From NCBI GenBank assembly GCA_965211635.1, contig OZ242948.1:1460653-1524652 (forward strand): a stretch of 64,000 nt of DNA. The letters run 5' to 3'. Below, piece after piece: positions 1 through 64,000 of this stretch. How positions within the stretch are numbered: position 1 is the first letter of the stretch; the number at the start of each line of letters is the position of its first letter. Both the position numbers and the translations under genes were made by a program. The notes under the pieces were generated by a model. That model did not search any database. It was not told the DNA's origin and saw only the letters and a list, made by a program, of their open reading frames with translations. Source of the DNA: Dehalococcoidia bacterium (lineage in GTDB: Bacteria > Chloroflexota > Dehalococcoidia > Bin125).

Positions 1-1154
1 GGCTGGGCGCGGACGTGGTCAAGGTCGAGCAGCCCGGCGTCGGCGACCCCGGACGCGGCGTGCGCACCGGGACGCTGAACTCGCCCTACTTCATCAACTG
101 GAACTCCAACAAACGCTCGGTCACGATCAATCTGCAGGAGCCCAAGGGCCGCGAACTGCTGCTGGAAATGCTGCCCCACTACGACGTCTTCGTCGAGAAC
201 TACGGGCCCGGCGTAATGGAGCGGCTCAACCTGACCTACGACGTGATGAAAGAGGTCAACCCCTCGATCATCTACGCGCGGCTCAAGGGCTTCGGACTCT
301 CCGGGCCGTGGGCCGACTACAAGTGCTTCGACATGATCGCCCAGGCGGCGGCCGGGGCCTTCTCGGTCACCGGCGAGCCGGACGGTCCGCCGATGCTGCC
401 CGGCTCAACTGTCGGCGACTCCGGCACCGGGGTCGAGCTGGCGCTCTCGATCACCGCCGCCTACGTGCAGAAGCAGCGCACCGGCGAGGGCCAGTTCATC
501 GAGATCACGATGCAGGAGGCGATGACCTACTTCATGCGCACGCGGATCGCGTACGCCGAGTGGGGCGAGAAGGTCGCCCCGCGACGCGGCAACGCGGCCG
601 GCGCGCCGACCGACCTCTATCCCTGCAAATCGACGCCCGAGAGCGAGGAACGCGGCGGCAACAACGACTGGGTCTACATCATGGTCGTGACCAGCCGCAT
701 GTGGGACACGCTCTGCGCGGCGATCGACCGGCCAGAGCTGCTGGTCGACCCGCGTTTCGAGGACATGTGGAAGCGAAACGAGAACGGCAAGGAGCTCTAC
801 GCCGAGATTTCGAAGTGGACCCGGACGAAGACCAAGTGGGAAGTGATGGAGTTCCTCGGCGCGGCCGGCGTGCCCTGCTCGGCCGTGCTCGACACCTACG
901 ACCTGTTCCACAACCCGCACTTCGAGGAGCGCGGTTTCGTCCACGACCTTGAGCATCCGGCTCACGGCAACATCCGCCTGCTCGGCTGGGCGCCGAAGAT
1001 GTCCAAGAGCGATGTCCCGCTCGAGCGCGCCCCGCTGCTCGGCGAGCACACGGCCCAGGTCCTCTCCGACGACCTCGGCCTCTCGGCCGGAGACCTCCAG
1101 GAGATGGAAGCCGCCGGCATCATCGGCGGCGAACCGGTCTTCCCGGCGAAGTAG
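1..1154 (+). CDS. CoA transferase family III (CaiB/BaiF), 5' end outside window
   Basis: Frame open from base 1; LGADVVKVEQ...GDP...R motif typical of the CaiB N-terminus; conserved family III core. Confidence 0.85.
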   Translation, partial: LGADVVKVEQPGVGDPGRGVRTGTLNSPYFINWNSNKRSVTINLQEPKGRELLLEMLPHYDVFVENYGPGVMERLNLTYDVMKEVNPSIIYARLKGFGLSGPWADYKCFDMIAQAAAGAFSVTGEPDGPPMLPGSTVGDSGTGVELALSITAAYVQKQRTGEGQFIEITMQEAMTYFMRTRIAYAEWGEKVAPRRGNAAGAPTDLYPCKSTPESEERGGNNDWVYIMVVTSRMWDTLCAAIDRPELLVDPRFEDMWKRNENGKELYAEISKWTRTKTKWEVMEFLGAAGVPCSAVLDTYDLFHNPHFEERGFVHDLEHPAHGNIRLLGWAPKMSKSDVPLERAPLLGEHTAQVLSDDLGLSAGDLQEMEAAGIIGGEPVFPAK

Positions 1155-1308
1155 CCTCCAGAATGCGCCGATAAGTCCCAGTCCCTGCTTCACGCTGGGA
1201 CCCGTTCCCCTCTCCCCCCGCTCCACGAGGGGCGATACCGCAAGTCCACTTCCCCTCTCCCCCCGCTCCGCGGGGGGAGATGCGGAAGGCAGAGGGGGGC
1301 TCCCCGCC
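1155..1308. repeat. Family B GC-rich hairpin repeat units (TCTCCCCCCGC..GCGGGGGGAGA / GAAGGCAGAGGGGGGCTCCCC)
   Basis: Same modules recur at more than 12 intergenic sites in the window; copy ends 2 nt before the ATG at 1309. Confidence 0.7.
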
Positions 1309-1839
1309 ATGCCTCCCGACGACCTGCTCCACGGCCTCCCGCCAATCCTCCCCGACGGCCCCATCCGCGCCCTGATTCTCGGCTCGTTCCCCAGCGTGCA
1401 ATCGCTGGAGCGGCAACAGTACTACGCCCACCCCCAGAACTGGTTCTGGCGAGTGATGCAGCACTGCGGCGTCGTGGACGACGCCGGCGCGGCGTACTCG
1501 AAGCGGGTCGAGCAGGTCCGGTCCGGGCGAATCGCCATCTGGGACCTGTACGAGCGGGTGCGTCGCGAGGGCTCGGGCGACGACAAGATCCGCGACGCCG
1601 TGCCGAACCGAGTCGGCGAGCTGCTGGAGTCACGTGGCCCGTTCCCAATTCTGCTCAACGGCCGTCGGTTGAGGGAGTTCCGTCGGGCATTCCCCGACCT
1701 GAACGCAGAGCTGATCGCCCTACCAAGCACCAGTCCGCGTCCGCTGCATTGGAACACCGAGGAGTCGAGGTCGGCGGCGATCGAGGAGTGGTGCGCGGCG
1801 TTCGCGCTGCAGTGTGATCGGCATACAGTGGACGGCTAG
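1309..1839 (+). CDS. Hypoxanthine/deoxyinosine DNA glycosylase, UDG family 6-like
   Basis: LILGSFPS..S...YYAHPQNWFW motif; ATG at 1309 derived from the ORF frame; repeat-derived GAAGGCAGAGG sits just upstream. Confidence 0.65.
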   Translation: MPPDDLLHGLPPILPDGPIRALILGSFPSVQSLERQQYYAHPQNWFWRVMQHCGVVDDAGAAYSKRVEQVRSGRIAIWDLYERVRREGSGDDKIRDAVPNRVGELLESRGPFPILLNGRRLREFRRAFPDLNAELIALPSTSPRPLHWNTEESRSAAIEEWCAAFALQCDRHTVDG

Positions 1840-2125
1840 CTCACGACCGATCGCGAAAGAAAGCGACGTGTACCACTCAGTCGAGGAAGAAGAGCTTCCA
1901 GCGGAGCACCTGGACAAGATCGCCGACATTCTCGGTCGGCTGGACGTAGCCAGCGAGCCGTCGAGCATGGACATCCCCGGATTCCAACTTCGACGTCTGG
2001 ACGGCTATCACGAAGGTCAATGGGCCGTACGGGTTGCCGATGACCTGCTGATCAGCTTCCGCTTCGTCGGCAGCGACATCACCGAGGTCGACCTGCTCTC
2101 TTCCGCCCAAGGAGGCCCAACATGA
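1814..2125 (+). CDS. higB: RelE/ParE-superfamily toxin, HigB-like (alternative GTG start at 1868)
   Basis: About 90-100 aa; C-terminal IPG..L..L.G...W..RV....ISFRF pattern of the plasmid-killer/HigB family; directly followed by a HigA-like gene with ATGA overlap. Confidence 0.55.
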   Translation: MIGIQWTASSRPIAKESDVYHSVEEEELPAEHLDKIADILGRLDVASEPSSMDIPGFQLRRLDGYHEGQWAVRVADDLLISFRFVGSDITEVDLLSSAQGGPT

Positions 2126-2409
2126 GGATGGCCAATCCACCCCATCCGGGAAGATCGCTGCTCCGGGACTGTATCGAGGAATCCAACCTCAGCATCGCCG
2201 GAGCGGCGGAGCGCCTGGGCATCCAGCAGTACTACCTCGAAGAGGTCTGCCGCTGCGAATCGCCGATCACACCGATGATCGCGATCCGCATCGTCGCAGA
2301 ATTCGGGGGCGGCGCAGAGACGTGGCTGGCGATGCAGTCGGCGCACGACCTGTGGTTGATGCGGGAGATTCTGGCTGTGTTCGAGGGATCTCAGTCGGAG
2401 CAGGCATAA
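2122..2409 (+). CDS. higA: HigA-family HTH (XRE) antitoxin
   Basis: MRMANPPHPG...L..LS...AA..LG......L..........A.R.....G....WL..Q...DLW is the canonical HigA N-terminus and HTH. Confidence 0.75.
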   Translation: MRMANPPHPGRSLLRDCIEESNLSIAGAAERLGIQQYYLEEVCRCESPITPMIAIRIVAEFGGGAETWLAMQSAHDLWLMREILAVFEGSQSEQA

Positions 2410-2467
2410 GAATTGTTAGTGATTGAACGCCAGACGTCTGAGATTCCGACAGCGATCCTGATCACCT

Positions 2468-2587
2468 CGTCATTGCCGCGCTCCGCCGCGGCAATCTCGC
2501 TGTGCGGGGCACGGACGTCTGTGCTGCACGCGGCGAGTGATCCCCGCCTTCGCGGGGACAGGCTCCGCGGCAGGCGCGGGTATGACG
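2468..2587 (+). repeat. Family A dual-hairpin element, copy 1 (variant with inner CCCCGCCTTCGCGGGG hairpin)
   Basis: CGTCATTGCCGCGC..GCGGCAATCTCGC ... GCGGCAGGCGCGGGTATGACG; about 90% identical to the copy at 8658-8777. Confidence 0.8.
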
Positions 2588-2703
2588 TTGGTTGTTTGGG
2601 GGCGGGTACAACGTTGGTTGTTTGGGGGCGGGTACAACGTTGGCTGGATGGGAGCGGGTATGACGCTGGTTGGGCGCGGGTATGACGCTGGTTGGTTGGG
2701 GCG
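2572..2703 (+). repeat. Short tandem repeat, about 25-bp unit x5 (GCGGGTA[TC][GA]ACG[TC]TGGTTG[TG]TTGGGG)
   Basis: Read directly: five consecutive near-identical 22-26 bp units derived from the tail of the family A element. Confidence 0.8.
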
Positions 2704-2728
2704 GAAGTGGCTCTCATTCTGTGGTTTC

Positions 2729-3019
2729 TCAGGCCAAATCGAGATAGAGGTCCCTCCACTCAGGATTGAACTCGTCGATTAGACCGCGACGACGGGCCTT
2801 GCTCCAGCGCTTGATCTGCTTCTCCCGAGCGATCGCCTCGTCCATGCGGTCGTGTGGCTCCATCCAGACCAGCTTGTCGATCTGGTAGCGCCTGGTGAAG
2901 GCGGAACCTTCTCCTCTCTTGTGTTGCCAGACTCGGCGAACGAGGTCGGCGGTGACTCCGGTGTAGATCGCTCCGTGAGGTCGGCTGGCGAGGATGTAGA
3001 CGCAGGGCTGGCGCGGCAT
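2729..3019 (-). CDS. GIY-YIG nuclease family protein (small YhbQ/COG2827-like)
   Basis: CVYILASRP.GAIYTGVT.DL.RRV.QHK.G.G...TRRY.....VW.E......A...EK.IKRWS.A.K..LI...NP.W.DL; 96 aa. Confidence 0.8.
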   Translation of the reverse strand: MPRQPCVYILASRPHGAIYTGVTADLVRRVWQHKRGEGSAFTRRYQIDKLVWMEPHDRMDEAIAREKQIKRWSKARRRGLIDEFNPEWRDLYLDLA

Positions 3020-3049
3020 GGTCGGCAGAGTAGCGTGGGTTCGTCTTCG

Positions 3050-3618
3050 TCACGGCGAGATACCCGCGGCAAGCGCGGGTATGACGGTGGTTGGTGGCGG
3101 GAGAGTGACGGGATTACGCCCCCTCGTCATTGCCGCGCTTGCCGCGGCAATCTCGCCGTGCCGGGTACTGGCGTTGGTCCTGGAAGCGGCGAGATACCCG
3201 CGGCGAGCGCGGGTATGACGGGGTTGGTTAAGCGCGCTTCCCCACTTCGTCATTGCCGCGCTCCGTCGCGGCAATCTCGCCGTGCCGGGTACTGGCTTTG
3301 GTCCTGGTGGCGGCGAGATACCCGCGGCAAGCGCGGGTATGACGGGGGGTCTTGGGTCGCCCCTCCACCTCGTCATTGCCGCGCTCCGTCGCGGCAATCT
3401 CGCCGTGCCGGGTACTGGCGTTGGTCCTGGTGGCGGCGAGATACCCGCGGCAAGCGCGGGTAGGACGGGGGTCTTGGGTCGCCCCTCCACCTCGTCATTG
3501 CCGCGCTCCGTCGCGGCAATCTCGCTGTGCCCCGGTCTCGCGTTGGGACTGGAAGCGGCGAGATACCCGCGGCAAGCGCGGGTATGACGGGGGTTTGGGG
3601 GGCGCGGGTATGACGGTG
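3050..3618 (+). repeat. Tandem array, about 4.6 copies of a 122-123 bp unit built from family A hairpin pairs
   Basis: Unit boundaries at 3125, 3248, 3371 and 3493; unit = CGTCATTGCCGCGCTCCGTCGCGGCAATCTCGCC-spacer-GGCGAGATACCCGCGGCAAGCGCGGGTATGACGG-spacer; the spacers are conserved, so this is not a CRISPR array. Confidence 0.85.
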
Positions 3619-3628
3619 ATCTACGCCG

Positions 3629-6600
3629 TCAGCGGTCCAGGATCGCAGCGACCCTCCGCGCCACCTCCGAGAACCACGACACCTCCGACACGCTCAACCC
3701 CCGGCCCAGCACCTTCGATTCTCGGTAGCTGAGCCACTTCTTGAGGACCTGGTAGCCGCCTAATCGGTATTCCCACACCTCGACCGGCACATCCCGCCAG
3801 TACGCCCGATCGTTCAGATATACGTCTACCACGTCTCCCCGACGCTCGAGCTTGCCCTGGCCGGGCATGACGGCTTGATTGGAGCCGAAGTGGCCCCAGC
3901 CGGCGGTGAGGTGGAAGTCGGCCGGTTGCATGGGGTTGGCGTCGACCGTGGTGGGGACGGCGATGTGGGTGTGGTCGGCGAGGAGGTCGGCGACATCGGA
4001 CTCGGTGTCGAGCAGGCGGGCGAGGCGGTGGCCTCGGGCGGCGGACTGGGCGAGGTCGGCGGGGTCGTCGGGCAGGGGAATGCGGGGCCAGCCCATGCGC
4101 AGACCGCCGGCGTTGGCCTCGCGGTAGGCGGGGTCGTGCAGCGTGGCGAGGACGTGGTGGAAGAGGTCTTCGGGCGAGGCGTCCATGGAGTCGATGTAGG
4201 CCCGCGCCTGCTCGCTCAGGTTGGCGGTGCGCTTGACGCCGTCGACCTCCTCGCCGAGCAGCTCGTCTCGGAGGTAGAGCGGGAAACACGTAGCGCTTCG
4301 ATCCATAAGGTCTAGGCAGCCAATACAAGAAAGAACCTGTGGGGGAGACCATTCTCGTCTGGGCTTCTGTTGGGATACCAAGGTCAGATTGTCGGCGAAT
4401 ACATGTGGACGGTACTTCGGCCGCGGACGGTCCAACAACTCGCTGGCCGGAGCCCAGTAGAGCCAACGTGCATCGAATGGTCGGTACGAGTAGCGGATCA
4501 GTTCTGAGCCATCGACGTCCATGTAAGGGCCCAGTCTCACAGCGAGGAGATCATGGTCAATATCCACGACCAACTCGTCGTTGCCGGTCTTGACTCCTGC
4601 GTAGTAACCGGGGAACAAGTCCGGAAGAGACGGCATGTTAAACCATCCCTTACTTGGTTCGAGCGGGGCAAAGGGGAGCCCGACCTTAGGCTCCGAATCG
4701 ATTTCCTTATACAACTCCACCGGTTCTGTGCCGGCCGAGCATTCCAATGCCTTCAGTTTCTCTACGCCCCAAAGGTCCCTCCATCCAACGCTCGATGCTG
4801 GCTCGTGTTTCTCCTTGCGAACAAGAGTCGCAATCGCCGTACCTACCTGGATGCCGACCGGATCGTCCTTGGTCGAGAAGACGCTCGGATCGGGATCACC
4901 CTCCGGTGTGAGCTTGCCGGTGCGGTACTTGTCGCCGTTGAGGTTGTCGATGCGGATGATGTCGAATGCGTCGAGGTAGCGCTGTCTCATGCCGGGGAAG
5001 GAGAGGCCGTCGAGCCAGGAGTAGTTGCTGATGAAGCAGACAATGCCCTTGCCCGTCTTCTCGGCGATGCGCCGCTCGGCCATGCGGAAGAAGCGCACGT
5101 AGAGGTCGTTGAGTCCCTGGCCCTGCGGCTTGGGCACGTCGGCTCCGGAGACTGGCTGCTTGACCGTGCGGTAGGCGTCCGACAACGCCCGCTCCTCCGC
5201 CACGTCGGGCACGCCGGGGAAGCCGTTGTAGGGCGGGTTGCCGAGCACGACGAGGATCGGGCGCTGCTGCTTGACCTCGTTCGCGCTGCGGCGCTCCTGT
5301 TCTAGCTCGGGGAAGGGCAGCGGCTTGGTCGTGTGCGGCTCCCAGCCGGTCAGGGCGTTGGTCAGGAAGACCCCGGCGCGCTGCTCTGTCGAGAGTCCCG
5401 CGCCCAGGCGCTCCAGCGCGAGGCCGATTTCGAGGTGCGAGACGACGAGCGGCGCGGGCATGATCTCGAACCCAAAGACCCGCGTCGCGGCGGCCTGTCG
5501 GACCGACTCGGCCCAGGTCGCGCCGCCCGAGGCCTGCTCGGTCTCGGCGATCCGGCGCAGCGTCTCGACCAGGAAGGCGCCCGTGCCGCAGCAGGGATCG
5601 AGCACGTAGACGCGCTCGTCGGCAAGGCCCTTGGCGATTCCCAGATCGTCGCGCAGCGCCCGGTCAACCCGGGCGACCATGTAGCGCACGATTTCGCGCG
5701 GCGTGTACCAGACGCCGAGCTGCTTGCGCAGGTCGGGATCGAATGCTTCGAGGAAGGGCTCATAGAAGTACTGCACCGCCTCGCCCTCCGAAAAGCGCTT
5801 GAGAAACGCCTCGCGGTCAACGCGGTCCAGCGCCGCCTCGGTCCAGTCCAGCACCTCGTCCAGCCCCAGCCGTTCCAGCCGGCCGGGATCGGTGATCTGG
5901 TGGAAGAGCATGCGCAGCACCGGCGCGCGCAGCTCGTAGACGGTGTCCTTCCAGCCGAAGCGTCCCGATTTGCCGGCCCGCGCCCAGAGCACCCAGGCGG
6001 CGAAGACTCCGTAGAACAGCGTCTGCACCAGTGTCGAGCGGAAGAACCGGCCGCCGTCTTCGCTCTCGAACGACATCCCCAGCGCCTGCTCGATCGCCTC
6101 GCGGATCGTCTGGAGCGAGTCCTCTTCCTCCGCCGCCTGCTCGACCCGCTGCAAGGCGTCGCGGGCGTAGGAGGCGAGCAAACGGGCGAGGTCGCGCGGT
6201 TCGGAGATCGTCGAGCGGTGCGACATCACGCGCAGCAGGTACTCGCCCAGCGAGATGCCGTGCCGGTTGGCGGCTCGGGTGGTGTGTTGGAGCAGGTCGT
6301 CGAAGGCAGGGATGGAGTCGGCGAGCGAGTAGCGCTCGAGCGTCGCCTTTGCGCCGTCGTTGTCCTGTCCGACCAGCGCGAACTCGCGCAGGTTGGTCAC
6401 GAGGACGAGGTTGCGCGCTTGCCAGTAGCTGTCGACCTGTTCGGAGGCGATCAGCGCGTCGAGGTCGGCGTCGGCGCCCTTGACCTCGACCACGCCGCGG
6501 TCGGGGTCGGTGTTCTCGCCGGAGAAGAATCCGAGGTCGGGTTGGCCGGAGACGGTCTCGCTGTAGTGAACGACGGCGCGCACTTTGGGCGAGAGTTCAT

Positions 6601-6724
6601 CGCCGACGGCGTCGAAGAGGTTGTCGAGCGCGGTGTAGTGGGAGAGCTCGGGTGTCCCGACGCGGCTGCCGGCTGAGATGGCGTCGAGGTACCGCTTGAC
6701 GGCCTGGCGGAGTTCGACGGTCAC
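3629..6724 (-). CDS. MmeI-family Type IIL restriction-modification enzyme (N-terminal PD-ExK-like nuclease, gamma-class N6-adenine MTase, C-terminal TRD)
   Basis: 1031 aa; DPDRGVVEVKGAD (D..EVK) near the N-terminus; motif I VLDPCCGTGAFLV; motif IV LGNPPYNG; C-terminal W.Y.LGGYQVLKKWLSYR as in MmeI/PglX-like enzymes; GTG start overlaps the upstream stop (GTGA). Confidence 0.8.
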   Translation of the reverse strand: MTVELRQAVKRYLDAISAGSRVGTPELSHYTALDNLFDAVGDELSPKVRAVVHYSETVSGQPDLGFFSGENTDPDRGVVEVKGADADLDALIASEQVDSYWQARNLVLVTNLREFALVGQDNDGAKATLERYSLADSIPAFDDLLQHTTRAANRHGISLGEYLLRVMSHRSTISEPRDLARLLASYARDALQRVEQAAEEEDSLQTIREAIEQALGMSFESEDGGRFFRSTLVQTLFYGVFAAWVLWARAGKSGRFGWKDTVYELRAPVLRMLFHQITDPGRLERLGLDEVLDWTEAALDRVDREAFLKRFSEGEAVQYFYEPFLEAFDPDLRKQLGVWYTPREIVRYMVARVDRALRDDLGIAKGLADERVYVLDPCCGTGAFLVETLRRIAETEQASGGATWAESVRQAAATRVFGFEIMPAPLVVSHLEIGLALERLGAGLSTEQRAGVFLTNALTGWEPHTTKPLPFPELEQERRSANEVKQQRPILVVLGNPPYNGFPGVPDVAEERALSDAYRTVKQPVSGADVPKPQGQGLNDLYVRFFRMAERRIAEKTGKGIVCFISNYSWLDGLSFPGMRQRYLDAFDIIRIDNLNGDKYRTGKLTPEGDPDPSVFSTKDDPVGIQVGTAIATLVRKEKHEPASSVGWRDLWGVEKLKALECSAGTEPVELYKEIDSEPKVGLPFAPLEPSKGWFNMPSLPDLFPGYYAGVKTGNDELVVDIDHDLLAVRLGPYMDVDGSELIRYSYRPFDARWLYWAPASELLDRPRPKYRPHVFADNLTLVSQQKPRREWSPPQVLSCIGCLDLMDRSATCFPLYLRDELLGEEVDGVKRTANLSEQARAYIDSMDASPEDLFHHVLATLHDPAYREANAGGLRMGWPRIPLPDDPADLAQSAARGHRLARLLDTESDVADLLADHTHIAVPTTVDANPMQPADFHLTAGWGHFGSNQAVMPGQGKLERRGDVVDVYLNDRAYWRDVPVEVWEYRLGGYQVLKKWLSYRESKVLGRGLSVSEVSWFSEVARRVAAILDR

Positions 6725-7215
6725 TCGCGTCCCACGCCGCCTCGCCAGACGAGCGGCTCGCCGGTTTCCTCGTCCAGGAGGCCGTCAAGGATGGGCGGAT
6801 CGGCGGGGTCGGCCATGGCGGAGTCGAGTTGGGCCTGGGTCAGTCCGATGGCGACGCCTTCGAGTCGGTCGGAGAAGATCGCGCCGCTGATGTCTGCGCC
6901 AAGCAGGTTGGCTCCTGTGAAGTTGGCGCGCCAGAGTTCGGCGCCGTGCAGCACAGTGCGGGAGAGGTTCGCGTTGGTGAAATCGGCGCCGGACATGAGT
7001 GAGCCGGTCAAATCTGAGCCACGAAGATTCGCGTCAACGAACCACTTGTCCTCCGCGATCGCTCCGCGCATGTTTGAGTACGGCCAATCGATGGGAATCG
7101 GTCGCTCGCGCTCTGCGTTCTTGGGATCGGCGCGTATATCGACGATCGCCTGCTGATCACGCCGCATAAACGGGACGGATTTCCTACTGCGTGCTGGATG
7201 ATTGCTGGTCGTCAT
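6721..7215 (-). CDS. Pentapeptide-repeat protein
   Basis: Run of A(D/N)LxG pentapeptides (ANLRGSDLTGSLMSGADFTNANLSRTVLHGAELWRANFTGANLLGADISGAIFSD); ATG at 7215 preceded by GAAGGAG; stop overlaps the start of the R-M gene. Confidence 0.75.
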   Translation of the reverse strand: MTTSNHPARSRKSVPFMRRDQQAIVDIRADPKNAERERPIPIDWPYSNMRGAIAEDKWFVDANLRGSDLTGSLMSGADFTNANLSRTVLHGAELWRANFTGANLLGADISGAIFSDRLEGVAIGLTQAQLDSAMADPADPPILDGLLDEETGEPLVWRGGVGRE

Positions 7216-7642
7216 CAGCTCCTTCACCGTCCCGTTCGAACTTGTCGATCCTGAGTAGTAGGGCGACCTGTAGCTCGTACTCTTCAGGGTAGGCGCTCGC
7301 AAGCTGCTGCAAGGTCCGGGCGGCCGTCTCCCTCACCGATTCATCTGCGCTTTCCAACATCCCGACGGCTCGATGAAAGCGCTCATCCAACTGGGCTCGA
7401 TGGGCTGTTTCCGCCTGTCGTTCGCTGACTCGGCTGCGCCAAATCGCGAGCGGCAGCGCGATCACGGCGGCGGCGATCAGGCCGAAGTTGCGCACCTCGT
7501 CGGACGAGTCCCACCAGATGGCGGTGACGGCGATCAACAGGGCGAGCGCGGCCAGCGTGACCAACGCGAGCCGTGACTCCAGGCGCCAGAGCGCGGCGCG
7601 CACGAGCGCTTCCAACCACAGCAGCGGGTCGCGCCAACTCAC
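7184..7642 (-). CDS. Small membrane protein (2 predicted TM helices, acidic C-terminal tail)
   Basis: Hydrophobic segments LALVTLAALALLIAVTAIWW and FGLIAAAVIALPLAIW; start overlaps the panE stop (ATGA). Confidence 0.5.
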   Translation of the reverse strand: MSWRDPLLWLEALVRAALWRLESRLALVTLAALALLIAVTAIWWDSSDEVRNFGLIAAAVIALPLAIWRSRVSERQAETAHRAQLDERFHRAVGMLESADESVRETAARTLQQLASAYPEEYELQVALLLRIDKFERDGEGADDDQQSSSTQ

Positions 7643-8598
7643 GGCTGCGGCCCGCCCAGCTTGCCGACCAGCGTCGCGACCATCGACATCATCGGCACTC
7701 CCACGCCTAATTCACTCGCCCGCTGCACCGGTTGGCGGAAGATGGCGTCGAGTTCGAGGGGGCGGCCCTCGTTGTAGTCGATGACAGTGCTGGGGCGGTA
7801 GGCGCCCATGCCGAGGGTCTGGGTGAGGAACTGGTGGGCGAGTCGGCCGCCGTCGATGCGGACGGCTTCGCCACGCGCGTCGAGGTCGGCGTTGCCGGCG
7901 GCCACGATCTCCATGATGATCTCGTAGGCCGCGTCGTAGAGCGGCGGCTCGGTGATCACCTGGTCGACGCCGACGCCACCGGCGATCACGCAGAGGCCGT
8001 TGAAGGGGATGTTCCAGCAGAGCTTCTCCCAGCGGGCTTTGAGCAGGCTCGATTCGGGCCGGATCTCGACCTTGCTGCCGGCGAACAGGTCGACCCCGCG
8101 TTGCAGCTCGTCGGGGTCGTCGCCGTGGTGTCCGAGGTTGATCGCGCCGAACTCCTGGTGCAGGATCTGGCCCGGCTCGCCGCGGATCACGCCGATGAAT
8201 CCGAGTCCGCCGAACAGCGACGTGCCTTCCGGCAGTTGCTCGGCGATCTCATCGTCAACCGTGAGGCCGTTCATGATCGCGAGGACGCGCGTGTCGTCGG
8301 AGAGCAGCGGTCCGACAAGCGTGGGGATGTCGGGGATCGCGGTCGCCTTGAGTCCGACCAGGACCCAGTCGACGGGTCCGTGCGCGGCCAGCGCCTCGGG
8401 TGTGCGCTCGACGGTCGGGGCGTCGAGAGACAGGTCGCCGAGGTGGCTGGTCAGGTGCAGTCCGTCGGCCTTGACGGCGTCGTAGTCGCGGCGCATGAGG
8501 AAGCGGACGTCGTGGCCGGCCTCGGCGAGCCGCATGCCGAAGTAGCAACCGATCGCGCCGGCTCCGATCACCGCGACCTGTTGGGGTTGTGGATGCAA
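7639..8598 (-). CDS. panE: 2-dehydropantoate 2-reductase (ApbA/PanE family)
   Basis: N-terminal VAVIGAGAIGCYFG Rossmann motif; family-typical K...N..N and C-terminal EGRPLELDAI...A...GV..P. Confidence 0.8.
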   Translation of the reverse strand: MHPQPQQVAVIGAGAIGCYFGMRLAEAGHDVRFLMRRDYDAVKADGLHLTSHLGDLSLDAPTVERTPEALAAHGPVDWVLVGLKATAIPDIPTLVGPLLSDDTRVLAIMNGLTVDDEIAEQLPEGTSLFGGLGFIGVIRGEPGQILHQEFGAINLGHHGDDPDELQRGVDLFAGSKVEIRPESSLLKARWEKLCWNIPFNGLCVIAGGVGVDQVITEPPLYDAAYEIIMEIVAAGNADLDARGEAVRIDGGRLAHQFLTQTLGMGAYRPSTVIDYNEGRPLELDAIFRQPVQRASELGVGVPMMSMVATLVGKLGGPQP

Positions 8599-8657
8599 AG
8601 GGCGCCCCTTTGTGAGTTCGTACTGCCTTAAGACCGTCCGAATCCTGCCCAGAGCAC

Positions 8658-8777
8658 CGTCATTGCCGCGCTTGCCGCGGCAATCTCGCTGTGTTGGGCA
8701 CTGATGTCCGCGCTAAACGCGGCGAGTGATCCCCGCCTTCGCGGGGACAGGCTCCGCGGCAAGCGCGGGTATGACGG
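8658..8777 (+). repeat. Family A dual-hairpin element, copy 3 (same variant and orientation as copy 1)
   Basis: CGTCATTGCCGCGCTTGCCGCGGCAATCTCGC...GCGGCGAGTGATCCCCGCCTTCGCGGGGACAGGCTCCGCGGCAAGCGCGGGTATGACGG. Confidence 0.8.
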
Positions 8778-8813
8778 AGTCATGTCTGTTGATTCGTTGC
8801 ACATGAACTGGCC

Positions 8814-10001
8814 TCAATCCCCAGCCGCCGATTGGGCCTGGAGCGGTTCAACAAGGCGGTCGATGCGGAAGAGGCCGAGGTTGTGCTCGGTCTTACGGTG
8901 CATGCTGAGGTCGGCGAGGGCCTCGCCGATGGCCGGGGCGAACTTGAAGCCGTGTCCCGAGCAGGGGCTGGCGACCACGATGTTGGGCCGCTTGGGGTGG
9001 ATGTCGATCAGGAAGTGGTGGTCGGGCGTGTGCGTGTAGAGACAGGTCTCGGCGCGCAGCAGCGTCCCGGAGACATCGGGGAAGGTGTTCGCGAGGAAGT
9101 CGCGCACGCGGCGCATATCAGTCTCGGTGATCTCGCGGCTGTAGTCCGACGGCTCGACCTCGTCCAGCGGCTGGTGCAGTCCCAGCTTGAAGCCCTTGCC
9201 GATGTTGGGAAAACCGTACCCGGTCTCGGTTTCGCTGCGTTGCCACATCCAGAAGGGGATCGCGCCGAACTCGAAGTGGTCGGGATTGTCGCGCGCCTCG
9301 AACCAATACATCACCTGGCGGGTGACGGTCAGCGGCAGGTTGAGCTTGCCCAGCAGTCCTGCGTTCCAGGCGCCGGAGGTGACGACCAAGCGCTCGGCAT
9401 CGTACGTGCCGCGCGCGGTCTGGATCCTGATTGGCGATTCAAGGTCGTCCATCTCGATCGGCAGCCAGCGGTCGACCGGCTCGTCGAAGTGCAGGTCCGC
9501 GCCGTGCGCGGCGGCCTGGTCGAGCTGACCGTTGAGCGCCGTGTCAATGTCCAACATCCCGGCGCGCTGTTCCAGCACGCCGACAAGGTCGTCGGTGACG
9601 TGGATGCCCGGGTAGCGGCGGCGCAGCTCGGCAGCGTCCATCTGCTCGACCGCGATGTCGTGCTCGCGGGCGCTTGCGACCACGCCCTGGACGAGGTCGT
9701 TGCCTTCCGGTCCCAGCGAGAGCGCGCCGGTCTGGGTGAAGATCGGTTGTCCGACGGCGTTGGACAGTTCGTCCCAGAGCTCGTAGGCGCGGCGGACGAA
9801 GGGCACATAGGAAGGCCCCTCGGTATAGGCCTCGCGGATGCCGCGGCTGTCGCCGTGGGTCGAGCCGAACAGGTGCGGCGGCCGGAATCGGTCGAAGCCG
9901 ATCACCCGCTGTCCGCGTCTGGCCAGGTGCCAGGCGGCGGCGGAGCCCATCGCTCCGAGCCCGACGACGGCTACGTCATATCGATTGTTCGAAGTGCTCA
10001 T
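8814..10001 (-). CDS. FAD-dependent N-methyl-L-tryptophan/sarcosine oxidase (MSOX/SolA family)
   Basis: YDVAVVGLGAMGSAAAW FAD motif; MSOX-like C-terminus H..C.YT.TPD..F; start ATG 10001 with AGGAGGA 5 nt upstream; ATGA overlap with the upstream gene. Confidence 0.8.
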   Translation of the reverse strand: MSTSNNRYDVAVVGLGAMGSAAAWHLARRGQRVIGFDRFRPPHLFGSTHGDSRGIREAYTEGPSYVPFVRRAYELWDELSNAVGQPIFTQTGALSLGPEGNDLVQGVVASAREHDIAVEQMDAAELRRRYPGIHVTDDLVGVLEQRAGMLDIDTALNGQLDQAAAHGADLHFDEPVDRWLPIEMDDLESPIRIQTARGTYDAERLVVTSGAWNAGLLGKLNLPLTVTRQVMYWFEARDNPDHFEFGAIPFWMWQRSETETGYGFPNIGKGFKLGLHQPLDEVEPSDYSREITETDMRRVRDFLANTFPDVSGTLLRAETCLYTHTPDHHFLIDIHPKRPNIVVASPCSGHGFKFAPAIGEALADLSMHRKTEHNLGLFRIDRLVEPLQAQSAAGD

Positions 10002-10453
10002 CCTGATCCTCCTGCGGCCGCGGAACCGGCCTGCGATTTCATCTCCGAGGCCACCTGCGACATCGAGTTGTGTTCCCAGTAGAGGACGTGTTCGACGTGT
10101 TCTCGGATTGACCACTCGTCGTTCGGCGCCTTGGCGTCGAGCAGGGCGTCGTCCATGTGCAGGAGCTGTCCGACCAGCTCGGCTCGCTGGAAGATCAGGT
10201 CGCGCGCGAGGTGGGAGAGCGGCGACTCCTGCATCTGCTTCGCCGTGTAGCGCGCGGTCGAGACGGCGCCGGCGTGCATGCGGTCGTGCTCGGCGTTGTG
10301 CACCAACAGGCGTCGGACGCCGCCGTTCATCGCGCAGCCGTGCTCGGTCGGGAACGAGAGGTCGTCGTCCGAGAGTCCGGAGAGCTGCTCGACCGTGTCG
10401 GTCAGTTGGCGCAGCAGCTTGAGCGTGAGTTCGGTGGATTCATTGGTAGGCAT
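9998..10453 (-). CDS. DinB/YfiT-like four-helix-bundle protein
   Basis: 151 aa with spaced His residues (H..H...H..H) typical of the DinB_2 fold; translationally coupled to the oxidase gene. Confidence 0.5.
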   Translation of the reverse strand: MPTNESTELTLKLLRQLTDTVEQLSGLSDDDLSFPTEHGCAMNGGVRRLLVHNAEHDRMHAGAVSTARYTAKQMQESPLSHLARDLIFQRAELVGQLLHMDDALLDAKAPNDEWSIREHVEHVLYWEHNSMSQVASEMKSQAGSAAAGGSG

Positions 10454-10504
10454 GAGCCCCCTCCGCCCCTTCGGGGCACCTCCCCCAGAGGGGGAGGTCT
10501 TCGT

Positions 10505-11542
10505 TCAGTCGTTTCCTTTTGCGAGGAACTTCAACAGCGTCTGGTTGGTGAAATCGGGCGCTTCCTCGGGGAAGAAGTGGCCGGCGCCGGGGACGCCGAC
10601 GGCGGTGAGGTCGGGGAAGTACATCGAGAACTGGTCGAAGAACGGGTTACCCGAGGGCGCCTCGGCGCCGGACCCGCTGTCGGGCGCGAGGCGGGCGTTT
10701 CCGTACATCCAGAGTGCGGGCTTGTCGAAGCGCTTGTGCCGATCCTCCGGTCCGTACTCCATGAACTCGCGGCCCCAGGGGTGGTCGTTCAGCCCGCGGC
10801 GCCAGACCTCGCCGACCAGCGACGATGTCAGCCGCTCGCAGCGGTAGCCTCCGTCGACGTTCGCATCCGGACGCATGCGGTGGAAGGGCAGTGCGTGGCG
10901 GTAGTAGGAGATGGCGGCGGCGTGCGACTCGGGATCGGAGAAGGCCTGCTTGTAGACCTCGACGTCGACGTCGGTGGCCCAGCGATTTTGCGTCAGCCGC
11001 CGACCGGACACGTTCCAGGGCGAGGCGGGCCAGCCGGGCAGCTCGGGGTCGGACTGTCCGGTGAAGATGGTCTCGATGAACTGCTGGTGGTACTCGGCGA
11101 AGAAGTGCTCGGGCAGCGGGCGCGCCTTGAACCAGAAGCCGTGGATTGCCGCCGGCGTCCAGACCGTGCAGAGCGTGTCCATCAGCGCCGTCCGCGAGAC
11201 CCGATCCTGGTAGTCGATCACCACCTTGAAGCCGATGATTCCGCCCCAGTCGTGCCCGACCACTGCCGCCTGTTCCACGTCGAAGTGGTCGAGCACGCCG
11301 ACCATGTCGGCTGCCAGCGTCGCCCTCGAGACCGGCCCCGGCGGCTTGTCGGAGTCGCCGAAGCCACGCGTGTCAGGGACGATCACGCGGTAGCCGGCGT
11401 CTACCAGGACCGGCACCTGGTAGCGCCACTCGTACGAGGTCTCTGGAAAGCCGTGGATCAACAGGACGGGCGGTCCGTCGGAGGGTCCGTCCGTGGTGAC
11501 GTGGATCCGTATCCCGTTGGCATCGATGCGCTGGGTCTCCAT
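10505..11542 (-). CDS. Alpha/beta hydrolase (epoxide hydrolase-like)
   Basis: LLIHGFPETSYEWRYQ ... GHDWGG nucleophile elbow. Confidence 0.75.
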   Translation of the reverse strand: METQRIDANGIRIHVTTDGPSDGPPVLLIHGFPETSYEWRYQVPVLVDAGYRVIVPDTRGFGDSDKPPGPVSRATLAADMVGVLDHFDVEQAAVVGHDWGGIIGFKVVIDYQDRVSRTALMDTLCTVWTPAAIHGFWFKARPLPEHFFAEYHQQFIETIFTGQSDPELPGWPASPWNVSGRRLTQNRWATDVDVEVYKQAFSDPESHAAAISYYRHALPFHRMRPDANVDGGYRCERLTSSLVGEVWRRGLNDHPWGREFMEYGPEDRHKRFDKPALWMYGNARLAPDSGSGAEAPSGNPFFDQFSMYFPDLTAVGVPGAGHFFPEEAPDFTNQTLLKFLAKGND

Positions 11543-11604
11543 GGGCGGCTCCGATCGCTACATCGCGCAGGCTAGCGCGGGAGGGCGTCGACTACACTGA
11601 CCCC

Positions 11605-11964
11605 ATGGCAACCGAGCAAGTCGTTCACTACCGAGGCATCAGCGCCGAGCACCTGGACCACGCCCAAGGGTTCCTGGCCGAGGGCGATCTCAAGCAAGCC
11701 TCCGAGAAGGCCTGGGGTGCAGCAGCATTGCTGGTCAAAGCGGCTGCGGAAGAGCGGGGGTGGCGACACGAGGGGCACCGTGACTTATGGCGCGCCCTGC
11801 ATCGGCTCGCCGACGAAACCGAGGACGAGGAGATGCGCCGGCAGTTCGGTCTGGCCGGTGCGTTGCACACCAACTACTACGAAGACTGGCTCGACACGAA
11901 GGCAGTGGAACAGTATCTCGGCGAGGTTAGGCAACTGACTGGCAAACTCAGCGTGCTGGCCTAG
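11605..11964 (+). CDS. HEPN-like small protein (PaREP1-family resemblance)
   Basis: GDLKQASEKAWGAAALLVKAAAEERGW.HEGH (R-x6-H) pattern; 119 aa. Confidence 0.4.
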   Translation: MATEQVVHYRGISAEHLDHAQGFLAEGDLKQASEKAWGAAALLVKAAAEERGWRHEGHRDLWRALHRLADETEDEEMRRQFGLAGALHTNYYEDWLDTKAVEQYLGEVRQLTGKLSVLA

Positions 11965-12114
11965 CTGTTGCGTTGTCTTAGCGTCACCCGTTCCCGCTCC
12001 GTCACTGCATGGCCCCCGCCCGGAAATCTTGCATGGTCGGACAGTGCTACACAGGGGGCGAGATTCCAGGCAGAGCCTGGAATGACGAAGACGTTGGAGC
12101 TCAGCACCCCGCTA

Positions 12115-12330
12115 CTACTCGCGTGGCACGCGGAACTGGTTGAGGTAATCTGCCAGCTCCCTCTGCGTCTCCTCCGACAGTTCCAGAGGCTCGTAGGCGA
12201 ATGTCTCCAGCAAGACCTCTGTGAGTGAGCGCTTATCCGTCTCCGGTATCGGCTTGATCGGCACGTACCAACTGGGCCGCTCGCGCGGCTCAGTTCCGTC
12301 TGCGCCGTTGGTCGTTGGGTTGTCCGCCAT
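12115..12330 (-). CDS. Hypothetical small acidic protein (71 aa)
   Basis: GGAGATTGAG-ATG ribosome-binding site; non-repetitive composition; no recognisable domain. Confidence 0.4.
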   Translation of the reverse strand: MADNPTTNGADGTEPRERPSWYVPIKPIPETDKRSLTEVLLETFAYEPLELSEETQRELADYLNQFRVPRE

Positions 12331-12402
12331 CTCAATCTCCTATCACCAGCCTAACTCGGCTGAGCAGCTGCTGAGGCTGGGGAGATTCCGATCAGATGCG
12401 CT

Positions 12403-13380
12403 CTAGTCAAATGCCGGCAGGACCTCGTTGACGACGCGGTCGTACGCAGCTTGCTGGTCGTAGCCGACGAGGCGGAGGGTGATCGTGGTGGCTCCGGCGT
12501 CGATGTAGGACTGGATGCTGGCGATGCACTGCTCCGGCGTGCCCATCGCGACCCAGAGGCCGAGCATCTCGTCGGAGTACTCGGTGTTGTAGTAGGCCTC
12601 GAGGTAACGTCGCGATTCGGCCAACGCGGCGTCGCGGTCGTCGTTGACGTTGATGTTGTAGTAGATGCAAACCTCGAAGTCGTCCGGCAGCTCGCGGCCT
12701 TCCTCATCCGCGTAGCGGCGGATGTCGGCCATGTACTCCTCCACGATCGCGGGCGGCTGGAAGGTGGTCATCCAGCCGTCGCCGAGGCGCGCAGTGCGGC
12801 GCAGACCGGCCTCGCGGTTGCGTTTGAGGTCGGGGCGGGGATTGGACGTGACCCAGATCGGGATCGGCCGCTGGACCGAACGCGGCTCGATCGTGACGTT
12901 GTCGAAGTCGTTGTACTCGCCGTGGTAGGAGACGTTCTCCTCGGAGGTCAGCAGGCGCATGACCTCGATCGCCTCCTCCATGCGCTTCATGCGCGACTCG
13001 GGCGCGACGCAGAAGGCGTCGAACTCGTGCAGCATGTCGCCGCCGCCGGGCGCGGCCTGGCCCATGCAGGCGGCGAAGATGGCGCGGCCGTTGGACATGA
13101 AGTCGAGCGAGGCGTACTGGTATGCGAGCAGCAGGGCGTCGCGCAGCGGGGTCGAGGCGAAGCAGGCGGGGCCAATGCGCACGCGGTCGGTGACGACGGC
13201 CAGCGCCGACATGAGGTTGAGGGCGTCGAGGCGCGGCTTGGCCAGGATCGAGTCGCCGACCCAGACCGAGTCCCAGTGCTCGTCGGCGTCGGCGCGCTGC
13301 GCCAGGGCAATCATGTCGTCAAGAGTGGAGGCGCCGGTGACGACGCCGCGGTTGGAGAGTGTGAGTCCGAAGTTGACCAT
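12403..13380 (-). CDS. LLM-class flavin/F420-dependent oxidoreductase
   Basis: MVNFGLTL...VWVGD luciferase-like monooxygenase N-terminus; tandem paralog of 13434-14393. Confidence 0.85.
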   Translation of the reverse strand: MVNFGLTLSNRGVVTGASTLDDMIALAQRADADEHWDSVWVGDSILAKPRLDALNLMSALAVVTDRVRIGPACFASTPLRDALLLAYQYASLDFMSNGRAIFAACMGQAAPGGGDMLHEFDAFCVAPESRMKRMEEAIEVMRLLTSEENVSYHGEYNDFDNVTIEPRSVQRPIPIWVTSNPRPDLKRNREAGLRRTARLGDGWMTTFQPPAIVEEYMADIRRYADEEGRELPDDFEVCIYYNINVNDDRDAALAESRRYLEAYYNTEYSDEMLGLWVAMGTPEQCIASIQSYIDAGATTITLRLVGYDQQAAYDRVVNEVLPAFD

Positions 13381-13433
13381 GGGAGTGCTCCGTTCGTGCG
13401 AGGCAGTCTAGGGCTCGGACGGTGAGAGCACAC

Positions 13434-14393
13434 TCAGACGAACGCGGGCAGTACTTCTTCGGAGATGCGCCGATACTGTGTCGTCTGATCAGCGCTGCAG
13501 ATGCGCAGCAGAACCGAAGTGGCTCCGGCGTCGATGTAGCGCTGGATGTCCTCGACGGCCTGCTCGGGCGGGCCGTATGAGCACCAGCGGCGGACCATGG
13601 CTTCGGAGTGATCGAGGAAGTAGTAGTCGTCGAGGAAGCGCTTGGCCTCCGCGTAGGCGGCGTCACGGTCGTCGTCGATCATCACCGAGTGGAAGGCGAC
13701 CACGTCGAAGTCGTCGGGCAGCTCGCGGCCGGCCTCGGCGGCGTAGCGACGGATGTCGGCCAGGTACTCGCCCAGCAACTCCGGAGTCAGGGTCGTCGAC
13801 ATCCAGCCGTCGCCCAGTCGGGCGACGCGGCTGAGGCCGCGCTCGCGATTGCGTGCGTCGTTCGGATTGGGATTGGAGACGATCAGGATCGGGATTGGCC
13901 GCTGGATCGAGTGCGGTTCGATGGTCAGATTGTCGAAGTCGTTGTACTTGCCGTGGTAGGACGCGTCGTCCTCCGAGGTCAGCAGTCGAATGATCTCGAT
14001 CGCCTCTTCCATCCGGCCGGATCGGGTGATGGGAGGGACGCAGAAGTGGTCGAACTCCGACGCGTCGGCGGCGCCCATGCAGGCGGCGAAGGTCAGGCGA
14101 CCGTTGGAGATCACGTCGATGGCGGCAAGCTGATAGGCGAGCAGGATCGCCGGGCGGACCGGCGTCGTGGCGAAGCATCCAGGCCCGATCCGAACCCGCT
14201 CAGTCCGAGCCGCGAGCGCGCTCATCAGCGACAGAGCGTCCAACCGAGGCTTCGCCGTGATCGAGTCGCCAACCCAGACCGAGGTCCAGCGCTCGTCCTC
14301 GTCGACGAGCCGGGTCAGGTTGTACATCTCCTCCAGCGAGGAATCGCCGGTAACAACGCCGCGGTTGGTTAGGGTCAGCCCAAAGTTGGTCAC
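13434..14393 (-). CDS. LLM-class flavin/F420-dependent oxidoreductase (tandem paralog)
   Basis: MTNFGLTLTNRGVV...; about 55% identical to the downstream copy. Confidence 0.85.
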   Translation of the reverse strand: MTNFGLTLTNRGVVTGDSSLEEMYNLTRLVDEDERWTSVWVGDSITAKPRLDALSLMSALAARTERVRIGPGCFATTPVRPAILLAYQLAAIDVISNGRLTFAACMGAADASEFDHFCVPPITRSGRMEEAIEIIRLLTSEDDASYHGKYNDFDNLTIEPHSIQRPIPILIVSNPNPNDARNRERGLSRVARLGDGWMSTTLTPELLGEYLADIRRYAAEAGRELPDDFDVVAFHSVMIDDDRDAAYAEAKRFLDDYYFLDHSEAMVRRWCSYGPPEQAVEDIQRYIDAGATSVLLRICSADQTTQYRRISEEVLPAFV

Positions 14394-14450
14394 AGCATGC
14401 TCCGATCGTGCGAGCGCAGGTTACCGCCAGACCGGCGCTTGCTCGGCCGG

Positions 14451-17198
14451 TTAGTGCCCGGAAGGGATATTGGCGTCAAATCCCCAGGGCCTGGTGTCTC
14501 TTCCATCTTTGAGCGGTGGACTGATGAGCTCCACGCTTAGGTCGATCCCTTCTGGAATCCGAAAGTAGCGGACAGCCTCCATCGGCTCACCGCTCGGGTC
14601 ATAGCGCTTCCACCAGGAGCGGCCGTTGGAACGTAGCCCAACAACGTAGGCCCAGGCCTCCGATTGACGCTCCCACGTGGCAGTGACGGTCTGCTGCTTA
14701 CGCTCGATCGAGAGTTGTTGTGGTGGTCCGAGAGTAGTTACAGTCTGAGTCTTCGTCCAACGCAGGCGTTCGAGACTTCGATGCTGGGAGGATGGCTCGA
14801 ATCGAGCAAGTTGGTACTCATAAGACGTGACGGGCTTGAGCCCGTCCCACGTTCCACGACAGCGGAAATCTCCGTCCCGAGTTTGGCGTAGCTCCGTCGC
14901 GTAGTTCCAGTCGGCTGCGCCCAGCTCGCGCCAGCGAAGCGCCGTTGTGAAAGGCCAGTAGCGGCAGCTCCAACTCAACAGGACAACATGCCGATGGACG
15001 CTGCGCGCTGTGAGAGAGACACCGAAGGGGTCTTCTTCGGGGTCGGAAGCACCGTCCCACAACGTCGAAGGCCTGAACCAACCGACATGGGTATCACCAT
15101 TCGCGTCCATAACCGACACGTGCATATCGGCGGCAGTTCCGGGCGCATTGGTTCGGCAAGTGACGACGCTATGTCCGGAGCGCTCTTCTGTCTGGAAGCC
15201 CAACTGATCGCCCAGCGACACAGTGAACGGAGGCGCGCCGCCTCGGACGCCCCATAGGACCATGATGGGCGCTTGCTGAGCTGGAGGGCACGGGGAGAAC
15301 TCGGCTGTCACCCTGAGTTCAAGCGGGCTCCGCGCGTACCAACCATACCCGCCGCCACTGACTTCTCCATAGTTCACCGCGATCGCATCGACGGCCACCC
15401 AGTAGCTCTCGTCGTCCGGGTGAATGGGAATCGTTGCGCTGGTCACTTGCCCAACATCGACTACTTCGGCTTCTTCGTAGTTTCGGCGAACGTGGAGCCG
15501 ATACTCGAGAGCGACCTCGCTGTGCTCAGGTGGATCCCAGTGAATCTGCAGGGAGCCGGCTTGCTCCCAGATTCGAACGTTGCCCGGCGGGGTGACGACT
15601 GTGGGAATCCTTGCGGGGACTGACCACGGGGTCCACGCACCGTCTTGGAGCAGGCGTACTCGAAGAGACTGAGGAGCGGCGCCTGCATCCAGTTGAATCG
15701 TGAAGTCGCTGTCGCGGGATTCGCGGATGAAGGTGCGACCACGGGCCTGCCATGACAGCTCGGCCAACTCGGCGTCATTGGATTCCAAGTCGAATCTCCA
15801 AATGCCGGCGTAGATCCCGTAGTGACCGCCCGAGGTATCCACCCAGTGCAAGTCTACGAATGCAGGCGCCGCAGGCGGATCACCGGCGGTGAGCAGGTTT
15901 GGCTCATAGGTCGGCACGTGCATCTCTACCAGGCTGGTTCTCGGCGGCGCCGCGAGGGTGGACACTCGAATCTCAAGCGTGCCGCCCGGATGGTGCCAGG
16001 GCATCTGTAGCTGCGCGCGACTTTGACCCGCACTCACCTTCTCGCAGGACTGCTGCCACTGGAGCTCGAGCGAACGGGCGCAGACCCGAGTCTCGAAGCG
16101 AGATCCTACGGGAGGAGGTGTCCAGTTCACCTCCAGTTGCCTGTCTTCGACGGTCGCCTGTATGTCGGTCGGCGCCAAGATCAATGAAGACCATCCTTCA
16201 GGCGCCGGCTCTGTCCGTAACTCGAATCGATTGTGTTCCAAGGCGTATCCCCACTGATGACCTTGATCCAGATACACCCGTACGTGATAGAGGGTGTCGG
16301 GCAGGAGATCCTCAAAGCGCGCTTCAACGATCGGCTCGCCGCGAACTCCAAGCTCCAGCTCCGATCGATAGGGATATCCGGGCTGGACCGCGTAAAGCTC
16401 AGCAATGTAGCGTTGTCCGGATGTGTGCGGACCCCAGGTCAGCGTAATCGTGTCGTGTGTTGCTTCGGCCTGTAGTTCCCAGGGATGGTCAAGGATGGTC
16501 ACTGAAGTGGTCGGCGACCAGTTCAGCACCAATGGCGTCCGCAGGTCAAAGAGATGGCGAAGTTGGGCGGCCTGCAACTCGAGCCGCTCACCTCGATGTG
16601 TGAGCGCGGTTGTCCAGCGGGCGCTATCCGAGTCGTCGTTGGACCGTAGTCGGCGAAGGTGTTCGAGCGTCCACTCGGTGCTGCCCCTGACCCTCCAACG
16701 CAGTGCTATGTCGTCGGGACGCTGTCCCTCCGAAATCCCTGCAGTCCACCACCTTGCCCACAGGTACGCAGTGGAGGGCCCATATCCCTGATTAGAGACT
16801 TGAAGACGTACGGGAGCTGGCAGTCCCGGCACGAGCCGATGCTCCGAGGCGGCATAGGCGCGATTCCCCACCGAGTCGGTGACGCTGACGATTATCCTCT
16901 GGATGTCTTCGTTGCCGGGCGGTCCCGGACGGGTCCATCCTGCAGATGTTCGGCAAGGGATGTAGTGCGGGTCCGATGACTGCTCGACTGCCCGACCGTC
17001 GACGGTGAGCTGGTAGGGCGGTTGGCCTCCCTGGATGTCGTAGTCGAGCGTGGTGACGGAGCCGAGCGTGCAGGTCTCGCGGGTGGGCTGGACCGCAAGA
17101 CTCAAGGGTTCGGAGTCGTCAAGGCCGGCGACTGCGCCGCCGAGCAGTATCCACCAGGCAATCAGCGGCACAAAGGCTGCGGGCCAGCGACGTCGCAT
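14451..17198 (-). CDS. Large secreted/membrane-anchored protein with repeated beta-sandwich (FN3/Ig-like) modules
   Basis: N-terminal RRRW-hydrophobic anchor; 915 aa; repeated W..P..SG..Y.... blocks; no catalytic motif recognised. Confidence 0.55.
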   Translation of the reverse strand: MRRRWPAAFVPLIAWWILLGGAVAGLDDSEPLSLAVQPTRETCTLGSVTTLDYDIQGGQPPYQLTVDGRAVEQSSDPHYIPCRTSAGWTRPGPPGNEDIQRIIVSVTDSVGNRAYAASEHRLVPGLPAPVRLQVSNQGYGPSTAYLWARWWTAGISEGQRPDDIALRWRVRGSTEWTLEHLRRLRSNDDSDSARWTTALTHRGERLELQAAQLRHLFDLRTPLVLNWSPTTSVTILDHPWELQAEATHDTITLTWGPHTSGQRYIAELYAVQPGYPYRSELELGVRGEPIVEARFEDLLPDTLYHVRVYLDQGHQWGYALEHNRFELRTEPAPEGWSSLILAPTDIQATVEDRQLEVNWTPPPVGSRFETRVCARSLELQWQQSCEKVSAGQSRAQLQMPWHHPGGTLEIRVSTLAAPPRTSLVEMHVPTYEPNLLTAGDPPAAPAFVDLHWVDTSGGHYGIYAGIWRFDLESNDAELAELSWQARGRTFIRESRDSDFTIQLDAGAAPQSLRVRLLQDGAWTPWSVPARIPTVVTPPGNVRIWEQAGSLQIHWDPPEHSEVALEYRLHVRRNYEEAEVVDVGQVTSATIPIHPDDESYWVAVDAIAVNYGEVSGGGYGWYARSPLELRVTAEFSPCPPAQQAPIMVLWGVRGGAPPFTVSLGDQLGFQTEERSGHSVVTCRTNAPGTAADMHVSVMDANGDTHVGWFRPSTLWDGASDPEEDPFGVSLTARSVHRHVVLLSWSCRYWPFTTALRWRELGAADWNYATELRQTRDGDFRCRGTWDGLKPVTSYEYQLARFEPSSQHRSLERLRWTKTQTVTTLGPPQQLSIERKQQTVTATWERQSEAWAYVVGLRSNGRSWWKRYDPSGEPMEAVRYFRIPEGIDLSVELISPPLKDGRDTRPWGFDANIPSGH

Positions 17199-17237
17199 AC
17201 ATTCAGGACGCTCGCGGAGCCGACGAGGTTCCCTCGC

Positions 17238-18032
17238 TTACGCGGTCACTCCGGCTAGGGCGAAGTTGCGGACGAGGTCGGCGAGGGCGGCAGGGGCCTC
17301 GAGGTCGGCGATGTGACCACTGCCCGCGAGTTCGACCGACTGCGCTCCGGGAATTGCGGCTCGCCAGATGTCGCCCATCTCGTGCGCGACGACGTTGTCG
17401 TGCTCGGAGGTGGCGATCAGCGTGCGCGTGTCGATCCGCACCAGTCGGCGTCCGACGCCGGTGTCGGGGATCGGCCAGAGGAACTTGGCCGAGGCGCGCA
17501 GGTCGAGCAGCTCCTCGACGTACGCGTCCATCGGGTCACGGTCGGCCATCAGCAGCTCGTTGCGCTTCTCGGGGTCGCTGAACAGGACGGCGGTGGGGAA
17601 GCCGGGATGCTGTGCGAACGGGTCCTCGCCGGGATGGTTCTCGGACCAGAGGCCGAGCGGATTAACCAGGGTCAGCGACTGCACGGCGTCGGGCCTGATG
17701 GCTGCGATCTCCGCGCCGATCCATGCGCCGATGCTGACGCCGACGACGTGCGCCGAACCGACGCCCAGCGTATTGAGCAGGTCGACGTTGAAAAGCACGA
17801 GGTCGAGTCCGTCGCGCACGCCGGGCAGGTCGTCCTTGGCCGGACCCCAGCCGGGCTGGTAGGGCGCGATCACATGGAAGTCTGAGGCCAGCGACTCGAG
17901 CGCGTCGCCCCAGCGCGGGATGCCGGTGATCGGGTGGAGGAACAGCAGTGCCGGGGAGTCGGCGTCGCCGCCCTGCCAGACGTGAGCGGTCTGTCCGCCG
18001 GGGGTGAGGTCAAGGGTGCTCAGTTCTGCCAT
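17238..18032 (-). CDS. Alpha/beta hydrolase
   Basis: HVVGVSIGAWIG nucleophile elbow (GxSxG); ATG at 18032 overlaps the upstream stop (TGATG). Confidence 0.7.
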   Translation of the reverse strand: MAELSTLDLTPGGQTAHVWQGGDADSPALLFLHPITGIPRWGDALESLASDFHVIAPYQPGWGPAKDDLPGVRDGLDLVLFNVDLLNTLGVGSAHVVGVSIGAWIGAEIAAIRPDAVQSLTLVNPLGLWSENHPGEDPFAQHPGFPTAVLFSDPEKRNELLMADRDPMDAYVEELLDLRASAKFLWPIPDTGVGRRLVRIDTRTLIATSEHDNVVAHEMGDIWRAAIPGAQSVELAGSGHIADLEAPAALADLVRNFALAGVTA

Positions 18033-19279
18033 CAGTTCACTCCTGCGAGATCGCGCCCCGGGGCGCGTGATTGTTGCGTCGCTATCGGTCGCGGCGACCA
18101 GTGGTCCTCGTGATCTTCCCACAAGTGTCGCAGACGCGGGATTACCTGCTCAGCAAACAGGCGCGTGCTGCGCAGGGTGAGGTCGTGTGGCATGTCGCCG
18201 ACGTGGAAGACGCCGATCAGGTGTCCGGCGCGGAGCGTCTTGACGAGGTGCTCCAACTGCTCGGTCACGGTCTGGGGCGAGCCCGCGGCGAGCGAGCCGA
18301 CGTCGAGGCGTTCCTGCCACGTCGGGATGCGCGACGGCTGCGGATTGGCCAGTTCCTCCATCGTCTGCGCGGCGCGCTCGCGGATGCCGCGTTCGGTGCG
18401 CCAGCCCGGAGCTTCGGTCCAGCCGGGGAAGTCGTCCAGCGTGTGGCGGGAGGAATACTCGAAGTGCGGCTCGTAGCGCTGCTGCGCTTCGTCGTCCGTA
18501 TCGGCGACGACGATGGTCTGCGAGACCGCGCCCTGGTAGGGGTTGGGCTCGACGCCGTGGATCTCGATGCGCGACCAGAACCCGTCCATCGCCGATTGCG
18601 CCGGGGCGATGCCGCGGCTGGCGAGGCAGACGTAGTTGTACCCGCGCTCGGCGCAGAAGTCCCAGGTCTCGGAGGAGATGCCGTCGGCGGGAATCCAGAT
18701 CGGAGGGTGCGGACGCTGGATCGGCCGCGGCCAGATGTTGACGTAGCGCAACTTGTCCGAGTCGCCATTCCAGGCGAAGACGTCCGGGTCCTGCCAGGCG
18801 CGCAAGATCAGGTCGTGGTGCTCGCGGTAGACCGAGCGAAAGTCGGAGGGATTCGCGCCGTAGGCGAAGTTGGCGTCCATCGGCGTGCCCAACGGGAATC
18901 CAGCGACAATGCGCCCGCCGGAGAGGACATCGAGCATGGCGATCTCTTCGGCGGCGCGGGTCGCAGGACGGTAGAGCGCAATCGACATGCCCAACATGAT
19001 GATCGCGGCGCGCGTCGTGCGGCGCGCCAGGACGGCGGCCATGAGCTGCGGCGACGGCATCAGGCCGAAGACGTGCTGATGATGCTCGTTGAGCACCAGC
19101 CCGTCAAACCCTGCCAGCTCGGCAAACTCAAGCTGGTCGAGGTACTCGTGATACAACTGGTGACCCTCGACCGAGTCGTACAACCGAGAGTCGGCGTCGA
19201 CCCAGACGGATCGGTTGCGCTCACGGAAGTCGTCAGGCAAATGCGGCCACGGCATCCCATGAAACCAGTGGAACTTCAC
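18032..19279 (-). CDS. LLM-class flavin-dependent oxidoreductase
   Basis: MKFHWFHGMPWPH...NEHHQ; paralog of 19399-20634. Confidence 0.85.
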   Translation of the reverse strand: MKFHWFHGMPWPHLPDDFRERNRSVWVDADSRLYDSVEGHQLYHEYLDQLEFAELAGFDGLVLNEHHQHVFGLMPSPQLMAAVLARRTTRAAIIMLGMSIALYRPATRAAEEIAMLDVLSGGRIVAGFPLGTPMDANFAYGANPSDFRSVYREHHDLILRAWQDPDVFAWNGDSDKLRYVNIWPRPIQRPHPPIWIPADGISSETWDFCAERGYNYVCLASRGIAPAQSAMDGFWSRIEIHGVEPNPYQGAVSQTIVVADTDDEAQQRYEPHFEYSSRHTLDDFPGWTEAPGWRTERGIRERAAQTMEELANPQPSRIPTWQERLDVGSLAAGSPQTVTEQLEHLVKTLRAGHLIGVFHVGDMPHDLTLRSTRLFAEQVIPRLRHLWEDHEDHWSPRPIATQQSRAPGRDLAGVN

Positions 19280-19284
19280 GAAGT

Positions 19285-19398
19285 CACCCAGCTTTGCCTG
19301 GTTTCCCGCTCCCCCTGCAAGGGGGAGCGGGGAAGATTTGGCAGCTCCCGTGGAAGGAGGGAGCGGGATTTCTCTTACAGCCGTTGATGCGGCTTTGG
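19285..19398. repeat. Family B hairpin repeat (CTCCCCCTGCAAGGGGGAG variant)
   Basis: GCTCCCGCTCCCCCTGCAAGGGGGAGCGGGGAAG ... GGAGGGAGCGGG between the two LLM paralogs. Confidence 0.7.
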
Positions 19399-20634
19399 TC
19401 AGTTCGATCCTGTCAGCACCGGAGCTGGTGTCGCGACCTGCTCGGAGTCGATTGGCTTCGGCGACCAGTGGTCTTCGTAGTCTTCCCAGATGTGCTTGAC
19501 CCTGGGCATGACTTGCTCAGCGAAGAGCTTGGTCGAGGCTCGAGCCTTGTCGTCGGGCATGTCGCCGACGTGCAGCAGGCAGACCAGGTGGCCGACCTGC
19601 AGCTTGGTCGCCAGCGCTTCGATCTGCTCGGTTACCGAGTCGGGCGAGCCGGCCACGATGTAGCCCTCGCGCACCCAGTCGTCCCAGGACAGCGTGTGGG
19701 CGACGCCCAGACCCTGCGCGCCGCCGGCGCGGAGACCGGCGCGGATCGTGTTCTCGGTGCGGTAGCCCGGCGCGTCGGCGAAACCGGGGTAGACGTGCAG
19801 GCACTTGTCGAAGAAGTACTGCATGTGCTCGGTGTACATCTGCTCGGCCTGATCGTCGGTCTCGGCGACCACGATCTGCTGCGCGAACGCGCCCTGGAAC
19901 GGGTTGAAGTCGACGCCCAGCTCGCCCAGCCGGTTCCAGAAGCCCTGCATCAGCGCCTCGCCACGGACGTAGCCGTTGAACGACAGATACGAGTAGTTGT
20001 AGCCCATCTCGGCGCAGAAGTCCCAGGTCTCAACCGAGCCGCCGCCGGGAATCCAGATGGGCGGGGGCTGCTGGATCGGGCGCGGCCAGAGGTTGACGTA
20101 GCGAATCTTGTTGTACTCGCCGTTCCAGGAGAAGACCTCCGGGTCCTCCCAGGCGCGGCGGATCAGGTCGTGGTTCTCGCGGTACTTGTCACGCAGCGTG
20201 GCTGGGTTCGAGCCGAAGCAGAAGTTGTCGTCCATTGACGTGCCGACCGGGAATCCCGCGACCAGGCGGCCGCCCGACATCACGTCGAGCATCGCCATCT
20301 CTTCCGCCACACGGGTCGGCGGGTTGTACAGGGCGATCGACTGACCCAGCAGCAGCAGCGTCACGTCCTTGGTCCGACGCGCTAGCGACGCCGCCATGAT
20401 CTGCGGCGAGGGCATCATCCCGTAGGCGTTCTGGTGATGCTCGTTGACGCCAATCCCGTCGAAGCCCAGATTGGCCGCATACTCAAGCTGGTCGAGGTAC
20501 TCGTTGTACACCCGGTGCCCCTCGACCGGGTCGTAGAGCCGAGAGTCGACATCGACCCAGACGGAGCGATTCGTCTCGCGGAAATCGTCCGGCAGGTGAG
20601 GCCAGGGCATCAGGTTGAACCAGTGGAACTTCAT
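19399..20634 (-). CDS. LLM-class flavin-dependent oxidoreductase (paralog)
   Basis: MKFHWFNLMPWPH start at 20634 within the longer ORF; about 70% identical to 18032-19279. Confidence 0.85.
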   Translation of the reverse strand: MKFHWFNLMPWPHLPDDFRETNRSVWVDVDSRLYDPVEGHRVYNEYLDQLEYAANLGFDGIGVNEHHQNAYGMMPSPQIMAASLARRTKDVTLLLLGQSIALYNPPTRVAEEMAMLDVMSGGRLVAGFPVGTSMDDNFCFGSNPATLRDKYRENHDLIRRAWEDPEVFSWNGEYNKIRYVNLWPRPIQQPPPIWIPGGGSVETWDFCAEMGYNYSYLSFNGYVRGEALMQGFWNRLGELGVDFNPFQGAFAQQIVVAETDDQAEQMYTEHMQYFFDKCLHVYPGFADAPGYRTENTIRAGLRAGGAQGLGVAHTLSWDDWVREGYIVAGSPDSVTEQIEALATKLQVGHLVCLLHVGDMPDDKARASTKLFAEQVMPRVKHIWEDYEDHWSPKPIDSEQVATPAPVLTGSN

Positions 20635-20743
20635 GGGAAAACTCCTTGCGTCGGAGGCAGTCGCGGGTATCGAAGTCAGTGTAGACGGTGGCATGCCGAA
20701 TCAGGAGTAGACTCGAACGTGAGGTAGGGAGCGAGTTCGGTTC

Positions 20744-21061
20744 GTGAGCAAACCCATCAACGACGACATCCGATTCATGCTGGCGGGCGGGCCTCGCGTC
20801 CCCCGTCCCGAGGATCCCGACGCCTGGCGAGCGATCTGCGATTCCTACGAGCGCAACGAGGCCTGGTACGACGAGCACGTTGACGAGGTGTGGGCAGACC
20901 GAAGCGAGGCGTGGGTCGTGGTCTACGATGACGCGTGCCTCAGGGCCTCCAACGATCTGACTGGTTTGTTCAGGTGGCTCAGCGACCAGGAGCCGCTGAG
21001 TCGGATTGGCGCGTATGGTCCGGTGACCAGACCTGGACAAAACAGGGCCCTGATCCTTTGA
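20744..21061 (+). CDS. Hypothetical small protein (possible partner of the downstream protease)
   Basis: 105 aa with GTG start; W.VVYDD..L.AS.DL..L motif weakly reminiscent of DUF5678-like small proteins (low confidence). Confidence 0.35.
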   Translation: MSKPINDDIRFMLAGGPRVPRPEDPDAWRAICDSYERNEAWYDEHVDEVWADRSEAWVVVYDDACLRASNDLTGLFRWLSDQEPLSRIGAYGPVTRPGQNRALIL

Positions 21062-21120
21062 GCCGCACTGTCCAAGGTCACTTTCGTCAGACCCCAGGCG
21101 CGTCGTCCCTGGTCCCGGCC

Positions 21121-21540
21121 ATGCCCTTCGTCAACGTGCGCTTCCCGGGTACCACCGGAGAATTCGGGTACGAGTTCCTGATCGACACGGGCGCAGATTT
21201 CACCACTCTCAACCCGCGAGACGCCGTCGCCGTCCTCGGCGCCGGGTACTTCAACATCGACTTCGCCGATACCGTCCGGCAGATCAGGATGACCGGGATC
21301 GGCCAGGGCGATTCGGTTGGCCTGCTGTTTCCATCAGAGCTACAACTGCTGGCGTCCGATGGCGAGTGGATCAACGTCGAACTCCCAATCCTCATTCCGG
21401 AACCTATGCCGCGTGTCCCCGGAGATCATGGCAACTGGCAGCTTCCCTCACTCCTCGGCCGAGACATCCTCAGCCACTTCGACCTCGCCCTCTCCTACAA
21501 GCCGCCCGCGGTCTCGCTGACGGAGGCGGCGCTGGTGTGA
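21121..21540 (+). CDS. Retropepsin-like (clan AA) aspartic protease
   Basis: FLIDTGADFTTL (D-T-G-A active-site signature) followed by the GIGQG flap-like segment; about 139 aa single domain. Confidence 0.7.
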   Translation: MPFVNVRFPGTTGEFGYEFLIDTGADFTTLNPRDAVAVLGAGYFNIDFADTVRQIRMTGIGQGDSVGLLFPSELQLLASDGEWINVELPILIPEPMPRVPGDHGNWQLPSLLGRDILSHFDLALSYKPPAVSLTEAALV

Positions 21541-21577
21541 TAGGTTGGCTCGCTACGCTGACGATGGGAGCTAGCCA

Positions 21578-22129
21578 ATGACCATCAAGCAACCCCCCGA
21601 CGCCACTGCCCAGGAACTGCTGAGCGCAGCCCGCGAGCTGGCTTGGTCCGACGACGAATCCGCCGCCGTCGACGCCTACGACTGCGCCATCCGCGCAGTC
21701 GAGCAGGCATTCCGCAGCATCGCCACGCCCGACAACCCCACCGACGACCTCGGCGTGATCCTCAAGCACTGGCAAGACCGTCCCGACCTCTGGTGCGAGG
21801 GCTACTCCAGTGTCCTGGATATCGACACGGTCATGCCGGTGCTCGCTGATCTCTGGGAGAGACGACCGGAAGCGGATGAGGCCTTCCCTGTGTCTCTCGA
21901 AGACGCCCGCACTGCGCTGGTAATCGCCGAATGGATCCTGAAGCTGTTCGACCTGGGCTTCATTGAACTCCTGGACGAACTCACGCCTGAGGAAGAGGCG
22001 GCGGATCTAGCGTTGGCGGAACAGCGATCGCGGGAGCGCGAAGAACGCAAGCGTCTCGGGGTGGAGGAGGAGACCATCCCGTGGGAGGAAGTGGAAGAGC
22101 GTCTTGCCGCCCGGTGGCGTAAGGAATGA
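21578..22129 (+). CDS. Antitoxin-like protein: unknown N-terminal domain plus C-terminal CHP02574-like addiction-module component
   Basis: C-terminal ...EETIPWEEVEERL tail typical of RelE-partner antitoxins; GGGAG ribosome-binding site 7 nt before the ATG; ATGA overlap with the RelE gene. Confidence 0.5.
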   Translation: MTIKQPPDATAQELLSAARELAWSDDESAAVDAYDCAIRAVEQAFRSIATPDNPTDDLGVILKHWQDRPDLWCEGYSSVLDIDTVMPVLADLWERRPEADEAFPVSLEDARTALVIAEWILKLFDLGFIELLDELTPEEEAADLALAEQRSREREERKRLGVEEETIPWEEVEERLAARWRKE

Positions 22130-22404
22130 CAGACAGGTCGCGGCTGCCCTATCGGGTCGTCACAGAGCCGAGAGTTGAACGGCAGTTGGCGCGTCTCGAG
22201 AGGCGGGACCTTGCTTCAGTCAGGAAGAAGATTCGCGGCCTCGCCGTCGAGCCTCGTCCGCGGCGAGTGCTCCACCTCGGAGACAGTGAGTATCGTGTGC
22301 GCCAGGGCAACTGGCGCATCTTCTACGACATCAATGACGCCGAGCGAATCGTCACCATCACCGACGTCCTACGCCGAAACGAACGCACCTATCGTGATCG
22401 CTAG
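22126..22404 (+). CDS. RelE/ParE family toxin
   Basis: Y.V......L..L...........I..L...P......L.G....YRVRQGNWRIFYDI.D....V.I..V..R..Y pattern. Confidence 0.75.
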   Translation: MTDRSRLPYRVVTEPRVERQLARLERRDLASVRKKIRGLAVEPRPRRVLHLGDSEYRVRQGNWRIFYDINDAERIVTITDVLRRNERTYRDR

Positions 22405-22634
22405 CCGCGCGGCGGGAACGGGTCCTTTGCCGGAGGGATTGTGTTCTTCTGGCGAATCTGTCCCTGCTTGTTATGGGTAACCAGTTCGCCACCACCTTGC
22501 TTGGCCAAGCCTCGGCGAGCCGCTCGCTGAGCTGCCGCCTGGGTCCCGTGAACGCTCGACGCCCGCTGATTGCCCGCCTTCTTGTTTGCCCAACCATTGC
22601 CTCGGGGTGTCACGTGCCTAGCATTGCGAGCCAT
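22401..22634 (-). CDS. DUF2188 domain protein
   Basis: MARNARHVTPRGNGWANKKAGNQRASSVHGTQAAAQRAARRGLAKQGGGELVTH..GQIRQKNTIPPAKDPFPP matches the DUF2188 consensus nearly position by position. Confidence 0.6.
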   Translation of the reverse strand: MARNARHVTPRGNGWANKKAGNQRASSVHGTQAAAQRAARRGLAKQGGGELVTHNKQGQIRQKNTIPPAKDPFPPRG

Positions 22635-22683
22635 TTTCGACCCTTCATGTACTCGACGGCTTCGATTTCGATCAGCCGACTAT

Positions 22684-22989
22684 TCAGTTGTACCGAGATG
22701 AAACCCAGTTGTCAATCCTCGGTTCGCTTGTCCAACAACCGACCCACCAACTCCTCCACCCGCCGACCCTCCGGCGACTCCGACAGCCACTGGCGTATCT
22801 CCCGACGTGCGACCGTGACCGACGTGGATTGGCCGTTTTCCTCCCGCTCGGCCCGAATCTGGTCCCACAGAGCCTTCGCGCCGGCCGCAGCATCCTTACC
22901 AGCCTGGGCAATCTCGACGTGCAGCGAGTCGGAGTCGTCGTATCATTCGTTGGAACGGGGCGCGACTGCGCCGTAGGACTCTCCCTCAT
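22684..22989 (-). pseudogene. Small ORF disrupted by a +1 frameshift / in-frame TGA
   Basis: Frame A gives MRESPTAQSRPVPTND...; the adjacent frame gives a protein-like DDSDSLHVEIAQAGKDAAAGAKALWDQIRAEREENGQ...LDKRTED with no start of its own. Confidence 0.3.
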
Positions 22990-23009
22990 CGGGACGGGAA
23001 AGCGATATT

Positions 23010-23615
23010 GTGCCGCTCTTTCGCCGAAATCCCGACGGGAACGCGTTCAATGAGCGACTCTCCTTGCCTTATGAGCTTAGGACTCAGGATTTCTCCCTTG
23101 TCATGCAGGACGTCTATGACTTCTTCTACGATGTGAACACTCATCTGCAGGGCAAGGGCATCAGGCGACTTGACGAAATGCTGCGACCAGCTGCAATGTC
23201 AGGCCTCATCTCCGACATGGTCTCGGCGAGTTTGGCTCGCCACTCACGAGTCTTGGTCGAGAATACCTATCACAACGGCCATCCGGACCTCATTGTTAAC
23301 GGAGTCTACCCGAACGACTCGGTCAAGTCCGGGTCGGAGGGCGTCGAGATCAAGACAACACGCAAACGCGGCGGCGCGGTTGATACTCACGGCGCACGCG
23401 ACCAATGGATGTGTGTGTTCGTCTACCAAGTCGACAACACTACGGAACCTGCCGTCGACAGAGCTCCAATGCGTTTCACAGAAATCTATCTTGGCCATGT
23501 GACGGTTGATGACTTTCGTCGGAATCCCCGCGGGGAGTTGGGAACGAGAACTGCGACCCTTGACAGATATGGCATTCGAAAGCTCCGCCAGAGCTGGGTG
23601 TACTTGGACACTTAA
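23010..23615 (+). CDS. Type II restriction endonuclease (PD-(D/E)xK)
   Basis: GHPDLIV...(20 aa)...EGVEIKT catalytic motif; lower GC (about 53%) than surroundings; convergent with and overlapping the MTase gene. Confidence 0.6.
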   Translation: MPLFRRNPDGNAFNERLSLPYELRTQDFSLVMQDVYDFFYDVNTHLQGKGIRRLDEMLRPAAMSGLISDMVSASLARHSRVLVENTYHNGHPDLIVNGVYPNDSVKSGSEGVEIKTTRKRGGAVDTHGARDQWMCVFVYQVDNTTEPAVDRAPMRFTEIYLGHVTVDDFRRNPRGELGTRTATLDRYGIRKLRQSWVYLDT

Positions 23616-24789
23616 TCTTCTCCAGTGCAGGAATAGCCGATTCGGCCACCTTCACATACCGGGAGTCGTGTTCTATGCCGACGCTACTGAACTCGAAGTG
23701 ATTGGCCGCCGCCAGAGTAGAGCCGGAGCCGGCAAACGGATCCAGGATGACGCCTTGCTCCATGGGCAGCGCCGCTCGAACCAGCTGCCTCAAGAACGCT
23801 TGTGGCTTCAACGACGGATGCGGCGCCAGTTCTTTCTCTTTGGGTCGCGTTGGACTCGATCTGATGACGTCGCCGAAAGGCCGTTGGTCCGACAACCTTC
23901 GTAAACCGCCTGTCCCCCAGGTCCTGAGGTTGTCTTGCACGCGGCCTTCCAGGGGCTTGCGAAACAGCAACCATGGTTCGGACATCGACCGGGGCATGAC
24001 AGTGACCTGCGAAAACTCATCATGGGCGTTCTTCGGGCGATCGCCACCGCGCATTGTCATCACGAGACGCGTCACAACCCCTCGGTTCTCGAGTCCCGAA
24101 CTCGCGAGGGCTGACGCGACCACATGCGACACCAGTGGATTGGAGGCGACGAACACATGGGCTCCAGGCACCAGCACTCTGGTTGCTTCGTGTCCAAGGC
24201 GATGAAAGAACTCACTCATGTATTGCAAGTCTGCGGCCTTTAGTGTCGTAAACCGAGGTACGGGCGACCTTTGGTGTCCATCAAACGATGGAGGGATTCT
24301 CCAAACACCGCCCTTGCCCTCGCGCAACTTCTGCTGCTCCGTCTCCGTGTACTCGACTAAGCCGTAAGGAGGGTCTGTGACTATCGCATGAAAGCTGTTC
24401 TCTGAGCAAGACCGGAACCACTCAAAGCAATCGGCTTGATACAGCGCTGCGCCTCCGTGTTCGAGTGTGGGAGCGTTGTAGTAGGCGACGGATTCCTCGA
24501 CAGATGGCCGGGCTCTCAAAGCGGTCCTCTTCAACCGATACAGACCATGCCCCGTTCTTTCAAATGTGTCGGGACGAAGCCGCAAGTACGACCGCACTGA
24601 GGACGCGGGTACGTGGCCAAGTTCTGCCTCAACGGCACTTCTGATCTCTGTCACGCTCGCATCTCCATACAGCCCGCCTAGGAAGCCGACTATCGCATCC
24701 CTGACGGTGCCTGGCGAGTGTTTGCGCTGTGTCACGCTGCGTCTCCTTGCGTCAGGGTTCAAGGTAGACGTCCAGACGTCAAAAGGCAA
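23476..24789 (-). CDS. Beta-class DNA methyltransferase (N4-C/N6-A) with N-terminal winged-helix-like extension
   Basis: Motif IV AIVTDPPYGL precedes motif I VILDPFAGSGSTLAAA (beta-class order); C-terminal tail overlaps the REase gene by about 140 nt. Confidence 0.8.
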   Translation of the reverse strand: MPFDVWTSTLNPDARRRSVTQRKHSPGTVRDAIVGFLGGLYGDASVTEIRSAVEAELGHVPASSVRSYLRLRPDTFERTGHGLYRLKRTALRARPSVEESVAYYNAPTLEHGGAALYQADCFEWFRSCSENSFHAIVTDPPYGLVEYTETEQQKLREGKGGVWRIPPSFDGHQRSPVPRFTTLKAADLQYMSEFFHRLGHEATRVLVPGAHVFVASNPLVSHVVASALASSGLENRGVVTRLVMTMRGGDRPKNAHDEFSQVTVMPRSMSEPWLLFRKPLEGRVQDNLRTWGTGGLRRLSDQRPFGDVIRSSPTRPKEKELAPHPSLKPQAFLRQLVRAALPMEQGVILDPFAGSGSTLAAANHFEFSSVGIEHDSRYVKVAESAIPALEKIKCPSTPSSGGAFECHICQGSQFSFPTPRGDSDESHQPSHGQDRFL

Positions 24790-24952
24790 GGCTCTGTCGA
24801 GCGGAGCCAGCGATGGAGCGGCGGAGCGGGACCCCCTCCGCCTTCGGCACTTCCCCCTGCAAGGGGGAGGGGGAAGAGTGAGGCCTGGGTCTCCAGAGGG
24901 ACAGGGGCGAGATCGTCAGTGGGCTAGACCAACCCGCACATACACTGACTGC

Positions 24953-25834
24953 ATGAGCTCCCGCGATGCGACCTGCTATCGGCATACGGATACCTGGGCG
25001 GGGGTTCTTTGCCAGCGTTGCAACCGGCCGATATGCACGCAGTGCATGGTTCAGGCTCCGGTCGGCTTTCAGTGTCCGGAGTGCGTGGCCGAGGGGCGGC
25101 GACGGACTCGCGAGTGGTCGACGGCGTCGCCTTACCGGGTCACACAGGCGTTGGCGCTGGTCAACGCGCTGATCTGGCTGGTCGTATCGGTGTACACGGG
25201 GTCGCTGTCGCTGTGGGGCAGCGGTGTCAGCGAGATTCACCGCGACTTTGCGCTGCACGGGGCGTTTGTGCATGAGGAGGGCGAGTGGTGGCGGCTGGCT
25301 ACGTCGGCGTTCCTGCACTACGGGCTGCTGCACATGGTGATGAACATGTTCATCCTCGTGCTGCTGGGTCGGATGCTGGAGCCGGCGATCGGCGGCTGGA
25401 GGATGCTGCTGCTGTACGCGGTGTCGCTGACCGGCGGCGCGCTGGGCGCGCTGCTGGTCGAGCCGAACGCGTTCACGGCGGGGGCGTCGGGCTCGGTCTT
25501 CGGCTTGGCCGGCGCGGTGGTGATCGCCGAGCGAGCATCGGGTCGGCGCTGGCAGGACTCGGGCATCCTGGTGTTCCTGATCATCAACATCGTCTTCTCG
25601 CTGCTGATTCCAAGGATCAGCATCGGCGGACACCTGGGCGGGATGATCGTGGGCGCCGTGGCGGCGTTGATCCTCTGGAGTTTCCCCAACTGGACGGGAT
25701 TCATCCGCACGGCGACGAACATCAAGGTGCTGCGTCCGCTGCCGGAGCTGTCGGTCTTCGGACTGGGCGTGCTCTGCGTCTACCTGGCGCTGGAGCTGGC
25801 GGCGCCTCGCTGGTCGGATCCGCTCTTCGGGTAG
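24953..25834 (+). CDS. Rhomboid-family intramembrane serine protease with N-terminal zinc ribbon
   Basis: C..C.....C..C zinc ribbon; GASGSVFGL (catalytic Ser) and GHLGG (catalytic His); multiple TM helices. Confidence 0.8.
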   Translation: MSSRDATCYRHTDTWAGVLCQRCNRPICTQCMVQAPVGFQCPECVAEGRRRTREWSTASPYRVTQALALVNALIWLVVSVYTGSLSLWGSGVSEIHRDFALHGAFVHEEGEWWRLATSAFLHYGLLHMVMNMFILVLLGRMLEPAIGGWRMLLLYAVSLTGGALGALLVEPNAFTAGASGSVFGLAGAVVIAERASGRRWQDSGILVFLIINIVFSLLIPRISIGGHLGGMIVGAVAALILWSFPNWTGFIRTATNIKVLRPLPELSVFGLGVLCVYLALELAAPRWSDPLFG

Positions 25835-25839
25835 CGGCT

Positions 25840-25980
25840 TTCTCTCTACCCCCGCTCTGAGGGGGGGAGGTGTCGCGTAGCGACAGAGTGGGGCTGCGAG
25901 GAGATTGCAGAAGTCGGCGTGCCCCCTTCAGTCCCTACGGGACAGCTTCCCCCAAAGGGGGGAAGCGGGAAAAGGCGCCG
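25840..25980. repeat. Family B hairpin repeats (two units, one inverted)
   Basis: CCCCGCTCTGAGGGGGGG..GTCGCGTAGCGAC.. and CAGTCCCTACGGGACAGCTTCCCCCAAAGGGGGGAAG. Confidence 0.7.
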
Positions 25981-26021
25981 ACTATCATCTCCATGAGCAC
26001 GACGAAGAGAGGCAGCAAGCA

Positions 26022-26798
26022 ATGAGTGATCGATTCGAAGGCAAGGTGGCAATCGTGACCGGCGCGGCCGGGGGCATTGGACGGGCGGCGTGTGTGCGAT
26101 TCGCGTCGGACGGCGCGAAGGTGGTCGCGGTCGATCTGGCGGGCTCTGACCTGGACGAAACCGTGGCTGCGATCTCTAACGCTGGCGGCGAGTGCATCAC
26201 GGTCGAGGCCGACGTGACGCAGGAATCGGACGTAGCCAACTACGTGGCCGAGGCGCTGTCGGCCTACGGTCGCGTTGACGCCTTCTTCAACAACGCCGGC
26301 ATCGAGGGCGTACGCTCGGCGCTGACCGAACTGGACGAAGCCGACTTCGATCGTGTGATCGCGGTCAACCTCAAGGGGGTCTGGCTGGGGATGAAGCACG
26401 TCGCGCCGGCGATCCAGCAGTCGGGCGGCGGGGCGATTGTCAACACCGCGTCGATCGCCGGTCTGTCGCCGACACCGGGCATCATCGCCTACGGCGCGTC
26501 CAAGCACGCGGTGGTCGGGATGACCAAGTCGGCCGCGCAGGAGCTCGCGCCCGACATTCGCGTCAACGCGGTCTGCCCGGGACCGATCGAGACGCGCATG
26601 ATGCGCTCGTTGGAGCGCCAGTTCGATCCGGACAATCCCGAGGCCGTCCACCAGATGTTCGCCGCATCCAATCCCATGGGTCGCTACGGCGAGCCGGAGG
26701 AAGTCGCCTCGCTGGTCACGTGGCTGTGCTCGGATGACAGCGTGTACATCAACGGAGCGGCCCACACGATCGACGGCGGCGGCAATCGGGGACGCTAG
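26022..26798 (+). CDS. SDR-family oxidoreductase
   Basis: TGAAGGIGRA Rossmann motif; NNAG; YGASK catalytic tetrad. Confidence 0.85.
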   Translation: MSDRFEGKVAIVTGAAGGIGRAACVRFASDGAKVVAVDLAGSDLDETVAAISNAGGECITVEADVTQESDVANYVAEALSAYGRVDAFFNNAGIEGVRSALTELDEADFDRVIAVNLKGVWLGMKHVAPAIQQSGGGAIVNTASIAGLSPTPGIIAYGASKHAVVGMTKSAAQELAPDIRVNAVCPGPIETRMMRSLERQFDPDNPEAVHQMFAASNPMGRYGEPEEVASLVTWLCSDDSVYINGAAHTIDGGGNRGR

Positions 26799-28051
26799 CG
26801 GTCTTGTTGCTCGCTGAGTCTGGTTCGCTGGACGATGGCGCGATCGATCAGACCATCAATGGTGGGGTCGACGTTGCGCAGAACTATGCGGGACATGAAC
26901 GCTCGCGGGCCAAGCTCCACGAATAGTCGGCCGAACACCTCGTCGGCGAAGCTGCTTGTTATGACATTTACGCCGGCGAAGTCCACGACGACCTGGCCTT
27001 GAACCCTGAGGAGGTTTCGCAGCTCTTGCCGCACTCGGGCACCCCCTCGTCTCGACCCGAGATCTCGTCCTGCATGTTGCGAGATCGCGTACAGGGTCTC
27101 GCCGATGTCCGTCTCAAATGTCCGCTCGACGTAGTCGCTCGCAATCTGGTGAGTCTCACCGTCGAATCGAAGCGCCTCTTCGAGGAGCTGACCATCGAAG
27201 CGCCCAATTGAACAGCGAACCGAGGTACCCGGAAGGGAGACTTGATCCTCGCGGATGTGCGGTTCCGGGAGACTACTGTCAGATCTGAGCACCGCCCTCA
27301 GCGAATGGACTTCGAACTCTCCGTGAGAGACGGCGGAGATTCGGCGACTGCCGTACAGACCGTTGCCCGCGTTCGACATGCGATCACGAGTACCACCTTC
27401 GGAAACAGCCTCCAACAGCGCCTGTTTTTCGTCTTCCATGGTCAGACTACCGGGAATCCCTATTCCGGCGTCTGCAACAACAAACTCGATGAATGACGGA
27501 TCTTCGGAGGCTTGAACAAATCCTCCTACTGTCGACTGAGCATGAGTAAGGACATTCTCTGTCACTTCGTTGATCGACCACTCCAGGGCCTTGAGCGTCC
27601 CGCGCCCGATGTCTCGACCTCGCAACAGAAACCGCAACAGATCATTGATCGCATCGGACATCTCCGAATGGTTCACGTATCTCCTAACAGGTACCCGATC
27701 TTGAGCCTCGCTTAACGCTGCAAACTCCTCTGGTTGAATAAAGTGCGCCCAGTTAGTACGGACAAATTTGTCATTCAGTGATGATTCAAGTGAGGATCCC
27801 GTAGCGTCGGGCAGCTTCAGATCGAACTGAGCGCCATGCTCCTCGCGATACCGGACTATCTGAGGGAGAATTGGTAACATCACCGCCTGGGTCAGGTTGG
27901 CGCAGGCGCCAAAATCTAACTGGACTCTGTCTGTTCCGCCTTCATCAATCGTCTGCCGCAAGCCTTCGAAGAGCAATCGAATTGCTTGCGTGTCCGCGAT
28001 TTCGCCCCTGGCGGTGACCGTATCGTCGGACCAGAGAATCTCGAACGACAC
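26795..28051 (-). CDS. Three-domain protein: N-terminal STAS-like, RsbW-like GHKL Ser-kinase/ATPase, C-terminal DUF4325 (STAS-like)
   Basis: E..N..H N-box (EWSINEVTENVLTHAQ) and VADAGIGIP G1-box; C-terminal VVVDFAGVNVITSSFADEVFG...RIVLRNV as in DUF4325; GC about 50-57%, well below the flanks. Confidence 0.6.
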   Translation of the reverse strand: MSFEILWSDDTVTARGEIADTQAIRLLFEGLRQTIDEGGTDRVQLDFGACANLTQAVMLPILPQIVRYREEHGAQFDLKLPDATGSSLESSLNDKFVRTNWAHFIQPEEFAALSEAQDRVPVRRYVNHSEMSDAINDLLRFLLRGRDIGRGTLKALEWSINEVTENVLTHAQSTVGGFVQASEDPSFIEFVVADAGIGIPGSLTMEDEKQALLEAVSEGGTRDRMSNAGNGLYGSRRISAVSHGEFEVHSLRAVLRSDSSLPEPHIREDQVSLPGTSVRCSIGRFDGQLLEEALRFDGETHQIASDYVERTFETDIGETLYAISQHAGRDLGSRRGGARVRQELRNLLRVQGQVVVDFAGVNVITSSFADEVFGRLFVELGPRAFMSRIVLRNVDPTIDGLIDRAIVQRTRLSEQQDR

Positions 28052-28080
28052 AGAGCACCAGATCCGAACCTCGTAAGTCG

Positions 28081-29136
<1,056 letters not shown>

Positions 29137-29185
29137 GTCGTGCCTCCTGTGGCTCTCTGTACTCAATCCTACGTGAGTGTCGACG

Positions 29186-31072
29186 TTACTCGCCGGCCAT
29201 CTTGACGATTGCCTCGGTCAGATTGCGCGCCGAGAGTGGCTGGCCGGTGACTTCGTTGTAGCCGCGGGCGTCAATCAGGAAGTTGGCTCGAATCAGCATT
29301 CGCAGCTGGCCGGTGTTGGCCTCGGGAATGAGCACCTTCTTGTAGCGCGAGACGACATCGCCGAGGTTGCGCGGGAACGGGTTGAGATACTGGAGGTGCG
29401 CATGCGCGAGTTCATGTCCGGCTTCGCGCGCGTCGTTGACAGCCGTGAACACCGCTCCGTAGGTCGAACCCCAACTGAGGACGAGCAAGTCGCCCGACTC
29501 GGGGCCGTCGACCTCGATCTCAGGGATGAAGTTGGCGATGCGTCGGATTTTCTCGCCGCGCAGGTCGGTCATGCGCTGGTGATTTTCCGGCGAGTAAGCG
29601 ACATCGCCGGTGATGTCGGACTTCTCCAGGCCGCCGATGCGGTGCTCGAGGCCCTTGGTGCCGGGCGGCACGAACATGCGCGCCAGTGTTTCAGGGTCGC
29701 GACTGTACGGCTCGAAGTCCTCGGGGCTGATGTGTTCGAGCTTGCGGTAGGGCACGTCAATCTTGTTGAGCTGGGTGATGTCCGGGACCGGCCAGGGTTC
29801 GGCGGTGTTGGCCAAGTAGGTGTCGGAAAGCAGCACGACCGGGGTAACGAATTGGAAGGCGAGTCGAACCGCCTCGAGGACCATGTAGAAGCAGTCACCC
29901 GGTGACTTTGCGGCGAGAATGCAGAGCGGGGACTCGCCGTTGCGGCCGAACATGACCTGGAGCAGATCGGTCTGCTCGGTCTTGGTGGGCATGCCGGTGG
30001 AGGGACCGGAGCGTTGCACATCGAGAACGAGCAGCGGGAGTTCTGTCATGACGGCGAGGTTGAGCGCCTCGCTCTTGAGCGCGATGCCAGGACCGGAGGT
30101 GCCGGTCACGCCGAGCCCGCCACCGTAGGCGGCGCCGATCGCGGTGCCGATGGCTGAGATTTCGTCTTCAGCCTGGAATGTGCGAACGCCGAACTCGCGC
30201 AGCGCGGCGAGTTCGACCAGCACGTCGGAGGCGGGCGTGATCGGGTAGGAGCCGTAGAACAGCTCCAGATCCGTGAGGTGGGAGGCGGTGATGAGGCCAA
30301 GGACAAGGGCCTGGTTGCCGGTGATTGTTCGGTACTCGCCTGGCGTGAGGACAGCTGGCGGGACGCGGACGTGGGCGTCGGCGATCTCGGTGGTTTCGCC
30401 GTAGGCGTGTCCGGCGAAGAGTGCACGCCGGTTGGCCTCGGCGATGTTGGGCAATCGGCCGAAGCGCTGGTCGATCCAATCGAGCGTCGGCTGCAGGTCG
30501 CGGTCGTAGAGCCAGTAGACGAGACCAAGAGCAAAGAAGTTCTTGGTCCGCTCGGCGTTCTGGGTGGTCAGGCCGAGGTCGTCAACGGCGGCGATCGCGG
30601 CGGTCGTGATCGGCGCCTTGATGATTCGATAGTCGTCGAGCGAACCGTCGGCAAGTGGATTGCTGGGGTAGTTGGCCTTCTTCAGGTTGCCGGAGGTGAA
30701 GGCGTCCTCATTGACGACGAGCAGCCCACCCTTGGTCAGAGCGGAGAGGTGAGACTTCAGCGCGGCGGGGTTCATGGCGACAAGCGTGTCGGGTTCATCG
30801 CCAGGCGTGAAGATCTGGTGCCTAGAGAACGAGATCTGGAAGCTGGAGACACCGGCGAGCGAACCGGCAGGAGCGCGGATCTCGGCGGGGAAGTCGGGCA
30901 GCGTGGAGAAATCGTTGCCGAAGATGGCTGTGGCGTCGGCAAAGCGATTGCCGGCCAACTGCATGCCGTCACCGGAGTCGCCCGCAAAGCGGACGGTGAC
31001 GCGGTCGCGTTCCTGGATCGGTGCGGCAGCGGTTTTTCCCGATCCGTTCGCCTGCGGTGAAGTGGTGGTCAT
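29186..31072 (-). CDS. korA: 2-oxoglutarate/2-oxoacid:ferredoxin oxidoreductase alpha subunit
   Basis: 628 aa KorA-type (pyruvate-flavodoxin oxidoreductase core domains); upstream partner of korB. Confidence 0.85.
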   Translation of the reverse strand: MTTTSPQANGSGKTAAAPIQERDRVTVRFAGDSGDGMQLAGNRFADATAIFGNDFSTLPDFPAEIRAPAGSLAGVSSFQISFSRHQIFTPGDEPDTLVAMNPAALKSHLSALTKGGLLVVNEDAFTSGNLKKANYPSNPLADGSLDDYRIIKAPITTAAIAAVDDLGLTTQNAERTKNFFALGLVYWLYDRDLQPTLDWIDQRFGRLPNIAEANRRALFAGHAYGETTEIADAHVRVPPAVLTPGEYRTITGNQALVLGLITASHLTDLELFYGSYPITPASDVLVELAALREFGVRTFQAEDEISAIGTAIGAAYGGGLGVTGTSGPGIALKSEALNLAVMTELPLLVLDVQRSGPSTGMPTKTEQTDLLQVMFGRNGESPLCILAAKSPGDCFYMVLEAVRLAFQFVTPVVLLSDTYLANTAEPWPVPDITQLNKIDVPYRKLEHISPEDFEPYSRDPETLARMFVPPGTKGLEHRIGGLEKSDITGDVAYSPENHQRMTDLRGEKIRRIANFIPEIEVDGPESGDLLVLSWGSTYGAVFTAVNDAREAGHELAHAHLQYLNPFPRNLGDVVSRYKKVLIPEANTGQLRMLIRANFLIDARGYNEVTGQPLSARNLTEAIVKMAGE

Positions 31073-31143
31073 TTCTCAACGGCCTCCGCGGGCGACGCGG
31101 GAATGCGATGCGCCGCCCTGTTTACTGGGGAAGGAGCCTCCAA

Positions 31144-31326
31144 ATGCGGGCAGCACAGACCGTTCCCGTCCACGACATGGTCGTGTGCGGAGTCAGGTAC
31201 GCGGCACCGGAGCACAGCATGCTGGAAGCAGGGGAATTGGCGCCGTACGGGCCGTTCATTCAGTACCCCCAGGGACATCCCCGTCACAACGGACGCTACG
31301 CCTATTGGCGCGTTATCCGCAAGTAG
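31144..31326 (+). CDS. Candidate small ORF (60 aa) with strong ribosome-binding site
   Basis: GGAAGGAG 7 nt before the ATG; MRAAQTVPVHDMVVCGVRYAAPEH...; no recognisable family. Confidence 0.3.
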   Translation: MRAAQTVPVHDMVVCGVRYAAPEHSMLEAGELAPYGPFIQYPQGHPRHNGRYAYWRVIRK

Positions 31327-31340
31327 TTTCGCGATCTCGA

Positions 31341-31481
31341 ATGAAAACGAGGAGTCTCTCCGTGGCGCCGGTGGGCGGCGCGTGCCCAAGTTGCCCGACG
31401 TGCCTGCTGCGTCGCCTGTTGAAGAGACCCGCGCGGATCGCCGAGAAGAAGTCGTTTCCGCGTTGGCAGACCCCTTCGTAG
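31341..31481 (+). CDS. Candidate small Cys-rich ORF (46 aa, or 39 aa from GTG 31362)
   Basis: GAGGAG 7 nt before the GTG at 31362; ...GGACPSCPTCLLRRLLKRP...; high-GC context makes a chance ORF possible. Confidence 0.2.
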   Translation: MKTRSLSVAPVGGACPSCPTCLLRRLLKRPARIAEKKSFPRWQTPS

Positions 31482-31754
31482 TCCCCAACCTGTCGATCCC
31501 GTCCCCGTCAATTCCGCCGAGGGCGCGAGTCCCGCTCCCATCGAACGGACGCGGATCCCAAACGAGATTCCAGGCGGGACCTGGATTGACAGAAGGGCGC
31601 GGTTGCGCAAGTTCCTCCGCGGGCGGGGACCACGCGACCAGGTAGGCGCCTCCAGGCCCCGCCTGCGCGGGGCCGAATCTGATCGAATCATGGGCAGGTC
31701 TCACTGAGGATGAAGCGGACCTGCCTCTCTTTGGGCGGGATGCCGGAGTCTGGG

Positions 31755-33290
31755 TCATTCGTAGAAGGTGTCGAGGATTGCCTGCATCTGCTCGGCGTTG
31801 CCAACCGTGGGTGTGATCAGCAACTGGGCGCTGTTGAAGTAGGAGACGGGATCGATCCGGAAGCGCTCGGCGAGGAATGCGCCGACAGCCGCCAGGAAGG
31901 ACTGAATCTCGGGGTGATCGGGGATGGCGAACAGCATGCGGCCGTCAGCAACGTGCTCAGCGACAGAACGGGTGAAGCCGAAGGTGGCCACCGGCACTCT
32001 GCGGTAGTACTGCCGCGCCGAGGTGAGTGCCTCGCGGCCGACCGATGACGAGAGTGCCAGGACGCCGTTCACGTCACCCTTGCGGATGCGGGCATAGAGC
32101 TCTTCGACCGTGGTCTCGCGGTCGGTCATGCTCCAACGTTCGACGGTTCCGTTGAAGGTCTCTTCGAGCCCGTCGCAGCGATCGTGGAGGCCCTGGTTTT
32201 CGGGCTCGTGAATGATGCAGAGGAGGCGTCCCTCGACGCCTCGAGCGTTGAACTCACGACCGGCGACTCGACCGGCCTCGAGGTCGTCCAGCGCGATGTG
32301 CAGGGCGGTGCCGACGTCGGCGGCGTCCTCGGCGCCGGAGTTGAACGAGATCACGGGCACGCCCGCAGCCAGCGCCTGTTGCACGGCCGGCTTGAGGACT
32401 GCGGGCTCGGCCAGCGTGGTGGCGATGGCGACAGCGCCGTCGGCGGCGCAGCGGCGGATGCCTTCGGCTTGTTCCTCGCCGCTGAAGTAAACCTCGTTTC
32501 GAAGGTTCATGCCCAGCGCGCCCGCAGCGGCAACCGCAGATTCAGAGGCGAGCCCCCAGAACAGGTCCGCGTCGCTGCCGTGGCTGATCACGCAGTACAG
32601 GTTTTGCGGGTCGGGCAGCAGGGGATCGATCAACTCGATCCATGAGGTCCAGGTCAATCGGCGGCCGACCGCTTCCCTGGTGACATCTACAACGTGGGCA
32701 AGCTGGATGCTGGTGGCAAACGCGCCTCCGAAGTCGCGATCATTGAGCAGCCTTGCCTGGAAGTGCTCGGCGAATGCGTCGTAGTCGGATACGGCAACGC
32801 GCTCGACCGGACCGGCGTAGCCGCTCTCGAAGCCGTCGCAGAGCGCGCCGATTCCCGGCTCGTTCAGGTCCTCGATGCAGAGGAACTTCGTGATTTCGTC
32901 GTCGGAGAGGTCCGGACGGCGGAATCGCTCGGTGTAGCGCTGTCCAATCTCAAGTCCGGACTGTGAGAGGAAGGCCGCGTAGTTGTCGGCGACTGTCTCG
33001 TAGCGGCTGTCGGTGTCGACGATCACGGGAGAGCTGTGCAGCGGAGTGCCGACTGCTGCGTGAGGAGGGAGGAATCGATACGTTGACTTGAGCGTTTCAC
33101 CCCATCGGCCGTCGTTCTCACGCTGCTGCAGCCCGGCTTCGACTCGGCCGTCACCGAGTCGCTCGAGCACGATGCGCACATCGACTGCGCCATCCGGATC
33201 GGCGGGCGTGTTGGCGACGTTGGCCCAGACCGCTCCCAGAGCGGCAACACCGACGGCGACACCGATAATCAAGAAGATGAGACTCCGCAT
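31755..33290 (-). CDS. Membrane-anchored periplasmic-binding-protein (type I, sugar-binding-like) domain protein
   Basis: N-terminal TM (LIFLIIGVAVGVAALGAVWA) then a PBP-like fold (GAEDAADVGTALHIALDDLEAGRVAGRE...); 511 aa. Confidence 0.55.
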   Translation of the reverse strand: MRSLIFLIIGVAVGVAALGAVWANVANTPADPDGAVDVRIVLERLGDGRVEAGLQQRENDGRWGETLKSTYRFLPPHAAVGTPLHSSPVIVDTDSRYETVADNYAAFLSQSGLEIGQRYTERFRRPDLSDDEITKFLCIEDLNEPGIGALCDGFESGYAGPVERVAVSDYDAFAEHFQARLLNDRDFGGAFATSIQLAHVVDVTREAVGRRLTWTSWIELIDPLLPDPQNLYCVISHGSDADLFWGLASESAVAAAGALGMNLRNEVYFSGEEQAEGIRRCAADGAVAIATTLAEPAVLKPAVQQALAAGVPVISFNSGAEDAADVGTALHIALDDLEAGRVAGREFNARGVEGRLLCIIHEPENQGLHDRCDGLEETFNGTVERWSMTDRETTVEELYARIRKGDVNGVLALSSSVGREALTSARQYYRRVPVATFGFTRSVAEHVADGRMLFAIPDHPEIQSFLAAVGAFLAERFRIDPVSYFNSAQLLITPTVGNAEQMQAILDTFYE

Positions 33291-33512
33291 TCCTCACTCC
33301 GTTCGTTACGTCGAGTGACCCGCTTCATGGCTATCGTATCGAGAGACTCTATCGAGCCGACCCTATCGGACGAATCGCCAAGAAGGGCAGGAGGTCGTGG
33401 ACGCCCAGGCGCGGCCCGACGCGCGACTGAGCGCCTATCCTGCCGTCGGCGGGTTCAACACAACGGATCAACTCACTGTCCGGCGCTGCTGGAGGATTGA
33501 GAGATTGCTGAG

Positions 33513-34319
33513 ATGGCTGGAGCTCTGGAAGGCAAGGCGGCGTTGATTACAGGCGGAGCGAGCGGAATCGGCGCGGCATGCGCAATCCGCTTCGCCGAGG
33601 AGGGCGCCAATGTGCTGCTGGCCGATCTGTTGCCGGATCGGGCGGCAGACACGGTGGCGGCGGTCGAAGCCATGGGTCGCAGAGCGGTCGTAGTCCAATG
33701 CGACACCTCGACGGAGGCGTCCAACGACGCGGCGGCGCAGGCCTGCGTAGACGAATTCGGTCGGCTGGACGTGGTTGTCGCCGCGGCTGGCATCTCAAAC
33801 GCGGAGTATGTCTCCGGCGAAGTGACCGACATCGGCGATGACCGCACCGCGTCGTTCATCACCAACCAGAACGTCGAGCACTGGGAGAAAGTCCTGGCCG
33901 TCAACCTGACCGGGGTGATGATGACCGATCGCTCCTGCGCGCGCAAGATGATCGAGCTGGGCAACGGCGGTGCGATCATCAACATCGCCTCGATCATGGC
34001 CAAGTTCCCGCAGCCCGGCGCAGGCAACTACTGCGTCTCCAAGGCCGGCGTCTGGATGCTGACCAAGGTGCTGGCCCAGGAGTTGGTGCAGGACGGGATT
34101 CGCGTGAACGCGATAGGTCCAGGATTCATCGAGACGCCGATGACGGCGGCGATCTCGGGGAGCGAAGAACTCAACCAATGGGTCTTGAGCATGACGCCGA
34201 TGCGTCGCTTCGGACAGCCGGAGGAGATTGCCAAAGTGGCGCTGTTCCTGGCCTCGGACGAGGCGTCGTACGTGACCGGCGAGATCATTCATCCGGATGG
34301 CGGCTGGTTTACCGAGTAG
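33513..34319 (+). CDS. SDR-family oxidoreductase
   Basis: ITGGASGIGAA; NAAG-like motif; YCVSK catalytic motif. Confidence 0.85.
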   Translation: MAGALEGKAALITGGASGIGAACAIRFAEEGANVLLADLLPDRAADTVAAVEAMGRRAVVVQCDTSTEASNDAAAQACVDEFGRLDVVVAAAGISNAEYVSGEVTDIGDDRTASFITNQNVEHWEKVLAVNLTGVMMTDRSCARKMIELGNGGAIINIASIMAKFPQPGAGNYCVSKAGVWMLTKVLAQELVQDGIRVNAIGPGFIETPMTAAISGSEELNQWVLSMTPMRRFGQPEEIAKVALFLASDEASYVTGEIIHPDGGWFTE

Positions 34320-34375
34320 ATCGATTTTTCCTCTCCTCCCGCGGAGCGGGGGAGATGCCGAAGGCAGAGGCCACC

Positions 34376-35557
34376 ATGTCGCTCCATAAGATTGCTTCGC
34401 AAACGATCGATGCGGCATCCGAGTCGTTGCGGGCTCTGAGTCTCGACATTCATTCACACCCTGAGGAGAACTACGAGGAAGTGCACGCGCACGGGGCGCT
34501 AACTTCCTGGTTGACCGATGCCGGGTTCGATGTGACTCCGTCGGCGTACGGGATGGAGACTGCATTCGAGGCGACGCGGGGAGTTGGCGGACCGACGATT
34601 GCGGTGCTGTCGGAGTACGACGCGCTGCCAGGGATCGGGCACGCCTGCGGTCACAACTTGATCGCTATCTCGGGCGTTGCGGCCGGACTGGCGGTGGCGG
34701 AGGCGCTGGAGCGCGAGGGCGTCGAGGGCACGGTCAAGGTGCTGGGATCGCCGGCGGAGGAAGGCGGTGGCGGCAAGATCCGGCTGATCGACGAGGGCGC
34801 ATTTGACGATGTCGGCGCGGCGATGATGATTCATCCGGGAACGGGCAACATCATCTATCCGTTCGTGCTGGCGATCGACACCTGCTTTGTCGAGTTCAGA
34901 GGCAAGAACGCGCACGCCGCGGGAGCTCCGTGGGAGGGGCGCAACGCGCTCGACGCGTTGGTGCTGGCTTATCAGGCGATCGGCTTGCTTCGCCAGCAGT
35001 CGCATCCGACTGTTCGAATTCACGGCAAGATTCACCACGGCGGCGAGAAGCCGAACATCATCCCCGACTACGCGCAGGCGGAGTTCTACGTGCGCGCGCC
35101 GTACGAGAGCCGGCTGAACGAAATGATCTCGCGGGTGGAGGACTGCTTTGCCGGAGCGGCGCAGGCGACCGGCTGCGAGTGGTCAGTCGACTGGCAGGCG
35201 GGCGAGCGCTACAGCAACATGGCCAACAACGGACCACTAGCCGAGGCCTACGGCCAACGCTGGGGCGACCTGGGTGTCAGCGCCGCCGACCTGGACGGCG
35301 GCATCCAGGGCAGCTTCGGCTCGACCGACATGGGCAACGTGTCGCACGTGGTGCCGTCGATCCATCCGATGTACTTCATCCCGCACGAGAGCGGTAATCA
35401 CACGCCGCAGTTCACCGCAGCGGCAGCGAAGGACGAGGGGCATCAGCTCACTCTGACGGCGACCAAGGCAATGGCGCACGCGGCTCTGGACTGGTTGACC
35501 GACCCGGACCTGCGAGATCGGGCGCAGGCCGACTTTGAGGCAACCCACGGCAACTGA
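34376..35557 (+). CDS. M20-family amidohydrolase/peptidase (M20D-like)
   Basis: GHACGHNL metal-binding motif; GSPAEEGGGGK; start ATG 34376 immediately after a family B repeat. Confidence 0.8.
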   Translation: MSLHKIASQTIDAASESLRALSLDIHSHPEENYEEVHAHGALTSWLTDAGFDVTPSAYGMETAFEATRGVGGPTIAVLSEYDALPGIGHACGHNLIAISGVAAGLAVAEALEREGVEGTVKVLGSPAEEGGGGKIRLIDEGAFDDVGAAMMIHPGTGNIIYPFVLAIDTCFVEFRGKNAHAAGAPWEGRNALDALVLAYQAIGLLRQQSHPTVRIHGKIHHGGEKPNIIPDYAQAEFYVRAPYESRLNEMISRVEDCFAGAAQATGCEWSVDWQAGERYSNMANNGPLAEAYGQRWGDLGVSAADLDGGIQGSFGSTDMGNVSHVVPSIHPMYFIPHESGNHTPQFTAAAAKDEGHQLTLTATKAMAHAALDWLTDPDLRDRAQADFEATHGN

Positions 35558-35568
35558 GGAGTTAACTC

Positions 35569-36195
35569 ATGCTCGACCACATTGTGCTGGCCACGCCCGA
35601 CGTGCAGGCGACTGTTGACGAAATCGCAGCGGCGACGGGGGTGCGAGCTGAGGTCGGCGGGCGATTCACACAGATGGGCGCCTACAACCACCTGCTCGCG
35701 CTGCAGGACGGCGCCTACCTGGAGATCATCGGTCCCGATCCCGAGAACGAGGGCGGGGGATCGATGCCGTTCGGCCTCGATCCCGAGTCGGGACGCGGCG
35801 CGCACATCGCCCACTGGTGCTGGAAGGGCAACGAGCAGATCGACGAGCTCGCCGCTGCGATCAAGGAGGCCGGCTACGACCTGGGTCCGGTCGTCCCGCT
35901 GGGCCGCGACCTGCCCGACGGCGGGCGTCTCGACTGGCGGCTGACGATCGGCGAGTGGCCGCCGCATCTGGGTGGGTTGATCCCCTTCCTGATCGACTGG
36001 GGCGACGCGCCGCATCCATCCACCACGGCAGTCCAGGGCGTCACGCTCGCGTCCTGGCACGGGGAGCATCCCGACCTCGACACGGTGCGTGCCGCGCATG
36101 AGGTGTTGGGCATCGAGATCGAACTGCGAGAGGCGAGCGAGCCTGCCCTCGTGGCCACCTTCCAGGGCCCCGACGGATCGATCACCTACCGATAG
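35569..36195 (+). CDS. VOC (glyoxalase/bleomycin-resistance/dioxygenase) family protein
   Basis: MLDHIVLATPDV...YLEIIGPDP; tandem paralog follows. Confidence 0.65.
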   Translation: MLDHIVLATPDVQATVDEIAAATGVRAEVGGRFTQMGAYNHLLALQDGAYLEIIGPDPENEGGGSMPFGLDPESGRGAHIAHWCWKGNEQIDELAAAIKEAGYDLGPVVPLGRDLPDGGRLDWRLTIGEWPPHLGGLIPFLIDWGDAPHPSTTAVQGVTLASWHGEHPDLDTVRAAHEVLGIEIELREASEPALVATFQGPDGSITYR

Positions 36196-36205
36196 AGAGG
36201 CCAAC

Positions 36206-36835
36206 ATGCTCGATCACATCGTGCTCGCGACACCCGACGTCCAGGGCTCGGTCGCCGCGATCGAAGCGGCGATTGGCCTGCGACCCGAACTCGGCGGGCA
36301 CTTTCCCGGGCGCGGGGTCTACAACTACCTCTTGGCGTTGCAGGACGACGCCTACCTGGAGATCATCGGTCCCGATCCGGCGCAGCCGAATCCGGAAGGG
36401 CCGCTGCCCTTCGGCATGGACGACTTCGGCGGGCGCGGCGCGCACGTGCCGCACTGGTGCTGCAAGGCCGGGGCGCAGATCGAAGAGCGGGTCGCATCGG
36501 CGAAGGCGGCTGGCTACGACATCGGCGAAGTCCGACCGCTGGGTCGTCAACTGTCCGACGGGACCCGGCTCGACTGGCGCCTGACCCGCACGGTCTGGCC
36601 GCCGCTGTTGGGTGGACTGGTCCCGTTCCTGATCGACTGGGGCGACGCGCGGCACCCGTCGACCACCGCGGTCACAGGCGCGCGCCTGATCTCGTGGCAC
36701 GGCGAGCATCCCGACCTCGCCGCCGTGCGCCGCGCTCACGACGCGTTGGGAGTCGAGCTTGAGCTTCGCGAAGGTCCCACATCGGCGCTGGTCGCGGTGA
36801 TCGAGGGGCCGGGCGGATCGATTACGTTGCGATGA
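36206..36835 (+). CDS. VOC family protein (tandem paralog)
   Basis: MLDHIVLATPDVQGSV...; about 65% identical to the upstream copy; GAGAGG ribosome-binding site. Confidence 0.65.
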   Translation: MLDHIVLATPDVQGSVAAIEAAIGLRPELGGHFPGRGVYNYLLALQDDAYLEIIGPDPAQPNPEGPLPFGMDDFGGRGAHVPHWCCKAGAQIEERVASAKAAGYDIGEVRPLGRQLSDGTRLDWRLTRTVWPPLLGGLVPFLIDWGDARHPSTTAVTGARLISWHGEHPDLAAVRRAHDALGVELELREGPTSALVAVIEGPGGSITLR

Positions 36836-36858
36836 CGCACGGCAGGAAGGACTGAACG

Positions 36859-37917
36859 ATGAAACTCGGACTCTCGCTGGGCTACTCCGGCGCGAACATG
36901 ACACTGCCCGTGGATACGGTTCGGCGGGCGGAAGAGCTGGGCTACGACTCCGTCTGGACGGCGGAAGCCTACGGCTCCGACGCGTTCTCGCCGTTGGCCT
37001 ACCTGGCCGCGGTGACGGACAAGATCCGCCTGGGCACGGGTGTGATCCAACTCGCCGGGCGGACCGCCGCCAATGCGGCGATGACGGCGGCGACGATCGA
37101 CGCGCTGGCAGGCGGCGACCGGGTGATCCTGGGCATTGGCGTCTCGGGTCCGCAGATCGTCGAGGGCTGGTACGGCGAGCCCTGGGGCAAGCCCAACACC
37201 CGAATCCGCGACTACGTGGCGATCATCCGCAAGATCCTCGCCCGCGAGGAGCCGGTCGAGCACGACGGCAAGGAAATCCAACTGCCGTTCACCGGCCCCG
37301 GCAGCCTCGGACTGGGCAAGCCACTCAAGTCGATTCTGCACATGAATCCCAACATCCCGATCTGGCTGGGCACCGGCACCGAGATGAACGTGCGCATGAC
37401 CGGTGAGGTCGCCGACGGCTGGCTGCCGCTGGGCCTGACGCCGTACAACGCCGACGTGTTCTTCCCCTGGGTCGAGGAGGGCTTCAAGCGGTCTGAGGCC
37501 AAGAGCGGCTCGCCGAAGTGGTGGCCCGACTTCGAGGTCCAGTCGTCGGCCAATGTCGAGATCACCGACGACCTGCGCGACGCGTTCCGCAAGATGAAGC
37601 CGGGCGTGGCGCTCTACGTCGGCGGGATGGGGCACCGCACGATCAACTTCCACAAGATGAGCATGGTCCGCCGCGGCTACGGCGACGCCGCCGAGCGCAT
37701 CCAGGAGCTCTACCTGGAAGGCCGCAAGGCCGAGGCGATCGAGGAGGTGCCGGAGGACTTCCTCGACGAGCAGGCGCTGCTCGGTCCGCCGGCGCGGATC
37801 AGGGAGCGCTACCAGGCCTGGGCAGACAGCTACATCACCGGCCTCACCGTCCGCACCGACCAACCGGAGGCAATGGAACTGATGGCGAAACTGGCCCGAG
37901 AATCATCGGGGGCGTAA
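36859..37917 (+). CDS. LLM-class F420-dependent oxidoreductase
   Basis: MKLGLSLGYSG...VWTAEAYG luciferase-like TIM-barrel N-terminus. Confidence 0.8.
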   Translation: MKLGLSLGYSGANMTLPVDTVRRAEELGYDSVWTAEAYGSDAFSPLAYLAAVTDKIRLGTGVIQLAGRTAANAAMTAATIDALAGGDRVILGIGVSGPQIVEGWYGEPWGKPNTRIRDYVAIIRKILAREEPVEHDGKEIQLPFTGPGSLGLGKPLKSILHMNPNIPIWLGTGTEMNVRMTGEVADGWLPLGLTPYNADVFFPWVEEGFKRSEAKSGSPKWWPDFEVQSSANVEITDDLRDAFRKMKPGVALYVGGMGHRTINFHKMSMVRRGYGDAAERIQELYLEGRKAEAIEEVPEDFLDEQALLGPPARIRERYQAWADSYITGLTVRTDQPEAMELMAKLARESSGA

Positions 37918-37972
37918 CGCCTAGCGGAACAGAGTGACGGCGGCACTACGCCACCACTGAAGGGAACGATTC

Positions 37973-38350
37973 ATGTCCGACGCGGAAGCGATCGTCAACG
38001 CATTCATGGCCGAGTTCGACGCCGAGCACCCCGACGCCGAGAAGCTGGCGTCCTACTTCACGGACGACGCGGTCTACCACAACATGCCGATGGCTCCGGC
38101 CGAGGGCATCGAGGCGGTCAAGGCGGCGTTGGCCGGCGTCTCGCAGATGACCTCCAGAGGCTGGGAAGTGCTGCACTCGGCGGCGAATGGCGATGTCGTG
38201 CTGAACGAGCGGGTCGACCGATTTGACATGGGCGGCACAGAGGTTGCCGTGCAAGTCTGCGGCGTGTTCGAGCTCCGCGACGGTAAGATCGCCCGCTGGC
38301 GCGACTACTTCGACATGGCCTCATTCCAGAAGCAGATGCCCGGCGGGTAG
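37973..38350 (+). CDS. SnoaL-like / limonene-1,2-epoxide hydrolase-like (NTF2 fold)
   Basis: 125 aa; FTDDAVYHNMP...E.RDGKIARWRDYFD pattern of the LEH/SnoaL family. Confidence 0.6.
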   Translation: MSDAEAIVNAFMAEFDAEHPDAEKLASYFTDDAVYHNMPMAPAEGIEAVKAALAGVSQMTSRGWEVLHSAANGDVVLNERVDRFDMGGTEVAVQVCGVFELRDGKIARWRDYFDMASFQKQMPGG

Positions 38351-38359
38351 TGCGAACGA

Positions 38360-38457
38360 CCGTCATACCCGCGCTTGCCGCGGGTATCTCGCCGCAGTTA
38401 ACACGGACGTCGGTGCACATCACGGCGAGATTGCCGCGGCAAGCGCGGCAATGACGG
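38360..38457 (-). repeat. Family A dual-hairpin element, copy 4 (inverted orientation, canonical form)
   Basis: CCGTCATACCCGCGCTTGCCGCGGGTATCTCGCC-spacer-GGCGAGATTGCCGCGGCAAGCGCGGCAATGACGG. Confidence 0.8.
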
Positions 38458-38493
38458 AGTTTGCTTCGGTTCCTCGCTGAGTGTAAGCAGCCG

Positions 38494-39426
38494 TTAGTCC
38501 ATGCCGAAGGCAGCGCGGAGTTCGGCGGCGATCTGGTCGAGGGCCTGGCTGCCTTCGGGGACGGCGGCGAAGGCGCTGACGAAGCCGTGGATCACGCCGT
38601 CGTAGCGCGTGCAACTCGACTGAGTGCCGGCGGCGGCGAGCGCGGCGGCGTAGGCTTCGCCCTCGTCGCGCAGCGAGTCGTACTCGGCCGTGATCGTCAG
38701 GGAGCGCGGCAGGTTGGACAGATCGTCGGCTCGCAGCGGTGACGCGTATGGCTGCGAACCCTCAGAGTCGTCGTTCAGGTAGAGGTCCCAGAACCAGCGC
38801 ATGCCCGCCTCGGAGAGTCCGTACTCGCCGCCGCCGTTGACCTTGTACGACTCGGTCTCGAAGTTGAAGTCGGTGACCGGGTAGATCAGCACCTGCGCGT
38901 CGATCTGCGGTCCGCCGCGATCGCGCGCCATCTGTGAGACGACGGCGGCGAGGTTGCCGCCGGCCGAGTCGCCGGCGACGGCGATGCGGTCGGAGCGCCC
39001 GCCCTGCTGGTCGTACATGCTGTTGATCCAGCAGACGGCGGCGTAGGCGTCTTCGGCCGCCGCCGGATACTTCGCTTCAGGCGCGAGCCGGTAGTCGACC
39101 GACAGCACGCTCATGCCGGCGCGGTTGCAGAGCGCGCGGGCGACGGCGTCGTGCGAGTCGAGGTCGCCGATCACCCAGCCGCCGCCGTGGTAGTAGACGA
39201 TTGTGGGCAGGCCGCTGGGATCGTCGGTGGGCAGGTAGCCGCGCGCGGGGACGTCGCCGGCCGGACCGGGCACGGTCATCTCGTGGACCTGGGCGACGGG
39301 CTCGGGTTCCGTTGGCGGGCGCAGGGCTGCCATCGCCTCGCGCGCTTCCTGCGGCGACATCTCGTTGAACGCCGGCGCGCCGGCGCGCATGTCGAGGATC
39401 GCCTGGGTTTCAGCGGTGACGGGCAT
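38494..39426 (-). CDS. Alpha/beta hydrolase, HSL-type esterase/lipase
   Basis: HGGGW oxyanion motif; GDSAGG nucleophile; start 39426 with AAGGAG ribosome-binding site. Confidence 0.8.
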   Translation of the reverse strand: MPVTAETQAILDMRAGAPAFNEMSPQEAREAMAALRPPTEPEPVAQVHEMTVPGPAGDVPARGYLPTDDPSGLPTIVYYHGGGWVIGDLDSHDAVARALCNRAGMSVLSVDYRLAPEAKYPAAAEDAYAAVCWINSMYDQQGGRSDRIAVAGDSAGGNLAAVVSQMARDRGGPQIDAQVLIYPVTDFNFETESYKVNGGGEYGLSEAGMRWFWDLYLNDDSEGSQPYASPLRADDLSNLPRSLTITAEYDSLRDEGEAYAAALAAAGTQSSCTRYDGVIHGFVSAFAAVPEGSQALDQIAAELRAAFGMD

Positions 39427-39439
39427 CGTGGACTCCTTG

Positions 39440-39700
39440 GTTCCTATTCGCTCCCCCTTCCAGGGGGAGCTGTCACGTAGTGACTGAGGGGGTCCCTCCG
39501 AGTGTCGCGCATTGGCGATCGCTGGACCGGAGCCCCCCTCTGCCTTCGGCATCTCCCCCCGCTCCGCGGGGGGAGAGGAGATTAGCCTTTGGCATCTCCT
39601 CCCGCGTAGCGGGGGGAGAGGAGATTAGCATTCGGCCTTTCCCCCTGCATAGCGGGAGGAGACCGAGCGGGTCCCCGAGTAAATCGGGGACTGGACGCGT
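39440..39700. repeat. Cluster of five or more family B hairpin units
   Basis: CCCCTTCCAGGGGGAGCTGTCACGTAGTGACTGAGGGGGTCC; GGAGCCCCCCTCTGCCTTCGGCATCTCCCCCCGCTCCGCGGGGGGAGAGGAGATTAGC x2; ... Confidence 0.75.
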
Positions 39701-39703
39701 TGA

Positions 39704-40630
39704 TCAGATCCGCGCGTTGATGAAGGCGGCGGCTTCTTTCAGACATTCGACCCCGGTGGGAATGACCGCGAACATCATGAACGGGTCGTGGACGACGCCG
39801 TCGTAGCGATGCACGCTGACCTCGGTGCCGGCAGCCTCGAGCGCGGCGCCGTAGGCCTCGCCCTCATCGCGCAAGGGGTCGTACTCGGCGGTCTGGACCA
39901 GCGCCGGCGGCAAACTCGAGAGGTCGGCGGCCTTGAGAGGCGATGCGTAGGCCTCCTGGCCGTCGGCGTCGCTGTTCAGGTAGTGGTCCCAGAACCAGAC
40001 CATCGAGGCGCGCGTGAGCAGCATGCCCTCGGCGTTCTCGGTGTAGGAGGGGTAGCTGTAGTTGTGATCGGTGACTGGGACGTGCAAGACCTGCGCCGCG
40101 ATCGCCGGGCCGCCCCGGTCGCGGGCCATCTGCGAGACGACGGCGGAGAGGTTGCCTCCGGCAGAGTCGCCGCAAACGGCCATACGCGAGCCGTCGCCGC
40201 CGATCTCGGAGGCATTCTCGGCGACCCACCTGGTCGCTGCGTAGCAGTCCTCGGCGGCCGCCGGGTACTTGTCCTCGGGCGCCAGGCGGTAATGGACGGA
40301 GACGACCACGGCCTCGCCCAACTCGGCCAGGAGCTGTTTGCAGGTGCCGTCGTGCGAGTCGATGTCGCCCAGCACCCAGCCTCCGCCGTGGAAGTACATC
40401 ACGACCGGCAGATTGTCGCCTTCGGAGGCATAGACGCGGACGGGAATGTCGCCGGCGGGACCGGGGACGGTGCGGTCAGCGACGCGGGCGGGTTCAGGCG
40501 CGCCCGCCTGCATGGCGGCGAAGTTGGCGATTGCGGCCCGCGCCTCGGCCGGCGTCTGTTCGGAGATATCGGGGCCGCCGGCCTCTTCGAGCATGGCGAG
40601 CAGTCCCTGGGTTTCCGGGGTTGGTGGCAT
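39704..40630 (-). CDS. Alpha/beta hydrolase, HSL-type esterase (paralog)
   Basis: HGGGW; GDSAGG; about 60% identical to 38494-39426. Confidence 0.8.
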   Translation of the reverse strand: MPPTPETQGLLAMLEEAGGPDISEQTPAEARAAIANFAAMQAGAPEPARVADRTVPGPAGDIPVRVYASEGDNLPVVMYFHGGGWVLGDIDSHDGTCKQLLAELGEAVVVSVHYRLAPEDKYPAAAEDCYAATRWVAENASEIGGDGSRMAVCGDSAGGNLSAVVSQMARDRGGPAIAAQVLHVPVTDHNYSYPSYTENAEGMLLTRASMVWFWDHYLNSDADGQEAYASPLKAADLSSLPPALVQTAEYDPLRDEGEAYGAALEAAGTEVSVHRYDGVVHDPFMMFAVIPTGVECLKEAAAFINARI

Positions 40631-40715
40631 GATTCACTCCTTGTTGTGGTGCGCGGTGTTCGAAAGTGATTGTGCGCATTTGGCGCAACCAGGACAGGAT
40701 ACGAGGTCGCAGCAG

Positions 40716-41063
40716 CTAGGGGGCTGGCGGCAACAGGCCAAACAGGCGCCGTTTCCTGGCAGGCGGATTGCGTCGTTCCTGGACTTGCTGGGCTGCGAGC
40801 TGGATCAGCTCCATCATCCCGCGCGCGGACCAGCGATCCTGCTCCAGCCAGGCGGCCAGCCTGGCGTCAGCCGCTGCGACGCTGCCGTCGATCCGCCGAT
40901 CGTGGAAGCGTTCCAGTCGGCGTACGATTCGGTATGCAGTGAGGGAGACCTTGACCACTGCCACGAGGAACAGGAACGCCGCGAGTGCGGCTCCGATCCC
41001 GGCCAGAATCAGCACGGCGTCGCGCAGTTCTGCGAGATCGTCGAAGACCGCTAGCTCGAGCAT
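40716..41063 (-). CDS. Hypothetical membrane protein
   Basis: One strong TM helix (ILAGIGAALAAFLFLVAVV); no recognisable domain. Confidence 0.4.
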   Translation of the reverse strand: MLELAVFDDLAELRDAVLILAGIGAALAAFLFLVAVVKVSLTAYRIVRRLERFHDRRIDGSVAAADARLAAWLEQDRWSARGMMELIQLAAQQVQERRNPPARKRRLFGLLPPAP

Positions 41064-41198
41064 CGGTTAGCCTGTCCTGCGGAGGTCGACGATGCCAAAG
41101 CGAGGACCCGCCGAGAGTCTCATCCTATTCCAACTGCTACTGGGCGCCGGTTTCCTCGGGATGGTCGTCTGGACCATCCTGGCCTGGGCGGGCGCGTT

Positions 41199-41480
41199 CT
41201 AGGCGAAGGCGACGATCAGGCCGACGCCAAGAACATATCCAGCGAGCAGAATCCCCACCGCTTGATTGATGTGTCTTGCCATCCTGGCTTCGGATTCTGC
41301 TATCGCTCGTAACAATTGCTCGTGCATCGACGCGAGCCGGTCGTTGTTGGGATAAGCAGACAACGCTTCATCGAGCTGCGAGTCCATTTCTTCGATGAAC
41401 TGGGTCGCGACCGTCTCGGAGGCGATCTCGCCTCGCACCATGATGGACCTTAACCGACCGGCGTTGAAGACTGCCATCAC
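41199..41480 (-). CDS. Hypothetical small protein with C-terminal TM helix
   Basis: 93 aa; C-terminal AVGILLAGYVLGVGLIVAFA. Confidence 0.4.
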   Translation of the reverse strand: MMAVFNAGRLRSIMVRGEIASETVATQFIEEMDSQLDEALSAYPNNDRLASMHEQLLRAIAESEARMARHINQAVGILLAGYVLGVGLIVAFA

Positions 41481-41519
41481 TTGTCCTGTCTGACTGGATT
41501 GTAGCCAATACTGACTGGA

Positions 41520-42686
41520 CTACGCGAAGTAGCGACCCTGGATGTTGCGCGCGATCACCATTCGCTGGATCTGATTCGCGCCTTCGAAGATCTGGAAGAT
41601 CTTGGCGTCGCGCATCCACTTTTCGAGCGGGAGTTCTCGCATGAAGCCGACACCACCGCAGACCTGCACCGCGTCGGTGGTGATCTTCATCGCCATGTCC
41701 GAGGCGAACGTCTTTGCCTTGCTCGCCTCTTCCAGGTCGAAGGGTTGGTTCGAGGCGGCCATTTCGCCTGCCCGCCAGGTCAGTAGGCGGGCGGCGTCGA
41801 TGGCGATGTCCATGTCGGCGAGCATGAAGCCCACACCCTGGTGCTCGATCAACGGGCGGCTCATCGTCTTACGTTCGCGGGCGTAGTCGGCGGCGTACTC
41901 GAACGCGGCGCGGGCGAGACCGACCGCGAACGCCCCGATCCAAGGCCGCGTCGCCGCCAGCGTGCCAAGCGCTCCGCGACCGCCTGAGCGGTAATCGGGA
42001 TCCGGGTCCCCGAGCCGGTTCTCCAGCGGAATGCGCACGTCGTCGAAGGCCAGGTCGGCGGTGTGCGAGGCGCGGATGCCCATCTTCTCCCAGACCTTGA
42101 TTTGGCTGAACCCCTCGGCGTCCTTGGGCACGACGAAGGCCGAGACGTCGCGCCAGCCTTCGGAGTCGGACTCGCGTGCGAACACCACAGTGAGATCGGC
42201 GATGCCGCCGCCGGTGATAAATCGCTTGGTGCCGTTGATCACGTACTCGTCACCGTCGCGTGTGGCGCGCGTCTTGATCATGCCGGCGTCGGAACCGGCG
42301 TCGGGTTCCGTCAGGGCGAGTGCGCCGAGACGCAGCTGGCCGTCCTCCGACGTGCATTCGGGAATCCAGCGCTCGTTTTGCTCGGGCGTGCCGATTACCG
42401 AGATCGCGGTCGCCGCGAGCCCGGAAACCTGAGTGCCCAACGCGATGCCGGCGCAGCCCCAGCTCAGCTCCTCCGCGGTGATCATCGCGGTGATTCCCGG
42501 CACCGCCGAGTGTCCGCCCAACGGGACCCCGGTCAAACCAATCTCGGCCGCCTTCGAGGCCACGTCCCAGGCGTACTCGTCGCGCTCGTCGTACTCCATC
42601 GCGACGGGCCGCACTTCTCTGGCGGCAAAGTCGTGCGCTGTCTGCTGCACCATGCGGTCGGCTTCGGAGAGTTGGAAGGTAGTCAT
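41520..42686 (-). CDS. Acyl-CoA dehydrogenase
   Basis: ACAD fold motifs (GG.G...E.GAGSD; C-terminal YEG...IQ.); start MTTFQLSEAD at 42686. Confidence 0.85.
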   Translation of the reverse strand: MTTFQLSEADRMVQQTAHDFAAREVRPVAMEYDERDEYAWDVASKAAEIGLTGVPLGGHSAVPGITAMITAEELSWGCAGIALGTQVSGLAATAISVIGTPEQNERWIPECTSEDGQLRLGALALTEPDAGSDAGMIKTRATRDGDEYVINGTKRFITGGGIADLTVVFARESDSEGWRDVSAFVVPKDAEGFSQIKVWEKMGIRASHTADLAFDDVRIPLENRLGDPDPDYRSGGRGALGTLAATRPWIGAFAVGLARAAFEYAADYARERKTMSRPLIEHQGVGFMLADMDIAIDAARLLTWRAGEMAASNQPFDLEEASKAKTFASDMAMKITTDAVQVCGGVGFMRELPLEKWMRDAKIFQIFEGANQIQRMVIARNIQGRYFA

Positions 42687-42826
42687 CGTCGGGTACGCTC
42701 TCTTCCCGCTCCCCCTCGCAGGGGGAGCTGTCACGGAGTGACTGAGGGGGTCCCCGTCTCGGACGCCATCGGCTCGACCCGATCTTGGAACCCCTTCAGC
42801 CTACGCCAGCTCCCTCCCCAGTCCAA

Positions 42827-43075
42827 TCAAGTTCGGGGCTGGCTCTGCGAGGGAGAGCGAGACGGTCGAGACTGTTGCAGGGGTGGCAGCCGATTGAGCA
42901 ACCGCGCCGTCGCCTGCTCGATCTCGTCCACCGCTTGCTCAAACGCCGCCTCGTTCTTCGCCGTGGGACGCGGCATCCCGCTCACCTTGCGCACATATTG
43001 ACGCGCCGCTACGCGCACCTCAACCGCGCCGGCCGGACCCTCCGTCAGCCGCAGCCGCTTGATTGATCTGCACAT
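42827..43075 (-). CDS. DUF2277 family small protein
   Basis: MCRSIKRLRLTEGPAGAVEVRVAARQYVRKVSGMPRPTAKNEAAFEQAVDEIEQATARLL begins with the family-typical MCRNI-like start; hidden inside a longer spurious ORF in the track. Confidence 0.55.
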   Translation of the reverse strand: MCRSIKRLRLTEGPAGAVEVRVAARQYVRKVSGMPRPTAKNEAAFEQAVDEIEQATARLLNRLPPLQQSRPSRSPSQSQPRT

Positions 43076-43099
43076 GGCGAGCCCCTTTCGTTGCCAACA

Positions 43100-43205
43100 T
43101 TCGGCGCCTGGGTGTAGGGGTGACCCTTGTGGTCGCCCGCCGGTCGGTCCTACCGGGTGGATGACCATACGCGGGCGACCACAAGGGTCGCCCCTACGCG
43201 GATCT
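43100..43205. repeat. Family D long imperfect palindrome (GGGCGACCCTTGTGGTCGCCCGC ... GCGGGCGACCACAAGGGTCGCCCCTAC)
   Basis: The two arms are reverse complements; a second copy lies at 51330-51480. Confidence 0.75.
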
Positions 43206-43220
43206 CGGGAACGCCGATGA

Positions 43221-44072
43221 TCAGAACCCCGTGAACTTCGGCTCCCGGCGCTCGACGAAGGACTGCACGCCCTCGATCCGGTCGAAGGAGTTTTGGACCA
43301 GTGGGAGGACACCACCGGAGAGTTCGAGGGCTGACTCGTAGTCGAGATTGGCCGTCCGGTAGGCCATCAGCTTGCCCACCTTTTGGCCGATCGGCGGGCC
43401 ATTCTCGACCTCCTGGGCGAACTCGCGCAACTGCTCCTGGAAGTCCTCAGGCTCGACCAGGTAGTTGCTGACGCCGGCCTCGTGGCCTTCCTCGGCGCTC
43501 ATGAAGCGGCCGGTGAACATCAGCTCCATCGACTTGCGCCAACCGATGATCTTGGGGATCGCCCAGAACCCGCCGAGATCCGCGTATAGGCCGCGCTTCA
43601 CGTATGCGACCTGGTAGCGTGCGTTCTTCGAAGCGACCAGCAGGTCGGCGAGGCAGGCCATATCGAATCCGGCGCCGACGCAGGCGCCGTTGACGCCGGC
43701 GATCACGGGGATATCGAGCCGCCGCAACTCGGCGAATGTCTTGGTCTCGTAGCGAAAGTTGAGCCGCTGGCCCTCGTTGTCGGGATGACCCTCCGGCGCA
43801 GGATTGCCCACCAACGGGTCGGGATTGTCGTCCCAGAAGTCGATCCCTCGCGCGCCGCCGCCGTGATCCATGCCTGCGCAGAATCCCCGCCCCTTGCCGG
43901 TGATCACGAGCACGCGGGCCGTGCGGTACATGCGGATCTTGGTGAGCGCGTCGAGCATCTCGGCGAGCATCGGAAAGGTCAGCGCGTTCAACTTCTCGGG
44001 ACGGTTGAACTCCATCCAAATCGTGCCGTCCAGGTGGCCGGTCCGCTCCACGGTGATGAATTCGTAGGCCAT
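43221..44072 (-). CDS. Enoyl-CoA hydratase/isomerase (crotonase) family
   Basis: FCAGMD oxyanion-hole segment; G.NGAC.G.G crotonase fold signature. Confidence 0.8.
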   Translation of the reverse strand: MAYEFITVERTGHLDGTIWMEFNRPEKLNALTFPMLAEMLDALTKIRMYRTARVLVITGKGRGFCAGMDHGGGARGIDFWDDNPDPLVGNPAPEGHPDNEGQRLNFRYETKTFAELRRLDIPVIAGVNGACVGAGFDMACLADLLVASKNARYQVAYVKRGLYADLGGFWAIPKIIGWRKSMELMFTGRFMSAEEGHEAGVSNYLVEPEDFQEQLREFAQEVENGPPIGQKVGKLMAYRTANLDYESALELSGGVLPLVQNSFDRIEGVQSFVERREPKFTGF

Positions 44073-44106
44073 TCGAGTACTCCAGGGTGATGTAGCGTCT
44101 GCCGAA

Positions 44107-45126
44107 CTACTGGAAGTGCGGCATGACATCGTTGGTAAAGCGGACGAACGAGTCGTGCGAAAAGGGCGAGGCGATCAGGTAGTCGAGGTCGATCGTCTCG
44201 CGTAGCTCCTCGATCTGATCAATCACCTTGGATGGGCTGCCGTGAATCACGACCTGGTTCGCATAGCGATCCACGCGATCGTCTACGGACAACTGTCTCG
44301 TCGGACTCGAGTTGCCGCTGACCTTCTCGTTGGCGTATGAACCGATCGTCCACTGCGCGCCGTTGATTGCGATCTGTTCGGCTTCCTCGTCGGTCTCGGC
44401 GACGGCGATCAGGCGGGCCATGGGGATCACGCGATCATCAGTCTCGTGTGAGTAGCTCTCGAGCGCCTTGAAGTAGTTGCGGCGCTTCGCGCCCAGTTCC
44501 TCGTGCGTGGCGTGCGGGTCCATGAGGATTGAGTAGCCCTGTTTGGCCGCCCAATCGATCGCATCAGGTCCGCCGGCGGCGACCCAGAACGGCGGCGTCG
44601 GCTGCTGATGCGGCTTGGGCAGTACCTCGATTTCGTCGAAGTCGAAGTAGTCGCCGTGCCAGGTGATCCGCTCTTGCCGCCAGGCTTCGAGCACGACCTG
44701 GACCGACTCGCGGAAGCGGGGATACGACTCCTCGAAGTCGACGCCGAAGACACGGAACTCGGTGCGATCAAAGCCGCGTCCCGCGCCCCAGTTGACGCGG
44801 CCGCCGGAGAGGATGTCGAGCAGCGCCACTTCCTCGGCGATCCGCAGCGGATGGTAGAACGAGGCCAGCGTCACTGCCGTGCCGATGCGGATACTCTTCG
44901 TCCGTCCCGCGACGTGCATGCCCATCAGGTGGACGGAGGGGCAGACCGAGTATGTGGAAAAGTGATGCTCGGCCAGCCAGACGCAGTCGTAGCCCGTCTC
45001 GTCCATGATGTCGATGCGGTTGAGGGCGCGCTCGTAGACCGTCTGCAGCGGCACACGTCGTCCCGGCCAGCTAAAGAACTGCAGCACACCGAACTTCATC
45101 GGATCGAGGGCGGCCGACATGGGCAC
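44107..45126 (-). CDS. LLM-class flavin-dependent oxidoreductase (start uncertain: 45126 / 45120 / 45099)
   Basis: MKFGVLQFF...VWLAEHH. Confidence 0.8.
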   Translation of the reverse strand: MPMSAALDPMKFGVLQFFSWPGRRVPLQTVYERALNRIDIMDETGYDCVWLAEHHFSTYSVCPSVHLMGMHVAGRTKSIRIGTAVTLASFYHPLRIAEEVALLDILSGGRVNWGAGRGFDRTEFRVFGVDFEESYPRFRESVQVVLEAWRQERITWHGDYFDFDEIEVLPKPHQQPTPPFWVAAGGPDAIDWAAKQGYSILMDPHATHEELGAKRRNYFKALESYSHETDDRVIPMARLIAVAETDEEAEQIAINGAQWTIGSYANEKVSGNSSPTRQLSVDDRVDRYANQVVIHGSPSKVIDQIEELRETIDLDYLIASPFSHDSFVRFTNDVMPHFQ

Positions 45127-45156
45127 AGGGTAACCGCCCCTCGCAACGACCCCGAA

Positions 45157-45864
45157 TCAGCGCCAGATCTTCGCGCAATCCAGTGTGAAGCCCTCGAGGA
45201 CACTCTCGCCTGAGAGCGTCGGCGGCCGATCCAGTTCCTCGGGTTCATCCTGTCCGGCTCGGTAGATCCAGGCCTTGCCTCGCCTGCGGTCGATCAACCA
45301 ACCGAGCTGGACGCCGTAGCTCATCCACTCGCGCACTTTGCGTTTCTGCGGAGCGACCGACTGCTTCGCTGAGATGAGCTCGACAACAAATGGAGGACAG
45401 AGCGAAAACTCGCCTGTCTCGTAGTCGTCGTCACTGATCTCGTCCAACATCTCCTGCGAAATCCAGGAGACGTCCGGCTCCCGCGATGGCCGCTTCTCTT
45501 CGAGTTCCGGCGGCGGCGTTGGTCCGAGCCGATAGCCGGCGCTGGAATCGCGGACTTCGCCGCGGCCGCCTGCGTCAACCCAGTACGTCAACTGGGTACT
45601 GATGCGTGTGCCCATAGCGGAGCTTGGACCATGTGGTACGGGGACGATGACGAGGTCTCCTTCCGCCGTCCGTTCGAACGACAGCCCTTCGTTCAGTTCG
45701 TAGATCTCGAAGAGTGCTTGATCGGTCAGCCGCCACTGCGGGGGTAATCGCAGGACGATGGGATCGTCGACTTCCGACCGGACATCGGGTGCGTCAAGGC
45801 TTGGAGACGGCGAGATCTCCTCGTCTTGCACCTTCGTCTGAGTCTTCCCAGCAGTCGTGACCAT
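45157..45864 (-). CDS. Uma2-family (DUF820) putative endonuclease
   Basis: Central PD-(D/E)xK-like core typical of Uma2 (D...EL.S....RK); 235 aa with low-complexity N-terminus. Confidence 0.55.
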   Translation of the reverse strand: MVTTAGKTQTKVQDEEISPSPSLDAPDVRSEVDDPIVLRLPPQWRLTDQALFEIYELNEGLSFERTAEGDLVIVPVPHGPSSAMGTRISTQLTYWVDAGGRGEVRDSSAGYRLGPTPPPELEEKRPSREPDVSWISQEMLDEISDDDYETGEFSLCPPFVVELISAKQSVAPQKRKVREWMSYGVQLGWLIDRRRGKAWIYRAGQDEPEELDRPPTLSGESVLEGFTLDCAKIWR

Positions 45865-45937
45865 GATGGCTCCCTACGGTCCTCGCCATACTATCTGCAA
45901 CATTGAGCATCCGTTCTGAATCGAGAACGAAGGCTCC

Positions 45938-46957
45938 TCAGGGGCTGTCCTTGTGGTTGCGGCGGACCGTGACTCCGGACAGCGTCTCCAGCACGACTCG
46001 ATTGCCAAGCAGCGCGGTGACTTCGGACTGGTCGTAGGCCGGCGCGACTTCAACCACGTCCATGCCCAGCAGATTGGACTCCATCCCGATGCGGCGGACC
46101 GCGTCGAGTAGTTGGCGCGAAGTCAGGCCGCCGGACTCGGGCGTGCCGGTACCGGGCGCCATGCCCGGATCGACCACGTCCACATCAACTGAGAGAAACA
46201 CGCCGTCGCAGTCCTCGGCAGCTCGCTCCAGCGCTTCCGTGAGGCACGCATCGAGACCGCGCTCTACGACCTCGGTCATCTCGTACCAGCGCATCCGCTG
46301 CTCGGCCATCCACTCCAGGATCGGCGGATCGGGCCAATAGCCGCGCAGGCCGATCTGCAGGAAGCGGTCGCCGCGAATGGCGCCGCTCATGATCAGTCGG
46401 CGCATGGGCGTGCCGTGGCCCCAGAGGCCGCCTTCCGAGTCGCCGGTGTCGGCATGAGCGTCGAAGTGGATCAGGGCGACGCGGCCGAATCCATGATGCT
46501 TGGCCACGCCCTGCGCGGTTGCGTAGGTGATCGTGTGATCGCCGCCGAGGACGACAGGAATCGCACCCGCCTCGGAGACGACACGGCAAGCCTCCATCAG
46601 GCGCGCGAGACCTCCCTCGCTGTCGAGCTGGGGCATGTTGACATCGCCGACGTCAACGACACCCAATTCGCCCAGCGGATCGACGCGCAACGCCAGATGG
46701 GGTCGATAGCCGCTGTGGGGCAGGTAGTCGGTCGAGCGAATTGCTTGCGGACCGAGTCGTGCCCCGGGCCGATAGCTGGTGCCGGCGTCGAAGGGCGCGC
46801 CGATTACCACGGCCTGTGCCTGCGCAAGCGACTCCGGTTCTCTCAGGTTGGCGCGCGGCACGCCGAGGTAGGTGTTGCCTGGGCCGTACCGATTTGGCGG
46901 GCGATTCCTGACGTGCGCTTCGGCGTATGAACCGGGAAGGTCGGTTTGATCGGACAT
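45938..46957 (-). CDS. Agmatinase/arginase (ureohydrolase) family
   Basis: GGDHTIT...FDAHADT...SVDVDVVDP manganese-binding motifs; ATG 46957 with GGAAGGACAGG upstream. Confidence 0.8.
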   Translation of the reverse strand: MSDQTDLPGSYAEAHVRNRPPNRYGPGNTYLGVPRANLREPESLAQAQAVVIGAPFDAGTSYRPGARLGPQAIRSTDYLPHSGYRPHLALRVDPLGELGVVDVGDVNMPQLDSEGGLARLMEACRVVSEAGAIPVVLGGDHTITYATAQGVAKHHGFGRVALIHFDAHADTGDSEGGLWGHGTPMRRLIMSGAIRGDRFLQIGLRGYWPDPPILEWMAEQRMRWYEMTEVVERGLDACLTEALERAAEDCDGVFLSVDVDVVDPGMAPGTGTPESGGLTSRQLLDAVRRIGMESNLLGMDVVEVAPAYDQSEVTALLGNRVVLETLSGVTVRRNHKDSP

Positions 46958-47057
46958 CGGTCGCCTGTCCTTCCGGTTGCCCTCGGAGGGGTAACTAGAA
47001 TGGTATCCAGCGCGTCCCACGGGGTGGCAACCACAGGCTGGGAAGGAGCGGACGGCG

Positions 47058-48629
47058 GTGGTCACTGAGTCGACGACCGAAGCGCAGCTCGCTGATCTCC
47101 GCTCGGCGCTGGAAGATCTGCCGCGACGCAGAACCCAGGCGCTACCCGCGCTGCATGTGGTCGATCACGTGTACGGATATCTGGACACGACAGCCCTGGA
47201 AGAGGTCGCCAGGTGGATGCACATGCCGCGCGCCGAGCTGTTCGCAGTCGCCACCAGCTACACCGAGTTTCGCTGGAGTCCGCTGGCCAATGACGCGGCG
47301 CGCATCTGCCGAGGGCTGCCATGCCAGATTGCATCCGGGGAGTCTGACGTCCGCGGCGAGGCGCACGAGTGCATGTTCCTCTGCGCCGCTGCGAGCGACG
47401 GTCCAATCGCAGTGAGTGGAAGCGGACGCATTGAGTCATTGACAGAGAGCGCGGTCTTCGACGCGGCGAGAGGTCTCGTTCCTGGCGGTCTGACTCGTGT
47501 GACCGCGAAGCGAACGGCTGATCGACCTGACTGGCGGGGCTGGCACGCGGCATCGAAGCTGAGTCCAGGCGAGGCAATGGAAGTCGTCGCTCAATCGGGC
47601 TTGCTGGGACGCGGCGGCGCCTACTTCCCCGTCCATCTCAAGTGGGGCGGAGCCATCGACGCTGCGGCTCGCAACGGCGAGCCCTTTCTGGTCGCCAACG
47701 GCGAAGAGGGCGAGCCGGGCACGTTCAAGGACCGCTGGCTGATGGAATCGGACCCTCAGCGCATCCTCGAGGGCATTCGCATCGCCTGCTACGTGCTCGG
47801 AGCGACCCACGCGTTCTGGTACATCAACGGCATGGCCGACCGCTCGGCGGCGGCGGCGGAAGCAGCGATCGCAGAGGCAACTTCCGCCAACCTGCTCGAC
47901 GGCCTGACGGTCGAGATCCGTCGCGGCGCGGGAGGATACGTGTGCGGCGAAGAGTCGGTCATCCTGGAATCAATCGAAGGCCGACGCGCGGTCCCCCGGC
48001 TTAAGCCGCCGTACCCCACCGAACGCGGTCTCTGGGGTCGGCCGACCGCGATCAACAGTGTCGAGACGCTGTCCAACGTCCCCGACATCTTCGAGTTCGG
48101 GGCGGACTGGTTCCGCGAAGTCGGCGGCGAGACGACGCCTGGGACCAAGCTGATTCAGCTCAGCGGGGCGTTCCGCAACCGCGGTGTAATCGAACTGCCG
48201 CTGGGGACGCCGGTGTCCGAGATCATTGAACTCGCCGAACCGTCCGAGACGCTCGCCGGCGTGACGATGGGCGGTCCCTCGGGAGGATTCTTGTCGCCGG
48301 ACAGCTTCGGCACGCCAATCGCGCCTGGCGCGATGGACGGACACGGCGCGCTGCTGGGCGCAGGCGGGATCATCGGGATACCGGAATCGTTCGGGATCGA
48401 ACGGGCGTTGTCGGTCTGGGCCGAGTACAACGCCAACGAGTCGTGTGGCAAATGCACACCCTGCCGCGAAGGATCAGGTCGAATGGCCGAGGCGTTGGCC
48501 CAGGGCAACTGGGCGGACGTCGAGGCGCTGATTCCCCTGATCACGGCTGGCTCGCTGTGCGGTCTGGGTCAGATGGCGGCCAACCCCATCACCTCGGCCC
48601 GCCACCAGTTCGGCGGCTCAGTCGCTTGA
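47058..48629 (+). CDS. NuoE-NuoF fusion (NADH-binding, FMN, 2Fe-2S and 4Fe-4S diaphorase module)
   Basis: N-terminal C-x5-C...C-x3-C thioredoxin-like ferredoxin; GRGGAYFP FMN region; ESCGKCTPCREG 4Fe-4S motif. Confidence 0.75.
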   Translation: MVTESTTEAQLADLRSALEDLPRRRTQALPALHVVDHVYGYLDTTALEEVARWMHMPRAELFAVATSYTEFRWSPLANDAARICRGLPCQIASGESDVRGEAHECMFLCAAASDGPIAVSGSGRIESLTESAVFDAARGLVPGGLTRVTAKRTADRPDWRGWHAASKLSPGEAMEVVAQSGLLGRGGAYFPVHLKWGGAIDAAARNGEPFLVANGEEGEPGTFKDRWLMESDPQRILEGIRIACYVLGATHAFWYINGMADRSAAAAEAAIAEATSANLLDGLTVEIRRGAGGYVCGEESVILESIEGRRAVPRLKPPYPTERGLWGRPTAINSVETLSNVPDIFEFGADWFREVGGETTPGTKLIQLSGAFRNRGVIELPLGTPVSEIIELAEPSETLAGVTMGGPSGGFLSPDSFGTPIAPGAMDGHGALLGAGGIIGIPESFGIERALSVWAEYNANESCGKCTPCREGSGRMAEALAQGNWADVEALIPLITAGSLCGLGQMAANPITSARHQFGGSVA

Positions 48630-48860
48630 TCTGCCCGCTCTCAGTCCCGGCCCGCGCGCCGGGACCCGCTCGGCACATGACAGCGCATTTCACCAAGACA
48701 GCGCGTTTCACCAGGACAGCGCGTTCTAACAAAGTCGCCCCCGCGCAGGCGGGGGCGCCTCGAGTCGGTTGACCCGGCCGGGCCCCGCCTGCGCGGGGCC
48801 GACGATGGTTGGCGCGGGGCCGACGATGGTTGGCTTGCGCTCCGTTCTACAGAGAGCGGC
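48630..48860. terminator. Cluster of GC hairpins and short tandem repeats between convergent genes (family C)
   Basis: CCCGGCCCGCGCGCCGGG; GACAGCGCGTTTCACCA x3; CGCCCCCGCGCAGGCGGGGGCG; GGCCCCGCCTGCGCGGGGCC; GCGGGGCCGACGATGGTTGGC x2. Confidence 0.5.
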
Positions 48861-48879
48861 GTAACCTTCGCACTGCGAC

Positions 48880-51279
48880 TCAGTCATCCGTCGATGTGAA
48901 TCCGCCCCGAGCGATCAGCAGCGGCGCCGTGGGCACGTCTGATGTGATCTCCAGCGCGTACAACTCCGCAATCTGTTCATCGTCATAGCCAAGCTCGGCG
49001 AGGACTTCGCTGTTATGCTCGGCGAATCTTGGCGCGGCGCGACGGATCGAGGGTTTGGTCCGGCTGAACTGCCAGGGCCAGCTGGGATAGGGATAGACGC
49101 CGATCACCGAGTGGTTCAGCCACTGGTAGAAGCCACGCGCGTGGATGTGGGGGTCATGCAGCACCTGCCAGTTGGCCAGGATCGGCGCCGCCGAGATACC
49201 GGCCTGCTGCAGCTCCCGGACCGCCTCGTACTGCTCGTGTTGGCTAGTCCAGACCTCAATCGCGCCGTCCAACTCGTCTTGACGCTCGGCGCGGCCCTGC
49301 AGGGTCGACAGCTCCGAGTCGGACAGCAGGTCTGTTCTGCCAATGATTGAGCAAAGCGCCGACCAATCTGCGTCGGTCTGCGCCGAGAGCGCGATCCAGG
49401 AGTCTTCGCCCATCGCCCGATACGCGCCCTGGGGCGCGAAGCGTCGGTCGCGGTTGCCGTTCGGCCGCATCACCTGACCGCTGGTCTGGTACTGCATCAG
49501 CGACTCGAAGAAGTATGCGGCGCCGGCTTCGTTGAGCGCCACGTCGATGTACTGACCCTCGCCGGTCTCGTCGCGATGCTCGAGCGCGGCCAGGATGGCG
49601 ACAGTCGCGTGATTGCCCGAGACCGGGTCTGCGTAGAACAGCGGTGTGCGGCGGACTTGCTCGGCGTCATAGCCGGTCACCGAGGCCAGGCCGGAGGACG
49701 CCTCGATGTTCGAGCCATAGGCTGACCAGTCGCGCCAGGGACCGGTGGCGCCGAAGCCGGACATCGACACGTAGACGATGCGCGCGTTCTGTTCACGCAC
49801 GGTCTCGTAGTCGAGCCCAAGGTTGGGCATCACGCGGGCCGAATTGTTCTCGACGAACACGTCGGCCTCACGCATCAGCTCTATGAAGATCTGCTTGCCC
49901 TCGGCGGCTGAGAGGTCTACGACGAGGTCGCGCTTGTTGCGGTTGAGCAGGTTGAAGTACATCGCCCGGTCGTAAGGGTACTTCTGCGGGTCCTGGGTTG
50001 GACCAGGCATGAACAGCGCCCGAGTCGCCGGACGCGCCGCCCACTCCAGCTTGACCACGTCGGCGCCCAGATCACCGAGGTGTCGACCGACGATTGGACC
50101 GGCCCAGTTGCTGGTCAACTCGACCACGCGCAGGCCTGCCAGCGGCAGGTCGGCGGTCGCCATCGCCGGCGGCGGCGGAGGCACCGGCACCTGGGCAAAC
50201 TCAGCTTCCAGCGCGTCGGTGTGCTCGCCCAGCGCAGGCGCCGATCCCTGTCGTTCGGCCGGCGTGCCCGACATCAGGAAGGCGGGTCCAGGGAAGCGGA
50301 GTTCGTCCCACTCGGCGTCTTCTCCCTGCTCCCACCAATCGCGCGAAGCGAGCTGGATGTTCGCGTCCAGGCCCTTCGCGTCGAGCACCGGTGTGCAGGC
50401 GATGCGCAGCTCCTGGGCGAGCGTGGCGACCTCGACCGAATCGTGGTCCTGGGCCCATGCTTCGACATCCTCGTAGAGTTGCGCCAGTTGCCCGCGCCAC
50501 TCGTCGATGTTGGTGATCTCGACCGACTCCATCCGCTCGGGTTGACCGATCAAGAGAAAGATGTTTGGATTCGGCACCGCGCGCATGAACAGCGCCCAGC
50601 CGTCTCGCGTCTTGGTGAAGTCGTGCGGTACCCGATTGAGCGGCAGGCCGCTGGCGATCCAGGATGAGATCAGCCAGGCGTGAGCCGAGAGGTTGGACTC
50701 GAGCGCAGAGATTTCGACGGTCTGACCGTGACCCGAGCGCCGACGCTCCCGGACTGCCGTCATCGCGGCGATCGCCGCGTGTACCCCGGCGTGCAACTCC
50801 GACTGTCCGCCCGGCAGCATCAGCGGCGAGCCCTCAGGATCGCCGGTGAAGAACATGTAGCCGCCCATCGCCCAGGTGGCGATGTCGGAGCCGCGCCAAT
50901 CCGCGTAGAGACCATCGGAGCCCCAGGGGGACAGCTCTACGGTGACGACCCGTTCAGGCAGGACGTTGGGGAGTTCCGTTCTCCAATGAGAACGCTCATC
51001 AAGGATTACTACGTCCGCCTCGCGGGAGAGTCCTCGCAGGAGACGGCGAGCGGCAGCCGGATCGCTCGGCGCCGCCGATTGCTTGCCGCCGCTGAGATGT
51101 GCCCAGGGTCCGCCCCAGGACTTCTCGCCGGCGGCCCAGGCGCGCAGCTCGGAACCATTGGGCGGCTCAACGAGGATGACTCGCGCGCCAAGGTCGGCCA
51201 GCAGCTTCGACGCGTATGCGCCGCCAAGACCCGAACTCAGGTCAATGACCAGCAGCCCGCCGAGTGCTCGATCAGTCAT
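48880..51279 (-). CDS. Tandem-fused double CoA transferase family III (two CaiB/BaiF domains in one 799-aa chain)
   Basis: Two separate GADV(I/V)K(V/L)E N-terminal motifs (aa about 25 and about 385) each followed by a full family III core. Confidence 0.8.
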   Translation of the reverse strand: MTDRALGGLLVIDLSSGLGGAYASKLLADLGARVILVEPPNGSELRAWAAGEKSWGGPWAHLSGGKQSAAPSDPAAARRLLRGLSREADVVILDERSHWRTELPNVLPERVVTVELSPWGSDGLYADWRGSDIATWAMGGYMFFTGDPEGSPLMLPGGQSELHAGVHAAIAAMTAVRERRRSGHGQTVEISALESNLSAHAWLISSWIASGLPLNRVPHDFTKTRDGWALFMRAVPNPNIFLLIGQPERMESVEITNIDEWRGQLAQLYEDVEAWAQDHDSVEVATLAQELRIACTPVLDAKGLDANIQLASRDWWEQGEDAEWDELRFPGPAFLMSGTPAERQGSAPALGEHTDALEAEFAQVPVPPPPPAMATADLPLAGLRVVELTSNWAGPIVGRHLGDLGADVVKLEWAARPATRALFMPGPTQDPQKYPYDRAMYFNLLNRNKRDLVVDLSAAEGKQIFIELMREADVFVENNSARVMPNLGLDYETVREQNARIVYVSMSGFGATGPWRDWSAYGSNIEASSGLASVTGYDAEQVRRTPLFYADPVSGNHATVAILAALEHRDETGEGQYIDVALNEAGAAYFFESLMQYQTSGQVMRPNGNRDRRFAPQGAYRAMGEDSWIALSAQTDADWSALCSIIGRTDLLSDSELSTLQGRAERQDELDGAIEVWTSQHEQYEAVRELQQAGISAAPILANWQVLHDPHIHARGFYQWLNHSVIGVYPYPSWPWQFSRTKPSIRRAAPRFAEHNSEVLAELGYDDEQIAELYALEITSDVPTAPLLIARGGFTSTDD

Positions 51280-51329
51280 CTCAGCACCTCATAGCTCCCA
51301 GCCCCGGCGCCTGAGCCGGGACCCGCTTG

Positions 51330-51480
51330 ATCCGCCACTCGCAAGCTACAAGGGTCGCTCCGGCAGCTTGTTGGGGCGACCCTTGTGGTCGCCCGCGCGT
51401 GTGCATGTCCCCGCCTTCGCGGGGACGACCTTGAGGGGTCGCGCTCGCGGCCGACCACAAGGGTCGCCCCTACGAGATCG
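51330..51480. repeat. Family D long imperfect palindrome, copy 2
   Basis: CGACCCTTGTGGTCGCCCGCGCGTG...GTCCCCGCCTTCGCGGGGAC...GGCCGACCACAAGGGTCGCCCCTAC. Confidence 0.75.
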
Positions 51481-51489
51481 GCGCGGTCC

Positions 51490-52245
51490 CTAGACCAGCG
51501 GCCATGGATATGACCGCCGGCCCGTCGGCGGCGACGGCAGGTGTCGCTCAAGCACAACCAGCTCGGCTCGCAGGCGCAGCACTTCGATCTCTTCGGGACT
51601 GAGCAATCCAACCAGCGATTCCGCCGCATCTCCACCCTCTTCCAGCCTGGGGATCAATCGTTCCACATCGTTGAGCGACTCTGCGTCGATCGGTTCGCCA
51701 GCGTAGTCCCAGATCACGGTGCGGAGTTTCTCGTCCTGGTGGAAGGAGAGACCGTTATCTATGCCCCACAACTCGTTGTCTTCTCCCTTAAGTATGTGGC
51801 CGCCCTTGCGGTCGGCGTTGTTCGACAGCCAGTCGAACAGTGCGAACCGACGCATGACGTTGGCGTACTGTTCTCTTAACTCAAAGAACGTACAACTGTA
51901 ATCAGTCGGAATGTAAGCTTGCAGGGATCCGACCCCGTACTCCATCCCTTGCTCGCGTTCAACTGTTGGCGGAATCAGATTCCAGCCCAGCGCCGCCGAC
52001 AGCCGGAAGGCCGCGACTTCTCTTCGGTACAGGTTGGGTGGGAAGTCCCAGAGCGGATTCTCACCTCGTCCCGGCTTGTAGACCGCGTAGCCGAGGGTCG
52101 GCGCGTCGTCGTGCTGCAGTTCGAGCAGGAACACGTAGTTCGAGGCGTAGGGAATGCGAGCGCCATCGATCACCGTCCCCGAGGACAACCACTCCTGCAC
52201 CCGCTCGTCCAGCGGGTCCCACGACTGCTCAGGAAAGCGCTCCAT
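51490..52245 (-). CDS. SCO1664-family protein (PI3/4-kinase-like fold)
   Basis: Pattern N.V.L..L......AVYKP..GE.PLWDFP...L..REVAA...S..LGW...P.T....G.G..Q..I. Confidence 0.6.
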   Translation of the reverse strand: MERFPEQSWDPLDERVQEWLSSGTVIDGARIPYASNYVFLLELQHDDAPTLGYAVYKPGRGENPLWDFPPNLYRREVAAFRLSAALGWNLIPPTVEREQGMEYGVGSLQAYIPTDYSCTFFELREQYANVMRRFALFDWLSNNADRKGGHILKGEDNELWGIDNGLSFHQDEKLRTVIWDYAGEPIDAESLNDVERLIPRLEEGGDAAESLVGLLSPEEIEVLRLRAELVVLERHLPSPPTGRRSYPWPLV

Positions 52246-52249
52246 CCCC

Positions 52250-52420
52250 GAATCTTAGGGCCTTCGATCCCTCACTCCTTCGAGGGAGCTGCTCGCAAAC
52301 GCGCTGCCCCCTGGGGGGAAGCTGTCCCGTAGGGACTGAAGGGGGGACCGCCGACAGTCGCCATCTGTTCCGACTCCCTCTGACCTCCGCCTTGCGGGGG
52401 GAGAGGGAACAAGAGGGGCC
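52250..52420. repeat. Family B hairpin repeats (three units)
   Basis: CCCCCTGGGGGGAAGCTGTCCCGTAGGGACTGAAGGGGGGACC ... CCGCCTTGCGGGGGGAGAGGGAAC. Confidence 0.7.
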
Positions 52421-52423
52421 CTA

Positions 52424-53200
52424 CTACACCACAGTCAGCTCATCCCCGACCCGCACCTCACCTCCGACCAGCACATTCGCCTCGACGCCGAAGTTGAGGT
52501 GGCCGTACTCGTCGTGCAGCAGCTTCATCAGGTCCAGGTCTCGACCTTCGCCGGTCGGCGAGGCGTTGACTGCGTTGCAACGCTGGATCGGCGCGGTGAC
52601 ATCAATCTCAACCGAGTCGCCGATCCGCAGGCGCTTGCCGACCCACTCGAACTCGTCCCACTGATTGACGCCATCGACCGAGAAGTTGAGCCGGAAACGG
52701 CGCATGTCGACGTCCACTCCCGCTTTGGCAGTCAGGTCGGCCAGCGACGACATGCCACCCAGCGAGATCTGGGTCGGTCCGCGATCGGTGAAGCGCGAAT
52801 CGCCGTCTCCGAGCAACTGCAGCGGTTCGCGCTCCGGCCGACCGCGCAGCGGATTCTCGGGCAGCCCCAGCACCACGCCAGTCATCCACTCCGACATCTC
52901 AGCCCGCGACACCGGGTCGTCCACATCGGCCGTCCGCGCCTGCCCCTTGACCGTGACCGTCAACTCCCGTGTCTCCGGGTCCCAGCCCGACTCGATCCAG
53001 GGCAGATACGGAGTGTTGAGCATCGTCACCGACTGGCGCTTGGAGACCCAGCCGTGCGCACCCATGATCTCGGCGTTGCCGAAGGCGAAGATGAACGCCC
53101 GGTCGCCGACCACCGATTGGCCCGGACGCAGGGCCAACGAGGGCGCCAGGTGCGCGGTCATCCCTTTGACGGGGTAGGTGTAACAGGCGGAGATGTGCAT
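52424..53200 (-). CDS. MOSC domain protein (MOSC N-terminal beta-barrel plus MOSC)
   Basis: ISACYTYPVKG...; conserved MOSC Cys (PIQRCNAVN). Confidence 0.75.
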   Translation of the reverse strand: MHISACYTYPVKGMTAHLAPSLALRPGQSVVGDRAFIFAFGNAEIMGAHGWVSKRQSVTMLNTPYLPWIESGWDPETRELTVTVKGQARTADVDDPVSRAEMSEWMTGVVLGLPENPLRGRPEREPLQLLGDGDSRFTDRGPTQISLGGMSSLADLTAKAGVDVDMRRFRLNFSVDGVNQWDEFEWVGKRLRIGDSVEIDVTAPIQRCNAVNASPTGEGRDLDLMKLLHDEYGHLNFGVEANVLVGGEVRVGDELTVV

Positions 53201-53202
53201 GG

Positions 53203-55803
53203 CTAACTCCCAGCTTGTGAGATCGCATACTCGCGACAGGCCCGAGCGCGCCTGGCCTCGTCGACGGCCTCCCTGAGCTGACGGGCGAGGACCGGCTGTT
53301 CCGGTCCGAGTCGGCCCAGGACTGCTTCGGAACGGTCGATGATCTGCTCCGACGGCTCCATCTGTCCCGGATAGAGCGCGCCGAAAAAGCGCGAGGCGTA
53401 TTCCTTGTCCTTCTTCTCGAAGACATTCTCGATCTCGTCGAAGAAGCGGTCGATGTAGGAGGCGAGGAGGTCGGCCTGCGGTTTCCACCAGAATCCGTGC
53501 ATCGAGGCGGTCAGCATCTGCAGCGAGGTCTCGGTGTCCTCCTGGTAGCGCGTCCAGGCTTGCGACTTCACCTCGGCATCGGCGCGAGAGGTTCGAATCT
53601 GTTCGGCAGCGCGGCGTCCACGGTCGGAGCCGTCGCGTTGCAGCTCGGTCTCAAGCCGCTCGAATCCGCCGTCGAGCCCGTAGGCGGTGGCCTTGGTGAT
53701 CAGGGACCAGCGCATGTCCTGGTCGAGTTCGTATCCGTCGATCCCGGTGCCGTCGTCTATCAACGCGAGCGCTTCGTTGATGTGATCAGCGTTCTGCGCA
53801 GAACTGATCATGACGCGCGACCACATGATGCGAAAGTCGGGCTGTGAGGTGTCGAAGAGCTGTTCTCGCGCGAAGGCGTAGAGTCCGGCGGCGCTTTCCA
53901 GCCGCATCTCGTCGGGTAGATAAGAACTGACGGCGTGCAGGGCGTTGTAGGCAACCGTCTGGGCGATCTCCAGCGTGCCTTCAGAGGCGAGCTTCTCAGT
54001 CGCCAGCGACGCGTAGTCGGCAGGTGAGAACTGCTGATCGCGGACCATGTCCCAGAGCGTGTGCCAGAGCAGGAGCCGCTGGAATCCGTCTGGGAAGCGG
54101 TCCAACTCGTCGCGCACGAACTCAAGCGAGCGGTCATCCAGCGCGATCTTGGCGAAGGCGTGGTCGTCGTGGTTGGGGAAGACGGCTGCCGGCGCGGGCA
54201 TGCCCGACAGCTCCTCGATCACGGTCGACGCGCCGTCGATGTCGACCGGCTGCGCGTCGCGAAGCTGCGGACCCGCGTCCGAGCGGTCGTAAACGGCAAT
54301 CTCCGTCCGGTGCGGACGCAGCGTCGGATGCTCCGCCGGCGCGGTCTGCTGGATCGTGAACGAGTTGACCGCGCCCTCGGCGACATCCCACTGCGGCGCG
54401 ATCGTGTTGACCCCGGCCGACTCCAGCCAGAGCTGGGACCAGCGCCCCAGGTCGCGTCCCGAGCCGCGCTCCAGCGCCGCCAGGAACTCGCTCAGCGTGG
54501 TGTTGCCCCAGGCGTGGGTGCGGAAGTAGTCGCGCATCCCCTCGCGGAAGCCGTCGGCGCCGATGAACGCCACGAGCTGCTTCAGCACCGCCGCACCCTT
54601 GCCGTAAGTGATTCCGTCGAAGTTGAGGAAGGTCGCGTCCGTGTCGGGCACCTCGCCCGCGATCGGATGCGTGGTGGGCAACTGGTCCTGCTCGTAGGCC
54701 CAGGCCTTCATCCGCGCGTGGAACGCCGACCAGGCGCTCTCCGACCAGCGGGTCGCGTGCTCCATCGCCAGATAGGCCATGTAGGTCGCGAACGACTCGT
54801 TGAGCCAGAGGTCGTTCCACCAGCGCATCGTGACCAGGTCGCCGAACCACATGTGCGCCATCTCGTGCAGCACCACCTCGGCCCGGTTGAGCCGTTGGAT
54901 CTCCGTCGGCGGGTCTCGGAAGATCATCCGCTCCGAGAACGTGATGCAGCCCACGTTCTCCATCGCGCCCATATTGAACTCCGGCACGAACACCTGGTCG
55001 TACTTGTCGAACGGATAGCGGAAGTCGAAGAACTCCGAGAAGAACGTCAAGCCGTCCCGCGTCACCTGGAAGAACTCGTCCGGGTCGAAGTAGGGCGCAA
55101 TCGACTCGCGGCAGAGCACGCCCAGCGACGTCGTCCCCGCAGAGTCCGACCATGTGTCCTCGTAGCGCTTGTACGGACCCGCGATGAAGGCGAAGAGATA
55201 CGTCGAGATCCGCGGCGTCTCGATGAATACGTGCGTCGTCCGACCGTCGCCCGCGTCCGACGACGACACCACCGGATAGTTCGCCGCCACTTCCCACTCC
55301 GACGGCGCCGTCACGGTCAGGTCCAGCGAGGCCTTGATGTCGGGCTGGTCGAAGCAAGGCAAGAGTCTGTGTGCGTCATACGGCTCGAAGTGGGTGTATA
55401 GATACTCCTCGCCGTCCTCGGGATCAACAAACTGGTGGAGTCCGGCGCCGATGTGGTCGTACTCGTTGGTGTAGGAGATCTCGACCACGTTGTCAGAGGC
55501 CAGCGTCGATCCGTCCAGGTACAGCCGATTGCGCTCGTGCTTGATTGGCACAGCAAGATACGAGCCGTTGATCATTGCGCCTGACATGCGCAGCGAGTGG
55601 ATCGTCTTTGAGGTGCAGTCCAGGAATGTCCCGGCCGAGGGATTCGCCATCTTGAATCGAATCCAGAGCCGTCCTTCATAGGTGTCCGATCCTTTGGTCA
55701 GGTCCAACTGGAGGCGATATGCCACCTCGGAGATCTGCACGGCACGCTCCTGCGCCTCCTCCTCCGTCAGCACGTTCAAGGTGTCCGTCGCACCGTTCGC
55801 CAT
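53203..55803 (-). CDS. pepN: Aminopeptidase N (M1 family)
   Basis: GAMEN; HEMAHMWFGDLVT...E zinc site (HEXXH-18-E); start 55803. Confidence 0.85.
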   Translation of the reverse strand: MANGATDTLNVLTEEEAQERAVQISEVAYRLQLDLTKGSDTYEGRLWIRFKMANPSAGTFLDCTSKTIHSLRMSGAMINGSYLAVPIKHERNRLYLDGSTLASDNVVEISYTNEYDHIGAGLHQFVDPEDGEEYLYTHFEPYDAHRLLPCFDQPDIKASLDLTVTAPSEWEVAANYPVVSSSDAGDGRTTHVFIETPRISTYLFAFIAGPYKRYEDTWSDSAGTTSLGVLCRESIAPYFDPDEFFQVTRDGLTFFSEFFDFRYPFDKYDQVFVPEFNMGAMENVGCITFSERMIFRDPPTEIQRLNRAEVVLHEMAHMWFGDLVTMRWWNDLWLNESFATYMAYLAMEHATRWSESAWSAFHARMKAWAYEQDQLPTTHPIAGEVPDTDATFLNFDGITYGKGAAVLKQLVAFIGADGFREGMRDYFRTHAWGNTTLSEFLAALERGSGRDLGRWSQLWLESAGVNTIAPQWDVAEGAVNSFTIQQTAPAEHPTLRPHRTEIAVYDRSDAGPQLRDAQPVDIDGASTVIEELSGMPAPAAVFPNHDDHAFAKIALDDRSLEFVRDELDRFPDGFQRLLLWHTLWDMVRDQQFSPADYASLATEKLASEGTLEIAQTVAYNALHAVSSYLPDEMRLESAAGLYAFAREQLFDTSQPDFRIMWSRVMISSAQNADHINEALALIDDGTGIDGYELDQDMRWSLITKATAYGLDGGFERLETELQRDGSDRGRRAAEQIRTSRADAEVKSQAWTRYQEDTETSLQMLTASMHGFWWKPQADLLASYIDRFFDEIENVFEKKDKEYASRFFGALYPGQMEPSEQIIDRSEAVLGRLGPEQPVLARQLREAVDEARRARACREYAISQAGS

Positions 55804-55809
55804 CGCTCT

Positions 55810-55935
55810 CCCCATTTCCGCTCTCCCCCGCGCCAGGCGGAGATGCCGTTCCCTCATTTTCTCCCCCCGCTTCGCGGGGGGAGATGTCACGGAGTGACAG
55901 AGGGGGGCTCCCCGCCACCTCTCCGTATCAGCGAG
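55810..55935. repeat. Family B hairpin repeats in a divergent promoter region
   Basis: TCTCCCCCGCGCCAGGCGGAGA.. TCTCCCCCCGCTTCGCGGGGGGAGATGTCACGGAGTGACAGAGGGGGGCTCCCC. Confidence 0.7.
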
Positions 55936-56014
55936 GCTATCAGCGCCGGCCTCCGCCATTGTCTGCCGTACCATGCCGCTGGAACCGCAGAACCGAGGTA
56001 GAGAGGTCCAGACC

Positions 56015-56782
56015 ATGTCCGACGGCTACACCGAGTCCACCATCGAGGTCGCCGGCCTCCCCATCCAGGTCCTCCGCGGCGGCGATGGACCCAACGTTCT
56101 CGTCATCCACCACGAGACCGGCAATCCCGGTTGGCTCGAGTTCCACGACGCCCTCTCCGCCCAACGTGACGTCATCCTCCCCACCCTGCCGGGCTGGGAC
56201 GGCACCGAGCGTGGCGACTGGATGCGCAGCGTCCGCGACATCGCCGCCGTCTGCTCCCTGCTGCTGGACGAGCTCGGCGTTGGCGATGTCACTCTGGTTG
56301 GCCTCGGTTTCGGCGGCTACATCGCCGCCGAGATGGCCACCGCCAATCAGTCCCGCCTCAGCGAGCTTGTCCTCGTCAACGCCGTCGGCCTCCAGCCCGA
56401 GGACGGCGAAATCCGCGACCAGTTCCTCGAGGCCCACGCCGACTACGTCAAGTCCTGCTTCGCCGACCCCGCCAACTTCACCGCCCTCTACGGAGAGGAA
56501 GTCTCAACCGACCAACTCGTCGCCTGGGACGCCAACAGAGAAATGACCGCCCGCACCGCCTGGAAACCCTTCCTCTACAGCCAGACCCTCCCCCACCTCC
56601 TGCCCAACGTGAAGACCCCAACCAAGGTCATTCGAGGGACCGACGACACCGTCGTCCCAGCGTCGGTCGCGAGCCAGTACATCGAACTTCTGGGAGACGC
56701 CCAGCTCATCGAGATCCCAGGAGGCCACAACCTCGAATCCGACGCCCCCGAACCCCTCGCCGAGGCGATCGTAAGCGACTAG
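56015..56782 (+). CDS. Alpha/beta hydrolase
   Basis: VLVIHHETGNPGW ... GLGFGGYIA nucleophile elbow. Confidence 0.7.
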   Translation: MSDGYTESTIEVAGLPIQVLRGGDGPNVLVIHHETGNPGWLEFHDALSAQRDVILPTLPGWDGTERGDWMRSVRDIAAVCSLLLDELGVGDVTLVGLGFGGYIAAEMATANQSRLSELVLVNAVGLQPEDGEIRDQFLEAHADYVKSCFADPANFTALYGEEVSTDQLVAWDANREMTARTAWKPFLYSQTLPHLLPNVKTPTKVIRGTDDTVVPASVASQYIELLGDAQLIEIPGGHNLESDAPEPLAEAIVSD

Positions 56783-56836
56783 CTCGCCGTCTCAGAACGT
56801 TAGACTGCCCACCGACAACGCCGGAAAGGCCCTCCC

Positions 56837-58087
56837 ATGCACCTGATGTACTTCACCGAACAGCCGATGTCGGCCTATGACGAGCACGCCGCCGAGGAGG
56901 GCGTCACCGCGCTGCTCTTCTCCAACTCCAACTTCGACCCCATCGCCGGCTCGGAGCTCTACAACCATCGGTTGACTGAGTACAAACTGGCCGAGGAGGT
57001 CGGCGTCGACGGGATCATGCTCAACGAGCACCACAACGCGCCCTTCTGCATGCAGGCCAAGTGCAACATCTGGGCCTCGGTCCTGGCCGGCGCGACCGAG
57101 CGCGTCAAGATCGTCCTGCTCGGCAACCCGCTGCCGCTGGCCGATAACCCGATCCGCCTGGCCGAAGAGCTGGCCATGATCGACATGATCTCGGGCGGCC
57201 GCCTCGTTTCCGGCTTCGTCCGCGGGGGCGGCACCGAGCAGCTTGCGACGGGCGTCAACCCGGCCTACAACCGCGAGCGCTTCGAGGAAGCCCACGACCT
57301 GATCGTCGAGGCCTGGACCCGTCCGGGACCGTTCCGCTGGGAAGGCCGCCACTACCAGCACCGCGTCGTCAATCCCTGGGCGCTGCCGATGCAGCAGCCT
57401 CACCCGCGCATCTGGATCCCCGGCGTGCTCTCGCGCGAGACCGTGATCTGGGCGGCCAAGCACCGCTACCCCTACATCGCGCTGAACACCACAATCGAGG
57501 CGACCAAGCGCATCTGGCAGACCTACGACGACGCGGCCCACGAGGTTGGCTACGACCCGGGCCCGGAAAACCGCGGCTACCTGCTCCGCGTCCACGTCGC
57601 CGACACGACCGAGAAAGCGATGCAGAACGCGTCGCAGTTCATGTGGATGCAGGGCGAGTTCACCGGACTCGCGCACCCTGTCTGGTCGAACCCGGCCGGC
57701 TACGCCTCGCCGCGTAACCGCGAGGCGCTGGTCGAGGTCATGAACGGCCGCCGACCGCCGCCGCGCGCGCAGTCGTTCGACAACCAGATCGAGAACATGC
57801 AGATCATCGCCGGCACCCCGGACGAGTGCATCCGCAAACTGCGCACCATCCTTGAGGAAACCCGCCCCGGCATCCTCGCCCTGTGGGGCAACGATGGCCG
57901 CGTCACCCACGAGGACTCGATGCGCTGCATAGAACTGCTCGGCACCGAGGTCATGCCCGCCCTCCGAGACATGGGAGCCGAGCTCGACCTCGACGGCCCC
58001 TTCGACTCCAACCCGCCGGTCAGCATCAGCTACGACGAAGCCGCCAAAGCCCGCGCCGCATCCGCCGCCGCGGCCTCCGGCGACTAG
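56837..58087 (+). CDS. LLM-class flavin-dependent oxidoreductase
   Basis: MHLMYFTEQPM...NEHH; same family as 18032 and 19399. Confidence 0.85.
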   Translation: MHLMYFTEQPMSAYDEHAAEEGVTALLFSNSNFDPIAGSELYNHRLTEYKLAEEVGVDGIMLNEHHNAPFCMQAKCNIWASVLAGATERVKIVLLGNPLPLADNPIRLAEELAMIDMISGGRLVSGFVRGGGTEQLATGVNPAYNRERFEEAHDLIVEAWTRPGPFRWEGRHYQHRVVNPWALPMQQPHPRIWIPGVLSRETVIWAAKHRYPYIALNTTIEATKRIWQTYDDAAHEVGYDPGPENRGYLLRVHVADTTEKAMQNASQFMWMQGEFTGLAHPVWSNPAGYASPRNREALVEVMNGRRPPPRAQSFDNQIENMQIIAGTPDECIRKLRTILEETRPGILALWGNDGRVTHEDSMRCIELLGTEVMPALRDMGAELDLDGPFDSNPPVSISYDEAAKARAASAAAASGD

Positions 58088-58200
58088 CAGAACCCCCTCT
58101 CCCCCCGCGAAGCGAGAGGAGAGGGCCGATTCTCTTCCCTTCTCCCCCCGCGAAGCGGGGGGAGATGCCGAAGGCAGAGGGGGGCTCCCCTCACTCGAGA
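58088..58200. repeat. Family B hairpin repeats (two units)
   Basis: CCCCTCTCCCCCCGCGAAGCGAGAGGAGAGGG ... TCTCCCCCCGCGAAGCGGGGGGAGATGCCGAAGGCAGAGGGGGGCTCCCC. Confidence 0.7.
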
Positions 58201-58216
58201 CGAAAGACTCCTAGAA

Positions 58217-58990
58217 ATGGCAACCCTCGACATCCTCCTCCCGGGCTACTCGTTTGGTACCGACTCCGGCACGCCCGCCTTCTGCGCCGTAATCCTGGTC
58301 GAATCGGACGGACGCCGCATCCTCGTCGACACCGCCCACGTCGGCCGGCGCGTGCAACTGCAGGAACAGCTCGCCGCCCGCGGACTCGGCGTCTCCGACA
58401 TTGACCTCGTCTTCATGACTCACGCGCACTGGGATCACGTGCAGAACTTCGATGCCTTCCCCGACGTGCCCATGGCGATCCACCCGCACGAGCGCAAGTA
58501 CGCCTCCGAGCCGCACGTCAACGACTGGGCCACGCCGCAGTGGACCGGCGCCGCCATCGAGACGCATCCCATGACCGAGGTCGACGAGGGCGACGAACTT
58601 GCCAAAGGCGTGCGCGTCATCCACTTGCCCGGACACTCGCCCGGCAGCATCGGACTGCTGGTCGAGACCGAGGCCGGTCTCTGCGGGATCACCGGCGACG
58701 CCATGCACACCGCCGCCGTGGGCAAGGCCGGACGCAGCCCGCTCGTCTTCTACAGCGAGTCCCAGGCGAACGAGTCCATCGCCCGCGTGATGAGCATGTC
58801 CGACATCCTCTACCCCGGACACGACCGGCCGTTCCGCATGGTTGACGGCGATCCTGAGTACGTCGAGGAGTACAAGCTCACGCTCAGCGGTGTGCAGCCC
58901 AACATGGAGGGTCTGACATTCGCCGACCCGCCAACCGAGCTCGTCACCTGGGTCATGCCCGGCATCGAGGATCAGCCCAAGTACGACTGA
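58217..58990 (+). CDS. MBL-fold metallo-hydrolase
   Basis: THAHWDHV (HxHxDH); LPGHSPGS; 257 aa. Confidence 0.8.
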   Translation: MATLDILLPGYSFGTDSGTPAFCAVILVESDGRRILVDTAHVGRRVQLQEQLAARGLGVSDIDLVFMTHAHWDHVQNFDAFPDVPMAIHPHERKYASEPHVNDWATPQWTGAAIETHPMTEVDEGDELAKGVRVIHLPGHSPGSIGLLVETEAGLCGITGDAMHTAAVGKAGRSPLVFYSESQANESIARVMSMSDILYPGHDRPFRMVDGDPEYVEEYKLTLSGVQPNMEGLTFADPPTELVTWVMPGIEDQPKYD

Positions 58991-58991
58991 G

Positions 58992-59879
58992 GTGCAACTA
59001 GCACTCATCAATGGTCGACGGGTCGCCTACGAGATCTCGGGCGATCCGATCGGCCGCCCGGTCCTGGTCATCCACGGCGCCTGGGGCGGCCCATCCTCAA
59101 CGCTCTGGAACGGGCCGCGTGTCCGATGGTCGGCGCCAACCGACGGCCTCCAGCTCATCTGGTACGACCGCCGCTGCGCCGGCCTCTCCCAGTACGACAC
59201 GGAGCCGTTCACGCTTGAGGGCCTGGCCAACGACGCCGTCGATGTGTTGGACTATCTCGGCATCGAACAGGCGGCAGTGATCGCCACGTCGGCGGGTGGC
59301 CCAATCGGCCTCCGGCTCGCCCTCGATCACCCCGAGCGAGTCGAGTCGCTCGTCCTGCTCAATACGGGCGCATCGCTGATGTCGCTGAGTCCCGACGGCG
59401 TTGACTCCAGTGATCCGTTCGTGGCCGACCGCCTGTCCACCGTCGCCAAACGCCTCGCGCTTCTCGACCTGTTGGACTCGGAAGGAATACAAGCCGTGAT
59501 CGCCGAGTCGGAAGAGGAATGGCGCTCGCCGCCGCAATCGCCCGAGCCAGATTCGGTGCTGGAGACGCATAGGAACAACCGCCAGCGAGCGCTGACGAAG
59601 ATGTCTCGCACCGAACTCGAACGGCTCGCCCACGGAGCGCTGCTCAACATGCAGGCCCAGCGTGGCATCGATCTGAGCGCCGACATCAGCCGGATCAAGT
59701 GTCCCGTGCTCATCGTCCACGGCGACGCGGACACGACGGTGCCGGTGGCGTTCGGTCGAGCGCTGGCTATTGCGATGCCGAATGCTGAACTCGCGACGCT
59801 CGTGGGAACTGGCCACGGGCTCATCGTCATTCCCGTGGCTCAGCAGATCGCCACGAGCTGGCTTCGGCAGTTCGCCTAA
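58992..59879 (+). CDS. Alpha/beta hydrolase (GTG start)
   Basis: VLVIHGAWGG ... ATSAGG nucleophile; HGDAD...GHG. Confidence 0.7.
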   Translation: MQLALINGRRVAYEISGDPIGRPVLVIHGAWGGPSSTLWNGPRVRWSAPTDGLQLIWYDRRCAGLSQYDTEPFTLEGLANDAVDVLDYLGIEQAAVIATSAGGPIGLRLALDHPERVESLVLLNTGASLMSLSPDGVDSSDPFVADRLSTVAKRLALLDLLDSEGIQAVIAESEEEWRSPPQSPEPDSVLETHRNNRQRALTKMSRTELERLAHGALLNMQAQRGIDLSADISRIKCPVLIVHGDADTTVPVAFGRALAIAMPNAELATLVGTGHGLIVIPVAQQIATSWLRQFA

Positions 59880-61129
59880 GCCAACTCCGACAGCACCTCG
59901 TCGGTGTGCTCGCCGAGCAGTGGCGGACGACGCGTGATCCCCCAACTGCCCTTCGTCAACTGATACGGCGCGCCCGGATAGATCACTTCGCGGCCCAGTT
60001 CGGGATGCTCCACCTTGACCTGCATCCCCCGATCGACGAAGTGCGGGTCCTCCAGCGCCTCTTCGGGACTGTGGATCACGCCGACCTGGAAGCCGAAGTT
60101 CTGCGCCTTGGTGAAGAACTCGTAGGCGGTCAGCTTCGACGCGAGCAGGTCGAACGCCTCCCGGCCCGCGCCGAAGACGGCCAACAACTCCTCGTTGTCG
60201 CCTCGGAACACGTCGGCCAAGGAGAAACTCTCCAACTCCGCGCCAACCAGGAGCAGCGCCGCCTCGGGCAACTCGTCGAGTAGTCCCTCGGCCTCCAGCC
60301 AGTCGTAGCACAGGCCGAACTCGGCCGGACGACGCGGCGGGATGCCGGTGTTCACGTAGCGGCCGTCGGCGCATCTGATCTGTGACGGCATCGACGGCGC
60401 GACGCCGGCATGGCGACCGGTCTGGCGCTGCACGGTCGAGTGCGAGACAAGCCATGAGTACGAGCCCGCCTCGGTGGTCACGTTGACGGACCCGTTGATG
60501 TTGACGTTGATGTGCTGCCCAACGCCCGTCGCGTCGCGATGCAGCAGCGCGGTCAAGATTGACATGAATGCGTAGTTCGAACCCGTGTGGTACGCCTGTT
60601 GGCCGCCCCCGCGCACCGGCGGCAGCGAGTGGTCGTCGTAGCCATTCATCCAGGCGAAGCCGCCGTTGGCCGCCAACGTCAGATCGGTCTGCGGTTCATC
60701 GTCGCGCGACGAACCGAAGCCGAAGTTGGTGATCGTGCACCAGATCAACCCGGGATTGTCCGTCATGATCTGGTGGTAGTCGAGGCCCAGGCGACCGATT
60801 GGATCGTACGTGTTGGTGTCCAGAATCACGTCAGCGGACTCGACAAGCTTGAGGAACGTGTCGGCGTTGGAGCGGTCGTCGAAGTCCATCACCACGCTGC
60901 GTTTTGACGTGTTGTAGTACCAGAAGAACAGTGATCGTTCGTGGTGCGGTTCGTCGTCGACAAACGGTTCGTACTGTCTCGACGGGTCACCCTCGGGCGG
61001 CTCGATTTTGATCACATCGGCGCCCATGTCGGCCATCAGCTTCATGCACCAAGCGCCGCGCTCGTCGCCGATCTCCAGCACGCGGAGATCGTCGAGCGCC
61101 ATCATTCCGGAATTCGGATTGGTCGTCAT
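59876..61129 (-). CDS. CoA transferase family III (CaiB/BaiF)
   Basis: GADVIKIEPPEGDP...R motif and family core; ATGA overlap with the upstream paralog. Confidence 0.85.
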   Translation of the reverse strand: MTTNPNSGMMALDDLRVLEIGDERGAWCMKLMADMGADVIKIEPPEGDPSRQYEPFVDDEPHHERSLFFWYYNTSKRSVVMDFDDRSNADTFLKLVESADVILDTNTYDPIGRLGLDYHQIMTDNPGLIWCTITNFGFGSSRDDEPQTDLTLAANGGFAWMNGYDDHSLPPVRGGGQQAYHTGSNYAFMSILTALLHRDATGVGQHINVNINGSVNVTTEAGSYSWLVSHSTVQRQTGRHAGVAPSMPSQIRCADGRYVNTGIPPRRPAEFGLCYDWLEAEGLLDELPEAALLLVGAELESFSLADVFRGDNEELLAVFGAGREAFDLLASKLTAYEFFTKAQNFGFQVGVIHSPEEALEDPHFVDRGMQVKVEHPELGREVIYPGAPYQLTKGSWGITRRPPLLGEHTDEVLSELA

Positions 61130-62403
61130 CAGAGCACGCCCTCTTCGTACAAACCCGCGATCTCGGATTCACTTAATCCCAGCAGTTCGCCGTAGACGTA
61201 GTCGTTGTCCTCGCCCAGCACCGGCGCGCCACGAGTCATTGACCAGTTGGTTTTGGTGAACTTGGCGGGGATCCCGTCCACTCGGACGCGTCCCATCTCG
61301 GTCTGGCGGATCGTCGGCCAGAGCTGCGACTCGGCCGAGTTCACGTCCTGGTCGATCCGCTGTTCGGGCGTCTGCACCGCGTTGGCGGGCACGCCCGCCT
61401 TGCGCAGCAACTCGGCCGACTGGAACGGATCGCGGCGCATGCACCACTCGCCGATCCGCGCGTCCAACTCGTCCTGGGCCGCCATTCGGCCGGCGAGCTG
61501 CCCGTAGTCGTCGTTCGCGGCCCAATCGCAGCCGTCGGCGACGAGCACATCGCGCATGGCGTGCCAGTCTTCGTCGTTGCGGCAGGCGATCGCGATCCAG
61601 GCCTCGTCGAACGAGCCGGGGATTGGCTTGGCCGCGAAGATGTTGTGCGGCGCCATCGCGGGATGCAGCGAGTGGTTGGCGTCGGGATAGCCCTCGCGCC
61701 GCAGCGGTCGGCCGTTAACCGTGTAGTCCAACAGCACCGGACCGTTCAGCGTCAGCGCCGCCTCGGTCGCCGCGACGTCGACGTACTGACCCTCGCCGGT
61801 GCGGTTGCGGTGATGGATCGCCAGCATGATCGCCATCGCCATGAAGTACGCGCCGGTGTGGTCCATGTAGGAGTAGCCCCAGCCAGCCGGCGGCTGGTCG
61901 GGAATCGCCGATGACATCGTCAGACCGCTGGTCGCCTGCACGATCGGACCCCAGGTCTTGAACTTCTCGTAAGGACCCGAGTGCCCGAACCCGCAGTTGG
62001 AGATGTAGATGATGTCTTCCTTGAGTTCCTTGAGCTTGTCGTAGTCGTAGCCCCAGGAGCGCAGCACGCCGGAGGAGAAGTTCTCGGTCACGCAGTCCGA
62101 GATGCCGACCAGCCGCTCGAACAGCTCGCGGCCCTTCTCCGTCTTGATGTTCAGCGTGATCCCCAGCTTGCCCACGTTGTGATTGTTGAACGGACCGCCT
62201 AGCTCCGGACCGCGCCGATCGTCGACGTAAGGCGGCATCCCGCGCAAGATGTCCCAGCGGCCGTGATTGGTCGGGTCCTCGATCCGGATCACCTCCGCGC
62301 CGAAGGCGGCCATGAACTTGGTCGCGCCCGCGCCGGCCAACTGGCCGGTGAAATCGCAGATACGCAGATGTGAGAGCGCCTGGCTCTTGACGTGATGGGG
62401 CAT
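61129..62403 (-). CDS. CoA transferase family III (CaiB/BaiF)
   Basis: GAEVIRIEDP...; family core. Confidence 0.85.
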   Translation of the reverse strand: MPHHVKSQALSHLRICDFTGQLAGAGATKFMAAFGAEVIRIEDPTNHGRWDILRGMPPYVDDRRGPELGGPFNNHNVGKLGITLNIKTEKGRELFERLVGISDCVTENFSSGVLRSWGYDYDKLKELKEDIIYISNCGFGHSGPYEKFKTWGPIVQATSGLTMSSAIPDQPPAGWGYSYMDHTGAYFMAMAIMLAIHHRNRTGEGQYVDVAATEAALTLNGPVLLDYTVNGRPLRREGYPDANHSLHPAMAPHNIFAAKPIPGSFDEAWIAIACRNDEDWHAMRDVLVADGCDWAANDDYGQLAGRMAAQDELDARIGEWCMRRDPFQSAELLRKAGVPANAVQTPEQRIDQDVNSAESQLWPTIRQTEMGRVRVDGIPAKFTKTNWSMTRGAPVLGEDNDYVYGELLGLSESEIAGLYEEGVL

Positions 62404-62449
62404 CGTCCTACTCCTCCTGCGGAAGTCTAACTGGCAGGTATCCTGAGGC

Positions 62450-62660
62450 CCGCAATGCGGTGGCTCCTCTCGGGGAGTTGATTCGTGATCCCGCTTCCCC
62501 CTCGCAGGGGGAAGCTGTCCCGTAGGGACTGAAGGGGGTCCTGCTCAACATCGCCGAGGGAGCCCCCCTCTGCCTTCGGCATCTCCCCCCGCTTCGCGGG
62601 GGGAGAGGAAGAGTACAAGAAGTAGCAGCTCCGCCCGCCGAGCGGGGGGAGAGGAGAGTT
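62450..62660. repeat. Family B hairpin repeats (three or more units)
   Basis: CTTCCCCCTCGCAGGGGGAAGCTGTCCCGTAGGGACTGAAGGGGGTCC; GGGAGCCCCCCTCTGCCTTCGGCATCTCCCCCCGCTTCGCGGGGGGAGAGG. Confidence 0.7.
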
Positions 62661-62676
62661 GCAAGGAGACACCACC

Positions 62677-63450
62677 ATGGCCAAAGTCGCATTCATCACC
62701 GGCGCCAGCCGAGGGATTGGCAAACAGCTTGCGGCCGACTTTGCCCAGGCCGGGTACGACATCGCCGCTGTCGCCCGCTCGACCGCCGACACACCGACCA
62801 AGCTGCCTGGCACGGTCAACGAAACCGCTCAGCTTGTCGAGGAGGCGGGACAGCAGTGCCTGCCGATCGGGGCCAATCTGGCAAAGGTCGAAGACCTTGA
62901 CCGGGCCGTGGCGGAGACCTTCGACCGATTCGGCCGGATCGATGTGCTAATCAACAACGCAGCGATCGCACCGCCCGGTCTGGCGCTCGAGTCCGGACGC
63001 CAGCTCTGGGGACTCGCGGTCGAGATCAACGTCAACGCGCCCTTCTACCTGACCCACGCCGTCGCGCCCAAGATGGCCGAGAGCGACGGCGGCGCGATCA
63101 TCAACATCGGTTCCGGCGCCGCGGTTAGCCCCGACTTCGGCCGCGCCAGCTACACCACCACGAAGCGCGCCCTCGAAGCCATGTCCGAGTCGCTGGCCAG
63201 CGACCTCAAGGGCACCGGCGTCTCCGTCAACTGCCTGCGACTCGAACTCTCCGTCTGGAGCGAGGGCTACGCCTTCACCCTCGGCGAGCGGGCCAAGGAG
63301 ATGGACTTCGAGGATCCGATCATCATGTCCGACGCCTGCCTCTGGATCGTCGCCCAGGGCCCCGACTGGACCGGCCGCATCGTGACCATCGCCGACCTCC
63401 GCAAGTACGGCGCCGTCCGCCCCCGAACCCGCAAACAGTTCGACGACTAG
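62677..63450 (+). CDS. SDR-family oxidoreductase
   Basis: ITGASRGIGK; NNAA; AAGGAG ribosome-binding site 8 nt before the ATG at 62677. Confidence 0.8.
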   Translation: MAKVAFITGASRGIGKQLAADFAQAGYDIAAVARSTADTPTKLPGTVNETAQLVEEAGQQCLPIGANLAKVEDLDRAVAETFDRFGRIDVLINNAAIAPPGLALESGRQLWGLAVEINVNAPFYLTHAVAPKMAESDGGAIINIGSGAAVSPDFGRASYTTTKRALEAMSESLASDLKGTGVSVNCLRLELSVWSEGYAFTLGERAKEMDFEDPIIMSDACLWIVAQGPDWTGRIVTIADLRKYGAVRPRTRKQFDD

Positions 63451-63451
63451 C

Positions 63452-63590
63452 CAACTCCCCTCTCCCCCCGCGAAGGCGGGGGCAGAGAGGGGCTCCGCGC
63501 TCGCGGCGTCGGGCGTGCCCCCCTCTGTCACTACGTGACATCTCCCCCCGCTGGCGCGGGGGGAGAGATTAACTTCCCCTCTCCCACCGC
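63452..63590. repeat. Family B hairpin repeats
   Basis: CCCCTCTCCCCCCGCGAAGGCGGGGGCAGAGAGGGGCTCC...TCTCCCCCCGCTGGCGCGGGGGGAGAGA. Confidence 0.7.
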
Positions 63591-64000
63591 CTACATGCGA
63601 GCCTCGACGCCGTTGGCGCCACTCCCGATCGACGCCTGCGGCTTGGCCATGGTCTGCAGCCGGAACGCCAAACGCGCCTGTTCGCGTCCGTGCAGCAGAC
63701 GCCAGACCAGGGCCGAGATGCCCCCGGCGACCACCAGAATCACCAGGAGCAATCCGAACGAGGCCTGGAAGCCGACCGCGTCGGCGACCGCGCCTGCCTG
63801 CGGCACGACCAGCGCCACCACCAGCGCCGCCGAGAGCTGGAACATGGACAGTACCGTCGCCCGTTGGTCGGACGGTATCCGCCGGTTGATGTAGCCCGTC
63901 GCGATCGGCCGCGTGAGGCCGCGAATCACCGAGAGCAGCCCGATCGCCCCGACCACCCAGAGCGAGTCCCACAGCGTCGGCGCCAGCAGGACGATCGCGC
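63591..64000 (-). CDS. MFS transporter, C-terminal part (5' end beyond window)
   Basis: Frame stays open to the window edge; hydrophobic TM segments (VGAIGLLSVIRG..; LVVALVVPQAGAV..; LLLVILVVAGGISALVW). Confidence 0.55.
   Translation of the reverse strand, partial: AIVLLAPTLWDSLWVVGAIGLLSVIRGLTRPIATGYINRRIPSDQRATVLSMFQLSAALVVALVVPQAGAVADAVGFQASFGLLLVILVVAGGISALVWRLLHGREQARLAFRLQTMAKPQASIGSGANGVEARM

Follow-up and report, generated by a model that had tools for sequence, protein, structure and literature searches.

In a 64,000-nt stretch of contig OZ242948.1 from a Dehalococcoidia bacterium (the whole of which is referred to here as the window), modular GC-rich hairpin repeats, denoted here as family B, occupy a series of intergenic spacers and, at several of them, abut the start codon of the downstream gene. 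The question raised by this locus is what these repeats are. The initial annotation considered a portable module for translation initiation or transcription attenuation, able to donate the Shine-Dalgarno (SD) sequence, or simply a REP-like element with a preference for insertion in 5' UTRs. The answer that we consider fairly probable is that family B consists of lineage-specific, non-coding, palindromic mosaic intergenic repeats of the REP/BIME/REPIN/MITE kind, belonging to Dehalococcoidia of the SAR202/sponge-MAG type. Within the REP/BIME/MITE kind it is a new, previously undescribed family, and no description of it was found in the literature.

Structure and abundance of the family-B repeats

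The presence of the family at 13 or more sites of the window had been claimed from inspection of the sequence, and reading each of the 12 sites listed confirmed family-B sequence at all of them, albeit with only the hairpin part at 19285. Four matches to GCCGAAGGCAGAGGGGGGCTCCCC at up to three mismatches, two to GGGAGCTGTCACGGAGTGACTGAGGGGGTCC and five to the TCTCCCCCCGC-N5-GCGGGGGGAGA hairpin were found in the window, with 0.00 expected from shuffles in each case. A scan with a structural descriptor recovered 245 units in ~1.0 Mb (the window plus related loci), 13 of which fall in the window, and none in the reversed-sequence control; called genes contain ~6% of the units. The main sample of units was gathered by means of an exact 25-nt core, which favors recent and intact copies and may leave older ones, co-opted beside starts, under-represented.

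The basic unit, of ~50 nt, combines a very stable C-run/G-run (C6/G6) hairpin of 8-11 bp with a second, much smaller hairpin of 4-6 bp capped by a GNA triloop, followed by the G-rich tail GAGGGGGG. The big hairpin exists in two versions, H1 (TCTCCCCCCGC..GCGGGGGGAGA) and H2 (GCTCCCCCT..AGGGGGAGC), flanked by a conserved (T/C)TCCCC on its 5' side and by AGATG or AGAGG on its 3' side, and is followed by a T, the small hairpin (TGCC-GAA-GGCA or TGTCAC-GNA-GTGACA) and then (A/T)GA(G/A)GGGGG. The sequences of the three modules proposed in the initial annotation are all present, but they are alternative versions of parts of one unit rather than independent modules. The GTAG/CGTC end tag of classical REPs is absent from the family-B flanks read in the window and related loci, GTAG being confined to some small-hairpin loops (e.g. 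GTCAC-GTA-GTGAC). GNA triloops are known for a particular stability in DNA, as opposed to RNA.

Units occur singly, as inverted REPIN-like doublets, or preceded by 43-nt hairpin-only repeats, and the hairpin-only copies form 43-nt tandem arrays. Terminal inverted repeats are absent from single units. In the doublets, which span ~110-160 nt, each arm repeats the other in inverted orientation, and the G tail from one unit pairs with the C run of its partner; the predicted folds have five helices, with energies between -70 and -83 kcal/mol and z-scores between -3.9 and -6.7. At related loci, many tail-A units are followed by an inverted tail-B unit. Each unit carries several G6 and C6 runs, and the G runs are base-paired to C runs in the favored folds. 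The small hairpin has undergone compensatory changes, with both sides altered in four of its six pairs (a pair count on an unfitted alignment); pair 6-12, for example, is AU in 13 cases, GC in 10 and CG in 3, and the covariation score of the hairpin was reached by 0 of 500 shuffles.

Family-B copies in the window

The spacer between the CoA-transferase and UDG genes is filled by an array that opens with a degenerate H1 hairpin at 1211-1237 (+), TCTCCCCCCGC-TCCAC-GAGGGGCGATA, and includes a sense unit before UDG at 1254-1305 (+), with an H1 of 12 bp, a small hairpin with one mismatch (GCGGAAGGC) and the tail GAGGGGGGCTCCCC. A 13th site, absent from the earlier list, is a variant unit at 10457-10498 (-), composed of ACCTCCCCC-TCT-GGGGGAGGT, GCCCC-GAA-GGGGC and GGAGGGGG; it takes up nearly all of the abhydrolase-to-DinB_2 spacer, with the three nucleotides CTC between its G-run and ATG 10453. 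Between two paralogous luciferase-like monooxygenase genes, at 19302-19334, there is only an H2-type hairpin of 14 bp (TTTCCCGCTCCCCCT-GCA-AGGGGGAGCGGGGAA), and the downstream gene retains its own GGGTGA motif before GTG 19279. The single unit at 24832-24876 (-), an H2-like hairpin with GCC-GAA-GGC and GGAGGGGG, is antisense to the rhomboid gene, which starts ~170 nt downstream. An inverted doublet at 25849-25968, comprising units 25849-25893 (+) and 25922-25968 (-), begins 14 nt past stop 25834. The SDR-to-M20 spacer is filled by a sense unit with a truncated tail at 34330-34370 (+), consisting of TCTCCTCCCGC-GGA-GCGGGGGAGA, TGCC-GAA-GGCA and GAGG.

Two paralogous esterase genes flank a composite element at 39450-39691, in which an H2/tail-B unit (39450-39492, +) and an H1/tail-A unit (39533-39578, -) are accompanied by two more 43-nt hairpin repeats (to ~39665) and then by a GTCCCCGA-GTAAA-TCGGGGAC hairpin (39671-39691); the adjacent gene, starting at 39426, retains its native AAGGAG SD. 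An antisense single H2/tail-B unit at 42706-42750 (+) begins 20 nt before the start of the acyl-CoA dehydrogenase gene (42686), while another single unit, with a degenerate big hairpin (52303-52346, +), is antisense in a minus-strand tandem spacer that also holds a lone antisense hairpin at 52384-52404. Upstream of the M1 aminopeptidase gene, an array at 55804-55913 occupies the divergent spacer; it comprises an H1/tail-B unit (55860-55907, +), a hairpin in degenerate form (~55821-55846) and, next to ATG 55803 (-), a GGGGAGAG motif. At 58096-58190 (+), a degenerate H1 hairpin precedes an intact sense H1/tail-A unit (58139-58184, flank to 58190); this array starts 8 nt past stop 58087, and no SD-like motif precedes the next start, at 58217. 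A further divergent spacer carries a doublet with an extra hairpin at 62491-62651 (62491-62538, +; 62563-62608, -; hairpin 62629-62651). Lastly, a convergent spacer carries a doublet at 63460-63566, beginning 9 nt past stop 63450, whose left arm (63460-63497) is devoid of the small hairpin and whose right unit spans 63518-63566 (-). The window thus contains four doublets: 25849-25968, 39450-39578, 62491-62608 and 63460-63566.

Position of the repeats relative to genes

The genes beside the elements are functionally unrelated (CoA-transferases, SDRs, luciferase-like monooxygenases, hydrolases, peptidases) and correspond to syntenic housekeeping genes in relatives. With respect to these genes, the preference for 5' UTRs or starts that had been suggested is the opposite of what was seen: 60 units fall in convergent spacers versus 20 in divergent ones, and in tandem spacers 45 of 61 units lie closer to the preceding stop than to the start that follows. 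Likewise, C4/G4 hairpins occupy 59% of convergent, 28% of tandem and 19% of divergent spacers. Among 105 spacers, the first hairpin starts no more than 15 nt past the stop in 28, and the last one ends within 15 nt of the start in 3. The distance from stop to pattern is 20-150 nt in 75 of 82 cases, and arrays often start 0-12 nt past the stop. The distance from tail to start is scattered between 3 and 1325 nt, and in the window and related loci the tail lies within 12 nt of the start in only 7 of 95 start-facing units. Copies of family B survive mainly where they are least harmful, that is, directly past stops and in convergent and tandem spacers.

Possible supply of Shine-Dalgarno sequences

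The starts at which SD donation had been proposed are genuine, since those of UDG (1309), M20 (34376) and the M1 aminopeptidase ('pepN', 55803) are supported by the N-termini of homologues. MPPDDLL is kept in most of the 60 N-termini listed for UDG homologues, the best of which are Chloroflexota MAG proteins with 85-89% identity; the top M20 homologues, of 392-393 aa and with 99-100% coverage, begin with MSL; and MANG(A/S)T is common to the window aminopeptidase and its closest homologues. The short gaps described at these starts were also found: the element consensus stops 3 nt before ATG 1309, 5 nt separate GAGG from ATG 34376, and 2 nt separate GGGGAGAG from ATG 55803. The spacing at UDG is poor, as the G-run ends 9 nt from the ATG and GAGG lies 13 nt from it. 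The host does make use of SD sequences, GGAG, GAGG or AGGA being present at -17 to -4 in 64% of the confident genes of the window versus 11% in an in-gene control.

The notion that the repeat tail acts as the ribosome-binding site (RBS) holds for a minority of copies and fails as a rule for the family. Before UDG 1309, DinB_2 10453 and M20 34376, and likewise before genes of the related loci L028/L084, L101, L112 and L115, nothing but the tail resembles an SD, and in the window alone three of the ~6 start-facing sense units occupy the SD slot. When the start lies somewhat beyond the element, an independent GGAG-type motif is usually found between the element and the ATG (judged by eye, uncounted). 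The orthologous spacers of M20 and DinB_2 in relatives have their own GGAGG in place of the element tail, and this series of orthologous spacers, small but clear, shows that an insertion can displace the native SD and substitute its own G-rich end. The SD of pepN is probably native rather than derived from the element, because L127, an orthologue without the element, carries GGGAG in the corresponding place. From these sequence comparisons, we read the SD-supplying tails of UDG, DinB_2 and M20 as incidental capture, and not as the purpose of the element.

The UDG spacer deserves separate mention. In all five lineages examined the ATG of this gene is preceded by a hairpin and a G-rich tail, which exceeds what simple neutrality predicts. 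A start-associated subclass, CCTCCCCC-N3-GGGGGAGG with the GGAGGGGG tail, was considered and discarded, as only ~3 of the ~9 copies listed abut a start.

Host range and turnover

The exact 25-nt core was found in at least 114 stretches, nearly all of which belong to related MAGs; among the matches listed, 84 of 85 core-bearing stretches are titled Dehalococcoidia, Chloroflexota or Chloroflexi MAG. It also occurs in two contigs of other kinds, one AT-rich and labelled Dialister, the other viral and of 50% GC. The invariance of this core is partly an artefact of the search with an exact pattern.

Orthologous spacers show that family-B copies come and go and that they exchange individual modules. 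The spacer at 62403-62677 is full in the window, empty in L037 and half-filled in L048; the spacers orthologous to 39426-39704 hold one unit versus four; and the SDR-to-M20 spacer is found in four different states. In relatives, the UDG and DinB_2 spacers carry a different repeat family (famC) instead, and orthologous spacers of L037, L123, L124 and L127 are element-free. Since orthologous spacers can thus be empty, half-filled or occupied by another family, the elements turn over. An automatic search for filled versus empty spacers over all loci gave six candidates, of which one is a family-B module and three go back to one and the same insertion of family A.

The few filled-versus-empty comparisons, in which the flanks have diverged by 10-20%, show neither target-site duplications nor a sharp boundary of the inserted sequence. 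No credible tblastn match to a Y1/RAYT transposase was obtained in 1.03 Mb with IS200, IS608 and RAYT probes, a weak test given that such genes are usually single-copy; the best match of these probes falls within a 423-aa ORF that, by eye, resembles a membrane permease. Two separate repeat families share the window with family B, namely the classical CGTC-type family A and family D, a GTAG/CTAC-flanked palindrome of which one copy was read.

Relationship to known RNA elements and repeats

A search of the window against Rfam at gathering thresholds yielded no matches, and a permissive search with two doublets gave only noise, far below those thresholds, as it did with the Dialister-labelled contig. 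With no Rfam match and functionally unrelated neighbors, a known structured RNA (riboswitch, attenuator or sRNA) was rejected. The hairpins are not intrinsic terminators either, as no U-tract follows them (the next sequence is AGATG..., GAGGGGGG or CTCCCC), and a terminator scan gave 10 sites versus 8.2 expected, none of them a main family-B hairpin. The proposed role in transcription attenuation found no support, considering the unrelated flanking genes, the lack of Rfam matches and the missing U-tract. Integron attC sites were discarded because no R''/R' core sites (RYYYAAC ... GTTRRRY) were seen on reading the sequence and the neighbors are not cassettes. A Neisseria REP2-type expression cassette was also set aside, given the small number of tails close to starts mentioned above and the finding of no promoter-like sites in 20 kb (44-64 kb of the window).

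Modular intergenic mosaics of GC-rich palindromic motifs in varied combinations are known from rhizobia as the Rhizobium-specific intergenic mosaic elements (RIME) and the Sm-repeats of Sinorhizobium meliloti. Family B shares with these rhizobial repeats the modular mosaic character, but the host phylum and the sequences differ. A rhizobial or other alphaproteobacterial source of the window, which the look of the repeats might suggest, is refuted by the UDG homologues, whose best matches belong to Chloroflexota.

The REP-like reading, offered by the initial annotation as a fallback, was supported by the palindromic repeats, their inverted doublets and their REP-like placement after stops. Family B is a short GC-rich extragenic palindrome present in many copies (245 per ~1.0 Mb), enriched downstream of genes and in convergent and tandem spacers, as expected for REPs and REPINs, and its doublets have the terminal inverted repeats and a size within the 50-400 bp of MITEs. 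REPs are reported to favor the spaces separating unidirectional or convergent ORFs, on the downstream side of coding regions, and to form inverted dimers frequently (PMC3733652). The likeness to E. coli REP/BIME and to the GTAG/CGTC REP superfamilies (Di Nocera et al. 2013, PMC3733652) extends to the short GC-rich extragenic palindromes at high copy number, the inverted dimers, the mosaics with other motifs and an abundance that varies between related genomes. In contrast to them, family B has no GTAG/CGTC end, is built of three-part units instead of one 20-40-nt stem-loop, and has homopolymeric C6/G6 stems. As in Pseudomonas REPINs (Bertels and Rainey, PMC3116915), two inverted hairpins and a spacer make one long folded structure, singlets resemble decayed doublets, and elements persist at orthologous positions in related genomes. 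However, family B has neither the GTAG cleavage motif nor a RAYT gene found in the 1.03 Mb searched, the halves of its doublets are usually different variants (tail A plus tail B), and it includes the 43-nt hairpin-only arrays.

Two other systems come close in some respects. Neisseria REP2 (Delihas 2011, PMC3184786) is likewise a repeat with internal stem-loops able to supply a downstream RBS, but no promoter-like sites were found for family B in the 20 kb scanned, its placement is tied to stops, and only a minority of its copies provides an SD. MIRUs (Supply et al. 1997), according to the account in PMC3184786, are also GC-rich repeats of 40-100 bp that fill stop-to-start gaps in polycistronic spacers and are missing from the homologous spacer in relatives; the small ORFs overlapping flanking genes and the tetranucleotide direct repeats mentioned in that account were not seen in family B.

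Proposed origin and alternative explanations

All these observations could be integrated by assuming that family B spreads as a folded single strand, via either transposition or recombination. Units placed after a stop would be co-transcribed with the upstream gene and would then act as stable 3' RNA hairpins, like those of E. coli REP/BIME. As both ends of the unit are purine/G-rich (GAGGGGGG, GGGGGGAGAGG), they would resemble an SD, so that a copy landing in a very short stop-to-start spacer, or growing to fill it, would persist only if its tail took over as the RBS. Such survivorship would explain the minority of start-abutting copies as a by-product and not as the purpose of the element.

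A different possibility, which we judge rather unlikely, is that the repeat is a host-selected element of the RNA 3'-end, whose hairpins stop transcription or block 3'-to-5' exonucleases and which would set mRNA ends and the relative expression of neighboring genes, mobility being secondary. The location of units near stops, with enrichment in convergent and tandem spacers, their extreme predicted folding energies, the stem pairing kept through compensatory changes and the recurrence of hairpin repeats at the same spacers across lineages would all agree with it. So would the orientation of intact units in tandem spacers, 43-45 of which are sense and 16 antisense (p = 0.0003 for 45 vs 16), but units recovered as by-catch have no such bias (26 vs 30), and the signal is confounded with regional strand. 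When split accordingly, the bias is 31 vs 6 in concordant gene pairs and 11 vs 9 where the pair opposes the regional majority, and this loss in discordant pairs means that it could reflect the replication strand and not transcription; for the closed chromosome OZ242281.1, 17 of 21 orientations agree with the best division into two domains (permutation p = 0.29). Moreover, the hairpins lack a U-tract and terminator-like sites are not enriched, the preference of the GNA triloop for DNA fits poorly with an RNA function, and the orthologous spacers of L037, L123, L124 and L127 do well without any element. We regard as very improbable that the repeats are portable translation-initiation modules, selected for or targeted to 5' UTRs and bringing an SD, GAAGGCAGAGG or GGGGAGAG; as a property of the whole family, this is largely refuted. 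The tails that constitute the sole SD-like sequence, the native GGAGG found in their place in M20 and DinB_2 relatives, the hairpin and G-rich tail before UDG in five lineages, and the published precedent of an RBS-carrying repeat in Neisseria REP2 (PMC3184786) do speak for it. Yet placement is anchored to stops, divergent spacers, where promoters and 5' UTRs lie, are the poorest in elements, few tails are near a start, an independent GGAG-type motif usually intervenes by eye, antisense and convergent-spacer elements have no start following them, and the spacing at UDG is poor. In addition, the G-rich stretches are predicted to be base-paired in the doublets and big hairpins and so would not be free to bind the ribosome.

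Even the assumption of mobility can be questioned, if the repeat is a structural or protein-binding site in DNA (for a nucleoid-associated protein, gyrase, or G-quadruplex/i-motif tracts) whose copies are made locally and homogenized by gene conversion. We consider this highly improbable: the invariant 25-nt core in many species-level genomes, its occurrence in two unrelated contexts (the Dialister-labelled and viral contigs), the several G6 and C6 runs per unit, and the lack of a transposase in 1.03 Mb and of target-site duplications in the few comparisons would fit, but core invariance is partly an artefact of the exact pattern, the favored folds engage the G runs in pairs with C runs, and the presence or absence of modules and the replacement of families at orthologous sites fit mobile or recombining repeats better. 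A bolder proposal, which we also find improbable, is that of a mobile 'intercistronic cassette' that would insert right past the stop, bring an anti-SD-like/SD-like hairpin close to the terminating ribosome and offer a single-stranded GGAGG-like tail to the following start, and so rewire translational coupling between adjacent genes. The repeated capture of hairpin-plus-G-tail repeats at the UDG (five lineages) and DinB_2 spacers, the exaptation of a repeat as an N-terminal extension in one lineage that had lost the native ATG, and the occurrence of the invariant 25-nt core in the Dialister-labelled and viral contigs point in this direction; if it were true, the core would mark a conserved recognition site of a mobilizing or binding factor.

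Consequences for genome annotation

Family-B repeats fill many spacers in an abundant uncultivated clade and, if the elements are active, they would be useful strain-typing markers in these symbiont populations. That selfish repeats can be co-opted as expression signals is not a new principle, with Neisseria REP2, MIRUs and Correia elements as precedents. A more immediate consequence concerns gene calls, as the repeats, when translated, yield false ORFs with peptides such as GEMPKAEGG and SGGRCRRQRG; with a model of the family, these calls would be corrected in hundreds of MAGs. They also lead to wrong start calls, as at P0010 and P0032 and in gene-caller starts placed on an ATG internal to the element. 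The recurrent pseudo-peptide GEMPKAEGG noticed in the initial annotation was indeed found in translation at 58159 (+), 39558 (-) and 62588 (-), and GEMPKAE at 34349.

Structure of the family B unit

The initial annotation had described GC-rich intergenic repeats built from three modules, and these were borne out by reading positions 1000-1500 and eleven other sites that it had listed; the three module sequences have 4, 2 and 5 matches in the window, where shuffles gave 0.00 expected for each. Repeat and hairpin surveys revealed that the modules of this family (family B) are parts of one unit of ~50 nt, in which a big hairpin is followed by a single T, a small hairpin and a G-rich tail. The big hairpin exists in two versions, H1 (TCTCCCCCCGC-N3-4-GCGGGGGGAGA) and H2 (GCTCCCCCT-N3-AGGGGGAGC or CTTCCCCCT..AGGGGGAAG), the small hairpin is TGCC-GAA-GGCA or TGTCAC-GNA-GTGACA, plus variants, and the tail reads (A/T)GA(G/A)GGGGG, then (C/T)(T)CC. 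Single units are found at 1254-1305, 10457-10498, 24832-24876, 34330-34370, 42706-42750, 52303-52346, 55860-55907 and 58139-58184, and inverted doublets, in which the C run of one unit pairs with the G tail of the other, at 25849-25968, 39450-39578, 62491-62608 and 63460-63566. In a third arrangement, hairpin-only copies with a 43-nt period precede the units (39585-39665, 62629-62651 and degenerate copies at 1211, 55821 and 58096). A structural descriptor retrieved 245 units in ~1.0 Mb (the window and related loci) and none in reversed sequences. The predicted fold of single units is about -40 kcal/mol, and doublets are predicted to form five-helix folds of -70 to -83 kcal/mol, with z-scores of -3.9 to -6.7.

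In segments anchored by two G runs alone, a perfect mini-hairpin was present in the great majority, with a triloop that is nearly always G-N-A and stems of at least six kinds (TGCC/GGCA, TGTCAC/GTGACA, TGTCCC/GGGACA, TGTCGC/GCGACA, GCCGC/GCGGC and GGCGC/GCGCC); the window unit at 10457-10498 adds a further one, GCCCC/GGGGC. When 28 distinct 16-mers were placed in an ungapped alignment, 91% of cells paired, both sides changed in four of the six pairs, and the covariation score was reached by 0 of 500 shuffles. Compensatory change supports the small hairpin, with counts that are inflated, because the aligned copies are repeats with subfamily structure and not orthologues. A separate small module, GTCCCTG-CTTCACG-CAGGGAC or GTCCCCGA-GTAAA-TCGGGGAC, then CCGCTCGG, often adjoins the stop codon beside family B arrays (window 1176-1204 and 39671-39691; also the related loci L048, L064 and L084).

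Placement relative to genes

Gene calls for every locus came from a codon log-odds caller that had been trained on the window. Among 132 exact-core units, 10 fall inside genes, and convergent spacers hold 31 as against 10 in divergent ones (60 versus 20 for all 245 descriptor units). In tandem spacers, 45 exact-core units are sense and 16 antisense, a bias not separable from a strand-of-replication effect, and the by-catch units, many of them inverted doublet partners, have no orientation bias (26 versus 30). In 75 of 82 cases the pattern lies 20-150 nt from the stop, the distance from tail to start ranges from 3 to 1325 nt, and 45 of 61 units in tandem spacers are closer to the stop; in the sequences read, many arrays start 0-12 nt past the stop codon. 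Of 105 tandem spacers with a C4/G4 hairpin, 28 have their first hairpin starting no more than 15 nt from the stop, and only three have their last one ending equally close to the start; hairpins pile up at 20-30 nt, where the ribosome-binding zone has its edge. The share of spacers occupied by hairpins is 59% for convergent, 28% for tandem and 19% for divergent spacers, which is the published REP pattern (PMC3733652). By eye, from the composition profile and the gene map, GC skew seems to track gene orientation, with a C-rich coding strand and no single replichore-wide sign, so that it is no naive guide to replication direction in the window.

Orthologous spacers and the origin of the Shine-Dalgarno sequence

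The host does use Shine-Dalgarno (SD) sequences: GGAG, GAGG or AGGA is found at -17 to -4 in 64% of confident window genes (in-gene control, 11%), and many window genes carry a canonical AAGGAG or GGAGG motif at a distance of 6-9 nt. It had been proposed that family B donates the SD or acts in 5' UTRs. For the family at large this does not hold, since, among 95 units facing a downstream start, the tail comes within 12 nt of that start in just seven; where the start is a little further downstream, an independent SD usually stands between element and ATG (judged by eye, uncounted). A minority of copies does fit the proposal, and orthologous spacers were compared for these.

In the spacer between an SDR gene and M20 (34376), the window has one unit with its tail cut to ...GCCGAAGGCAGAGG|CCACC-ATG. 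Among relatives, L120 has other repeats and then a native GGGAGGAAGACCAC-ATG, L121 an antisense unit and then a native AAGGAGGGAAGAACCG-ATG, L123 is element-free, and in L124 the spacer is 4 nt long, with GGAG within the end of the upstream gene. These states indicate that in the window an element-derived GAGG takes the place of the native SD. The abhydrolase-to-DinB_2 spacer (10453) is in the window essentially one family B unit ending GGAGGGGGCTC-ATG, and in three relatives it contains a different hairpin, famC, and a native GGAGG. This third hairpin family (CCCTCACCC..CCCTCTCCC-N3-GGGAGAGGG..GGGTTAGGGTGAGGG) occurs in relatives at the spacers that family B occupies in the window (L001 9937-9993 and 15776-15808; L004 9316-9398; L003 9874-9938), and in all three loci the end of the abhydrolase gene, from its final codons to the stop codon, is overlapped by the famC left arm (CCCTCACCC).

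The CoA-transferase-to-UDG spacer (1309) carries family B in the window, famC ending GGGTGAGGG-N7-ATG in L001 and L004, both in L003, and, in the element-poor L130, a degenerate hairpin together with ACTGAAGGGGT lying 9 nt upstream of the ATG. In L003 the native UDG ATG is mutated to ATC (L003 10001-10100), and gene callers consequently place the start within the repeat; the called proteins P0010 and P0032, which begin ...SPPSGGRCRRQRGAP, start at an ATG within the upstream family B unit and carry a repeat-encoded N-terminal extension of ~22 residues (MP..SPPSGGRCRRQRGAPIP). Either the repeat has been exapted as coding sequence or the start has been mis-called. As for the M1 aminopeptidase ('pepN', 55803), its element-free orthologue in L127 has GGGAG where the window has GGGGAGAG, so the SD is probably native and the family B array probably inserted just upstream.

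The SD or 5'-UTR function of a minority of copies is best seen as incidental co-option. Survivorship would account for it: a unit filling a very short stop-to-start spacer would persist only if its purine-rich end served as SD.

Orthologous spacers also show turnover of the elements. The divergent spacer at 62403-62677 is full in the window, half-filled in L048 and empty in L037, where a native GAGGAA SD is retained, and that at 39426-39704 has at least four modules in the window versus one unit in L006. When all loci were compared with one another by blast, clean pairs of a filled and an empty site were few, and target-site duplications were not seen. The sampled DNA yielded no transposase; as RAYT-type genes are usually present in one copy, this absence weighs little.

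Classification and distribution

Family B is a newly recognised repeat of the REP/BIME/REPIN or MITE type and behaves like such repeats in its placement, copy number, palindromes and dimers, as the REP-like alternative of the initial annotation had foreseen. However, it lacks the defining GTAG/CGTC tag of the classical REP superfamilies. A canonical terminator was ruled out, as there is no U-tract; a known RNA family was rejected, with no matching family in Rfam, and so was a REP2-type expression cassette. In the literature on Chloroflexi, SAR202 and sponge symbionts, no report of such repeats was found.

A rhizobial affinity, first suggested by the look of the repeats, was ruled out by protein matches. 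The best matches of the UDG-family protein (1309-1839) are MAG proteins named 'DNA-deoxyinosine glycosylase [Chloroflexota bacterium]', at 85-89% identity. The gene content, which we take to fit SAR202-type Dehalococcoidia, includes numerous paralogues (CoA-transferase III, luciferase-like monooxygenase, SDR, hydrolase), and the neighbourhood is syntenic with contigs of ENA, NCBI and TARA metagenome assemblies. The GC range is in line with that of sponge SAR202 bins (PMC6306507); the names of the MAGs (IRC, RHO, SB0664, bin125) suggest a sponge origin.

A scan with one genome per species found the exact 25-nt core GGGAGATGCCGAAGGCAGAGGGGGG in at least 114 stretches. Among the 85 matches listed, which come from roughly 25 different assemblies, 84 are titled Dehalococcoidia, Chloroflexota or Chloroflexi MAG. 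The remaining match is in a contig labelled Dialister UBA734 (L012 3620-3870), which is AT-rich; the core there lies within a ~250-nt palindromic element that has terminal inverted repeats of 12 bp (ACCAATGATAGG). The core is also present in one IMG/VR viral contig of 50% GC (L125 5100-5200), after a hairpin with an AT-rich apex. These two unrelated contexts may point to a superfamily of broader reach that perhaps moves horizontally, or else to mis-binned contigs.

Other features of the window

An unrelated second repeat, family A (CGTCATACCCGCG-CTTGC-CGCGGGTATCTCGCC, variant ATTGCCGCG..CGCGGCAAT), is found at 2440-3620, 8650-8730 and 38355-38460 and includes a 122-nt unit in five tandem copies; the copy at ~8576-8814 is missing from the orthologous spacer of L001 and L004. 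With CGTC at the start of its sequence, it resembles the CGTC-tagged REP superfamily, which was not reported from Chloroflexi in PMC3733652. A further palindrome, GGGCGACC-ACAAG-GGTCGCCC, has five matches versus 0.16 expected and forms inverted pairs at 43118-43193 and 51374-51469; CTAC, the reverse complement of GTAG, follows one copy, so the family could belong to the classical REPs/REPINs of GTAG type.

Tandem paralogue pairs lie at 18032-20634, 35569-36835, 38494-40630 and 12403-14393; they comprise, in that order, luciferase-like monooxygenases, a ~210-aa pair corresponding to glyoxalase-type genes of syntenic loci, Abhydrolase_3 esterases, and a fourth pair, and in at least two of them repeats are lodged between the copies. 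A 906-aa ORF with an fn3 domain (14451-17171) has a coding score much below that of its neighbours, and GC is lower around 22-28 kb (region about 21000-28000; 0.60 versus 0.65); this may be foreign DNA.

Follow-up and report, generated by a model that had tools for sequence, protein, structure and literature searches.

A predicted Ssn-family nuclease and its probable hairpin repeat partner in a Dehalococcoidia genome

A small nuclease gene that stands among copies of a hairpin repeat raises the question whether enzyme and repeat belong together, and in which way. Such a locus is found in a stretch of 64,000 nucleotides from a Dehalococcoidia bacterium (Chloroflexota), hereafter the window. The initial annotation proposed that a GIY-YIG nuclease flanked by its own hairpins, the family A repeats, could play a role analogous to that of RAYT nucleases and REP repeats, or else that a block of about 6 kb between two direct copies of the repeat is a repeat-bounded cassette.

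A partnership of the first kind, between the Ssn nuclease and hairpins termed Ssn-related motifs (SRMs), has been described in Neisseria (Chenal et al. 2025, Nat Commun 16:2388; PMC11893778). SsnA of Neisseria meningitidis (NMV_0044) belongs to the conserved-domain family cd10448. Binding and cutting were shown biochemically for four members of the Ssn family; cutting depends critically on the GTC 5' of the palindrome, and binding on the C that directly follows the palindrome (PMC11893778). Cognate repeats were reported for 71% of ssn genes, and natural transformation is the only role of Ssn shown in Neisseria (PMC11893778). The IS-like architecture and the analogy to RAYT/REP were already drawn by the same authors. 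The RAYT/REP-like idea is therefore correct yet not new. The main text of that paper makes no mention of Chloroflexota.

In this study, we find that the Chloroflexota case is a lineage-specific instance of the known Ssn/SRM partnership, and that the new points it adds are modest. The locus as a whole is probably best explained by an Ssn-family nuclease and its cognate SRMs, the family A repeats, which are dispersed and prone to rearrangement. The partnership thereby reaches Chloroflexota with a hairpin variant missed by the published pattern.

The nuclease and its structural relatives

The ssn gene (2729-3019, minus strand) is intact and encodes a protein of 96 amino acids, residues 5-76 of which constitute the Pfam GIY-YIG domain (PF01541, E=6e-15). 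It is the one GIY-YIG gene in the 64-kb window. The AlphaFold model (pLDDT 93.6) consists of one compact GIY-YIG domain with no extra DNA-binding domain, and its nearest solved folds are UPF0213 BH0048, Slx1 and the N-terminal domain of UvrC. No solved Ssn structure was found in the PDB, where similar entries are limited to UPF0213, Slx1 and UvrC domains. A homologue from a Neisseria sp. genome is 52% identical (E=9e-38) and is also flanked by NTS-like hairpins. Homologues of about 96 amino acids number 2090, and in an alignment of 43 homologues Y8, Y19, R29, H33, E66 and N85 are invariant; judged by the spacing in I-TevI and UvrC, we take these to be the GIY-YIG catalytic residues. NCBIfam contains no model for the 96-aa protein, and PADLOC does not place it among defence proteins. 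On homology and fold, the protein is assigned as an Ssn-family single-domain nuclease.

Two other groups of GIY-YIG proteins invite comparison. UPF0213/YhbQ proteins (PDB 1zg2, 1ywl) and the Slx1 nuclease domain are alike in fold and have the same size, as far as the domain alone is concerned. Unlike Ssn, they have no known repeat partnership, and their sequence similarity is distant (UPF0213: E=1e-6, 29% identity). The homing endonucleases I-TevI and the Seg proteins share the catalytic domain with Ssn, and a selfish-gene logic is conceivable; unlike Ssn, they bind DNA through a further domain, cleave the duplex form and live in introns or phage genomes.

Oriented hairpins around the gene

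The gene, the array, the tandem units and the A copies described initially were all recovered at or near their original positions. Family A had been taken for a hairpin repeat. The repeat is real, but its approximately 100 nt form not one hairpin but a convergent pair of two oriented ones, a TG type (CGTCAT-TGCCGCG..CGCGGCA-ATCTCG) and, on the opposite strand, an AC type (CGTCAT-ACCCGCG..CGCGGGT-ATCTCG). The common frame is CGTC-[9-10 bp stem]-loop-[stem]-CTCG with a loop of 3-5 nt. The window contains the core motif 11 times, as compared to 0.01 expected from dinucleotide-preserving shuffles, and in a pattern search all 12 window hairpins read CGTC-AT..AT-C. About half of the hairpin copies are REPIN-like doublets that join the two different types, with sharp and conserved ends (yTC|CGTCAT...ATGACG|Grr), and doublets also occur in tandem arrays.

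With the CGTC-palindrome-C frame, the orientation and the apparent dispersal of the hairpins, and a single-domain GIY-YIG protein of about 95 amino acids encoded between them, the locus resembles Ssn/SRM of Neisseria. It differs in its Chloroflexota host, in which the system is known from sequence, and in the pairing of TG and AC types in doublets, the tandem arrays and the half-motif stutters. The published SRM pattern, HGTCWYN(0-2)YYVSBRHN(0-5)WNVSBRGN(0-2)RNCYNB, which is a curated search pattern and not a functional definition, matches the canonical NTS and none of the 12 window hairpins. These escape it because their stem (9-10 bp) and loop (3-5 nt) are longer and their 3' flank is CTCG instead of CCAG; the experimentally critical GTC and C are kept in all 12. 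As such a variant is missed by the pattern, the reported 71% of ssn genes with repeats is probably an underestimate.

The gene-proximal upstream hairpin is a solitary AC-type SRM on the minus strand (3056-3086; CGTCATACCCGCGCTTGCCGCGGGTATCTCG on the gene strand), identified by pattern match 36 nt before the ssn ATG and not singled out in the initial annotation. It folds at -11.8 kcal/mol (z=-3.7) and has the same place in L001, L201, L202 and L203. Downstream of the gene lies a three-hairpin variant of the family A doublet (2468-2587, plus strand; -43.8 kcal/mol, z=-4.2), composed of a TG-type SRM (2468-2499, plus strand), an extra hairpin CCCCGC-CTTC-GCGGGG (2542-2557) and a degenerate AC-type SRM ending at 2587 (minus strand). 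Its left SRM aligns by position with the downstream SRM of the ssn unit in L001. Hence the window ssn has an SRM on both sides (3056-3086 upstream, 2468-2499 downstream), as does ssn in L001, L003, L005, L201, L202 and L203. Between doublet and gene, a "tail stutter" of five tandem 22-26-bp units (2572-2703, plus strand; repeat family D9) was resolved by Tandem Repeats Finder into 2576-2672 (period 26, 3.7 copies) and 2643-2695 (period 22, 2.4 copies). Each unit joins a 3' half-SRM (GCGGGTATGACG) to about 13 nt of flank, and independent half-SRM stutters of the same kind are present in L088 and L006.

On the other side of the gene, Tandem Repeats Finder and the hairpin pattern delimit an array of four family A doublets and a partial tail at 3603-3617 (3122-3618, plus strand). 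The doublets at 3125-3220, 3248-3344, 3371-3467 and 3493-3589 each have their TG-type SRM on the plus and their AC-type SRM on the minus strand. The array proper (3122-3599) has a period of 123, 3.9 copies and 90% matches; the fold predicted for one unit is a single long hairpin with imperfect pairing (-36.3 kcal/mol, z=-6.0), and the last doublet is also present in L205. A second three-hairpin variant lies between panE and the DAO gene (8658-8777, plus strand; -49.5 kcal/mol, z=-7.3), an intergenic site which in L001 and L002 holds a different hairpin repeat. Over 2485-2587 and 8674-8776 (repeat family D11) the two variants are 91% identical, in agreement with the 90% or so first estimated. 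Finally, a solitary doublet in opposite orientation (38361-38456, minus strand; AC-type on plus, TG-type on minus; -43.7 kcal/mol, z=-8.9) lies 35 kb from ssn. Other, unrelated hairpin repeat families (D2, D10, D14) occupy intergenic gaps of the window.

Scans of the whole window with Rfam (gathering thresholds) and for tRNAs gave no matches, so the repeats are neither a known RNA family nor a tRNA-adjacent integration site. Promoter and terminator scans of 2300-3800 likewise found none, and a simple terminator role of the repeats is therefore not supported.

Association of gene and hairpin across homologous loci

In 85 homologous loci, drawn from many phyla, the small nuclease is bracketed by such hairpins, whose stems are specific to the lineage and whose CGTC..C frame is constant. 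The best inverted repeat between upstream and downstream flank has a median score of 52 at ssn loci as compared to 19 at 435 control positions, and the 95th percentile of the controls is exceeded in 85% of 86 loci. Within 300 bp of the gene, the published SRM pattern shows a 28-fold enrichment; of 41 loci, 25 have a convergent pair as the hairpins closest to the gene. Flanking arms were chosen solely for the similarity of their terminal inverted repeats; their folding energy is -7.7 kcal/mol versus -3.4 kcal/mol for shuffled sequence, and the stems covary, with many compensatory variants within the constant frame.

These data bear on the possibility that gene and repeats are neighbours by chance, family A being generic intergenic palindromes (REP-like sequences, terminators or insulators) that turn up in any non-coding gap. 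Most SRMs do lie far from GIY-YIG genes, and the window has its unrelated hairpin families in intergenic gaps. Against this stand the recurrence of convergent flanking hairpins with one frame in 85% of the loci and across many phyla, the lack of terminator-like sites in 2300-3800, and the binding and cutting shown for four family members (PMC11893778). We consider chance co-location very improbable; the inverted-repeat scores against controls and the enrichment of the SRM pattern near the gene effectively refute it.

The analogy to RAYT/REP proposed at the outset is thus borne out by the flanking enrichment in 85 loci and by the biochemistry of Ssn and SRM (PMC11893778). As in RAYT/REP/REPIN/BIME systems, an apparently single-copy and largely vertically inherited nuclease gene is flanked by its own hairpins. 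The repeats are probably genome-wide, often form inverted doublets that fold as a long hairpin, and cluster in arrays, and the hairpin is recognised in single-stranded DNA, for Ssn here presumably so by homology. Fold and chemistry are unrelated, GIY-YIG enzymes being hydrolytic in contrast to the HUH Y1 tyrosine with its covalent intermediate, and, unlike in REP, there is no GTAG-type tetranucleotide guide. Membership in RAYT/REP itself is ruled out, since the protein between the repeats is GIY-YIG and not HUH Y1 (IS200/IS605-like).

Most likely, the 96-aa nuclease binds and cuts the hairpin repeat that surrounds it. By homology with N. meningitidis SsnA, it would bind the SRM hairpin only in single-stranded DNA, such as arises in replication, repair or DNA uptake. 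Recognition would rest mostly on what adjoins the stem, a GTC on its 5' side and a C on its 3' side, and the SRM strand would be nicked a few nt 5' of the motif. We infer both the ssDNA-specific cleavage and its cellular role in this organism. The gene is apparently single-copy, keeps its position within a clade and is bracketed by convergent SRMs, and hundreds more SRMs are likely spread around the genome as single hairpins, convergent REPIN-like doublets and tandem arrays. For a family under development as ssDNA tools, this adds a new, predicted pair of enzyme and sequence specificity.

Variable neighbours, dispersal and possible mobility

Relatives differ in what accompanies ssn: in some it is a Type IIG restriction-modification (R-M) block, in others HigBA or a HEPN-ApeA gene, and in some there is no such neighbour. 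In the window, three minus-strand genes follow the array, encoding a Type IIG R-M enzyme of 1031 aa (3629-6724; PADLOC REase_MTase_IIG, E=1e-94; Pfam N6_Mtase and Type_ISP_C), a pentapeptide-repeat protein (6721-7302; Pfam Pentapeptide, E=3e-21) and a 152-aa protein (7184-7642) whose ORF start overlaps the panE stop. The latter two travel with the R-M gene, in an order kept in L205-L207. Together with the array, these genes make up the segment that differs among relatives (3087-7653). The Type IIG gene is absent from L001, L201 and L202 and present in L205-L207. In L001, L002, L201 and L202, all of them without R-M genes, ssn directly adjoins panE, and hence both genes lie outside the variable segment; L205-L207 lack ssn and carry both panE and the R-M genes. 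Homology with L001 stops exactly at 3086|3087, an SRM edge, and the other end of the segment lies at about 7653.

In light of this, it is hardly credible that the A copies 2468-2587 and 8658-8777 bound a mobile cassette of about 6 kb with ssn, the R-M genes and panE. The A copies are indeed direct repeats (91% identical), and a part of the interval between them (3087-7653) occurs in some relatives and not in others. But panE and ssn are adjacent in four relatives without R-M genes, panE and the R-M genes persist without ssn in L205-L207, the ends of the variable segment do not lie at the A copies, and the GC content of the block resembles its flanks. Synteny with relatives thus contradicts a block spanning 2590-8650, the variable part being 3087-7653. 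A more distant relative (L205-L207) has the segment in the same gene order at 78% nucleotide identity, and closer relatives lack it; this suggests an ancestral segment that some lineages have lost and not an insertion between two A copies. A recent foreign insertion of the R-M block was rejected because of this colinearity and the ordinary GC content.

Under the Ssn/SRM explanation, SRMs would act as recombination and rearrangement points, so that the genes beside ssn come to differ between relatives. An inversion bounded by inverted SRMs distinguishes L003 from L005, the ssn unit being inverted between them. Comparable hairpins in Neisseria (dRS3, neisserial intergenic mosaic elements, minimal mobile elements) flank variable genes, as the repeats described here do with R-M, toxin-antitoxin and HEPN genes, and mark points of recombination or insertion. 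The dRS3 sequence ATTCCC-N8-GGGAAT is the core of NTS, differs in stem sequence and host from the repeats described here, and in Neisseria also serves as a phage integration site. Breakpoints at SRM edges could be ordinary homologous recombination between repeats, with the nuclease uninvolved. A weaker variant of mobility holds that nicks by Ssn at SRM edges would actively drive gain and loss of defence genes beside ssn.

The strongest form of mobility makes the SRM-ssn-SRM unit (about 430 bp) an active autonomous mobile element with the GIY-YIG protein as ssDNA "transposase", and the 96-150-bp doublets MITE- or REPIN-like non-autonomous derivatives. A convergent SRM at each end gives the unit a terminal-inverted-repeat architecture, whose likeness to IS elements was also remarked on by Chenal et al. 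(PMC11893778). The CGTCAT..ATCTCG ends are common to the ssn unit (L001, L003, L005) and to the doublets, which are dispersed and sharply bounded. Close homologues (81-96% amino acid identity) are found in four different gene neighbourhoods, the unit is inverted in L003 relative to L005, and a population without ssn at panE carries the gene, within the same sample, at the rpsO/FeThRed_B site. At that site no clean empty counterpart was found: L096 carries a PaREP1 gene and other repeats, and L086-L097 have a different gene order. Further evidence runs against an active element. The window contains a single copy of the gene, as apparently does each relative, ssn keeps its position in at least four members of the clade, none of 28 doublet ends has a target-site duplication, and 113 SRM blocks yielded no pair of filled and empty sites (about 200 loci, a small sample biased to filled sites). 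Recombination between repeats explains inversion and breakpoints equally well. GIY-YIG enzymes hydrolyse DNA, and we know of no strand-transfer or rejoining activity among them. An active element of this kind is thus decidedly improbable. That the unit is, or recently was, a self-mobilising ssDNA element, with two-type doublets as REPIN-like non-autonomous copies, we hold to be unlikely as well; if true, DNA transposition would gain a sixth or seventh enzymatic route, and the lifestyle of a "domesticated nuclease" with hairpins throughout the genome would have arisen independently a second time. The "peel and paste" TnpA of IS200/IS605 is similar in its small nuclease gene and in subterminal hairpins read strand-specifically as ssDNA; here, in contrast, there is no HUH domain and no demonstrated excision or integration, and the gene is apparently not multi-copy.

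The dispersal of the repeats agrees with the Ssn/SRM explanation. The lineage motif was found on 103 metagenomic stretches, many of them from one 740-kb contig of a related organism. Most SRMs lie far from any GIY-YIG gene, and 500 kb around 118 SRMs contain just one GIY-YIG homologue, a distant one. Close homologues each occupy one neighbourhood per genome, with apparently one gene copy per relative among the partial genomes covered. The initial annotation had regarded one gene copy with genome-wide repeats as speaking against a partnership. This pattern is what was found, and RAYT/REP shows it too, which makes it ill-posed as a ground for refutation. Doublets, arrays, stutters and edge breakpoints are material for testing Ssn-dependent spread of repeats, comparable to REPINs, which are thought to be spread by RAYTs. 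For annotation, the repeats account for one class of spurious ORFs, those derived from the repeats themselves, and for assembly gaps in these genomes. In the window itself, 12 hairpins, including those of the doublet 35 kb away, accompany one ssn in 64 kb.

The ssn gene and the family A hairpins of the window

The ssn gene (2729-3019, minus strand) is an intact 96-codon ORF encoding a Pfam GIY-YIG catalytic domain (E=6e-15) and is the only GIY-YIG gene in the 64-kb window. The closest homologues of its product (81-96% identity) are found in Chloroflexota/Dehalococcoidia metagenome-assembled genomes; the homologue of a Neisseria sp. genome is 52% identical. The residues invariant in the homologue alignment (Y8, Y19, R29, H33, E66, N85) are all kept. 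Structure prediction yields a bare GIY-YIG domain (pLDDT 93.6), with UPF0213 BH0048, Slx1 and the UvrC N-terminal domain as nearest solved structures. A PDB search found no Ssn structure.

Repeat finding and alignment reveal the family A element as a three-part composite: a left, TG-type hairpin (CGTCAT-TGCCGCG-loop-CGCGGCA-ATCTCG), roughly 34-45 nt of spacer and, on the opposite strand, a right, AC-type hairpin (CGTCAT-ACCCGCG-loop-CGCGGGT-ATCTCG). Such convergent pairs are termed doublets. Using an adapted pattern, 12 oriented hairpins were detected in the window. A solitary hairpin (3056-3086) lies 36 nt upstream of the ssn start codon, followed by a tandem array (3122-3599; Tandem Repeats Finder period 123, 3.9 copies) of four doublets. 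At 38361-38456 both members of the doublet fit the pattern; in the doublets at 2468-2587 and 8658-8777, which carry an extra spacer hairpin (CCCCGC-CTTC-GCGGGG), the left TG-type hairpin fits and the degenerate right hairpin does not. Tandem Repeats Finder also reports short tandem units of period 22-26 at 2576-2695. The setting described in the initial annotation, a GIY-YIG gene amid family A hairpins and tandem arrays, is therefore real, as judged by ORF, Pfam, Tandem Repeats Finder and 11 occurrences of the core hairpin motif against 0.01 expected by chance. Doublet ends are sharp (yTC/CGTCAT...ATGACG/Grr, slashes marking the ends), and doublets fold as long imperfect hairpins (z-scores -4 to -9). 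Rfam and tRNA scans of the window were empty.

The array is crossed by ORFs of 100-200 aa (3050-3490 and 2391-2759, minus strand; 2852-3463 and 3282-3587, plus strand) that merely translate the repeats, with peptides such as ...PALAAGISPPPGP..., and that gene-calling software may annotate as hypothetical proteins.

Relation to the Ssn/SRM system

The Ssn family (conserved-domain family cd10448) comprises single-domain GIY-YIG proteins, 94 aa long in Neisseria meningitidis (Chenal et al. 2025, Nat Commun 16:2388, PMC11893778). SsnA binds the NTS hairpin repeat (CGTCATTCCCGCGMAVGCGGGAATCYRG, an extended dRS3) solely when it is single-stranded DNA, and its cut lies a few nucleotides upstream; cutting depends on the trinucleotide that precedes the palindrome and binding on the C just 3' of it, and the four Ssn homologues assayed behaved alike (PMC11893778). 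The generalised Ssn-related motif (SRM) pattern lies near 71% of ssn homologues and on both sides of 42%. The likeness of NTS-ssnA-NTS to an insertion sequence has already been discussed, with comparison to IS200/IS605, RAYTs, REPs and BIMEs (PMC11893778). Thus the RAYT/REP-like nuclease/hairpin relationship suspected earlier for this DNA was of the right kind, and published in March 2025 (PMC11893778). The window gene and its repeats are most likely a new member of this family. The Chloroflexota are absent from the main text of that paper, and the window hairpins, with a stem of 9-10 bp, a loop of 3-5 nt and a 3' flank CTCG instead of CCAG, fall outside its search pattern: none of the 12 matched, whereas canonical NTS did. 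The experimentally important GTC and C are both kept. Some descriptive details are new here, namely two-type doublets, arrays, stutters and breakpoints.

In L001, the orthologous locus of GCA_028873865.1, ssn has one hairpin on each side, convergent, in a unit of ~480 bp; on the gene strand the upstream hairpin reads CGTCATACCCGCGCTTGCCGCGGGTATCTCGCC and the downstream hairpin is the reverse complement of CGTCATACCCGCGCTTGCCGCGGGTATCTCGCC. With the homologue alignment as query and one genome per species, a scan recovered 80 loci; their hosts include alpha-, beta-, gamma- and delta-proteobacteria, Dehalococcoidia, cyanobacteria and Omnitrophota. When the 250 bp upstream of the gene were compared with the 250 bp downstream, the top-scoring inverted repeat had a median score of 52; for 435 random positions in these loci, used as controls, the median was 19. 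A common frame, CGTCAT-stem-loop-stem-ATCCAG, underlies the arms, with stems varying by lineage and complementarity kept (examples are ATTCCCGC, ATTCCGGC, ATCCCCGC, ATGCCGAC and ATGCTGAAC); the pairings CGTCGT/ACCCAG and CGTCAC/GTCCAG also occur. Selected by inverted-repeat similarity alone, without regard to hairpin potential, the arms fold as DNA at a mean of -7.7 kcal/mol versus -3.4 for shuffles. The published SRM pattern matched at least once in 58% of 85 loci and on both sides in 29%; a structure-based detector found at least one hairpin in 76% and hairpins on both sides in 49%. The nearest flanking hairpins were convergent in 25 of 41 loci. Chance co-location of gene and hairpins is rejected, since flanking inverted repeats score above the 95th percentile of the controls in 85% of 86 loci, and matches to the published SRM pattern show a 28-fold enrichment within 300 bp of the gene (85 loci). 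These 85 loci reproduce the association of Chenal et al. We consider it likely that the ssn product is an Ssn nuclease with the family A hairpins as its cognate SRMs. By homology, it would recognise the hairpin in single-stranded DNA and nick just 5' of CGTC.

A variable gene neighbourhood

By BLAST, window segments 1-2401, 2729-3086, 7654-8589 and 8824 onward are colinear with L001 and a second relative, L002. The surplus of the window is thus 3087-7653, containing the array, a Type IIG restriction-modification (R-M) gene (PADLOC E=1e-94), a pentapeptide-repeat gene and a 152-aa gene. The break at 3086/3087 coincides precisely with the outer edge of the hairpin nearest the gene. In L201 (ssn 94% identical) and L202 (92%), too, panE directly adjoins ssn. 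The other side of ssn varies: the window and L001 have HigBA, L201 has nothing, and L202 has a degenerate panE 3' fragment followed by a HEPN-ApeA gene. A more distant population (panE 81% identical), whose sample also has ssn at the rpsO site, is represented by loci L205-L207. These loci show the order DAO-panE-152aa-pentapeptide-Type IIG gene, a single family A doublet and an unrelated gene, have no ssn, and align colinearly with window 8567-3487 (78% nucleotide identity). Synteny breaks lie at hairpin edges (3086/3087 and about 3487). Because the R-M block is colinear in this more distant population and has the GC content of its surroundings, it would most simply be an ancestral block that the L001/L201/L202 lineage has lost.

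The ~6-kb repeat-bounded cassette envisaged between the direct A copies at 2468 and 8658 is contradicted by this synteny: panE adjoins ssn without R-M genes in L001, L002, L201 and L202, and L205-L207 have R-M without ssn. The two copies delimit no moving unit, and the segment that differs, 3087-7653, does not end at the A copies.

An unrelated site, the rpsO/FeThRed_B gap, holds a ~430-bp hairpin-ssn-hairpin unit in L003, L004, L005 and L203; there, a segment with inverted hairpins at its ends has opposite orientations in L003 and L005. This inversion, the inverted-repeat architecture and four gene neighbourhoods among close homologues favour the main rival reading, that ssn unit and doublets are actively mobile through the nuclease. 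However, the gene is apparently single-copy and is stable in position within the clade, no target-site duplication was found at doublet ends, and no empty site among the loci compared. To our knowledge, no GIY-YIG enzyme has a joining activity, which also counts against mobility. In the favoured cognate nuclease/SRM reading, the repeats probably double as recombination points, so that the ssn neighbourhood becomes a variable slot for defence-type genes.

In L202 both ssn-flanking SRMs are in direct orientation, not convergent. Right after the downstream SRM lies the frame-shifted panE 3' end (4362-4596, residues 234-314); the SRM-ssn-SRM unit is thus flanked by a ~240-bp direct panE duplication. 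Genes beside SRMs include HigB/HigA (window 1814-2409; L001 10477-11017), HEPN-ApeA (accessory-gene site L202 4618-6180, with a PaREP1-family gene), further PaREP1-family genes (L096 3839-4225; L205) and a PIN-domain pair (accessory-gene site L205 1-972). This suggests that sites next to SRMs are variable slots for accessory defence/addiction-type genes. FeThRed_B adjoins dnaA in one group of relatives (L086-L097) and rpsO in another (L003, L005, L203), and one strain has acquired an rve-type transposase at this place (L087 3993-5006). The region, which may lie near the replication origin, thus differs in arrangement among close lineages.

Repeat dispersal, stutters and other repeats

A lineage-pattern scan of metagenome contigs matched 103 stretches, with numerous matches spread along single contigs of 540-740 kb. 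In the 80 loci analysed (500 kb in total) we counted 118 hairpins and one GIY-YIG homologue, a distant one; the repeats are therefore probably dispersed genome-wide and the gene probably single. RAYT/REP systems display the same pattern, which does not speak against the partnership. The 118 hairpins include 27 convergent doublets, with spacers of 40-49 nt in 20 and 90-99 nt in five; 21 combine TG-type and AC-type. Scaffold gaps (N runs) fall exactly in SRM-rich intergenic regions (L086 3922-4020; L088 4169-4266). Short-read assemblies break at SRM repeats, and counts of SRMs in assembled genomes are therefore probably too low.

Stutters, tandem duplications of half a hairpin plus ~13 nt of flank, recur independently in window 2572-2703, L088 (3995-4078) and L006 (3480-3560, 3745-3790, 4400-4460, 4600-4640, 4755-4800). 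Across loci the unit is one stem arm with CGTCAT/ATGACG and 8-15 nt of outside flank. Stutters could be footprints left when the hairpin is nicked and repaired, or when replication slips there.

At least two further G+C-rich hairpin families, unrelated in sequence to family A (...TCTCCCCCCGC-NNNN-GCGGGGGGAGA... and GGGGGAGCTGTCACGTAGTGACTGAGGGGG), occupy intergenic gaps at window 1233-1291, 24827-24877, 39529-39665 (three tandem units of 43 bp), 55837-55910, 58118-58176 and 62494-62663, and outside it at L001 8912-8956 and L096 4330-4440. In the panE/DAO gap of L001, such a further family takes the place of family A. Adjacent segment pairs of 150-300 bp, 71-82% identical and 640-1355 bp apart (window 12671-14365, 18849-20633, 35568-36680, 38624-40186), are most likely tandemly duplicated paralogous genes.

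Follow-up and report, generated by a model that had tools for sequence, protein, structure and literature searches.

What brings a regular array of hairpins into the gap between a restriction-modification (R-M) gene and a gene for a small GIY-YIG nuclease, and do the hairpins have anything to do with either neighbour? The question is raised by positions 3050-3618 of the 64,000-nucleotide stretch of DNA analysed here (hereafter the window), where a first reading of the letters (the original prediction) had described about 4.6 tandem copies of a two-hairpin unit. Our analysis indicates that the array is very probably a cluster of CGTC-tagged REPs, or Ssn-related motifs (SRMs), which would belong functionally with the adjacent SsnA-family GIY-YIG gene that it brackets on the upstream side. 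No new mechanism is needed for such an array, since both the repeat class (in 2013) and its partnership with SsnA (in 2025) have already been published.

The tandem array is real. It consists of one solo hairpin repeat, four inverted hairpin pairs of ~96 bp and one half-site (Table 1). Tandem Repeats Finder (TRF) reports 3.9 copies of a 123-bp period at 3122-3599, with 90% matches; once the solo repeat and the half-site are counted as well, this agrees with the predicted copy number. The inverted pairs follow one another at a period of 122-124 bp, and the unit boundaries that had been placed at 3125, 3248, 3371 and 3493 fall exactly on the first C of CGTCATTGCCGCG in each unit. The interval is closed by a Type IIG R-M gene on one side and by the 96-aa GIY-YIG gene on the other, both on the minus strand, and both had been named correctly at the outset. 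The distances to these genes needed correction. The half-site, which lies 26 nt from the preceding full repeat, ends (3615) 13 nt, and not 5 bp, before the R-M stop codon (3629-3631); the core of the solo repeat, which has the same sense as the GIY-YIG gene, ends at 3055, that is 35 nt, and not 30 bp, before the ATG (3019).

The two hairpins of a unit are a single element in opposite orientations, reading CGTC-ATTGCCGCG-loop-CGCGGCAAT-CTCGCCGTG on the plus strand and CGTC-ATACCCGCG-loop-CGCGGGTAT-CTCGCCGC on the minus strand. Both of the 9-bp stems described earlier (ATTGCCGCG/CGCGGCAAT and ATACCCGCG/CGCGGGTAT) are present and perfect. The loops, which had been put at 4 nt, are in fact 5 nt (CTTGC, GCAAG, GCGAG) or 6 nt (CTCCGT) long, the shorter form in 7 and the longer in 5 of the 12 full copies in the window, and both lengths are common across the fetched loci. 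The hairpin consensus is CGTC-AT(TG/AC)CCGCG-loop5/6-CGCGG(CA/GT)AT-CTCGCC. All 12 full copies keep the arrangement (C)GTCAT-stem-loop-stem-ATC, and a motif pattern with the two variable stem positions left free gave 12 matches in the window and none in 100 shuffles. The arms of the array units are ~87% complementary, and the natural unit is the ~96-bp inverted pair, with its CGTC ends facing outward and a spacer of ~28 nt; linkers of ~27 nt join the four pairs. The inversion of the pairs makes sense motifs switch strand roughly every 60 nt (four on the plus strand, five plus the half-site on the minus strand), and either strand of the 570-bp interval carries one sense site about every 120 nt. 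The spacers and linkers are themselves repeated, with 89-91% identity between units 2-4, which excludes a CRISPR array, as had been argued from the start.

Table 1. Repeats and genes of the window, in order of position
Feature	Coordinates	Strand	Details
Inverted pair downstream of the GIY-YIG gene	2468..2587	.	one arm with nested small palindrome TGATCCCCGCCTTCGCGGGGACAGGCTC
Five tandem half-sites just downstream of the GIY-YIG stop	2573..2701	-	period 26/22 nt; CGTCATACCCGC / CGTTGTACCCGC on minus strand
SsnA-family single-domain GIY-YIG nuclease gene, 96 aa	2729..3019	-	Pfam PF01541, 6e-15
Solo hairpin repeat, AC/GT stem type	3053..3086	-	CGTCATACCCGCG-CTTGC-CGCGGGTATCTCGCCG on minus strand
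Inverted pair 1	3125..3220	.	TG/CA-type sense on plus strand (3125-3158), ~28-nt spacer, AC/GT-type sense on minus strand (3187-3220); CGTC tags outward
Inverted pair 2	3248..3344	.	plus-strand arm with 6-nt loop CTCCGT
Inverted pair 3	3371..3467	.	minus-strand arm with one substitution, GTCCT for GTCAT
Inverted pair 4	3493..3589	.	
Half-site	3601..3615	-	tag and left stem arm only, CGTCATACCCGCGC on minus strand
Type IIG (MmeI-like) restriction-methyltransferase gene	3629..6724	-	Pfam; PADLOC 1e-94
Dispersed single inverted pair	8658..8776	.	nested palindrome TGATCCCCGCCTTCGCGGGGACAGGCTC, as in the 2468-2587 pair
Dispersed single inverted pair, canonical form	38361..38456	.	

Each short hairpin is perfect, with a DNA fold of -12.1 or -11.1 kcal/mol, and the stability z-scores range from -2.6 to -8.5. 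As single-stranded DNA (ssDNA), a whole pair can also fold into one long hairpin (-33 to -44 kcal/mol), in which the TG/AC differences form two 2-nt bubbles. In the short hairpins the difference between TG/CA and AC/GT is compensatory, so that every stem stays perfect, and the original prediction had read this as a sign of selection. Covariation scored on genome-wide copies, a check proposed with that prediction, bears it out: the two free stem positions are Watson-Crick paired in 174 of 183 instances among the matches listed, in four types (AC/GT, 119; TG/CA, 31; TC/GA, 21; GC/GC, 3), and are not so paired in 9. This supports selection on the short stems, through a pairing that is the same for a DNA or an RNA structure. 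For the long arm-to-arm hairpin, RNAalifold on 23 inverted pairs predicted the fold and found no covariation (covariation term +0.38, double change in 1 of 27 base pairs).

Stable hairpins between two co-directional genes might be expected to act in read-through RNA, as a 3'-UTR stabilizer, attenuator or insulator of the R-M mRNA or as a 5'-UTR regulator of the GIY-YIG gene, in the manner of some E. coli REPs; indeed, REPs in general often lie behind genes and are transcribed (Di Nocera et al. 2013, PMC3733652). However, 2300-3900 contains no terminator-like site on either strand and no T-run after any stem, contrary to the 'terminator stack' that had been suggested, and a terminator and promoter scan near the array found nothing. 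An Rfam search of 2300-3800 (E<=10) gave only eukaryotic microRNA-precursor noise far below thresholds. Moreover, the oriented tag and tail are conserved in sense orientation on both strands, a feature for which a transcript of a single strand would have no use, RNA is not a ligand of SsnA (Chenal et al. 2025, PMC11893778), and relatives carry a single repeat where the window has the array. The 'structured RNA' of the original prediction fares poorly against these observations, and an RNA-level function appears quite unlikely as the explanation of the array, although it could coexist as a secondary effect with the nuclease-linked reading preferred here.

That reading begins with the GIY-YIG protein. 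SsnA of Neisseria is a 94-aa single-domain GIY-YIG protein whose target, the NTS (CGTCATTCCCGCGMAVGCGGGAATCYRG), overlaps dRS3; Y6, Y17 and E64 are the residues that were mutated in the N. meningitidis enzyme (Chenal et al. 2025, PMC11893778). The 96-aa protein of the window has PF01541 as its sole Pfam match. Its best match in a plasmid collection that includes N. gonorrhoeae chromosomes was a 94-aa gonococcal ORF, with which it shares 50% identity over 92 aa aligned without gaps (blastp 1e-34). Its 94-aa length, its Y6, Y17 and E64, and the 9 exact NTS copies that flank it within 3.3 kb lead us to regard this ORF as the SsnA orthologue. Y8, Y19 and E66 of the window's protein align with these three catalytic positions of the gonococcal ORF at identical spacing and are invariant in 17 homologues, the full set of family invariants being Y8, Y19, G21, R29, H33, E66 and N85. 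As a single-domain protein close to 94 aa in length and homologous to the Neisseria enzyme at E < 1e-10, the window's GIY-YIG protein is, judged by its sequence, an SsnA homologue. NCBIfam and PADLOC gave no family match for it, a PDB sequence search found distant UPF0213 proteins as nearest (1e-6) and no Ssn structure, and its exact sequence has no record among public assemblies.

The association between gene and repeat recurs among the homologues. In the window, repeats stand on both sides of the GIY-YIG gene (3053-3086 and beyond on one side, 2468-2701 on the other). A tblastn search with the protein found homologues in six fetched blocks, and wherever the protein was at least 61% identical the motif lay within ~100 bp on both sides; this holds at every such locus (the window, L062/L112, L113/L114, L074, L039 and L103), the homologues bracketed by the window's motif being 61-96% identical. 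In the window as in L112, L113 and L074, a distance of 35-36 nt separates the end of a sense repeat from the ATG, and L074 is a perfect bracket, with a repeat at 5156-5187, the gene at 5224-5511 and an inverted repeat at 5554-5585. Less similar homologues have other hairpins beside them: in L034 and L107 (55% identity) the gene is bracketed by a different cognate hairpin, CGTCATTCCTGCGCAGGCAGGAATCACG, with a TCCTGC stem, and beside the genes of homologues from other lineages (55-59% identity) stand hairpins of the forms CGTCATTCCGGC... or CGTCGTCCCGGC... (CGTCATTCCGGCGAAAGCCGGAATCCAG in L115, CGTCGTCCCGGCGAAAGCCGGGATCCAG in L119 and CGTCATTCCGGCAAAGGCCGGAATCCAG in L120), which lie on both sides in L115 and L119. 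Since different homologues are bracketed by different cognate hairpins, protein and hairpin co-vary across lineages. The original prediction had named the gene correctly and erred in treating it as a mere landmark, the gene being in all likelihood the cognate partner of the repeats.

In Neisseria, SsnA binds ssDNA only, recognizes its hairpin in one orientation and cuts a few nucleotides upstream of the NTS. The critical NTS bases are a GTC that precedes the palindrome and a C that follows it, and in N. meningitidis the SsnA/NTS system lowers transformation by NTS-bearing DNA (PMC11893778). SRMs were found near 71% of ssnA homologues, and on both sides in 42% (PMC11893778). The repeats of the window and those of the SRM/NTS-SsnA system have in common an oriented hairpin that has CGTCAT, a GC-rich stem with CCGCG in it, and AT-C following the palindrome, and the critical GTC and C are kept in all 12 window copies. 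The likeness extends to the hundreds of copies clustered around particular genes, to the single-domain GIY-YIG gene of ~94-96 aa bracketed by its own motif, and to the occurrence of different paralogues with different motif variants. The 'protein-binding array' that the original prediction had listed among its options fits this architecture, which is that of motifs bound and cut as ssDNA by SsnA-family nucleases.

By homology with the Neisseria SsnA/NTS pair, the repeats would be ssDNA recognition sites of the adjacent nuclease. Whenever the DNA became single-stranded, during replication, repair, uptake or transfer, each repeat would fold into its 9-bp hairpin; the nuclease would bind both the hairpin and the oriented bases that immediately border the palindrome, GTC on its 5' side and C on its 3' side, and would nick the same strand a few nucleotides ahead of the CGTC tag, on its 5' side. 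Both strands of the 570-bp interval would thereby be densely set with cut sites. The consequence, as proposed for Neisseria and speculative in this case, might be an influence on recombination and on horizontal exchange of the DNA alongside, which here lies at the edge of a lineage-specific R-M island. Self-propagation of the repeat family, likewise speculative, might be another.

The system of the window also differs from that of Neisseria. Its host belongs to the Chloroflexota (Dehalococcoidia), and 'Chloroflex' is absent from the main text of PMC11893778. Compared with the NTS, the repeats here have a 9-bp stem, loops of 5-6 nt and a CTCGCC tail; most copies are hetero-pairs (TG/CA with AC/GT), four pairs stand in a regular tandem array, and cleavage is predicted by homology. 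The published SRM search string, HGTCWYN(0-2)YYVSBRHN(0-5)WNVSBRGN(0-2)RNCYNB, matches none of the 12 window repeats, the AC/GT type being one substitution and the TG/CA type two substitutions away from it, and it does match the NTS and the L115 and L103 variants. The window repeats are missed because the string requires the second half to start with A or T, a place in which a 9-bp stem with a 5-6 nt loop puts G or C. The string was built from 29 genomes, as a search tool and not as a definition (PMC11893778). The tail here is CTC, not the usual CCA/CYRG.

The repeats also resemble a second published class. The CGTC-tagged REP super-family, which includes the Neisseria dRS3 and the Rickettsia RPE-4/-6, has an unpaired CGTC, an 8-9 bp stem beginning with A-T/T-A, a 4-5 nt loop and a short tail; its members are mostly inverted dimers, often heterodimers, and "apparently lack a dedicated transposase" (Di Nocera et al. 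2013, PMC3733652). The survey in that paper found CGTC repeats in Proteobacteria, Chlorobi, Bacteroidetes, Spirochaetes and Thermotogae, while for Chloroflexi only GTAG repeats were reported (PMC3733652). The window's repeats have the unpaired tag, 9-bp stems (CGTC followed by ATTGCCGCG or ATACCCGCG) and A-T and T-A as first pairs, and they share with the family the inverted, often hetero-, dimers with spacers of 20-100 bp, the rarity of larger clusters and the lack of a transposase link. They differ in having some 6-nt loops and a CTC(GCC) tail, against the 4-5 nt loop and CCA tail of the family. The 2013 paper did not identify an associated GIY-YIG gene.

REPINs and BIMEs, too, are laid out as inverted doublets of REPs that are separated by a short spacer and in places clustered (PMC3116915 and PMC3333891), which raises the thought of a classical REPIN/BIME cluster mobilized by a RAYT (an IS200/IS605-type tyrosine transposase). 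As in REPIN-RAYT systems and BIMEs (Bertels & Rainey 2011; Nunvar 2010; Ton-Hoang 2012), the doublets can fold as one long or two short hairpins, they are dispersed in intergenic DNA, sometimes in clusters, and a single-copy gene for a nuclease that recognizes, or in this case would recognize, ssDNA hairpins is flanked by the same repeats. Yet the tag is CGTC and not GTAG, the nuclease is a hydrolytic GIY-YIG enzyme and not an HUH/Y1 transposase, and there is no sign of transposition here. CGTC REPs had no RAYT association in any species surveyed (PMC3733652); tblastn with an E. coli RAYT query, a weak test, gave no match in the window or in 0.9 Mb of repeat-bearing loci; and the repeats consistently flank the GIY-YIG gene instead. 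Mobilization by a RAYT is therefore highly improbable.

The window's repeats are part of a large family, and the 'proliferating mini-element' of the original prediction is an apt description in so far as the inverted hairpin pair occurs dispersed and in many copies. In a genome scan (one genome per species, exact motif matches, 8-kb blocks), the motif was found in at least 111 blocks, nearly all of them from Dehalococcoidia/Chloroflexota metagenome-assembled genomes (MAGs), several of which come from sponge metagenome projects according to their record names; among the matches listed there were also a few in Xanthobacteraceae and other Alphaproteobacteria and one in Streptomyces. A loose scan for CGTC...CTCGC gained little, about one third of its matches being due to chance. 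A relaxed model counted 259 repeats in the 111 blocks listed, where adjacent repeats form 71 tags-outward pairs, 27 direct pairs and 3 tags-inward pairs. The tags-outward pairs have a median gap of 32 nt, and 56 of the 71 are hetero-pairs, mostly TG/AC or TC/AC; the combination TG-32-AC, with spacers that are related, was seen again and again, at 23 loci or more in no fewer than 12 genomes. Groups that reach five repeats are uncommon (6 of 149 in the 111 blocks listed), and the nine-repeat alternating cluster of the window is the largest among these blocks. Tandem half-sites with a period of 22-26 nt lie on the tag side of full repeats across the family; the idea that such half-site arrays are specific to ssnA flanks was accordingly rejected.

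The array itself probably grew by local tandem duplication of one pair with its ~27-nt linker, and not by four separate insertions, because both spacer and linker are 89-91% identical among units 2-4, whereas the dispersed copies fully share the arms of the array and have spacers that are only partly or loosely related. It is also of limited distribution. The closest relatives of the window are Dehalococcoidia/Chloroflexota MAGs with 86-88% DNA identity; in L112 and L113/L114, ApbA is followed by a single repeat, then by ssnA and one inverted pair. In the window a further 4.5 kb (3087-7638) separates ApbA from the solo repeat; this segment contains, besides the Type IIG gene and the four pairs, a pentapeptide-repeat gene and a 152-aa ORF. 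Counting copies in related strains had been proposed with the original prediction, and the outcome is that array and R-M island are both absent from these closest relatives available, in which one repeat upstream of ssnA is kept. The array is thus lineage-specific and not a conserved requirement, since the closest relatives keep only that one repeat. The GC content of the R-M segment is not deviant, and both insertion and deletion fit. The pair at 8658-8776 is likewise missing at the orthologous junction in L112, L113 and L083, and neither target-site duplications nor clean empty sites were resolved at the compared junctions. Two metagenome scans for strain-level relatives, with patterns from the R-M 3' end and from the ssnA upstream junction, gave no match each.

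This pattern of presence and absence between relatives bears on whether the repeats move. It is conceivable, though doubtful, that repeat-ssnA-repeat is an autonomous element, that the ~100-bp inverted pairs are MITE- or REPIN-like derivatives copied by way of SsnA nicks in ssDNA, and that the array is a by-product; the hypothesis was raised in PMC11893778. The inverted pairs share the tags-outward geometry of the gene-bracketing repeats, with L074 as the perfect case, the TG-32-AC pair recurs as described above, and the tandem half-sites lie, family-wide, exactly on the predicted cleavage side of full repeats. However, the array units were copied locally and not inserted singly, and no target-site duplication or clean empty site came to light. 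Moreover, a stand-alone GIY-YIG domain hydrolyses DNA, and such a domain is not known to have a transposition chemistry or a strand-transfer or ligation step. The wider proposition, that SRM inverted pairs as such are non-autonomous MITE/REPIN-like copies of repeat-ssnA-repeat spread by the ssDNA nicks of a stand-alone GIY-YIG enzyme, we hold to be rather unlikely.

The cluster of CGTC-tagged REPs/SRMs beside an SsnA-family gene, which we prefer as the explanation of the array, is not novel as a link between a GIY-YIG gene and REPs, since that link is already in PMC11893778; a search of one literature library found no further paper linking CGTC REPs with a GIY-YIG gene beyond PMC3733652 and PMC11893778. 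What is new here is the host lineage and the motif variant that the published search string misses. The range of the CGTC-REP/SRM-Ssn partnership is thereby extended to sponge-type Chloroflexota/Dehalococcoidia genomes, and surveys that rely on the published degenerate string under-count such systems. The stem variants TG/CA and AC/GT, together with the paralogue of related genomes that has a motif of its own, provide material for tests of ssDNA nuclease specificity, and the presence or absence of repeats among relatives and the half-site arrays bear on whether the repeats are mobile. Should the pairs after all be spread by SsnA-type nicks, this would be a partnership of hairpin repeat and nuclease analogous to REPIN-RAYT and built on a non-HUH enzyme, the tandem half-sites (22-26 nt) would be scars of repeated cleavage and repair, and the question raised in 2013, what propagates the CGTC REPs, would have its answer.

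Across the repeat family, full repeats are preceded on the same strand by tandem half-sites, each consisting of the CGTC tag and the left stem arm only, which recur with a period of 22-26 nt and number up to 15 in a row. Such arrays are found in the window and in loci fetched from other genomes (L-numbers in the table), and half-sites also lie beside ssnA in a proteobacterial locus (L119) and in Neisseria gonorrhoeae (L121). They are not mentioned in the main text of the paper describing the Neisseria SsnA nuclease (PMC11893778). Because the half-sites are located where cleavage by the nuclease is expected, they could be scars of cleavage and repair, or of slippage. The comparison of SsnA with N. 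gonorrhoeae was possible because two 2.17-Mb 'plasmid' records of this species in PLSDB (NZ_CP119140.1 and NZ_CP119142.1) are evidently chromosomes filed under plasmids.

Coordinates of repeats, genes and segments in the window and in loci of other genomes
Feature	Locus	Position	Accession
Half-site arrays	window	2573-2701; 3601-3615 (single half-site)	
Half-site array	L089	3904-4277	
Half-site array	L012	5313-5500	
Half-site array	L054	2388-2555	
Half-site array	L083	3062-3257	
Half-site array	L103	1064-1187	
Half-site arrays	L119, L121		
Lineage-specific segment	window	3087-7638	
HigB-like toxin/partner region	L113	10477-11017	
HigB-like toxin/partner region	L114	8880-9426	
Nested palindrome TGATCCCCGCCTTCGCGGGGACAGGCTC	window	2536-2563; 8725-8752	
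Core CCCCGCCTTCGCGGGG, further occurrences	window	51409; 63466	
CTCCCCCCGC-loop-GCGGGGGGAG family	window	39542-39662; also 1257, 55861, 58142, 62583, 63542	
ssnA homologue	L034	531-821	OZ242281.1
ssnA homologue	L107	6212-6502	OZ247431.1

Between ApbA and ssnA, the window carries a 4.5-kb segment that is missing in its closest relatives (L112 and L113/L114) and whose GC content is not deviant. It comprises a 152-aa ORF, which overlaps with the stop codon of ApbA, a pentapeptide-repeat gene, a Type IIG restriction-methyltransferase gene and four repeat pairs. In one relative (L113/L114), a gene for a HigB-like toxin, together with a small partner gene, is situated between the ssnA-proximal repeat pair and a UDG-family gene; both are absent from the window and from L112, and represent a further presence/absence difference adjoining the repeats.

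Two other palindromes were observed in the window. A small one, TGATCCCCGCCTTCGCGGGGACAGGCTC, is carried by two dispersed pairs, nested in one of the arms at an identical location, where it stands in place of the stem ATAC; its core occurs twice more. The other is a palindromic repeat family without the CGTC or GTAG tag, which includes a tandem array (43 bp, 2.8 copies).

ssnA homologues with 55% identity to the window's protein are bracketed in L034 and L107 by a distinct cognate hairpin, CGTCATTCCTGCGCAGGCAGGAATCACG, together with half-sites of that hairpin, and the 8-kb blocks carrying them also contain CCGCG-type repeats, the window's own hairpin variant. This combination offers a natural pair for specificity tests.
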